A stretch of DNA of 33,766 nucleotides from Bacilli bacterium (lineage in GTDB: Bacteria > Bacillota_I > Bacilli_A > RFN20 > CAG-826), in NCBI GenBank assembly GCA_045111495.1, contig JBGUGI010000067.1:1-33766 (forward strand). The letters are read 5' to 3'. A program made the translations under genes and the position numbers. Positions 1 through 33,766 of this stretch are shown piece by piece. The notes below the pieces were generated by a model, which worked only from the letters and a program-made list of their open reading frames with translations, was not told where the DNA came from and searched no databases. Position 1 is the stretch's first letter. Each line of letters starts with the position of its first letter.

Positions 1-299
1 TTATCTCCACAGATGAGATTACCTCTAATGTAGGCACCTGGTCTAACTTCAGTATTGCTACCGATAATGGCAGGAGGAATGATTGTCGCTGTTTCAGCGA
101 TTTTCACATTTTCACCAACGAGGACGCCTTCTTTTAAGACGGTATATCCTGGAATACCTACTTCAAGTAATTTAGCGATTAATTCTTTGATGTGTGGGAG
201 CATTTCCCATGGATATTCATATTGATCAAAGAACTCTTTCATGAATGAAGGTTCTTCGATATTGAATAAATCTCTAGTTAAAACAGCTTTCTTATTCAT
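1..299 (-). CDS. GlmU-like hexapeptide-repeat (left-handed beta-helix) acetyltransferase, N-terminal part; runs off the window start
   Basis: Not in the ORF track; translated by hand. ATG at 299 overlaps the glmM stop (ATGAATAA). Reads MNKKAVLTRDLF...YPWEML...VLVGENVKIAETATIIPPAIIGSNTEVRPGAYIRGNLICGD, i.e. a YPWE motif plus hexapeptide repeats typical of GlmU-related acetyltransferases. Confidence 0.75.
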   Translation of the reverse strand, partial: MNKKAVLTRDLFNIEEPSFMKEFFDQYEYPWEMLPHIKELIAKLLEVGIPGYTVLKEGVLVGENVKIAETATIIPPAIIGSNTEVRPGAYIRGNLICGD

Positions 300-1932
300 C
301 GATGACAAAGCCTCTTTTCTTAACGACGTTATAAATCTTTTCGATATATTCTTCACAGCCTTGTAATGTTGGATATTCCACCATGATACGGATGACTGGT
401 TCAGTACCGGATTGTCTTAATAACGCTCTACCGTTATCACCGATTTCTTTATTCACTTCGTCGAATTTAGCCTTAACAGCTTCATCTTCAACGGCAGCGT
501 TCTTATCGGTCACTCTGACGTTCTTTGTTTTTTGTGGTAATAACTTCACAGGGGCGACGAGTTTAGATAAAGAATCTTTTCTTTCGAGCATTTCTTCAGC
601 GACCATAATCGCGGTTAAAACACCATCACCTGTAGTAGCGTATTTTCTAATAATGATATGACCAGATTGTTCACCACCAAGGGTATAACCATCACTCATC
701 ATTTTTTCAAAGACGAATCTATCACCAACTTTGGTTCTAATCATCTTACAGCCAATGCCTTTAAGGGCTTTTTCAAGACCACTGTTGGACATGATTGTGG
801 CAACGACTGTGTCGTTATCAAGTGAACCTTCACTCTTAAGCTTGTTGGCTAATAAGTACATGATTTTATCACCATCAACTTCTTTACCGTTTTCATCAAC
901 AGCAATACATCTATCAGCGTCACCATCGAAGGCAAAGCCAACATCAAGTTTTTCTTCTTTAACAAACTTGCAGAATTTTTCGATATGAGTACTACCAGCA
1001 TCAACGTTGATATTTAAGCCATCTGGACGGTTGTTAATGATATATACTTGCGCACCTAAGGCTTCGAAAACACTCTTAGCGATCATCCAAGAAGCACCAT
1101 TCGCGGTATCTAAACCGATTCTAAGTTTTTTCATGGAGTGTTTGGCTAAGGAGATTAAATAACCAATGTATCTATTTCTACCAGAAGAGTAGTCATTAAT
1201 TGTGCCGATATCACCACGTTTCGCAAATGGTAAATCGTCTTCACCATCTAAACCTAATGTTTTGAAATCTTTATCTAAGTAGGCTTCAGCGAGATAGGCA
1301 ACACCATCTTCTAACTTTTCACCATTACCATTAATGACTTTAATGCCATTATCATAGAACGGGTTATGAGAAGCGGTAATCATAACGCCACAGTCAAAGC
1401 AGTCTTGTCTTACAATGTAAGAGACTGATGGAGTGGTTGTGACGTGTAATAATTCAACGTCCGCGCCAGATGATGCTGCACCTGCGGCTACTGCGTATTC
1501 AAGCATATAGGAAGATCTTCTGGTATCTTTACCAATAACGATCTTTGGCCTATAGCCTGGTTTTTGCATATTGTACTTAGGATTGGAATAGAACCAACCT
1601 AAGAATCTACCAATTTTATAAGCTTTGTCTGAATTTAATAATTCATTAGCTTCGCCTCTGAAACCATCAGTACCAAAATATTTGGTTTTGACGTTTTCGC
1701 TTGGAAGTTCGACTTTCTTACCACGATGGATGACGATGTTATCATCAATCAATTCATCCGCGGTAATTTTGAATAACACACATAAATCTTTAATAGTATT
1801 TAAAGGAGGAAGTGTGTCATTGTTTTCCCATTTAGATAAGGATTGTCTGGATGTTTTTAAAGCTTTCGCTAGTTCTTCCTGAGAAATGTTGTTAGCAATT
1901 CTAAGGTGAACAATTTTTTCACCAATTGTCAT
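292..1932 (-). CDS. glmM: Phosphoglucosamine mutase with an N-terminal XRE-family helix-turn-helix fusion
   Basis: GlmM motifs KYFGTDG, GKDTRRSS, phosphoserine loop MITASHNP, metal loop DGDADR, GGEQSGH, RQSGTEP. The first ~65 aa (IGEKIVHLR...SQEELAKALKTSRQSLSKWEN...P) are an XRE HTH. Confidence 0.93.
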   Translation of the reverse strand: MTIGEKIVHLRIANNISQEELAKALKTSRQSLSKWENNDTLPPLNTIKDLCVLFKITADELIDDNIVIHRGKKVELPSENVKTKYFGTDGFRGEANELLNSDKAYKIGRFLGWFYSNPKYNMQKPGYRPKIVIGKDTRRSSYMLEYAVAAGAASSGADVELLHVTTTPSVSYIVRQDCFDCGVMITASHNPFYDNGIKVINGNGEKLEDGVAYLAEAYLDKDFKTLGLDGEDDLPFAKRGDIGTINDYSSGRNRYIGYLISLAKHSMKKLRIGLDTANGASWMIAKSVFEALGAQVYIINNRPDGLNINVDAGSTHIEKFCKFVKEEKLDVGFAFDGDADRCIAVDENGKEVDGDKIMYLLANKLKSEGSLDNDTVVATIMSNSGLEKALKGIGCKMIRTKVGDRFVFEKMMSDGYTLGGEQSGHIIIRKYATTGDGVLTAIMVAEEMLERKDSLSKLVAPVKLLPQKTKNVRVTDKNAAVEDEAVKAKFDEVNKEIGDNGRALLRQSGTEPVIRIMVEYPTLQGCEEYIEKIYNVVKKRGFVIDE

Positions 1933-1999
1933 ATTATGTATGGCTCCCTTGTATGTGACAATAGATTAACATTTTGAATGTAAATTACAATTAAAAAGT

Positions 2000-2114
2000 G
2001 TAAAGTTTTGTTTACTTAATAGTTTATTAACAATTATTATAACTATGTTATAAGACAATATATCTTTATTATTATATATTATTTAAATTTTTATTTACGT
2101 AAGTGTTTGTTTAC
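2000..2114. promoter_or_regulatory. Candidate operator palindromes upstream of HTH-glmM
   Basis: GTAAA-gttttg-TTTAC (2000-2015) and GTAAG-tgtttg-TTTAC (2099-2114), plus perfect TTATAAC-tat-GTTATAA (2037-2053). Confidence 0.4.
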
Positions 2115-2136
2115 GTATGAAACTTAAATGAAACAT

Positions 2137-2164
2137 AAAAAGGGCCATATTAATAATGACCCTT
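2137..2164 (-). terminator. Rho-independent terminator after the AbiEi-like gene
   Basis: Minus strand AAGGGTCAT-tattaat-ATGGCCCTT followed by TTT. Confidence 0.65.
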
Positions 2165-2190
2165 CGTTTTCATTTCGCGCTTTTAAAAAG

Positions 2191-2991
2191 TTAAAGACCG
2201 TATTTATCCTTCAATTCTTTCAAAGATGTTTCACCATCTTTAATTTGATTGTTCTCTAAATTAGATAGGCCATCATTAACGATTGTTGCTTCTTCATCTT
2301 TGTCGATATCGAACGTTGTTTTCGTTTTCTCTCTATTTATTACATTCATATTTTCACCATTTCCAAAAGCCTTTGATAAACCAGTTTCATCCAAAATAGC
2401 TCTAACTCTCTGGCTGTAAAGCTTGATGTACTTATGAAAATTGCTGTTGATCAAATACTTAGTTATGTAAGACTTTAAGAGCTTTTTATTGTTTATTATT
2501 TCTTCATCATTCAACGACATCGAAATCATATCCAAGAACTGGAGGATTTTCCAATTGGTGTGATCTATTTCTGTTTTCCCTTTACGGAGTATCGCCATTC
2601 TTCCGTTAATATTAATCGTTCTTTTGCATGTACATTTATTTGTAGTTATTTCAATAATTGCTGGAACTTGTTGGGATATTCCGAAGTGATGCAAAAAAGT
2701 TTGTCCTGAATAGTATCCATAAATGTTTACATCAAAGCCTTTTATTCCAAAATCGTCCTTAATATATTTTTTCTCAATAATATCATTGAAAGAAACAACG
2801 CTAGGAAATTCTTTATTTTCTTCTTCAAAATAATAAATACCATGTGCTTCACGAACGATTAGTTTTTGTTTAACAGCACGAGAAAGTTCTTTCCTAATAG
2901 CCGTTTTACTCTTACGACCAATTCTAATGTCTTTTAGGAAAATTGGAACACCATATCCATATATTTTCTTTAAATATTCAATAACGCCCAT
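2191..2991 (-). CDS. AbiEi/DUF6088-like (type IV TA antitoxin-like) transcriptional regulator
   Basis: N-terminal wHTH-like region (IRKELSR...LIVREAHGIYY) and the motif YGYYSG....HHFGISQQVPAIIEITTN typical of this family. No AbiEii nucleotidyltransferase toxin gene follows. Confidence 0.7.
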   Translation of the reverse strand: MGVIEYLKKIYGYGVPIFLKDIRIGRKSKTAIRKELSRAVKQKLIVREAHGIYYFEEENKEFPSVVSFNDIIEKKYIKDDFGIKGFDVNIYGYYSGQTFLHHFGISQQVPAIIEITTNKCTCKRTININGRMAILRKGKTEIDHTNWKILQFLDMISMSLNDEEIINNKKLLKSYITKYLINSNFHKYIKLYSQRVRAILDETGLSKAFGNGENMNVINREKTKTTFDIDKDEEATIVNDGLSNLENNQIKDGETSLKELKDKYGL

Positions 2992-3048
2992 ACAACGGTA
3001 GTATAATATATCGTTAATGGTTTTAATATAGTTTGATTATCAAATTTT

Positions 3049-3066
3049 TTATACATCAATGTATAA
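3049..3066. promoter_or_regulatory. Perfect inverted repeat upstream of the AbiEi-like gene (likely autoregulatory operator)
   Basis: TTATACAT-ca-ATGTATAA. AbiEi antitoxins are known to bind inverted repeats in their own promoters. Confidence 0.5.
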
Positions 3067-3090
3067 TTTTGTGACATTTTAATTTCAAAC

Positions 3091-3111
3091 AAAAACCCAC
3101 ATTGAAGTGGG
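3091..3111 (-). terminator. Terminator ending the pyrG...gdhA operon
   Basis: Minus strand CCCAC-ttcaat-GTGGG-TTTTT immediately after the gdhA stop. Confidence 0.65.
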
Positions 3112-3120
3112 CTCAATTTG

Positions 3121-4419
3121 TTATCTCTTTAGCATCTTTTCAGCAATGCCGATGAATGCGTAATTGTTCGCACCTTTGATAAGGTTATATTCATCGTTTA
3201 AGTCTTTTGCGGTGTTATAGCAGTTTCTAAAAATCGTGGCCATAATACCTTTTAATCGATTATCCACTTCTTCAAAGGACCACTTTTCGCCTTTTTTATT
3301 TTGTTCAATTTCTAAGCCGGATACCGCGACACCACCAGCGTTACTAGCTTTACCTGGTGAATAAATCACTTTGTTATTAATGAATTTCATCGCAGCTTCT
3401 AAAGTACAAGGCATATTCGCCCCTTCAAAGACACCGATACATCCGTTAGCGATTAATTTATCTGCATCGTTTTCATCAAGTTCAAATTGTGTCGCACACG
3501 GGAAAGCAATATCACATTTAATACCCCAGATATCTTTAGAATTAAGAACTTCCACTTTGTCTTTTACTAAGTCTTTATATTCTTTAATTCTTCCACGTCT
3601 ATCTTCTTTTAACGCTCTGAGTGTTTCAAAATCGATACCATTAGGCACGTAAATCGCGTTACTACTATCGTTCATAGCGATGACCTTACCGCCTAATTCA
3701 GTAACTTTCTTTAAACAATATAAAGCAACGTTACCACTTCCTGAAACGATAACATTTTTACCTTTTAAGTCTGTATCTTTATATGCTTTAAGAGCTTCTA
3801 ATGCAAAATAGGTCACACCAAAACCTGTGGCTTCTGTTCTGCATAATGAACCACCTAAATCTAATGGTTTACCGGTTAAAGAACAATCTGCTTTACCAGA
3901 ATATTTCTTATAGGCTTCATACATCGCTCTAATCTCTCTAGCGCCCACACCGATATCGCCAGCGGGGACATCTTTATCAACGCCAATATATGGGTATAGT
4001 TCTTTCATAAAGGCATCACAGAATCTAATGACTTCTGCATCGCTTTTACCTTTAGGGTCAAAATCACTACCGCCTTTAGCCCCACCCATTGGTAAAGTGG
4101 TTAAGTAGTTTTTGAAGATTTGTTCAAAGCCTAATAGTTTTAAGATAGAAACATTAACTGTTGGATGGAATCTAAGACCACCTTTATAAACACCATTAAC
4201 GTTATTATATTGGACACGGTATCCTTTGTTCATACGAGCATTGCCTTGGTCATCTTTCCATTTAATATCAAAGGTGAGGATTCTATCTGGTTCAATAATC
4301 TTATCTAGAATAGAAGCGTATCTTGGATTATTAATAACTGAATCATCCAAAGATGAAAACATTTCTTTGAGAGCCGCTTTAAATTCGGGCTGGTCATTAT
4401 ATTTTTCTAAGTCGATCAT
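3121..4419 (-). CDS. gdhA: NADP-specific glutamate dehydrogenase
   Basis: YKGGLRFHPTVN, LGFEQIFKN, MGGAKGGSDFDPKG, DVPAGDIGVG, GSGNVA, EGANMP, PGKASNAGGVAVSGLE. Confidence 0.97.
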   Translation of the reverse strand: MIDLEKYNDQPEFKAALKEMFSSLDDSVINNPRYASILDKIIEPDRILTFDIKWKDDQGNARMNKGYRVQYNNVNGVYKGGLRFHPTVNVSILKLLGFEQIFKNYLTTLPMGGAKGGSDFDPKGKSDAEVIRFCDAFMKELYPYIGVDKDVPAGDIGVGAREIRAMYEAYKKYSGKADCSLTGKPLDLGGSLCRTEATGFGVTYFALEALKAYKDTDLKGKNVIVSGSGNVALYCLKKVTELGGKVIAMNDSSNAIYVPNGIDFETLRALKEDRRGRIKEYKDLVKDKVEVLNSKDIWGIKCDIAFPCATQFELDENDADKLIANGCIGVFEGANMPCTLEAAMKFINNKVIYSPGKASNAGGVAVSGLEIEQNKKGEKWSFEEVDNRLKGIMATIFRNCYNTAKDLNDEYNLIKGANNYAFIGIAEKMLKR

Positions 4420-4432
4420 AAATAGATCCTCC

Positions 4433-6211
4433 TTATTCCACAGTCACACTCTTAGCGAGGTTTCTTGGTTTATCAACATTTAAGCCTTTGGCTAAGGCGA
4501 CATAATACGCTAAATAGAAAGCAATAGAAGAAACCGCGACGCTAGATAAATAGTAGGCATAATCTTCCACCATGATTGTGTCTTCTGGTTTAGATAAACT
4601 CTTAGTGGCGATTGTATAAACTTTTGCCCCTCTAGATTTCACTTCTTCGATATTACCTCTCATAGAAGCTGCAGTATCTGGATCAGTAATAAAGACAATA
4701 ACAGGGATACCTTTTTCAATTAAGGCAATTGGGCCATGTTTAAGTTCACCACCTGGGATTGCTTCACTATGGATATAGCTAATTTCTTTAAGTTTTAAAG
4801 AAGCTTCTAATGAAAGGAAATAGTCAAAGCTTCTACCTAAATAGAAGAGATTCTTTTTATCTTTGATTTCTTCGGCGACTTTCATGATTAATGGCTTATA
4901 GTGATCTTGAATGTCATAAATGACATCTAAAGAATCAGTTAAGTCATCAATAAGTTTTATATCGTTATTTAAAGCGGCAGCGAGCATAGCGAGTAATGTC
5001 ACTTGAGCAACATAGGCTTTCGTAGAGGCTACGGATACTTCAATACCACTATAGAGGAGCAATGAATACATCGCGTTTCTATCTAAAGTGGAGCCACCTG
5101 TATTAGTGATTATTAAGTTCTTTAAGTTATGTTCTTTGATAATCTTTAAGCAGTGAATGAGGTCAGCGGTTTCACCAGATTGAGAAATCATAATGATGAA
5201 TGGTTTCTTACCAGGATAAGTTGGATGGAATGCCCATTCAGAAGCAATAAATCTAGACGCGGATTTATCGTATTTTTCAAAATAACGGCCACCCACTAGA
5301 CCAGCGTGATAAGAAGTGCCACAGGCAATAAAGATAATATGGTCACTTTCTTCTAAGTCTTTGATGAGGTTTTGATCAAATAGATATTTGCCATCATCAT
5401 AGTATTTATTAATTAAACGTTTAACAGTTTGAGGAATCTCTTCGATTTCCTTAATCATATAATGAGGATAGCCCTTTAAATCATGGGAAATTAATTCCAC
5501 ATCTTTAGAGATGGTATCCTTTTTCACTCTTTCACCGTTTTTGTTATAAATAGCAATTTTATCTTTGGTAACAATACCAAATTCTAAGTCATCTAACTCG
5601 ATGAACTTATTTGTGTGACCAATCATTGGGGAGGCATCTGAGGCGATAAGATTAAAGCCTTCGCCTAAACCAATGAGTAATGGAGAAGCTTTTTTGATGA
5701 CATATAAAGTATTTTCATCATCATTAGTGAAGAAGGCAAAAGCGTAACTACCTTTGACTAATGTCATGATTGTTTTAATTGATTCAATAATGTCACCTTT
5801 TTCTAGGTAATAATACTCTAATAGATTAGCGATAATCTCCGTATCAGTTTCACCATAGAAACGATAGCCTTTACCAATGAGGAAACTTCTTAATTCTTTA
5901 AAGTTTTCAACGACACCGTTATGCACAAGACAAATCTTTTCGTGCATAGAGATATGTGGATGGGTATTAAGTTTTGTAGGCGCACCATGTGTGGCCCATC
6001 TAGTGTGACCAATCATGATGTTCGTATCGATTGTTTCAGGAACAATACTTAAAAGATGTTCCACACTACCGACATCCTTAAAGATTTGGATGCCATTATT
6101 AAAATAAGCGACACCCGCGGAATCATATCCACGGTAATCTAACATCTTTAAGCCACTGAAGACATAATCTTTTGGGCTAATAAATCCAACGGAACCAACA
6201 ATACCACACAT
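4433..6211 (-). CDS. glmS: Glutamine--fructose-6-phosphate aminotransferase
   Basis: N-terminal MCGIVG, YRGYDSAG, GHTRWATHG, SQSGETAD, VASTKAY, C-terminal VDKPRNLAKSVTVE. Confidence 0.98.
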   Translation of the reverse strand: MCGIVGSVGFISPKDYVFSGLKMLDYRGYDSAGVAYFNNGIQIFKDVGSVEHLLSIVPETIDTNIMIGHTRWATHGAPTKLNTHPHISMHEKICLVHNGVVENFKELRSFLIGKGYRFYGETDTEIIANLLEYYYLEKGDIIESIKTIMTLVKGSYAFAFFTNDDENTLYVIKKASPLLIGLGEGFNLIASDASPMIGHTNKFIELDDLEFGIVTKDKIAIYNKNGERVKKDTISKDVELISHDLKGYPHYMIKEIEEIPQTVKRLINKYYDDGKYLFDQNLIKDLEESDHIIFIACGTSYHAGLVGGRYFEKYDKSASRFIASEWAFHPTYPGKKPFIIMISQSGETADLIHCLKIIKEHNLKNLIITNTGGSTLDRNAMYSLLLYSGIEVSVASTKAYVAQVTLLAMLAAALNNDIKLIDDLTDSLDVIYDIQDHYKPLIMKVAEEIKDKKNLFYLGRSFDYFLSLEASLKLKEISYIHSEAIPGGELKHGPIALIEKGIPVIVFITDPDTAASMRGNIEEVKSRGAKVYTIATKSLSKPEDTIMVEDYAYYLSSVAVSSIAFYLAYYVALAKGLNVDKPRNLAKSVTVE

Positions 6212-6249
6212 TAACTTTTTCCTCTTAATGTTATATTACATTATACCGA

Positions 6250-8820
6250 TTAGAAGATTTCTTCCCTAATAATTGTTTGATTTTTATCTGGACCAGTAGA
6301 AACCATGACCACTGGTGTACCAGTTTCTTTTTCAATAAACTCCACATACTTTCTAACATTTTCTGGAAGTTTATCATAGGATTTAATATCACTGATATCT
6401 TCATCCCAACCATCTAAATATTCATAGACTGGTTTACATTCTCTTAAGACTCTATCTGAGGATGGTAAAGTATCAATTAATTGGCCCTTATATTCATAGT
6501 GGGTACAGACTGGTACTTTATCAAAACCTGTAAGAACATCAACAAGAGTTAAGCAGATATATGAAATAGAGTTAATTTGAATCGAGTATTTAAGCGCTGG
6601 TAAATCTAAGAAACCTGTTCTTCTTGGACGATGGGTGACTGTACCATATTCATGGCCTCTTTCTCTAATTAAGTCACCAATTTCATTTAATTGTTCGGTT
6701 GGGAAAGCTCCTTCACCCACTCTTGTTTCATAGGCTTTAACAATGCCTAAGATATCGTCAATACCATGACATCCAATACCCGTACCATCCACAGTGCCAC
6801 CTGAAGTGACGTTAGAGGAAGTAACATAAGGATAGCTACCAAAGTCGACATCTAATAAAGCGCCTTGCGCTCCTTCAAATAAGATATTCTTTTTAGCTTT
6901 TCTAGCTTCACCAATCATAGAGACGGTATCAGTTACCATTGGTCTAATGTAATTAGCGAGTTCGATATATTCTTTGACAGTTTTATCGTAATCAATTGGG
7001 TCACCACCCATATCGATGATTTGCTTATTCTTAATAGTTAATAAATTCTTATATAGTTCAGGGAATTCATCACTAATAAAATCACACATTCTCATGCCCA
7101 CTCTTGAGATCTTATCAGCGTAAGCAGGACCAATGCCACGCTTGGTGGTACCAATCTTTTTAGAACCTAATGATTCTTCGTTTAACCTATCTAGTTCAAT
7201 GTGATGATCAAATAGAACGTGCGCTCTATCAGAGATATAGATGTTATTCGCTGGGAATCCCGCTTTTCTAATTTCTTCCACTTCTTCTTTAAATGCTCTT
7301 GGGTTAATAACCATGCCGTTAGCAAGAATACACTTAACATTTTCATTAAAGACACCAGAAGGTATTAATCTTAAAGCGTATTTATGACCATCGAACACAA
7401 TTGTGTGACCAGCGTTATTACCACCTTGATATCTAATGACAATATCGGCTTTTTCACTTAAGAAATTAGTGATTTTGCCTTTACCTTCATCACCCCATTG
7501 GGAACCTAACACTAAAAGTGATTTACCTGGTTTAAGTAAACGGTTATAGATATTAGAAACATTCTTCAAATAATTATTTTCATCAAAGCATTCAGTAATT
7601 TCTTTTTTAGTTAAGACTTTACTAACCTTTTCATCTTCGATTAGTAAATGTCTAAATAGTTTCTTTTCATTTAATGCTTTAAAAGCGATTGGTTGAATAA
7701 GGTCATAAGCTTCTTCTCTAGACATGCCTTTATTAATTAGTTTAGAAAGGACACCACCAGAGTAGGTGACTCCATAATGTAGAAGGATGTTTTCATTCAT
7801 CTTTTCCGTGTTAACCACTAGATCTTTACAAATACCAGTGAATCTTTTAAGCATATAGTCTAAAAGCGTACAGGCATCAGGTAAGATAATACGTTCCGCG
7901 GAGCTATGAGAAATATCTCTTTCATGCCATAAGTTATTATCTTCTAAAGCCACATCAACATAACTTCTCATGATACGTGCACAGCCACAGATGTTTTCAC
8001 AGCCGATTGGATTCTTTTTATGTGGCATGGCACTACTACCTTTTTGACCTTTAGAGAATGGTTCTTGAACTTCACCAATTTCACTACGAGAAAGGTGTCT
8101 AATTTCCGTGGCCATCTTTTCTAAACATGAAGCGATTTGCGCTAAAGAGAAGATATAACCAGCATGTCTATCTCTAGATAAGACTTGTGTGGAAATTTTA
8201 GCGTAGTCCATCCCTAACTTTTTAGCGACATATTCTTCCACTGCCATTGGGATATTCGCATAGTTTCCTACCGCACCACTTAATTTAATAACTTCGATAT
8301 TCTTTCTTTCGTTTAAGAATCTTTCTTTGCAACGATTTAATTCATCAAACCATAAGGCCCATTTAAGGCCAAAGGAAGTAATCTCAGCGTGCATACCATG
8401 TGTACGACCCATGATTGGTTGTTTTTCGTACTTTTTAGCCATTTTTCTAGTGACATTGATTAAATTATCTAAATCTTCTAAAAGAAGGCTATTCGCGGCT
8501 TTTAAGGTTAAAGACTGCGCGCTATCAACCACATCAGTGGATGTTAATGAATAATGGAACCATTTCTTTTCTTCTCCAAGTTGAAGAGAAATTGATCTAG
8601 TAAAAGCAATCACATCATGTTTGGTGATGGCTTCAATTTCTTCAATAGAGGCTAAATCAACATGGGCTTTTTTAACAATAGCCTCATAATCTTTTTCAGG
8701 AATTAAACCTAACTTAAAGTAAGCTTCAATAACGGCTTCTTCGATAATGAGATAGTTATTGAATCGATTTTCATCAGAGAAGATTTGTTCAAATTCTTTA
8801 TGAGAATATCTTTTAATCAT
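6250..8820 (-). CDS. purB-purA: Bifunctional adenylosuccinate lyase (PurB, N-terminal) / adenylosuccinate synthetase (PurA, C-terminal) fusion
   Basis: PurB motifs TKHDVIAF, GRTHGMHAE, GSSAMPHKKNP, WHERDISHSSAER. After ...IYNRLLKPGK, PurA motifs QWGDEGKGK, GGNNAGHT, IGTTKRGIGPAY, FEGAQG, EYGTVTHRPRR, STGPD. Confidence 0.95.
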   Translation of the reverse strand: MIKRYSHKEFEQIFSDENRFNNYLIIEEAVIEAYFKLGLIPEKDYEAIVKKAHVDLASIEEIEAITKHDVIAFTRSISLQLGEEKKWFHYSLTSTDVVDSAQSLTLKAANSLLLEDLDNLINVTRKMAKKYEKQPIMGRTHGMHAEITSFGLKWALWFDELNRCKERFLNERKNIEVIKLSGAVGNYANIPMAVEEYVAKKLGMDYAKISTQVLSRDRHAGYIFSLAQIASCLEKMATEIRHLSRSEIGEVQEPFSKGQKGSSAMPHKKNPIGCENICGCARIMRSYVDVALEDNNLWHERDISHSSAERIILPDACTLLDYMLKRFTGICKDLVVNTEKMNENILLHYGVTYSGGVLSKLINKGMSREEAYDLIQPIAFKALNEKKLFRHLLIEDEKVSKVLTKKEITECFDENNYLKNVSNIYNRLLKPGKSLLVLGSQWGDEGKGKITNFLSEKADIVIRYQGGNNAGHTIVFDGHKYALRLIPSGVFNENVKCILANGMVINPRAFKEEVEEIRKAGFPANNIYISDRAHVLFDHHIELDRLNEESLGSKKIGTTKRGIGPAYADKISRVGMRMCDFISDEFPELYKNLLTIKNKQIIDMGGDPIDYDKTVKEYIELANYIRPMVTDTVSMIGEARKAKKNILFEGAQGALLDVDFGSYPYVTSSNVTSGGTVDGTGIGCHGIDDILGIVKAYETRVGEGAFPTEQLNEIGDLIRERGHEYGTVTHRPRRTGFLDLPALKYSIQINSISYICLTLVDVLTGFDKVPVCTHYEYKGQLIDTLPSSDRVLRECKPVYEYLDGWDEDISDIKSYDKLPENVRKYVEFIEKETGTPVVMVSTGPDKNQTIIREEIF

Positions 8821-8843
8821 AAGTTAGGTTTTTCCTTTCGTTA

Positions 8844-10937
8844 TTAGTGTTCAGAGAATAATAATTCTTCGTATGTTGGCATTGGCCAATAATGTTTTGG
8901 CATCAATGACTCACACTCATCGACGACTTTTCTAAGTTTCGCCATAGATGGTAATAATGTGTCTTTAATAAAGAAGGCTCTTCTTTCGACATCTTCAATC
9001 TTATTAGCGTCTTCATATTTCACTTCTAACCAATCAACATCATCACTGATCTTGGTTAAGTTTTCGCTTAACTTATTGAGGACGGATACCTGATAGTCAG
9101 TGGAAATGTTCTTAGAAATGGCTTTGATTTCATTAACGTTTCTCGCTAGTTTGCCAACGTATTTGTTAATAGCGGGCATGATGTCTCTTCTTGCCATATG
9201 AATCATTGTCTTAACTTCGATTTCTAAAGACTTGATATAGTTTTCATAGTCTGTTTCTTGTCTAGCTTTGAGTTCTTCTAAACCTAAGACTTTTTCTTGC
9301 TCAAATAACTTGACGTTCTTTTCATCTAATAAGTGGGCTAAAGCATCTGGGGTAGTTGGATAATTGCATAAACCACGTTTTTCCGCTTCTAAGATCCAAG
9401 CATCGTTATAGCCATTACCAGAGAATAAGATACGTTCATGTTTTTTGACGGTATCTTTGACTAAATCATGAATGGCTTTATCTAAATCTTTGGCGCCCTC
9501 TAAAACATCCGCAAATTCTTTCAAGGAATTAGCCACCGCAGTATTAAGGACCATATTGGCATCAGAAACCGCTTTGTTACTACCTGGCATTCTGAATTCA
9601 AACTTATTGCCAGTATAGGCAAATGGAGATGTTCTATTTCTATCAGTGTTGTCTTTATTAATACTTGGTAAGACATCACTACCTAAAAGAATCTTTTCTT
9701 TATGTGATTCATAAGTAAGTTCATCATTAACAATAGCTTTTAAAACTTTAGTTAATTCATCACCTAAGAAAATGGAGATAATAGCTGGTGGGGCTTCATT
9801 TTTACCTAAACGGTGATCGTTAGAGGCTGACGCTACACTGATTCTTAATAAGTCTTGATATTCATCAACCGCTTTAATGATTGCGGCTAAGAAGAGTAAG
9901 AAGACTCTATTTTCAAATGGCGTATCACCAGGATGTAATAAGTTAATACCTGTATCAGTGGATATAGACCAGTTATTGTGTTTACCACTACCATTTACAC
10001 CATCAAATGGTTTTTCATGGAATAAGATAACAAAGTGATGTTTATCCGCAATCTTAGTCATGATTTCCATTACTAATTGGTTTTGATCACACGCTAAGTT
10101 ACATGTTGTATAAATATTAGCGAGTTCGTGTTGGGCAGGTGCCACTTCGTTATGTTCCGTTTTAGCGGAGATACCTAATTTCCAAAGTTCTCTATCCACT
10201 TCTTCCATAAATTGAGCGACACGTGGCTTAATAACACCAAAATAATGGTCATCTAATTCTTGACCCTTTGGTGCGGGAGCGCCGAATAATGTTCTACCGG
10301 TAAGACATAAGTCTAATCTCTTTTCAAATAGACTCTTATCAACAAGGAAGTATTCTTGTTCTGGACCAACATTAGTGACGATATGTTTAACATCATTCAT
10401 CTTCAAAGCCTTGAATACTCTTAAGGCTTCTTTATTTAAAGCATCGATACTTCTAAGTAATGGTGTCTTTTTGTCTAAAGCATGACCACCATAGGAACAG
10501 AACGCTGTTGGAATACATAAGGTATGGTCTTTAATAAAGGCATAACTTGTTGGATCCCAAGCGGTATAGCCTCTGGCTTCAAAAGTACTTCTTAATCCAC
10601 CTGATGGGAAAGAAGAAGCATCTGGTTCACCCTTAATTAATTCTTTACCACTTAACTCTAAAACTGGATTACCACTTTCCACGTTAGTTAAGAAACTTTC
10701 GTGTTTTTCAGCGGTGATACCTGTCAGTGGTTGGAACCAGTGAGTGTAATGGGTAGCCCCATTAGCGATAGCCCAGTCTTTCATGGCTTCTGCAACTTTA
10801 TGGGCTAATGATGGATCTAGTGATTCACCATTTTTAATTGTTTGTTCTAATTTATCAAAAACTTCTTTGCTCAAGGCTTTACGCATAGCGTTTTCATTGA
10901 ACACTAGTTTTCCAAATTCTTCTGGAACGATTTTCAT
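8844..10937 (-). CDS. glnA: Glutamine synthetase type III
   Basis: 697 aa; GATHYTHWFQPLTG, EPDASSFPSGG, HNEVAPAQHE, NGSGKHNNW, DRNRTSPFA, C-terminal WPMPTY. Confidence 0.96.
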   Translation of the reverse strand: MKIVPEEFGKLVFNENAMRKALSKEVFDKLEQTIKNGESLDPSLAHKVAEAMKDWAIANGATHYTHWFQPLTGITAEKHESFLTNVESGNPVLELSGKELIKGEPDASSFPSGGLRSTFEARGYTAWDPTSYAFIKDHTLCIPTAFCSYGGHALDKKTPLLRSIDALNKEALRVFKALKMNDVKHIVTNVGPEQEYFLVDKSLFEKRLDLCLTGRTLFGAPAPKGQELDDHYFGVIKPRVAQFMEEVDRELWKLGISAKTEHNEVAPAQHELANIYTTCNLACDQNQLVMEIMTKIADKHHFVILFHEKPFDGVNGSGKHNNWSISTDTGINLLHPGDTPFENRVFLLFLAAIIKAVDEYQDLLRISVASASNDHRLGKNEAPPAIISIFLGDELTKVLKAIVNDELTYESHKEKILLGSDVLPSINKDNTDRNRTSPFAYTGNKFEFRMPGSNKAVSDANMVLNTAVANSLKEFADVLEGAKDLDKAIHDLVKDTVKKHERILFSGNGYNDAWILEAEKRGLCNYPTTPDALAHLLDEKNVKLFEQEKVLGLEELKARQETDYENYIKSLEIEVKTMIHMARRDIMPAINKYVGKLARNVNEIKAISKNISTDYQVSVLNKLSENLTKISDDVDWLEVKYEDANKIEDVERRAFFIKDTLLPSMAKLRKVVDECESLMPKHYWPMPTYEELLFSEH

Positions 10938-10946
10938 AATATTCTC

Positions 10947-12485
10947 CTATTCATATTCGATAGTCGCTGGTGGCTTACTAGTGATGTCATAGACCACTCG
11001 ATTCACACCTTTGACTTCATTGACTATTCTTCTGCTTGCCTCATCTAATACTCGATAAGGAAGTCTCACATAATTAGCAGTCATAAAGTCGTCTGTACTG
11101 ACAGCGCGTAACGCGATAGCGTATTGATAAGTTCTTTTATCCCCCATCACACCAACGCTTTGCATATTAGTTAACACAGCGAAATATTGACTAATCTTTC
11201 TTTGATATTTGTTTTTAGCGATTACTTCTCTGAAGATATAATCCGCTTCTTTAAGAATTTCTAATTTCTCATCAGTGATATCTCCGATAATACGGACCGC
11301 TAAACCTGGACCTGGAAAAGGTTGTCGGAACACTAATGCTTCATCTATACCCATTTCTAAACCGAGTTCTCTCACTTCGTCTTTAAATAGTTTAGAAAGA
11401 GGTTCAATAATCTTTTTAAATGGTAAGTTTTCTGGTAAACCACCAACGTTATGATGGCTCTTAATGGTATTGCCATTGATCGAACCAGATTCAATGACAT
11501 CTGGATAGATTGTGCCTTGGGCTAAATAATCAATGCCTTTAAGCTCATTAGCGACTTTACTAAAGACATCAATAAATGTTTTACCAATGATATGTCTTTT
11601 CTTTTCTGGTTCTTTAACACCTTCTAAAGCAGACATGAAATCTTTACGAGCGTCGACTTTAATAAAATTAAGGTCGTATTTAGAAAAGCGCTCAACGATT
11701 TCTTCAGTTTCGTTTTTTCTCATAAAGCCATGGTCAACATAAACGCATGTAAGGTTTTTACCAATAGCGTGGCTTAATAAGACTGCGGCGACGGAAGAAT
11801 CAACACCACCAGAAAGGGCTAATAATACTTTCTTATCCCCGACTTCTTTTTTGATTTCTTTGATGGCTTGTTTATAGTAGTCTTTCATTGACCAATCACC
11901 TTTCGCGTGACAAACACGTTCAAGGAAAGCTTTAATCATTTCTTTACCACATTGTGTATGTTCCACTTCTGGGTGAAACTGGACACCATAGAAGTTCTTT
12001 TCTTCATTATAGATAGCAGCGTACTCACAGTTTTTCGTGGTGGCACTCACTTTAAAACCACTAGGAATCTTTTCGACATGGTCACCATGACTCATCCAAG
12101 CGACACTTCTATTTGGTAAACGTTTAAATATGGGGCAGTGTGTGTCGAAGTGAGCCACTGCTTTACCATATTCTCTGCCCTTATCATCTTGAGCGGGAGT
12201 AACCTTACCACCAAGTAAAGTGACCATTAATTGCATGCCATAACAAATACCTAAAACAGGAATGCCTAATTCAAAGATCGAAGGATCAATTTTAGGGGAG
12301 TTTTCTAAATAGACACTACTAGGACCACCAGAAAGAACAATGCCTATTGGATTCTTACCCTGAATGAAAGTTGTCGAAGTAGTCCAAGGCAATACCTCGC
12401 AATAGACATTGTTCTCTCTAATCCTACGCGCGATGACTTCTGAATACTGCGCACCGAAGTCAATAACTAAAACAGTCTCATGCAT
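10947..12485 (-). CDS. guaA: GMP synthase (glutamine-hydrolysing)
   Basis: PVLGICYGMQ, QFHPEV, LSGGVDSS, IKSHHNVGGLP, ITSKPPATIEYE. Confidence 0.98.
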   Translation of the reverse strand: MHETVLVIDFGAQYSEVIARRIRENNVYCEVLPWTTSTTFIQGKNPIGIVLSGGPSSVYLENSPKIDPSIFELGIPVLGICYGMQLMVTLLGGKVTPAQDDKGREYGKAVAHFDTHCPIFKRLPNRSVAWMSHGDHVEKIPSGFKVSATTKNCEYAAIYNEEKNFYGVQFHPEVEHTQCGKEMIKAFLERVCHAKGDWSMKDYYKQAIKEIKKEVGDKKVLLALSGGVDSSVAAVLLSHAIGKNLTCVYVDHGFMRKNETEEIVERFSKYDLNFIKVDARKDFMSALEGVKEPEKKRHIIGKTFIDVFSKVANELKGIDYLAQGTIYPDVIESGSINGNTIKSHHNVGGLPENLPFKKIIEPLSKLFKDEVRELGLEMGIDEALVFRQPFPGPGLAVRIIGDITDEKLEILKEADYIFREVIAKNKYQRKISQYFAVLTNMQSVGVMGDKRTYQYAIALRAVSTDDFMTANYVRLPYRVLDEASRRIVNEVKGVNRVVYDITSKPPATIEYE

Positions 12486-12487
12486 AA

Positions 12488-14089
12488 TTATTTGCCTTCT
12501 TTCTTATCAAGCGCGTTAGAGATTAAACCCACGAACAATGGGTGTGGTTTTGTTGGTCTTGATTTAAATTCTGGATGGAATTGTGAACCAATATGATATT
12601 TATTAGCGGGAGCTTCCACGATTTCTACGAGTGACTTATTTGGAGATAAACCACTGAGTCTTAAGCCCTTAGCGATAAAGTCTTGACGGTAGATATTGTT
12701 AAACTCATATCTATGTCTATGACGTTCATTAATCATGTCTTTGTTATAGAGGGATTTCGCTAAAGAATCTTTTTGTAATGAGCATGGATAACTACCAAGT
12801 CTCATGGTGGCCCCTTTAGCGACTATATTAACTTGTTCAGGTAATAAGGCGATAACTGGGTGAGTGGTATTTTCATCAAATTCACTACTATTAGCATCTT
12901 TATAGCCTAAGACACTTCTAGCGTATTCAATGACCATCACTTGCATGCCTAAACAAATACCTAAGCAAGGGATATTGTTTTCTCTAGCGTATTTAGCGGA
13001 TTCCACCATCCCTTCAATGCCACGTGTACCAAAGCCACCTGGGATGATGACACCATCCGCTTCTTTTAATGTCTCTTTAACATTCTTTTCTGTAATCTTT
13101 TCACTATCAATCCAAAGGATTTCCGCTTTAGCGTCTAATGCACTAGCGGCGTGGAAGATTGATTCTTCAACGCTTAAATAAGCATCATGTAATTGGGTAT
13201 ATTTACCCACTAAAGCGATTTTAACTTTCTTATGAGCGCCTTTGATTTTGTCAACCATCGCTGTCCACTTTTCTAAGTCTGGTTTAGTAATTGGTAAATG
13301 TAACTTTTCACAAACGATATCAGTTAAACCTTCGTTTTCTAATAGAAGCGGCACTTCATAGATACTAGAAGCTGTTAAGTTTTCAATAATCGCTCTTTTA
13401 TCGATATCACATAATAAAGCAATCTTATCTTTGATTTCTTGAGTTAATGGTTGTGTGCTTCTACAAACAAGAACATCTGGTTGAATACCTAAAGAGTTAA
13501 GTTCTCGTACACTATGTTGGACTGGTTTACTCTTAAGTTCACCACTACCAGGTATTTCAACGATTAATGGGACGTGGATATAGATAACGTTATCTCTACC
13601 TTTATCTTGACCGACTTGTCTAATAGCTTCTAAGAATGGTAAAGATTCAATATCACCAACCGTACCACCGATTTCGCAAATAGCGATATCAATGTTTTGT
13701 TGTTCAGAGATATAAATCCATCTTTTGATTTCATCAATGACATCAGGGATGATTTGGACTGTTCTACCGAGGTAGCCACCTGTTCTTTCTCTATTGATAA
13801 CATTCCAGTAGACCTTGCCAGAAGATACTGAACAAGAAGCATCTAAAGGCACATTAGTGAATCTTTCATAGTGACCTAAATCTAAGTCTGTTTCCGCTCC
13901 ATCATCAGTGACAAATACTTCACCATGTTGATAAGGAGACATAGTACCTGGGTCAACATTTAAATAAGGATCAAACTTTTGATTCTTAACACTATATCCT
14001 CTTTGCTTTAACAAACGGGCTAAAGAAGCAGCGCAGATGCCCTTACCTAATCCTGAAACAACGCCACCAGTAACAAATATGTATTTCAT
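12488..14089 (-). CDS. pyrG: CTP synthase
   Basis: [59 protein letters not shown]. Confidence 0.98.
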
Positions 14090-14141
14090 AATTCGACAAC
14101 CAACTATGGCGATATACTATCATGTGAATAATAAAACAATA

Positions 14142-14182
14142 AAATACATATAACATTATGGTTATCATATCTTTTTTGTATG
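14142..14182. promoter_or_regulatory. LysR-type operator, copy 1 (upstream of the pyrG operon)
   Basis: aaatacatataacattatggttatcATATcttttttGTATg; 32/41 identical to 15456-15496; contains a near-match to the ATAC-N7-GTAT LysR box. Confidence 0.7.
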
Positions 14183-14218
14183 TTATGTTTTCTTTACCAG
14201 ATATCAAAAGAAAAAGCT

Positions 14219-15403
14219 TTATTTTTTATAATAATCGTATAGTTTTTTAAACGCAGGTAATGAATTTACAATCTGTTTATAAGATACACAATAGGCAATT
14301 CGTATATATCCTTTATAGCTAAATGGATCACTTGGTACGAGAAGTAATTCAAACTTTTTAGCGGTTTCACTAAAAGCTTCGGCGTCTTCCTCTAACGCTT
14401 TCATAAATAAATAGAAAGCTCCTGTTGGATAGATGACATCATAACCAATTTCTTTTAAAGCGTTATATAAAGTATCTTTATTCTTTTTATATTTTTCTAG
14501 ATTAGATGTATGCCCTAGTACATAAGGCACCATATGTTGAAATAAAGCGGGTGCGCATATATAGCCAAGCATCGAAGCCGCTCCACAGATAACTGCGTAG
14601 ACATCTTCGACATCTTCACATTTAGGATTCACTAAGATGTAACCGATTCTTTCACCAGGAAGAGATAAGGATTTAGAGAATGAGTAACAAACTATAGAGT
14701 TACAATAGTAATTAGTAACAAAAGGATATTTTTCATTACCATATAGTAATTCTCTATATGGTTCATCACTTACTAAGTATATTGGATGACCATATTCTTT
14801 TTCTTTCTTTGAAAGAATAGCGCTCATCTTCTTAATTGTTTCTTCAGTATAAAACGCTCCTGTAGGATTATTAGGGCTATCATAGATTACTATTTTAGTT
14901 TTGTTAGTTATTTTATTTTCTAAATCAATGAAATCAGGAAGGAAATCCGGATCAGGATTAACGGTGACTAGTTTGCCGCCTACTGCTTCTGTATATGTGC
15001 GATATTCAGGAAAATGTGGCGCGAATACTATCACTTCTTCATTAGGGAACACTAATGCTTTAGTGACTATTGCTAAAGAAGCGGCGGCACCACAGGTAAG
15101 GAAGATATATTTACCAATAACTGCAGTGTTATATGTTTTATTTAAATAAGTAGCGATACTTTCTCTTACATCAATGTTACCAGGAGAAACTGTGTAACCG
15201 TGTATCTTCACGGAATCTTCTTCGCTTAATAATTTAATGAGTGTTTCATTAACAATACTAGGTGCAGGAATAGAGGGATTGCCAATACTAAAATCATAGA
15301 CATTATCGTCCCCTATTATTTTCTTTCTAGCGAGACCATATGTATATAAGTCTCTAATCGTGGATTGGCTATAACCAATGTCTAGCATTTTCTTATCGAA
15401 CAT
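14219..15403 (-). CDS. PLP-dependent class I/II aminotransferase (aspartate aminotransferase-like)
   Basis: DFSIGNP, SPNNPTG, SDEPYREL, PLP-lysine motif SFSKSLSLPGERIGY. Confidence 0.9.
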   Translation of the reverse strand: MFDKKMLDIGYSQSTIRDLYTYGLARKKIIGDDNVYDFSIGNPSIPAPSIVNETLIKLLSEEDSVKIHGYTVSPGNIDVRESIATYLNKTYNTAVIGKYIFLTCGAAASLAIVTKALVFPNEEVIVFAPHFPEYRTYTEAVGGKLVTVNPDPDFLPDFIDLENKITNKTKIVIYDSPNNPTGAFYTEETIKKMSAILSKKEKEYGHPIYLVSDEPYRELLYGNEKYPFVTNYYCNSIVCYSFSKSLSLPGERIGYILVNPKCEDVEDVYAVICGAASMLGYICAPALFQHMVPYVLGHTSNLEKYKKNKDTLYNALKEIGYDVIYPTGAFYLFMKALEEDAEAFSETAKKFELLLVPSDPFSYKGYIRIAYCVSYKQIVNSLPAFKKLYDYYKK

Positions 15404-15455
15404 ATGTAAACATTCCTTTATAGAAAAACACTATCACATTGAAATAAGTATAAAT

Positions 15456-15496
15456 AAATACATATAATGAAATGGTTGTTATACATTTTTCGTATG
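15456..15496. promoter_or_regulatory. LysR-type operator, copy 2 (between the aminotransferase and lysR)
   Basis: Perfect ATAC-atttttc-GTAT (15481-15495) in the divergent promoter region just upstream of the LysR gene. Confidence 0.75.
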
Positions 15497-15510
15497 ATAG
15501 GAGATCATTT

Positions 15511-16392
15511 ATGGATTTAAAGACATTAAGATATTTCGTCGTTGTGGCTGAAGAATTAAATATCACTAGAGCTAGTAAGATTTTAATGATGAGTCAACCA
15601 CCTCTATCTAACCAAATTAAAAATTTGGAAGAAGAATTAAATACTACTTTGTTTATTAGAGGTAAAAGACATTTAGAGTTAACTGATGAAGGTCGATATT
15701 TATATCAAAAAGCTAAAGATATTCTTTTATTAAACGATAAGACCATTAATGAAATCTTATTAATGAATAAAGGTTTAAGTGGCACGATTGGTATTGGTCT
15801 AGTTGAAGGTACCGCTCCTGATATTGCTGCAGAATGGATTTCTGAATTCTTAAACATGCATCCACATGTAAAGTTTAGAATCCTAGATGGTAATAGCGAT
15901 GATCTTATAGACAAAATGAGAGCGGGTTTAATCTCGCTTGCCGTTATTACTTCTCCATATGATCAAATACTTTTAAATAGTTTTAAAGTTGGTGAAGAAA
16001 AGATGGTCGCCTTAATGAATAAAGACCATCCATTAGCGAAATCCCCTCATGAGAAAATCACTATCGAACAATTAAAAGATGAAAAGATTATTGTTCCTAG
16101 TAGAAAAATACATGTCGACGCAATTGTTAAATGGTTTAAAAAAGACCACTTCGAACCAAATATCGTTTGTGAGATGGATAACTACTTAGACGCCGCTGCT
16201 ATGGCGGGTCGTGGTGTTGGTATTTCCATCTTCCCTAAGACAGCTTATATTATGAATAACTCCTTAATCTCAAAAGAGATTGAAGGTGAAGAGAAAAAAG
16301 TCGATTACCTCTTCGTCTGGCGTAAGGGTCATCAACTCTCTACACTAGAAGAAAACTTCATCGACTTTATTAAAAATAAGTATAGCAAGTAA
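15511..16392 (+). CDS. LysR-family transcriptional regulator
   Basis: MDLKTLRYFVVVAEELNITRASKILMMSQPPLSNQIKNLEEEL HTH. Start moved from 15472 to ATG 15511, which has an AGGAGA Shine-Dalgarno. Confidence 0.95.
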   Translation: MDLKTLRYFVVVAEELNITRASKILMMSQPPLSNQIKNLEEELNTTLFIRGKRHLELTDEGRYLYQKAKDILLLNDKTINEILLMNKGLSGTIGIGLVEGTAPDIAAEWISEFLNMHPHVKFRILDGNSDDLIDKMRAGLISLAVITSPYDQILLNSFKVGEEKMVALMNKDHPLAKSPHEKITIEQLKDEKIIVPSRKIHVDAIVKWFKKDHFEPNIVCEMDNYLDAAAMAGRGVGISIFPKTAYIMNNSLISKEIEGEEKKVDYLFVWRKGHQLSTLEENFIDFIKNKYSK

Positions 16393-16397
16393 AAATA

Positions 16398-16406
16398 TGA
16401 TATAAT
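16398..16406 (+). promoter_or_regulatory. Extended -10 promoter for the putative sRNA
   Basis: TG-a-TATAAT, a perfect extended -10 consensus, a few nt before the structured RNA candidate. Confidence 0.6.
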
Positions 16407-16408
16407 TA

Positions 16409-16503
16409 ATTCGTCGAAGGTGGAGAATCAGTGCACGACCACGACGCACCTAGCAATAGGTGGGTACGGTGTTCCAGGATGGTAACTGCCCTGGTCGACG
16501 AAT
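16409..16503 (+). ncRNA. Putative small structured RNA, family not recognised
   Basis: GC-rich island in AT-rich DNA. 9-bp closing stem ATTCGTCGA/TCGACGAAT encloses three hairpins: GTGG..CCAC, CACCTA-GCAA-TAGGTG, CCAGG..GTAA..CCTGG. Flanked by a promoter and a terminator. Confidence 0.6.
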
Positions 16504-16504
16504 G

Positions 16505-16533
16505 AAAAACGTTCCCAAATTAGGAACGTTTTT
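16505..16533. terminator. Bidirectional terminator between the sRNA/lysR and the convergent aminotransferase
   Basis: AAAAACGTTCC-caaatta-GGAACGTTTTT, 11-bp perfect inverted repeat. Confidence 0.85.
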
Positions 16534-17746
16534 ATTTTTTATTAGCTAATAGCTTAATAACTAGGCACAACACCCTAGTAGCGGTCTCTAACTCTTTTAA
16601 AGAGACAAATGTTGGGGCAATTCTAATATGCGAGTTATCTGGATCTTTACCATATGGGTAAGCGCTTCCCGCAGCGGTCAATGTCACCCCTAGTTCTTTA
16701 CATTTAGCCACCACTTCTTTAGCGATGCCTGGAACATATAAGGAGATGAAGTAACCACCGGTTGGCTTAGTAAACGTAGCGATACCTTTTAGTTCTTCTT
16801 CGAAGATGTTTAATACTGTTTCAAACTTTGGTTTTAAGATAGCAGCGTGTTTCTTCATATGTTTGATAATCGTTGGTTTATCTTTTAAGAATTCTGCATG
16901 TCTTAATTGATTTAATTTATCAAAACAAATGGTTTGATATTGTAAGTAATCTAAATAGTCTTTCTTATTATTAAGAGAGAAACCCACCGCGGAAACACCA
17001 CTACCTGGGAATGTCATCTTAGAAGTAGAAGCAAAGATATACACTAAATCTTCAGTGCCATTTTTTAAACATTCATCATAAATATTAAGTACTGGTTCTT
17101 CTTCCCCGTTAAAAGATAGTTGAGATGTATATGTGTTATCCCAATAAATTCTAAAGTCTTTAGAAGCTGGTTTAAGTTTAGCGAATCTTCTAATAACTTT
17201 ATCACTATAGATAATACCTGTTGGATTAGAATACTTAGGAACACACCAAATACCTTTAACTGTTGGATCTTTAATATACTCCTCAATCATATCCATATCT
17301 GGACCATTATCATCCATTGGGATATTAATCATTTCAAAACCAAAATATTCAGTCATGGCGAAATGTCTATCATATCCTGGAACAGGACATAACCATTTAA
17401 GCTTTTCTTGTTTAGAGAATGGAATACCACCTTCAACACCGACGAGCATAGACTTCACTAATAAGTTATGCATGATGTTTAAGGAAGAAGCACCACAGAC
17501 AACAGTGTTCTCCACAGGGATTTCCATAATCTCAGCGAATAACTTTTTGGCTTCTGGGATGCCTTCTAAAGCACTATAGTTACGGCAATCAATATCTTCA
17601 TCAAAGCATTTAGTCTTTGAATTAACAATATCAAGCATAGGTAAAGATAAATCTAATTGCTCAGGAGAAGGTTTACCTCTCGCCATATTAATGTTTAGAT
17701 TTAATGATTTGTAATATTCGTATTGTTTTAATAAATCTTCACTCAT
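16532..17746 (-). CDS. PLP-dependent aminotransferase (Corynebacterium AspAT / Rv3722c-like subgroup)
   Basis: LNINMARGKPSPEQLDLS, CPVPGYDRHF, WCVPKYSNPTG, YWDNTY, FASTSKMTFPG, PYGKDPDNSHIRIAPT. Confidence 0.88.
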   Translation of the reverse strand: MSEDLLKQYEYYKSLNLNINMARGKPSPEQLDLSLPMLDIVNSKTKCFDEDIDCRNYSALEGIPEAKKLFAEIMEIPVENTVVCGASSLNIMHNLLVKSMLVGVEGGIPFSKQEKLKWLCPVPGYDRHFAMTEYFGFEMINIPMDDNGPDMDMIEEYIKDPTVKGIWCVPKYSNPTGIIYSDKVIRRFAKLKPASKDFRIYWDNTYTSQLSFNGEEEPVLNIYDECLKNGTEDLVYIFASTSKMTFPGSGVSAVGFSLNNKKDYLDYLQYQTICFDKLNQLRHAEFLKDKPTIIKHMKKHAAILKPKFETVLNIFEEELKGIATFTKPTGGYFISLYVPGIAKEVVAKCKELGVTLTAAGSAYPYGKDPDNSHIRIAPTFVSLKELETATRVLCLVIKLLANKK

Positions 17747-17806
17747 ATGCGTATAAGTTTAGCACGTGTCAATTATTCTTGTATTGTTTTTTATTTTAAA
17801 GACATG

Positions 17807-17840
17807 AAAAAAGGTGCCTTATTCTATAAAGACACCGATT
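17807..17840 (-). terminator. Terminator after the SPFH-protease-TIR-lipoprotein operon
   Basis: Minus strand GGTGTCTT...AAGGCACC followed by TTTTTT. Confidence 0.75.
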
Positions 17841-17858
17841 TTTAAAAAGTGATAGTTT

Positions 17859-19055
17859 CTATTTGGTGATTAATTTTCCCTTGCCTCCACCTGTGCCACC
17901 TTCACCAGGAGTAGGTTCATCAAGCTTATAGAAACTTGGTTTGTATTTTTTATATGCAACATCAGTTAAATAGCTAAAAGCATAAGCGTCACCACCATAA
18001 GCATTTAAACCACCTTTTCCACCATTACCACCTTTTATACCAATTGAAGATGAATATGTTGTTAACACTTTAACGTTTTTATTGAAAGGTAGTTGACCAT
18101 GACCACCACGTGTATACTTAATACCTTCACCACCATTACCACCTATCGCTTTAATATAAGCTGAATCAGAGGTAGCGCAATTAATTATCTTGTTAGCGGA
18201 AATAGCGTATCCAGCAACAGCATCTTCATATTTACTATTGAAAGAAGAACTACTACCACCAGTAATTGTTAATGATCCATTACCATCATAGAAACAAACG
18301 TTTGGTAGGTTTATAGCGTTGCTAGCTGAATATGTATATGATGTTGAATCTCCACCAGTAATAGAGTTATATCCTTCAAACCTGAAGACGAATGTAACAT
18401 CCTTATTTGTGCCACCATAGTCAATTGCTGGCAAAGTAGAAGAAGATGACTTAAACTCAGTATTATTTAAACTTATTCTAACCACATCGCCACTTGGTCT
18501 TTCATCAAATTTAAATGCCAACAAAATGGTGCCTGAGCCAGCAAAGTGACCTAATTCAAGATGAGTAACACTAGCAGGAATATTAACAACGCCCGATCTG
18601 GAATAGTTTGAAACATTATTATAATTAAGTGAAAGTGTTTCTGAAGAAGAAGCGGTAAAAGTTGGTGCTTTTGTTGGTAAGGTAATGATCTTTGATTTAC
18701 AAACTGTTGTTTTTTCGTGCTTTTCATTGTACTTATATCCAACGATTTGAATCCTCTTACCAAGTAAAGATGAGTCATATGTAAATCCACAATTAGTAAA
18801 CGTCTGGAGAACCGTTGGTTCTGACTTTTTAGAACTCGATGAGGTAGAAGATTCATCAGGATGGACATATACGTCATATGAGGTACACTCCTCATTTCTT
18901 TCCCAAACAATCTTGTCTAAAATTTGATTTACTTCAAGGCTGTTTGAGATTGAGAAATTAAAGTTAATACCTGTGAATTCATTAAATGGATTATAGGAAC
19001 ATGCTGATAGACTAATAGCGGCAAGCGCTAAGAACACTAATGATTTTTTTCTCAT
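17859..19055 (-). CDS. Lipoprotein with Ser-rich linker and Gly-rich (GGxGG) C-terminal repeats; function unknown
   Basis: Signal peptide MRKKSLVFLALAAISLSAC with lipobox LSAC; GGNGGEG, GGNGGKGG, GEGGTGGGKG repeats. ATGA overlap with the upstream TIR gene. Confidence 0.75.
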   Translation of the reverse strand: MRKKSLVFLALAAISLSACSYNPFNEFTGINFNFSISNSLEVNQILDKIVWERNEECTSYDVYVHPDESSTSSSSKKSEPTVLQTFTNCGFTYDSSLLGKRIQIVGYKYNEKHEKTTVCKSKIITLPTKAPTFTASSSETLSLNYNNVSNYSRSGVVNIPASVTHLELGHFAGSGTILLAFKFDERPSGDVVRISLNNTEFKSSSSTLPAIDYGGTNKDVTFVFRFEGYNSITGGDSTSYTYSASNAINLPNVCFYDGNGSLTITGGSSSSFNSKYEDAVAGYAISANKIINCATSDSAYIKAIGGNGGEGIKYTRGGHGQLPFNKNVKVLTTYSSSIGIKGGNGGKGGLNAYGGDAYAFSYLTDVAYKKYKPSFYKLDEPTPGEGGTGGGKGKLITK

Positions 19056-22000
19056 AATCCACTCCCCCTAAATAGTCTTAATACAAGAGGTGTTACAGCA
19101 GTTAAAACAGCTGGGAATGCTGGCATAAATCCATTCATGAATTCTTGAACCTTAGCAGTGATTTCAAAGCCAAACATTCTTCCAGTATCAAAGTAAGTAA
19201 TAGCGAGGTTGTAACCACCCATTGCTGCAGCATAGATTGTCATAATTGATAGTAAGTAATAGAAATAGACATTCGAACAATCACAATCTGATGAACTTGG
19301 TTTAGTCTTTCTAACAATTGTTACGATTAAGTTAGCAACCGCTAAAAGTGTTGCCCATATTAAACCAGGAAGCATTTTATCATATGTTGGATTCCTTGTA
19401 CTTATGGTACCACCCAAGATCTCAAGAGTGCTTTGTTGAGTATGAAGAATCACGTTAATCACAATAAATGGAACAACAGACAAAATGCCAAACACAATAA
19501 GAAGTGGCTTATATGGATTCTTACCTGTTGTTAGATGACCATATCCAAATCTCGCCATTAAAGCGGCAACAATGGATACTCCTAGTAACACTACGTATGC
19601 TGATTCAGGTTTTAATAAGATAACCGCTGCAAGAGCAATAACTAATAACAAGATATTAAAGAACACCTGTACTCTTTCTTTAGCAAAAGAATAACTGCTC
19701 ACATTAGGAGTGGAAGACTTTGTCTTTGGAGCTTTTTTGGCTTCTTGAATCAAGGTGCCATTACCAATGGAAATAATGATTTCTTCCACAGGTGTGTCAT
19801 ATGGATTATCCATCTTCATTAATCTATTGTGTTTATTTCTAAAGGCTTTATATAAGTTTCTCTTTTCTTTGCCTTTACCATTTTTAATATTTTCAATAGC
19901 TTCATAGAATGCTAAATAATGATTAACTTGGTTAGGATGCTTTTCTTCATGAACGGCGACAAGCATTCTATAAGAAGATAAATCATTAAGTGATTTTCTA
20001 TAGAATAAGATGCTGTAGTTAGATGGTTTCTTGATATCACATTTAACTAAGCCCCATCTCGCGTCACAGTTAGCCTCATCAATATTTAAGACTTCTTCAT
20101 AGTAACGTCTTGCTTCTTTAAATCTCTTTTCGAGTAATAAGCGGTTACCGATTCGCATTAATAAGGCAATGGTATTTTCATCACTAGTGGAACCACTTCC
20201 TGTTAAAGAGGCCATCAAATTGAATATCTGTCTTGTGATGACTTTATTCTTTTTCTTATTAGTCATGATACAAGCGGCTCTTAAGATGATATTGAAATAG
20301 TTATTGCTTCTACTTGGAGAGATAAAATCCATCTTATAGCCACTTTCAATGGCTTTAATCATGAAGTAATAAAGATTAGCTTCTTTTAACTTATCATCGA
20401 TATTCTTTTTATTAATATTGAATTCCGCATAGTTTTTCTTTTTTAGTTTTTTAGCTAAGCTCCATTCACTAGCCCCTAAATCATCTAAATCAAAGCAGAA
20501 ACGATACCATAAGCAATCAACATCTAACTTATTGATTTCTAATGCTAAGTTGATGAATTCATCAACGAGGGCCTTATTATCCTTGCTTTTACTACTAGAT
20601 AAAGTCATGAATGATTTACGGTATAAATCAAAGATTTGTCTAGCGCCTTTTTCTTCGTAGTTAGAATAGATTCTTCTAAATAACTTATTAGCGATATTTA
20701 AGATAACATCATTTTTGATTTTAGTGTTTTGTACTTTGTTATTAACTAAATCAAAATAAGGCTTTTCAAAGTCTTTCGCGTATTCGAATAATTCATTCTT
20801 ATCTTCATACGTTTTAGCGATAGTTAAGAAAGTAGATTCTTCTTTCTTTAATTCACTAGCAAATCTAGTGGGATTATCACTGAATGATTTCTTCAGCATC
20901 TGCACCATGGCTTTTCTCACCCTCGCGCAGTCTTCTCCCCCCGCTTCCATAAGGGCTAAGAAGTCATTATTCATGCGTTGGATATCATCCACTCGCCATA
21001 ATGATGTATTAACTAAACTATCATCATTAGGAATCTTAAAGTTACATTTTAATTTGGCTAAGTTAGCTTCAAAGTTAAACTTATTAGTTTCTGTTAAACG
21101 ACATAGCTTCTTATACGCGGCTTTGTATTTGTTGTTGTTATTAATCTTCATATCCGCGACTGCGAGGTTGAAGTCTGTTCTTTCTAAGTTGTTTAATTCT
21201 TTTTCTTTAAAGCCTGTAAACTTCCTAGCAACGATTTCTTCCTTTTTGACGGATAAAGTACCAACCTTGTTGGTTTGAACTTTAATATCGTTAAATTTGC
21301 TCTTCTTCTCTTTTGAGATTAAAGAGCTAATGAGGCTATAGACATTACTATCAAATTCATCATCTAATTTAATGCCTTCAATGCCTTCTAGTTCTCTAGG
21401 AAGTTTATCTGGAGTGAAGCCATTATCAAAGACTGGGAGTAAACGTAATTTAACGTCCACTTCGTTTTCCATTCTCTTTTTAAATCTGGCCCATTCGTTT
21501 TTAACCCAAGGGGCTAATAAGTATTCTTTATGATCTGGAGTAGCACACACTAAGACGAATAACTTAGCACTTAATAAAGCACTACAAATGACTGGTTCAA
21601 AAGCTTTACCAGCATATCTGTGGTAAAGTGTATCTTCTGCGTAGAAGACATTTAATCCCCAATCATTAAATTTACGATATAACTTATCAGCGGTTTTACT
21701 ATCCCAAGTTAAACCACTGTCACCAGTTGTTCTTTTATAACAAATAAAGACATCGAAAGGTTCGATTTCTTTCATTGTTTTAATCGACTCTTCACGAAGC
21801 TTTTCAATCTCTTCTAAACGTTCTTTATAGTTTTTAAGTGTGGCTGGTAACTCGCTTAATATAGATTCTAGTTTATGGTAATACTCTTTAGAGAATATTG
21901 ATTCCTTTTGGACACTAGAAATAACTGGTTTCTCGGTAATGTTACTATCTTCACTAACATAAGAGACACCATAATCCGAAAGGAGTAATTGGAAATATAT

Positions 22001-22243
22001 TTCCGCGACATCTGGGTAAGTAGAAACAAGATCTTCTAAGATGATAGTTGCTTCATTGAAGTCGAACTTATTTCTCTTGATAATTGCGTCATTAATTTGA
22101 CTTTGTAATTGGTCATTAAGACCGGTTTTTGATTCCTTTAAAGGGAATATTTTATGACAATACTGACATTTTACAAATTCTTCATTCTGATCAACTAGTC
22201 TTTCACCACCACAGTGCGGACATTTGATTAGAATATCTGGCAT
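19052..22243 (-). CDS. Zinc-finger + TIR domain + TPR-like helical + multi-pass membrane protein
   Basis: Likely start is MPDILIKCPHCGG at 22243 (TAATG overlap with the protease stop). CPHC..CQYC zinc finger; TIR motifs FDVFICYKR, LNVFYAE, PWVKNEW (catalytic Glu position); TPR-like FKEARRYYEEVLNIDEANCDARWGL; about six hydrophobic segments at the C-terminus. Confidence 0.82.
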   Translation of the reverse strand: MPDILIKCPHCGGERLVDQNEEFVKCQYCHKIFPLKESKTGLNDQLQSQINDAIIKRNKFDFNEATIILEDLVSTYPDVAEIYFQLLLSDYGVSYVSEDSNITEKPVISSVQKESIFSKEYYHKLESILSELPATLKNYKERLEEIEKLREESIKTMKEIEPFDVFICYKRTTGDSGLTWDSKTADKLYRKFNDWGLNVFYAEDTLYHRYAGKAFEPVICSALLSAKLFVLVCATPDHKEYLLAPWVKNEWARFKKRMENEVDVKLRLLPVFDNGFTPDKLPRELEGIEGIKLDDEFDSNVYSLISSLISKEKKSKFNDIKVQTNKVGTLSVKKEEIVARKFTGFKEKELNNLERTDFNLAVADMKINNNNKYKAAYKKLCRLTETNKFNFEANLAKLKCNFKIPNDDSLVNTSLWRVDDIQRMNNDFLALMEAGGEDCARVRKAMVQMLKKSFSDNPTRFASELKKEESTFLTIAKTYEDKNELFEYAKDFEKPYFDLVNNKVQNTKIKNDVILNIANKLFRRIYSNYEEKGARQIFDLYRKSFMTLSSSKSKDNKALVDEFINLALEINKLDVDCLWYRFCFDLDDLGASEWSLAKKLKKKNYAEFNINKKNIDDKLKEANLYYFMIKAIESGYKMDFISPSRSNNYFNIILRAACIMTNKKKNKVITRQIFNLMASLTGSGSTSDENTIALLMRIGNRLLLEKRFKEARRYYEEVLNIDEANCDARWGLVKCDIKKPSNYSILFYRKSLNDLSSYRMLVAVHEEKHPNQVNHYLAFYEAIENIKNGKGKEKRNLYKAFRNKHNRLMKMDNPYDTPVEEIIISIGNGTLIQEAKKAPKTKSSTPNVSSYSFAKERVQVFFNILLLVIALAAVILLKPESAYVVLLGVSIVAALMARFGYGHLTTGKNPYKPLLIVFGILSVVPFIVINVILHTQQSTLEILGGTISTRNPTYDKMLPGLIWATLLAVANLIVTIVRKTKPSSSDCDCSNVYFYYLLSIMTIYAAAMGGYNLAITYFDTGRMFGFEITAKVQEFMNGFMPAFPAVLTAVTPLVLRLFRGSGL

Positions 22244-22971
22244 TAGAATTCGTACCCCCATCCTCTTAAAATATCTAAGATGTGATTGACTGGAATGAAG
22301 AAATTCATGCCTTTTGCATACATCATTCCTGAGACACACATGGCAATAAGTTCGCCTTTAGTGTTAAATAATGGGCCACCAGAGTTACCTTTGTTTGTCG
22401 AAACATCACTTGTTAATAAATAAGATTCTCCAACTCTTTTGTTTGTATCAGAAACAATACCACGAGAAACACTTATACCCATGCCTAAAGAATTGCCGAT
22501 AGCAATAACTTCATCACCATTTCTTAGTTTTGAAGAATCACCAAACTTAAGATGATTGTATGGAAGAGGATCATCAATCTTCACTAACGCAACGTCTTCA
22601 GAATCATAGCCTCTTCTTGGAACATTACCTTTAACGACTTTTCCGAGGTATTTTTGTCCTTCGAGAATAACTTGTACATATTCAAAGAAGACTTTATTAT
22701 CTTCGTCGTACACCATATGTCCATTGGTTAAGATATATCCATCACGGGAAATTAAGCATCCTGAACCGGTACCGCTCTCATTATTTATGATGGCAACAGC
22801 CTCGACGTTTTTATCGTAGACATTAGATACACTCTTTTGTGGAGCCGGCATTTGATAGTCGGAACTACCATAACCACTATTAGGTGTCGATTGAACTTCT
22901 ATCGGTGAAAAGCAGTAAGGACATTTGCTCTTACCATCTGGCACATTCGCGCCACACTTAGGGCAGCGCAT
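22243..22971 (-). CDS. Zinc-ribbon + trypsin-like (HtrA-type, no PDZ) serine protease
   Basis: CPKC...CPYC at the N-terminus; GSGCLI, ILTNGH (His), DVALVKI (Asp), NKGNSGGPL (Ser). No signal peptide. Confidence 0.9.
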   Translation of the reverse strand: MRCPKCGANVPDGKSKCPYCFSPIEVQSTPNSGYGSSDYQMPAPQKSVSNVYDKNVEAVAIINNESGTGSGCLISRDGYILTNGHMVYDEDNKVFFEYVQVILEGQKYLGKVVKGNVPRRGYDSEDVALVKIDDPLPYNHLKFGDSSKLRNGDEVIAIGNSLGMGISVSRGIVSDTNKRVGESYLLTSDVSTNKGNSGGPLFNTKGELIAMCVSGMMYAKGMNFFIPVNHILDILRGWGYEF

Positions 22972-22974
22972 AAA

Positions 22975-24147
22975 CTAGAGCTCCTTACCACAGTGTGGAC
23001 AGTATTTGCCTTTACTCTTGATAGTTTTGCCACAGTGTGGGCATTTTCTTTCCATTGGCGCTAAAGCTTCACCGCATTGTGGACAGAATGGTTCGCCTGT
23101 AACGACTTCTGCACCACACTTTGGACAGAATCTCTTAGCAACGTCTTTAGCTGCTTCTGCAGCGGCTTTCTTAGCTTCTTGAGCGTACATTGGATCATGT
23201 GGATAGCCTAAGAGTTTGATAACTTCTAAATACTTGGATTCGTCTTCTCTTCTTAAAGCGATAAGGAATTTTGTTCTTTCCCATTCTTTATCATCAAGTC
23301 TTTCAAGTTCGGCTGCGATTTCTTTAGCATCCGCTTTGAATTTCTTTTCATCTCTATTAGCTTTAAGAGTGGCTTCAATTTCAGCGCGTTGAGCGTCATC
23401 AATGAATAATTGTTCAATTGAGAAGATTGGGCTATATAAACCATATTGTTCATTTAACATTTCAGACACTAGTGGTTGGATAGCTTCCGCTACTTCACCT
23501 TCGTGTAATGGTAAATCAATATATCCTAAGTGATGTTCATGAATAACTTTGGTTAATTCATTCTTAAGAATATGAACGACATGGTCATTAATTCTTTCTA
23601 ATAAGTCTTCCATCTTAAAGTCACGGTTACTACCGACGACTCTTTCGAAGAATTTCTTCACATCTGCGATTCTGATGTCATATTTACCACGACCTCTGAT
23701 ATCCACTGGAATATCTGTTTCTGGATCTCTATAAGGGATTGGGTTTGGGATACCCCAGAAGCCTTCATAGGAAAGGTTTTGGTTAAAGACGACAACATCA
23801 AACATGATATTATCTTTAACTTGTTTCTTTGGTTTCCCAAATAAGCATTTCTTCTTGTATTCGAAGTCATCTTCTCCGAAGGCTGGATATGAACCATTCG
23901 CTAAAGGTTCACTAGCAACACCATCTCTAATAATCATCATTTCGCATCCAGGAGCGGCTAAGATGAGTTTAGTTTCAGGATTCTTAAACGCACCATAGGC
24001 GCGATAGAATAAATTCTTGTTGTCTGTTTCTAATCTGATCTTGTCAACATTAGTTGGTAAATCAACGATCTTGCCATCCTCGTGATTTCCAGACACCACA
24101 AAAGTGCTCATTGGCACATTGTCAGTTTTTGCTTTCTTTTTGCACAT
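22975..24147 (-). CDS. SPFH (band 7 / YdjI-like) domain protein with C-terminal double zinc ribbons
   Basis: WGIPNPIPYRDPETDIPVDIRGRGKYDIRIAD..KFF resembles the YdjI-like SPFH signature; coiled-coil region; four CPxCG motifs at the C-terminus. Confidence 0.8.
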   Translation of the reverse strand: MCKKKAKTDNVPMSTFVVSGNHEDGKIVDLPTNVDKIRLETDNKNLFYRAYGAFKNPETKLILAAPGCEMMIIRDGVASEPLANGSYPAFGEDDFEYKKKCLFGKPKKQVKDNIMFDVVVFNQNLSYEGFWGIPNPIPYRDPETDIPVDIRGRGKYDIRIADVKKFFERVVGSNRDFKMEDLLERINDHVVHILKNELTKVIHEHHLGYIDLPLHEGEVAEAIQPLVSEMLNEQYGLYSPIFSIEQLFIDDAQRAEIEATLKANRDEKKFKADAKEIAAELERLDDKEWERTKFLIALRREDESKYLEVIKLLGYPHDPMYAQEAKKAAAEAAKDVAKRFCPKCGAEVVTGEPFCPQCGEALAPMERKCPHCGKTIKSKGKYCPHCGKEL

Positions 24148-24180
24148 ATAAAAGTTTCTCCATTATGTAACATAGTCCCC

Positions 24181-24218
24181 ATGACTTATGTACGTTATTT
24201 GATTTAATAATAAGTCAT
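24181..24218. promoter_or_regulatory. Inverted repeat upstream of the SPFH operon (possible operator)
   Basis: ATGACTTAT-N20-ATAAGTCAT. Confidence 0.35.
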
Positions 24219-24310
24219 ATATGTATACGTACGCAATAGGATTGTAAATATGGGCAAAAATGATTAAAAATGGGATGAAATATTCAACTTTTTATCAAAT
24301 GATTATTCTA

Positions 24311-25492
24311 CTAAAATAGGAATCTCAAGTAATCTAGAATGCCTGTTCTGCAAAAACGACAGGCGCCACTCCTCGCTGCTGGGCAAGCCGATGATGCGCT
24401 GTTGTTCAAAGAAAAACAATATTTGATGCCAGGGTGTCCATATACCCATTTATCATAGATTCTATAGTTACGCCCCTTTTTCAATTGTGAATTAGGAATT
24501 AAATAGATAGTATTATCATGGCAAGGCAGGCTAGGATAGTAATATGGTTCAGTGCCGTGATGAGGAACTTTGATTAAGTCAAAATTTCTAATTTTGCCAC
24601 CGTGATTTCTTTTATGTTTTATCATCGCACGATCCAATGCGTAATCGTCAGCATCGCCACACATTAATAGTTTTGATTCTATTTCGAAGACTATCGAAAG
24701 TCTGTTTTCCATATCGCTTATAGCTTTAGAAAGGCTATCTGAAATAGACATTTTCTTTAGATATGCGGCAACCTCATCGAGCGATGGGATGGTTTCGTCT
24801 TTATACGATTCTTGAACTTCATCAATATCGAAACTAGTAATGACTCCATCTTTTGCTTTTTTCAAAAGAATAGAAAAGTAATTATGAATTTTTAAGAGAC
24901 ATTTAACTACTGGATTCGTTTTGTCATAGCAAATACATTGGAACAGTTGGTTTCCAATATTTTGAACTTCTTTTTTTAATTTTTCATCTTCATCAAGTGG
25001 ACCAGGCCACAAAACATTTGCGACCGTTTTCCCAATATTTATTTTATTTCTGACAGTGTTGTTAACCCCATAAACGGTACTGCCGCTGGCAAGAAGGCTT
25101 CTGAATGTTTTAAATGACAACCAGATTCGAAAGCTTTCGTGGTCACCAGTGATTGCTGCATACATCGCTAGACTAGCGTACGCTGTTGAAAAATCAAATG
25201 TTAGTCCGCAAAGGCTGAGATCTCTTACATATACATTCTTAAAGGTAACGCCATATAAAAACAATTCGTAAAGCGTGTTAAAATGATCGGCATGGTAATG
25301 GGTGACCAAAAGATTCTTTACATCAAATTTATTGAGCTCTTTGCTAATTAATTTTGACATAAATGCCTTCCTAGTAGATCCTTGATTTAACGAGCCGCAG
25401 TCAATTAGCAAATTATTAGTTTCATCTTCGATTAAAAACGAATCGCCAAAACACATATTAAAAAAAGTAATAGTTCTATTCATCTGACTCAT
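24311..25492 (-). CDS. ComEC/Rec2-type metallo-beta-lactamase-fold hydrolase (putative nuclease effector)
   Basis: FGDSFLI, LLIDCGS, THYHADH (HxHxDH), NRLSIV, LMCGDA, IKVPHHGT. No TM segments or signal peptide. The ATG overlaps the RT stop (TAATG). Confidence 0.85.
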   Translation of the reverse strand: MSQMNRTITFFNMCFGDSFLIEDETNNLLIDCGSLNQGSTRKAFMSKLISKELNKFDVKNLLVTHYHADHFNTLYELFLYGVTFKNVYVRDLSLCGLTFDFSTAYASLAMYAAITGDHESFRIWLSFKTFRSLLASGSTVYGVNNTVRNKINIGKTVANVLWPGPLDEDEKLKKEVQNIGNQLFQCICYDKTNPVVKCLLKIHNYFSILLKKAKDGVITSFDIDEVQESYKDETIPSLDEVAAYLKKMSISDSLSKAISDMENRLSIVFEIESKLLMCGDADDYALDRAMIKHKRNHGGKIRNFDLIKVPHHGTEPYYYPSLPCHDNTIYLIPNSQLKKGRNYRIYDKWVYGHPGIKYCFSLNNSASSACPAARSGACRFCRTGILDYLRFLF

Positions 25493-27189
25493 TAAAAGCG
25501 CTCCTCATCTTCGCTTGGTTGTTGACTATCATATAAATCAAAAATGATTCTTGGTGTGTCGTCTAAATAACCATCATAATTCTCTTTATCGACAGAATAA
25601 ATGGACATCAATAAAGGTGAAAAACAAGTAAGGAATAATTTCCCACTTGATAAATTGGTTTGGGTTTTTGCTATATTAAACAGATTCTTATTCATCCCAT
25701 TTCCTTTTTTAATGAACGACATAAGGACGAAAGGACTTTTTTTCTTTACTTGTTTATTGTATAAATCAAAAGCCTCCTCTTTTTGAAAATCAATCCCGTA
25801 TTTGCTAATTATGTAATAATGCCACACTTGAATGATTGAAGAGTTGTAGGAGGAATTAATTAATTCTGTTTTGGAAAGCATATCATCAACAATTTCGAGT
25901 TGTATTGGTGTGCCTTCATTTCTTGACATAATGGCATCTATTATTTTGAAACATCTACTTCCTAGATACTTTTCTGTAAGCGCCAGTTTGTAAAAATAAT
26001 TAATTGAATAACTTGGGTTTTCAATTTCGCAATCATTACTCTCCATAAAGCCTTTTATCTTAGACAATATGGCTTTTGAGAGGCTCTTTTTATTTCCTAT
26101 AACTGCTTTAGCAATTGTGGCTTTAAGAGCTTCTAAAGCATCAAGGCTTCCACCATTCTCACAATAATTCTTTGCGCTTATTTCAATTTCGTCTTTCAAG
26201 TCTTCTTCATACTCTAAGGCACACTTTTCAATTAACGTCTTATTTTCATTAATAGAAAGCTCATACTCGAAAAGCAACATTTGCAGCTTATCCAAAAGTG
26301 TTGATAGTTCTTCCTTTGAATCACTATAAAAGGTCATGTCATCGACATTGCGCAGATAGCCAATCGATTTGTCTTTGATTAAGTCTTTTTCGATTCTCTT
26401 ATCAATTTCATTCATAAACAATTCTGCGCAAAGCGTTGAAGAAAACGGTCCAGGGAAGATTCCTTTTGTTTGGCTTAGATTTGTTCTTTGACTGAATTTG
26501 TCCAAAAATGAGAAATACACATTCTCCAAAGATGTAGGGGGCAGTTCAAAAGTGTTGTATCTCTTTCCGATTCTTTCTAAATGATGCGTATAAATGTTTG
26601 AGTAGAAATTAGAAATATCGACTTTCAAAGAATATAAGTAATTTTTTTCTTCTTTTTTAGTCCTTTCTTTCTTATGCTCAAAGCCGAATATATTAACCAA
26701 GAAGTCAAAATCTTCGTCTTCATATTCTTGATAAAAATCTTCGATAATGTAAAAGCCGTTATCAACAAAAATAGGAGAAAGACTGCATGAGTAGTAAGTT
26801 GATTCCAAGTATATATTTGTGAAAAAACTGTCTTTTAAAGAGACGGTGTTGTAAACAAATCCAAGATATAAAAGTGGATTAACCATACCCATCTGCCGCA
26901 GCGAGTTGTTGTTTTTATACGAATAAAACTTGGCTATTTCTGTTCCGTATGGTGCGCCATTACGAATCTTGAAATCTTTTATCCCAGAAACAAAGGTTTC
27001 ATCTGAATTATGAAAAGTAAATAAATCATATCTTTCTTTGTTGCTAATGTTATTTAAAACATTGAAGTATCCAGCATTTGATGGATGATTAAAAATAGGC
27101 GGAAGATCTTTGTCCCACAATCCTTCAATAAGGGTTTTACACTTGCTCAAAAAATCATAATTTAACATATTCCAATACTCCAATGACAT
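25492..27189 (-). CDS. Abi/UG-class (AbiK/AbiA-like) reverse transcriptase with helical C-terminal extension
   Basis: K....R.M...NP..Y; motif A VDISNFYSNIYTH; motif B GIFPGPFSSTLCAELF; motif C YLRNVDD; LSINENKT; then ~240 aa of predicted helical tail. Lacks retron NAxxH/VTG motifs and the group II intron YADD/maturase domain. Confidence 0.85.
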   Translation of the reverse strand: MSLEYWNMLNYDFLSKCKTLIEGLWDKDLPPIFNHPSNAGYFNVLNNISNKERYDLFTFHNSDETFVSGIKDFKIRNGAPYGTEIAKFYSYKNNNSLRQMGMVNPLLYLGFVYNTVSLKDSFFTNIYLESTYYSCSLSPIFVDNGFYIIEDFYQEYEDEDFDFLVNIFGFEHKKERTKKEEKNYLYSLKVDISNFYSNIYTHHLERIGKRYNTFELPPTSLENVYFSFLDKFSQRTNLSQTKGIFPGPFSSTLCAELFMNEIDKRIEKDLIKDKSIGYLRNVDDMTFYSDSKEELSTLLDKLQMLLFEYELSINENKTLIEKCALEYEEDLKDEIEISAKNYCENGGSLDALEALKATIAKAVIGNKKSLSKAILSKIKGFMESNDCEIENPSYSINYFYKLALTEKYLGSRCFKIIDAIMSRNEGTPIQLEIVDDMLSKTELINSSYNSSIIQVWHYYIISKYGIDFQKEEAFDLYNKQVKKKSPFVLMSFIKKGNGMNKNLFNIAKTQTNLSSGKLFLTCFSPLLMSIYSVDKENYDGYLDDTPRIIFDLYDSQQPSEDEERF

Positions 27190-27254
27190 ATCGGGAACTA
27201 AAAAGCACCTTTGCCTTTTAGTATACTAACAATCTCTCATAAAACATATATTTT

Positions 27255-27473
27255 TTGATAGAATCAGGATTTATTATCAACAAAAAAACAGCGCTTGGCT
27301 GTTTTTTGATTCGCCCAATAAGGCGGTAACATCGTTGGAAATAAGTGGCGGATCACTTATTCCATTTCACTTGCTGTTCTGACACGGCACGAAATGGTAT
27401 GATCCAGTGCAAAAACCCCATAGTAGATCTTTACGAATGATTTTCACAAGCAATGCAATGCTCCGGAGAGCAA
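27255..27473 (-). ncRNA. Putative structured ncRNA / regulatory RNA between the dGTPase-like gene and the RT (strand uncertain)
   Basis: At least six stems in ~220 nt, including competing helices and a cUCCGg tetraloop on the minus strand. Confidence 0.45.
27281..27308. terminator. Bidirectional terminator-like hairpin upstream of the RT
   Basis: AAAAAACAGC-gcttg-GCTGTTTTTT. Confidence 0.75.
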
Positions 27474-29087
27474 TTACACTTTATTATAATCTTTCATTGT
27501 TGTCAAACATGTCTTGAGAACAAATAATCTATTTTTGAAAAAGTCAGACAGTTTCTCATCAATTGTATACTTCCCAAGAGTGATGTGCGCAGAGCAGCAT
27601 TTATCGACATGATTGTTAATTTCCAAGTCCCTGTGGTCTCTATCAAATGATTTGAAAAAAGTACTGACAGCAAAATTATCAGTCATCTTGCCAATACTAA
27701 AGCTAATCTCACGCATTAGCGACATCGCCATGGAATCCATGACGGTGTCATATCCAAATTTAGTGAAATAGTACTTACCTAATTCTTTGCATATTTGTTC
27801 CAAATCGGTTAAGTTTCTTTTTCTATAGTCTTCTTTATCCTCGTTATACTTGCAAGTTTTAAGATTCTCGATCAATGTATATAGTGTTTCATTGTACTTT
27901 TTAATATTACATACATAATCGAAATACTTGGTGGCATTATTATCACCTTTCTTGTATTTTGAATCATCCCTTATTTGAATGAAATTGTTAATAATATATT
28001 CAAAACTTTTGTGATCATTTCCAAAAAGCGCATCTGGATCACCCAAATAATAATCGAAAATCTTAAATATTATTAGGTATGATAAACTATTCTGTTTCTC
28101 AACTATTTCATTTCCATGGAGTCTTTTCTTACGCAAAGTTTCTAAATACTCAAACACCTCTTTCATTTCGTCGTCAAAATCCACGACTTTTTCATCAAAA
28201 TAAACAACCTTACTATCGAGTTCTTTTTTAGTTAAATATTTTTGTATATTTTGTCTAGTTTGAAGAATTAAAGATTTGACCATTTTGTCCCTTATCTCAA
28301 GCAAAAATTCCTTTAAAGTTTGTTTTTCGTTTTTAAAAAGGACCTTTAACTCGTTATCGGTGAACAAATGCTCCATAACAAGATTTGAATCCTCTAAATC
28401 GCTTAGCATCTGTGCAACTTCATCTGCCATAGCCACGACTTGTCCTTCTAATGTATAACAAGCCGTATTATCGAGATAACCTTTTGTTTTTCTCAAAGTC
28501 TCTGGCAAAAAACTATGTGCACCAAATACTCTTTTTTTCTCACCATTGTACTCAACACCATCGAATTTATTTATCTTGGTATGTTTCAAAACACCATCAA
28601 TTATATCTGGTGAACAAATACTGAAATTCCGTTTCAATAATGCCGCTGAGTAAAAGTTATGTTTGAAAACCAATTCTCCGTGTTTATCTCCGTCAGGAAA
28701 GAATGTTCTAAAAGCTTTGTTTTTACCATTCATGTAGTGAGTTAATGCTTGCTCGCCAATATGACCAAAAGGTGTATGGCCAAAATCATGGGCAAAAGCT
28801 ATGGCATCTAACAGATCTTCTGAGTATTTGATATTTTCTGTAACATCAGCCCAACCCTTCATAGTAAAAATGTATTCTTCTTTGCATATTTTTTTCATTA
28901 TTTCTTTTGCGGCGGAGCACACTTCTAAAGTATGAAGAAGTCTTTCGTGAATGTAATCTGCCTTTGAATCTGTTTGCGCAACAAGCAAAGAGAAAACTTG
29001 CTTTTTCCCTTTTAATCTTCTCATTTGTTTAGAAGCGAGGATTCTATTTAAAGTAATCGAATACGTTGTGTCATTGAACGTTCTCAT
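27474..29087 (-). CDS. Divergent dGTPase-family (dNTP triphosphohydrolase) HD-domain protein
   Basis: RILASKQMRRLKGKKQVF (cf. RRL..KTQVF), RLLHTLEV (cf. RLTHSLEV), AHDFGHTPFGHIGE, TLEGQVVAMADEVA..DLED, C-terminal IGKMTDNFA (cf. GMTD). Confidence 0.87.
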   Translation of the reverse strand: MRTFNDTTYSITLNRILASKQMRRLKGKKQVFSLLVAQTDSKADYIHERLLHTLEVCSAAKEIMKKICKEEYIFTMKGWADVTENIKYSEDLLDAIAFAHDFGHTPFGHIGEQALTHYMNGKNKAFRTFFPDGDKHGELVFKHNFYSAALLKRNFSICSPDIIDGVLKHTKINKFDGVEYNGEKKRVFGAHSFLPETLRKTKGYLDNTACYTLEGQVVAMADEVAQMLSDLEDSNLVMEHLFTDNELKVLFKNEKQTLKEFLLEIRDKMVKSLILQTRQNIQKYLTKKELDSKVVYFDEKVVDFDDEMKEVFEYLETLRKKRLHGNEIVEKQNSLSYLIIFKIFDYYLGDPDALFGNDHKSFEYIINNFIQIRDDSKYKKGDNNATKYFDYVCNIKKYNETLYTLIENLKTCKYNEDKEDYRKRNLTDLEQICKELGKYYFTKFGYDTVMDSMAMSLMREISFSIGKMTDNFAVSTFFKSFDRDHRDLEINNHVDKCCSAHITLGKYTIDEKLSDFFKNRLFVLKTCLTTMKDYNKV

Positions 29088-29201
29088 ATAATCACCCTAC
29101 CCACACTATGTTTAATATATACAACAATAGAATGATAGCATGTTTATAAAAAATAGTTGATTGTTTCTTACTTTTTGTTTGATAATCGCTTTTTTGCAAA
29201 T

Positions 29202-29227
29202 AAAAAGTCACCCGCAAAAGGTGACTT
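29202..29227 (-). terminator. Terminator after the Lrp-aminotransferase operon
   Basis: Minus strand AAGTCACC-ttttgcg-GGTGACTT-TTT. Confidence 0.8.
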
Positions 29228-29253
29228 ATGAATTTGATTTATAAGATTGTATT

Positions 29254-30411
29254 TTAAGCAATAGCTTTAAGAAATCTCTCTATTCTTTTAATTGCTTCCT
29301 TTAAAGCGTCTAACGAATAAGCATAAGAGATTCTTACAAATCCTTCGTCACTGTCCCCGAAAGCGGTACCAGGTACCACGACAACATGTTCTTTATTTAA
29401 TAACTCAGTAGCGAACTCTTCACTATTCATTTTGTATTTTCTTATATCAGGGAAGATATAGAATGCTCCTTTAGGTTCAAAGCACGGTAAGCCTAATCTA
29501 TTGAATTCTTTAAGAAGGTATTTTCTTCTTTTATCATATTCCTTCTTCATTCTTTCGATATCGCTATCACCATTTCTTAAAGCTTCTAATCCAGCATATT
29601 GGCTTATTGTAGGCGCACTCATGACCACGAATTGATGGATCTTTTTAACTTGATCAATAATTACTCTAGGGCCCATAACATAGCCTAATCTCCATCCTGT
29701 CATGGAATAGGCTTTGGAAAAGCCGTTGATGGTAATAGTTCTTTCTTTCATATTTGGTAAAGAACCAATAGAACAATGATTACCTTCATAAGTTAATTCA
29801 CTATATATTTCATCACTGATGACTAATAAATCATGTTTAATAATGACTTTAGCGATCTTCTCTAAATCAGCTTTATTCATAATAGCCCCAGTTGGGTTAT
29901 TAGGATAATTCATTAAAAGAATCTTTGTTTTAGAAGTGATAACACTTTCTAGTTCTTCTGGAGTTAATCTAAACTCATTTTCGTTTTTAAGTTTAATCTT
30001 AATAGGCACACCACCAGCGAGAATAATATCTGGCTCGTAGCAGACGTAATTTGGTTCAAGGATAATTACCTCATCCCCTGGGTTAATCGTTGCTCTTAGG
30101 GCGATATCAATGGCTTCTGAGCCACCACAGGTGATAATGACTTCATCCTTACTATAATCAAGATTATATTTACGCTTATTCCATTTAGCGATTTCTTCTC
30201 TTAATTCTGGTAAGCCTTGATTAGAAGTATAGAATGTTCTTCCTTGTTCTAAGGAATAGATACCTTCTTCTGTAATATGCCAAGGCGTATCAAAATCAGG
30301 TTCCCCAACACCTAAAGATATACAATCTTCAATGCTATTAGCGATGTCAAAGAACTTTCTGATACCAGAAGGTTTAATGTTCTTTATTTTGTTTGATACG
30401 AAATCTCTCAT
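29254..30411 (-). CDS. Class I/II aminotransferase (YugH/AlaT-like)
   Basis: IKPSGIRKFFD, ISLGVGEPDFDTPW, NYPNNPTG, SDEIYSEL, NGFSKAYSMTGWRLGY; ATGA-coupled to the Lrp gene as in yugG-yugH-type pairs. Confidence 0.9.
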   Translation of the reverse strand: MRDFVSNKIKNIKPSGIRKFFDIANSIEDCISLGVGEPDFDTPWHITEEGIYSLEQGRTFYTSNQGLPELREEIAKWNKRKYNLDYSKDEVIITCGGSEAIDIALRATINPGDEVIILEPNYVCYEPDIILAGGVPIKIKLKNENEFRLTPEELESVITSKTKILLMNYPNNPTGAIMNKADLEKIAKVIIKHDLLVISDEIYSELTYEGNHCSIGSLPNMKERTITINGFSKAYSMTGWRLGYVMGPRVIIDQVKKIHQFVVMSAPTISQYAGLEALRNGDSDIERMKKEYDKRRKYLLKEFNRLGLPCFEPKGAFYIFPDIRKYKMNSEEFATELLNKEHVVVVPGTAFGDSDEGFVRISYAYSLDALKEAIKRIERFLKAIA

Positions 30412-30890
30412 AAAACAATATTAGTTCTTTTATCTATTTTCTTATCTTCTAATAAAACACCATGGTCTTTATATTTCTTTAAGACAAAGTGAGTAGCGGT
30501 ACTTTGAACATAATCAATTGTCGCTAGTTTATTAAAGACAAAGGAGGATACTTCTTTCATGGATTTACCGTTAATAATAACCATAAAGTCATAACCGCCA
30601 GAAATAAGATAGATACTATCTACTTCATCAAATCTAGATATACGGTCAGCGATTCTATCAAAACCAGTACCTCTTTGAGGTGTGACTTTCACTTCGATTA
30701 AAGCATTACACTTTTCTTCAGTAATCTTATCCCAGTTAATAATGGCAGAATATCCACATATCACTTTATCCGCTTCTAGTTCGCCCACTAATTGGAGAGC
30801 TTCTTTTTCTTTGATGTCTAGTTCTTCTGCAATTTCTTTAATAGAAAGCTTTGCGTTCTTTTCTAATAACTCTAAGATTTTGGTTTTCAT
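30408..30890 (-). CDS. Lrp/AsnC-family transcriptional regulator (YugG-like)
   Basis: N-terminal HTH; ALIEVKVTPQRGTGFDRIA, SGGYD, STATHFVLKKYK. Confidence 0.92.
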   Translation of the reverse strand: MKTKILELLEKNAKLSIKEIAEELDIKEKEALQLVGELEADKVICGYSAIINWDKITEEKCNALIEVKVTPQRGTGFDRIADRISRFDEVDSIYLISGGYDFMVIINGKSMKEVSSFVFNKLATIDYVQSTATHFVLKKYKDHGVLLEDKKIDKRTNIVL

Positions 30891-30892
30891 AA

Positions 30893-30978
30893 AAACACCT
30901 CAACGATATGTTTAATTAATTGCTATTTATTGTATTTAAAGTATAACAAAATAACAAGAAACTATCGTTGAGGTATTT
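30893..30978 (-). promoter_or_regulatory. Long inverted repeat bracketing the Lrp promoter and covering its RBS
   Basis: ACCTCAACGATA (30897-30908) / TATCGTTGAGGT (30963-30974); extended -10 TG-t-TATACT on the minus strand at 30948-30940 lies between the arms. Confidence 0.6.
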
Positions 30979-30998
30979 AACTATTTATAAAACAGTTA

Positions 30999-33143
30999 TT
31001 ACTTTGGCGCTATAACTTCAAATTCAGAAATAGTAAAGGTTATTCTACCTTCATAAATAACAGCGTCGACTGCGAAAAACACTGTTTGATCTTGGACAAC
31101 GATATTATCGTTTGCTCCACCGACTAAGTACTTACCATATTCGGCAATATTAAGAACATCACTATAACCATAGCCGCCTCTAGTGCCCCAGTCATTATTA
31201 ACAACAAATTTGAATGCTTGCTTTGGTTGAAGATACACACTACTTAAACGGAATAAATCATCACCCATTTTTGTAAACATCAAACCACCACTTGTGACAT
31301 CCCAGTCATTGAAATCACCGACCATGGAAATGGAATTAATATTATCATCTTCCTGTTGTTGTGGTTTAGCTTCGTGGAAAGCACGAATAATAACAGTGCC
31401 TAAACTAGCATCGCTATCATCATAGTTAATCCAGAGATAGTTATCACCTGCTTCTTTGCGGTAATAAGCACCTTTAAATGTACCTAGATATCCACCATCA
31501 AGAACAAAGCCGTTACCGTTTAACTTATTTTTATAATTTTGTGATTCACTATATCTAGTATTTTTAATTTCTAAGGCATATGGTTCTTTACTTAATTCTT
31601 GTGTACCATATTCAATTCTTTCCCCATCATATTCAGGAACACCGATGTCCGCTAAGACTTTAGGGAATGTTGGTTTAACATATGTATCTGGTAAATCGCC
31701 TGAATAGATGAAATCCATTACACCACCTATACCTTGTTCGTCCATAAAGGCAATGATGAGGTTTCTATTTGTGAATTTATATCTCTCCATAATGTCGGAT
31801 AAACTATCGACTAAACTAACTTCCTTAGCTTCATTGTTATCTTGTTGTCTAACATAGAATCTTAAAGCCACTAAATCAGTAATTTCTGAAACTAAAGCAC
31901 CATTTTGATCAATATAGTATAGATGGATAACTAGTTTCTCACCATTCTCATCAACAAAACCATTGAATAGTTCTCGTATAGTGACATTACCAGGAACTTG
32001 ATAGTTACCAGCACCTCCGGATAAGCTACCATTCATTGCTCTAATAGCCACAATCTCTTGTTTTTGTTCTTCTTGTTCGTCTCTACAAACTAGATTATAG
32101 ATAATGTCTTCTTTTGCGATTTTAGAGAAATCGTTATAGCAAGTTTTAAGAACACTATTTTGTGTACCTGCTTTATTAAAGAAGCTATCAGCATCTATTT
32201 CATTAGTGTTTAATCCTAAGTTAGTAAACAAAGCATTAGCGATTGTCTTAGCAGCTTCACTTTTTTGTCTGACATTCTTGTTCTTATAATAAGTACCATT
32301 CTTATACCAAGAACAGGCATCTACTTTATATTCACATCCTTCATTAACATAAGCATCAAAGTCTTGATGACTAGCGTCTTTCACTAAACGATGATCATTA
32401 TCCATACAGAACTTTCTCCATTCATTAATTTCGGAGTTCTTAACTTCTACATAATCATATTCATATGTATATCTCTTGTAATATGGTAGTTCTCTTTCAT
32501 CAGTCTCTGTCACCATACTCATTGTATAGTTAGGAGAGTTATTAGCCATATCATAGTCTAGTTCTATTCCTACATACCATTTCGTGGTATATGACTCACT
32601 ACCTTTTTTAAGATTAATATCAAATGATACATCCGCAGTGATGAGATTATCATCATCGATATTAATATCCATACCTAAAGTGAAGGTGTAGTTATATTTA
32701 AATTCATCACCTTTTTCTTTTTTAGCTCCTGTATTGATATCGACATACATTTCACCAGTAACAGTGTCATAGTATTTCTTATCAAACTCATACCCGTTGC
32801 CAATCTTTTCTAATACTTTCTTAATGTATTGGAATTGAATCATTGGGGGTTCATTGTATGAAACATCATCTAAGAAATCATCTCTTTTATCTTCTTCTGT
32901 ATATAGATTAAAGATAGTATCTAATGCAGAAGATGGATTAGATCCCCCTATCTTATTTCTTTTTAACAATAATGGTTTATTTCTTTTAACGACTTTAGGA
33001 GACTTAAATGATTTCTCCACACCATTAAAGGCAAACTTAACTTTCTCATATTGTGTAGTAGGTAACTTATTAGCATTACAACCAATTAAACCTATAGCAA
33101 AAGACCCTACCAGCGTAGCAACAAAACAATTAATCTTTTTCAT
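30999..33143 (-). CDS. Large lipoprotein with C-terminal carbohydrate-binding-like (SusE/SusF/CBM-type) module
   Basis: Lipobox LIGC; C-terminal SMVGDFNDWD...AFKFVVNNDWG pattern typical of starch-binding Ig-like modules; rest unrecognised. Confidence 0.6.
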   Translation of the reverse strand: MKKINCFVATLVGSFAIGLIGCNANKLPTTQYEKVKFAFNGVEKSFKSPKVVKRNKPLLLKRNKIGGSNPSSALDTIFNLYTEEDKRDDFLDDVSYNEPPMIQFQYIKKVLEKIGNGYEFDKKYYDTVTGEMYVDINTGAKKEKGDEFKYNYTFTLGMDINIDDDNLITADVSFDINLKKGSESYTTKWYVGIELDYDMANNSPNYTMSMVTETDERELPYYKRYTYEYDYVEVKNSEINEWRKFCMDNDHRLVKDASHQDFDAYVNEGCEYKVDACSWYKNGTYYKNKNVRQKSEAAKTIANALFTNLGLNTNEIDADSFFNKAGTQNSVLKTCYNDFSKIAKEDIIYNLVCRDEQEEQKQEIVAIRAMNGSLSGGAGNYQVPGNVTIRELFNGFVDENGEKLVIHLYYIDQNGALVSEITDLVALRFYVRQQDNNEAKEVSLVDSLSDIMERYKFTNRNLIIAFMDEQGIGGVMDFIYSGDLPDTYVKPTFPKVLADIGVPEYDGERIEYGTQELSKEPYALEIKNTRYSESQNYKNKLNGNGFVLDGGYLGTFKGAYYRKEAGDNYLWINYDDSDASLGTVIIRAFHEAKPQQQEDDNINSISMVGDFNDWDVTSGGLMFTKMGDDLFRLSSVYLQPKQAFKFVVNNDWGTRGGYGYSDVLNIAEYGKYLVGGANDNIVVQDQTVFFAVDAVIYEGRITFTISEFEVIAPK

Positions 33144-33360
33144 AATGTGTATTTAAAACAACTCCCTGGAACCAATATCTAATATTTGATTCAAATTATA
33201 CGTATATGATGGTTATAGCCTTATCATAACACGTATTTAGAAAATATACATTAATAAAGAAAAAGCCATCGGATTGGAGTGCTAGTATAAAAGTGGACAA
33301 GGGTAAAAAGCCCCCATCCACTTTTTTCTTTTTGCTATTCTATTTGAAGGAGGTTATTAA

Positions 33361-33756
33361 ATGGCAAGAACATACAAAAGAAAGTTTACAATGCGTAGCC
33401 CAGAAGAAAAGGAAGCGATAATTCTTGAGTATTTCAACGATCATCATGCTTCTTATAGAAAAACCGCGGACAAATATGGGGTTGATAATTCGAGATTCAT
33501 GAGATGGATCAAGAAATATCGAGAAAGCGGAATTGAAGGATTAAGGAGTAAGACCGGTAAAACTAAAGGTTCAGGGAAAGGCAATCCATTAAGTAGACTG
33601 CAGCGGAAGAAAAACAAAACTAGAGAAGAAGAACTTGAGCTAGAAAATCTTAAGTTAAAGATTGAGGTAGCCCGATTAAAAAAAGGGTATCAAGTGAAAG
33701 GAGTTGGTTCAAAAAAGGAATACGTTACTATCAAAGACTTGAATACGAAGTCTTAG
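33361..33756 (+). CDS. IS3-family transposase OrfA (HTH)
   Basis: SPEEKEAIILEY...SYRKTADKYGV...WIKKYRESGIEGL HTH and leucine-zipper ELELENLKLKIEVARLKK; AAGGAGG Shine-Dalgarno. Confidence 0.88.
   Translation: MARTYKRKFTMRSPEEKEAIILEYFNDHHASYRKTADKYGVDNSRFMRWIKKYRESGIEGLRSKTGKTKGSGKGNPLSRLQRKKNKTREEELELENLKLKIEVARLKKGYQVKGVGSKKEYVTIKDLNTKS
33698..33754 (+). other. Programmed -1 ribosomal frameshift signal (OrfAB)
   Basis: Internal SD AAGGAG (33698-33703), slippery A AAA AAG (33711-33717) in the orfA frame, downstream stem AAGACTT/AAGTCTT (33734-33754). The -1 frame reads KKGIRYYQRLEYEVLEEL... Confidence 0.8.
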
Positions 33757-33766
33757 AAGAATTATC

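Follow-up and report, generated by a model that had tools for sequence, protein, structure and literature searches.

A UG31-group reverse transcriptase gene coupled to an MBL-fold gene beside a dGTPase-like gene: a candidate composite defence cargo in a variable genomic slot

Anti-phage dGTPases act through the depletion of dNTPs. Among the reverse transcriptases (RTs) of the UG/Abi kind, Class 1 is defined by a C-terminal alpha-helical repeat (alphaRep) domain and the UG31 group is predicted to be defensive, according to the available text of Mestre et al. (2022, PMC9226505); experimental work on UG31 was not found in the literature searched. The Class 1 relatives with solved structures need no RNA, their DNA synthesis being primed by protein and untemplated, as described in the accessible portions of PMC12783706 and PMC9508834, and DRT4 is reportedly activated by raised dNTP levels (bioRxiv 10.64898/2026.10.27.754916, in excerpt). 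The MBL-fold nucleases of defence systems are presented in the available parts of PMC12799240 and bioRxiv 10.1101/2025.11.14.688446 as protease-gated pro-nucleases. In Avs, Hachiman, Lamassu and DRT systems, a trypsin-like protease switches them on, and they require a partner protease (trypsin-like, caspase or subtilisin) that is fused to the sensor and encoded right next to the MBL.

We analysed a stretch of 33,766 nucleotides (the window), the features of which are collected in Table 1. The host is a small ruminant-gut bacterium with a 1.2-Mb, densely coded, reduced genome. In a blastn comparison with the congener G264, DNA homology was confined to window positions 19777-24291 and 29267-33246, with 24292-29266 unaligned, and G264 carries at this site 5,660 bp of other genes. 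These replacement genes, all of them defence-like, comprise an HTH-M78 peptidase gene, a DndB/GmrSD-N-like gene and the genes of two motif-bearing proteins, one having a deaminase-like CAE...PCxxC motif and the other an RNAIVH (Rx4H) motif. The contig of a strain of ~95% identity (run X6) continues with unlike sequence past 24292, while a bovine-gut contig from a separate study (X4 record 22; 23651-24450; eight differences) bridges this border. Repeats flanking the cargo were searched for and none was found. These comparisons support a variable, defence-rich slot occupied here by a strain-specific block. The original prediction of three co-oriented genes inserted among unrelated genes is thereby borne out, the ORF coordinates being exact and all on the minus strand, and the G264 alignment sharpens the borders to 24292 and 29266.

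Table 1. Positions of the cargo block, its parts and the neighbouring genes in the window.
Feature	Position	Strand	Size or content	Basis
Strain-specific cargo block	24292..29266	.	4,975 bp; MBL gene, RT gene, spacer and dGTPase-like gene	
TIR-like/TPR/membrane zinc-ribbon protein gene	19052-22339		outside the cargo	
Trypsin-like protease gene	22243-22971		two genes downstream of the MBL gene	
SPFH zinc-ribbon protein gene	22975-24147		next gene after the MBL gene, outside the cargo	
MBL-fold phosphodiesterase, probably a nuclease	24311..25492	-	393 aa	profiles, motifs, model
Coupling junction	25490..25506	-	GAGGAG 25506-25501, 8-nt gap, TAATG 25494-25490	sequence read and ORF coordinates
UG31-group (Class 1 UG/Abi) RT	25492..27189	-	ORF of 565 aa; probably 558 aa from M8	profiles, motifs, model
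Hairpin-rich spacer	27190..27473	-	284 nt, between the dGTPase-like gene and the RT gene	MFE against shuffles
Terminator-like hairpin in the spacer	27282..27307	-	A-run, stem CAGC/GCUG extended by A-U pairs, T-run	read from sequence
Promoter-like site	27478..27506	-	TTGACA, 17 nt, TAAAGT; in the 3' end of the dGTPase-like gene	consensus scan, 10/12
Divergent dGTPase-like HD dNTP triphosphohydrolase	27474..29087	-	537 aa	profile matches and metal residues
Terminator-like hairpin upstream of the dGTPase-like gene	29205..29227	-	9-pair stem then TTTATTT, 3' of an aminotransferase gene	pattern scan

Among PADLOC profiles, the RT is matched best by RT_UG31 (E 4.1e-73, 245 bits), followed by Drt6 (130 bits) and Drt4 (116 bits), and all of its 31 aligned relatives match RT_UG31 as well; RVT_1 (E 1.3e-15) is the sole Pfam domain matched. 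D191 in motif A and V282-D283-D284 in motif C, which include the catalytic aspartates, are invariant in the 31 relatives. The true start is probably M8 (ATG at 27168), because GGAG at 27181-27178 sits 9 nt upstream of it and because the homolog N-termini and a 558-aa database gene call point to the same start. In the AF2 model (pLDDT 87.2), residues 332-554 are helical throughout, with high pLDDT, and Foldseek matched this model to DRT4 (9vdo, TM 0.67/0.75), to DRT6 (9wy8, 0.64/0.72) and to AbiK and Abi-P2 (0.47-0.56), the alignments to DRT4, DRT6 and AbiK running over 570-597 columns and spanning the helical C-terminal domain. The corresponding profile matches ranged from E 1.6e-26 to 1e-18. 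The RT is thus modelled with the C-terminal alphaRep domain, and its profiles place it, as a divergent member, in the named group UG31. It had been assigned to the Abi/UG class on account of DIxxFY..IYTH and a helical tail, and the RT_UG31 profile, the AF2 model and Foldseek all agree with this assignment; the further claim that the combination falls outside the named types stands in part, as the RT itself belongs to UG31 and no protease-free RT+MBL system was found in the literature searched. The priming Tyr125 of DRT4 aligns to Phe170 of the RT, so that the priming site of the latter, if any, would lie elsewhere. AbiK primes from a site other than that of DRT4; other tyrosines, such as Y127 and Y200, are invariant in the 31 relatives of the window RT. 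A search of 401 genomes of the order recovered the RT in two, namely the window's own and one with a weak match at 1e-11.

The MBL protein matches Pfam Lactamase_B (E 5e-10) and has its HxHxDH motif at H65-H70. Its PADLOC matches are LmuA PDLC03854 (6.5e-16), RTasMBL (2.3e-13) and Avs1a (1.2e-8), and in NCBIfam it stays below the cut-offs of Avs1a (NF041809, 47.5 bits against 420) and of the 6A-MBL enzyme (29 against 220). Across 19 relatives, H65, H67, H70, D280, H311, H312, C359 and C370 are invariant and D69 nearly so. The AF2 model (pLDDT 90.1) shows a helical insert of about 100 residues (~170-264) between the two MBL halves, as well as a Cys-containing C-terminal tail; Foldseek aligned it over its full length to the Pce phosphodiesterase (TM 0.40-0.51) and partly to beta-CASP nucleases. 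By sequence comparison, it comes closest to the named MBL nucleases of anti-phage systems (Avs1a, Lamassu-type and RT-associated), which were the best named matches in both PADLOC and NCBIfam. This agrees with the original prediction of a defence nuclease, whereas the label "ComEC-type" was loose, no ComEC model of NCBIfam matching at E <= 0.01. The long forms of the MBL family carry a fused N-terminal PD-(D/E)xK-like domain, and no RT adjoins the only genomic relative that spans most of the length of the MBL (G715, which is split over two contigs).

The third protein matches Pfam HD (E 2.5e-5) and the PADLOC dGTPase profile (E 1.2e-32, residues 7-360). It scores below the cut-offs of TIGR01353 (127.5 bits against 152.35, residues 13-396) and of the anti-phage dGTPase models NF041026 (83.7 against 400 bits) and NF003701 (76.6 against 383 bits), and it matches solved dGTPases over residues 9-137 only. 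The HD metal residues H52, H100, D101 and D222 are kept in at least 90% of 51 homologs, and the C-terminal part extends past the dGTPase profiles, which stop at residue ~360-396. Close relatives number only about nine (37-70% identity). Of the 23 genomes of the genus, the window's own is the single one with this gene, which was not found in the 22 others. A terminator-like hairpin lies 3' of the gene, which is therefore probably its own transcription unit.

At the junction between the RT and MBL genes, the RT stop codon TAA (25494-25492) and the MBL start codon ATG (25492-25490) share one base. Together with the GAGGAG 8 nt before the MBL ATG, this TAATG overlap upholds the translational coupling that had been proposed. 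We tentatively favour, at a little under an even chance, a composite defence cargo that consists of a local RT-MBL operon and an independent dNTPase and that was horizontally acquired into the variable slot. The dNTPase unit, with its own promoter region and terminator-like hairpin, would lower the dNTP pools on infection, by analogy with the anti-phage dGTPases. In the operon, the UG31 RT, most likely oligomeric by homology to AbiK, Abi-P2, DRT4 and DRT6, would use protein priming and no template to make single-stranded DNA as a report of infection, and the coupled MBL-fold nuclease would be kin to the latent DNA-degrading effectors used in Avs, Lamassu, Hachiman and some DRT systems. The RT clade would be able to act alone, the MBL having been acquired locally as an accessory effector, and the spacer would serve as dGTPase terminator and RT leader, not as RT template. 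What the analysis establishes for the window locus is its gene content, borders and coupling, the placement of the proteins in families, their folds and intact catalytic residues, and the lack of the pairing in the other loci retrieved; we infer every one of these activities, the signalling from RT to MBL and the anti-phage phenotype. The sensor-fused protease needed by the comparable defence MBLs speaks against this reading, as the window RT is without a protease domain.

How often the pairing recurs was examined in 32 other UG31 loci, equal to 18 lineages at 90% identity and holding 446 predicted genes, a set that excludes the contigs of the closest relatives of the RT, P0002 (66%) and P0004-P0007 (42-49%). 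None of the 446 genes matched the MBL family HMM (E <= 1), no HxHxDH gene lay within three genes of an RT, and no dGTPase or HD gene was adjacent to one, the sole dGTPase/HD match being weak and five genes away (L005). It had been proposed to ask whether RT homologs keep an MBL neighbour and adjoin a dGTPase gene; in the loci retrieved, the answer was negative on both counts (0/32 each), against the system as first conceived. The RT-MBL pairing is unusual, being met at the window locus alone among the loci retrieved. The closest RT retrieved (52% identical) stands alone between UDP-glucose dehydrogenase and epimerase genes, with 18 nt separating it from the gene before, and the RTs of L084 and L085 (52-55% identical) have no partner gene. 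In 16 of the 18 lineages, the RT is alone or beside unrelated genes, and the neighbours include integrase, RepA, GNAT acetyltransferase, oxidoreductase and sugar genes; NUDIX hydrolases adjoin it in two of the 18, at different positions.

The single occurrence of the pairing, the partnerless RTs of 52-55% identity and the MBL relative G715 without an RT all count against the composite cargo, and they leave it quite possible, if less probable, that the locus holds three independent single-gene defence modules in one hotspot (a stand-alone UG31 RT, comparable with DRT4, DRT6 and AbiK as single-gene systems, a self-sufficient MBL nuclease and a dGTPase-like dNTPase), with no shared mechanism and with the TAATG reflecting compaction and co-transcription. 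The compact genome also overlaps genes of unrelated function, as in the case of an Lrp-type regulator/aminotransferase pair (4 nt) and, likewise by 4 nt, of a TPR protein/lipoprotein-like pair. Independence is also in line with the predominance of solitary UG31 RTs, with DRT4 and DRT6, which are described as partnerless (DRT4 as a single-gene system in the available text of PMC12783706), and with MBL family members that occur without an RT (G715 and the PD-(D/E)xK-fused long forms). The longest contigs of the RT relatives (11262, 10221, 7278, 3047, 3532, 32314...) were unmatched among those of the MBL and dGTPase relatives, but this comparison is weak because each cluster lists its longest contig only. 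Against independence, the MBL gene has no promoter-sized gap before it, and the RT coding sequence contains its ribosome site. Moreover, the MBL itself encodes no gate or sensor, and an unregulated nuclease would be toxic, so the MBL would need some gate or sensor.

The dNTP level may matter to the RT at the window locus, an earlier idea for which DRT4 now offers literature support. A more far-reaching reading, which we regard as unlikely, is that UG31 RTs are nucleotide-pool sensors in general and that the RT or its bound single-stranded DNA directly licenses the MBL at the window locus without a protease, the leader keeping the operon off until infection. Under it, untemplated DNA synthesis would report a phage-driven rise in dNTPs, the DNA would stay covalently bound, and UG31 RTs would repeatedly have recruited a nucleotide hydrolase as threshold setter, with NUDIX filling this role in two independent lineages and the HD dNTPase at the window locus. 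The structured leader, together with the terminator inside it, would act as a cis-regulator.

It is rather improbable that the partner of the MBL is instead the trypsin-like protease encoded downstream, which would cleave the MBL pro-nuclease once the zinc-ribbon neighbours sense infection, the RT being a bystander or a second input. MBL pro-nucleases of about the same size are trypsin-activated (available parts of PMC12799240 and 10.1101/2025.11.14.688446), and the MBL and the trypsin match the neighbouring PADLOC LmuA models PDLC03854 and PDLC03855. The catalytic H, D and S are present in the trypsin-like protein (S197 in GNSGGP). Its gene is 59.6% identical between the window and G264, against 91% and 84% for its neighbours, and gives way to unlike sequence in the strain of run X6, both G264 and X6 being without the window MBL. 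However, the cargo border at 24292 falls between the MBL and SPFH genes, G264 retains the SPFH-trypsin-TPR genes without the MBL, and across the taxonomic order SPFH and TPR genes are found as pairs that lack trypsin and MBL genes (e.g., L222, L225 and L229). In addition, a canonical MBL gene is directly upstream of a sensor-fused protease, whereas at the window locus the two are separated by the SPFH gene, with the protease being a free HtrA-like protein of 242 aa. Of the two cleavage sites after Ile that flank the gate in such modules, none could be identified from the sequence, no conserved Ile column being picked out in the MBL family alignment.

Returning to the composite cargo, the spacer has a minimum free energy of -81.5 kcal/mol, compared to -60.6 +/- 4.3 kcal/mol for shuffles (z = -4.84; 0/200 fold as well), in agreement with the hairpin-rich spacer described at the outset. 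The internal terminator-like hairpin is present in this fold and forms part of its signal; the pattern scanner did not list it. If the promoter-like site is used, the whole spacer would be the 5' leader of the RT-MBL operon; we treat this site as a lead because the scan gave 14 sites in the region against 24.9 in shuffles. The spacer is unique in its own genome, chance matches of <=33 nt aside, and had no Rfam match at E <= 10, the sole match in 24000-29400 being a chance snoRNA outside it. In the RT homologs, the gap to the upstream gene is only 18-31 nt, which leaves no room for an upstream RNA gene. A structured RNA serving the RT, another element of the original prediction, finds no support in view of these gaps, the lack of an Rfam match and the untemplated, protein-primed synthesis of the solved Class 1 relatives. 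The predicted four-part system, in which the dNTPase sets a threshold, a spacer RNA serves the RT and the DNA made by the RT controls the MBL, has all its parts within one 5-kb cargo and could appeal to the spacer fold, to the reported activation of DRT4 by raised dNTPs (bioRxiv 10.64898/2026.10.27.754916, in excerpt) and to the NUDIX genes of 2/18 lineages, but it is hardly likely given the terminator-like hairpin that parts the dGTPase-like gene from the RT, the 18 UG31 lineages with no adjacent dGTPase/HD gene, the short gaps, the lack of an Rfam match and the solved Class 1 relatives that need no RNA (accessible portions of PMC12783706 and PMC9508834).

The window locus is a compact natural construct for testing UG31. 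If the RT controls the MBL, a latent MBL nuclease could be licensed without a protease, which would be a new gating mode for a widespread effector, and Class 1 RTs could hand a signal to a separate effector. The reported response of DRT4 to dNTP levels (same bioRxiv excerpt) lends interest to the dNTPase next door. If the three genes are independent, the locus would be an ordinary, well-delimited defence hotspot in a reduced genome, and its main use would be to add a new divergent branch to each of three families.

Compared to the known systems, the window RT resembles the UG31 group in its profile, far ahead of the rest, in its RT motifs and helical-repeat domain, and in its defence-rich variable slot. 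It differs in being only 23-33% identical to the relatives from named genomes and metagenomes, which are mostly Lachnospiraceae and other Clostridia (some with E down to 4e-123 on RT_UG31), and in its coupled MBL gene, no UG31 partner being named in the available text of PMC9226505. With DRT4 (UG15), DRT6 (UG12), AbiK and Abi-P2 it shares the whole-length fold and the catalytic Asp residues; at 86.7 bits against a cut-off of 450 for DRT4 (NCBIfam NF041749), it is a relative and not a member, and it is followed by a coupled gene, unlike the DRT4 of the accessible text of PMC12783706. Unlike the ncRNA-dependent DRTs (DRT2, 3, 9 and 10), it groups with Class 1 and not with Class 2. Like an anti-phage dGTPase, the dGTPase-like protein has the HD fold of the dGTPase type with its metal residues and a PADLOC match and is accessory and placed in a defence slot; it is unlike one in falling under all curated cut-offs and in its extra C-terminal part. 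The MBL differs from the UG9 and protease-gated modules in lying downstream of the RT, not upstream, next to an RT that has RVT_1 only and no fused trypsin domain, with a free HtrA-like zinc-ribbon-trypsin protein outside the cargo as the sole nearby protease, and in a family whose long forms have a PD-(D/E)xK-like domain and not a protease partner. As in the UG9 variant, an MBL paired with a protease-RT fusion (PMC9226505, available text), it is nevertheless encoded next to a defence RT, and like the protease-gated MBLs (Avs1a, HamM and VcMBL) it combines a similar size (393 aa, with models of 322-392 positions) with the catalytic motifs and the middle insert, its catalytic Asp D280 corresponding to D276 of VcMBL.

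The window was compared with the closest congener carrying the same flanks (G264), to which it aligns at 19777-24291 (82% identity) and 29267-33246 (91%), with no alignment between 24291 and 29267. The dGTPase-like, RT and MBL genes thus constitute the entire 4,975-bp strain-specific cargo (24292-29266). At the same position, G264 holds seven other ORFs in 5,660 bp (L213:9810-15469), including an HTH-Peptidase_M78 protein, a DndB/GmrSD-N-like protein and, with motifs read by eye, one protein of 200 aa that has a deaminase-like CAE...PCxxC motif and another of 420 aa that carries the HEPN-like Rx4H motif RNAIVH. The cargo sits in a variable, defence-rich slot, which is bounded by the aminotransferase and SPFH genes and behaves like a hotspot for defence genes.

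Coordinates of the cargo genes and their neighbours in the window
Feature	Position	Strand	Size	Remark
Aminotransferase gene	29254-30411	minus		
dGTPase-like gene	27474-29087	minus	537 aa	
Spacer, dGTPase-like gene/RT gene		minus	284 nt	between the two ORFs
RT gene	25492-27189	minus	565 aa	size as ORF
MBL-fold gene	24311-25492	minus	393 aa	
Gap, MBL gene/SPFH gene		minus	163 nt	
SPFH/zinc-ribbon gene	22975-24147	minus		
Zinc-ribbon/trypsin gene	22243-22971	minus		
Zinc-ribbon/TPR/membrane protein gene	19052-22339	minus	1095 aa	
Lipoprotein-like gene	17859-19055	minus		
Aspartate aminotransferase gene	16532-17746	minus		

The left border of the cargo is spanned at 99% identity by a bovine-gut contig from a run of a different study, and a ~95%-identical strain diverges from the window exactly at 24292. 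Neither convincing terminal repeats at the cargo borders nor an integrase were found; joints in sequencing run X4 (19910>27018, 24993>28888) were disregarded, as their 21-nt sides are too short. Across 401 genomes of the order, the RT search matched two, the window's own and a second one weakly, and of 23 genus genomes only the window's own had the dGTPase-like gene. This source genome is 1.21 Mb long and 86% complete, with the window as its contig 67, and the runs containing the stretch are ruminant gut metagenomes. Metatranscriptome contigs from run X18 lie on 17955-21330, 22927-24202 and 30113-30355, with none on 24517-29526; being contigs rather than reads, from a 90-97% identical relative that may lack the cargo, they are uninformative on expression of the RT, MBL and dGTPase-like genes. 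Elsewhere in the window, an 856-aa ORF (6250-8820, minus strand) joins Lyase_1, ADSL_C and a full adenylosuccinate synthetase domain in one reading frame, a PurB-PurA fusion of adenylosuccinate lyase with adenylosuccinate synthetase.

The best PADLOC profile for the RT is RT_UG31 (E 4.1e-73, 245 bits), followed by Drt6 (130 bits). In a set of 5.8 billion proteins, just ten other clusters are close relatives of it (29-67% identity). When these were aligned with the window RT and 20 RTs from named genomes or metagenomes (mostly Lachnospiraceae, with other Clostridia), RT_UG31 matched all 31 sequences, some down to E 4e-123, and hence the window RT is a divergent branch of UG31, a group of Class 1 UG/Abi RTs. 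Motif A D191 and the motif C VDD (282-284) are invariant in the alignment. In the AF2 model (pLDDT 87.2), an N-terminal region precedes a palm-and-fingers core and an all-helical tail; over its whole length, the model matches DRT4, DRT6, AbiK and Abi-P2 in Foldseek, and a sequence profile recovers the same set. Translation most likely begins at M8 (27168), which has a GGAG 9 nt before it and where the homologs start, in line with a database gene call of 558 aa. The only RTs that the profile of the window RT recovered from viral contigs were distant and Abi-P2-like. The accessible part of Mestre et al. 2022 (PMC9226505) places UG31 among the groups predicted to be defensive, and there gives no partner gene for UG31.

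At the RT-MBL junction, the RT stop and MBL start overlap by one base (TAATG, 25494-25490), with a GAGGAG 8 nt upstream. The predicted RT-MBL complex scored 0.01 against a mark of 0.32, which counts neither for nor against binding. Neighbours were counted at 32 of 163 retrieved loci, namely those with an RT match of >380 query residues, leaving out the window copies L081 and L082; L004, L008 and L085 fell below this filter, L085 being examined separately. These 32 UG31 loci represent 18 lineages at 90% identity and hold 446 predicted genes. As the downstream Pfam tally shows only 25 of 64 families and cannot alone exclude an MBL, we used an HMM and a motif test. The MBL family HMM gave nothing at E <= 1 in the 446 genes, no HxHxDH gene lay within three genes of the RT at any of the 32 loci, and the dGTPase HMM gave one weak match, five genes from the RT. 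The MBL and dGTPase neighbours that the original prediction looked for beside RT homologs are thus not a recurrent feature of these loci.

The closest retrievable RTs (52-55% identity; L084:7845-9542, L085:1370-2023) begin 18 nt downstream of a gene for UDP-glucose dehydrogenase; in L084 the RT is followed after 3 nt by an NAD-dependent epimerase gene. The setting is a cluster for polysaccharide synthesis, which includes glycosyltransferases, LicD and a Wzy-like gene. Other UG31 neighbours are heterogeneous, except for NUDIX genes, which adjoin the RT in two of the 18 lineages (L002:9148-9924, L090:9202-9924, L098:11803-12294 and related loci), in one lineage as a fusion to HTH_26 that lies 31 nt upstream, in the other as a 163-aa gene 116 nt downstream; what is accessible of Mestre et al. 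2022 (PMC9226505) mentions NUDIX for UG23 only. As a check on co-location, the lengths of the longest contigs were compared between the clusters of RT, MBL and dGTPase relatives; no length recurred, a weak test with one contig listed per cluster.

Across 19 relatives, the MBL residues H65, H67, H70, D280 and H311-H312, together with two cysteines in the C-terminal part, are invariant, and D69 nearly so. In its model (pLDDT 90.1), a helical insert of ~100 residues separates the two MBL halves, and among solved structures its fold comes closest to Pce phosphodiesterase and beta-CASP nucleases. The top named matches are anti-phage MBLs: in PADLOC, RTasMBL, Avs1a and an LmuA model of the Lamassu type, and in NCBIfam, Avs1a and the 6A-MBL enzyme, all of them scoring far under the curated cut-offs. 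About half of the relatives are longer (~560-600 aa; P0044-P0049, P0051, P0054, P0057, P0058), with an extra N-terminal domain of ~200 residues that has no Pfam match and whose conserved D...(I/V)E(M/V)KK pattern resembles a PD-(D/E)xK nuclease. A phylum-wide profile search matched six of 399 scored genomes, the window's own included, with two further genomes unscored. The other matches were the N-terminal domain as a free protein of ~190 aa (L216 in G534, L217 in G121), a gene split on two contigs (G715, a distant relative with no RT beside it) and two weak ones (G537, G076), and no full-length gene with intact neighbours was found outside the window's genome among those 399. The MBL gave no match in viral contigs (profile) or in plasmid and phage collections (protein), and just generic 'MBL fold' clusters of Bacillota in the Protein Atlas.

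The dGTPase-like protein is a divergent dGTPase-family HD enzyme with intact metal residues and an extra C-terminal part; the protein scores under all curated cut-offs and has about nine close relatives. The spacer folds with z = -4.84 and holds a hairpin and T-run that resemble a terminator (27307-27282); it has no match in Rfam and no second copy in the window's genome. A promoter-like site (27506-27478) could turn the entire spacer into a leader for the RT operon, which we treat as no more than a lead. A possible anti-terminator (AACAGC, seen in the terminator stem as well as upstream) was set aside as a 6-mer coincidence.

Beside the cargo lies a minus-strand cluster (19052-24147) of three genes. 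The first codes for an SPFH protein with a double zinc ribbon and the second for an HtrA-like trypsin with a zinc ribbon. The third product, of 1095 aa, combines a zinc ribbon with TPR repeats, membrane helices at the C-terminus and a TIR-like stretch ('FDVFICYKR'), which weakly matches the SARM1/TIR-1 TIR domain (E 0.022). Of 401 genomes in the order, 21 have SPFH relatives, some of which are followed directly by a TPR-type gene with no trypsin between, and metatranscriptome contigs of a related strain lie on the SPFH-trypsin-TPR genes of the window. The catalytic H, D and S of the trypsin are kept in both the window and G264 (L212:2677-3411) copies, and the X6 strain has 655 unlike letters in place of the gene. 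Within a conserved cluster, the trypsin gene looks like a cassette that is hypervariable or has been exchanged.

The best-supported reading, though tentative, is a composite defence cargo. The RT and MBL genes would form an operon, where a Class 1 RT able to work alone has acquired the MBL locally as its nuclease effector, and the dNTPase would be transcribed independently of that operon. We infer all functions of the dGTPase-like, RT and MBL proteins. That the three are independent modules is nearly as likely. A partnership between the MBL and the trypsin encoded downstream is improbable: the trypsin gene is oddly diverged from its G264 counterpart (59.6% identity, against 91% and 84% for its neighbours), but at other loci of the order (L222, L225, L229) SPFH and TPR genes are paired with neither a trypsin gene nor an MBL present, and so form a separate unit. 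Just as improbable is the integrated system of dGTPase, structured RNA, RT and MBL first proposed.

The composite cargo can be set against known systems. Enzymes of the DRT4, DRT6, AbiK and Abi-P2 type are described as synthesising protein-primed, untemplated ssDNA (PMC12783706; PMC9508834), and DRT4 is reported to be triggered by an SSB-like phage protein and by a rise in dNTP levels (bioRxiv 10.64898/2026.10.27.754916). DRT4 primes from Tyr125, which aligns with Phe170 of the window RT. Two 2025 papers (PMC12799240; bioRxiv 10.1101/2025.11.14.688446) show that anti-phage MBLs of the kind related to the window protein are pro-nucleases, in which a partner protease fused to the sensor makes two cuts. 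The window RT has no protease domain.
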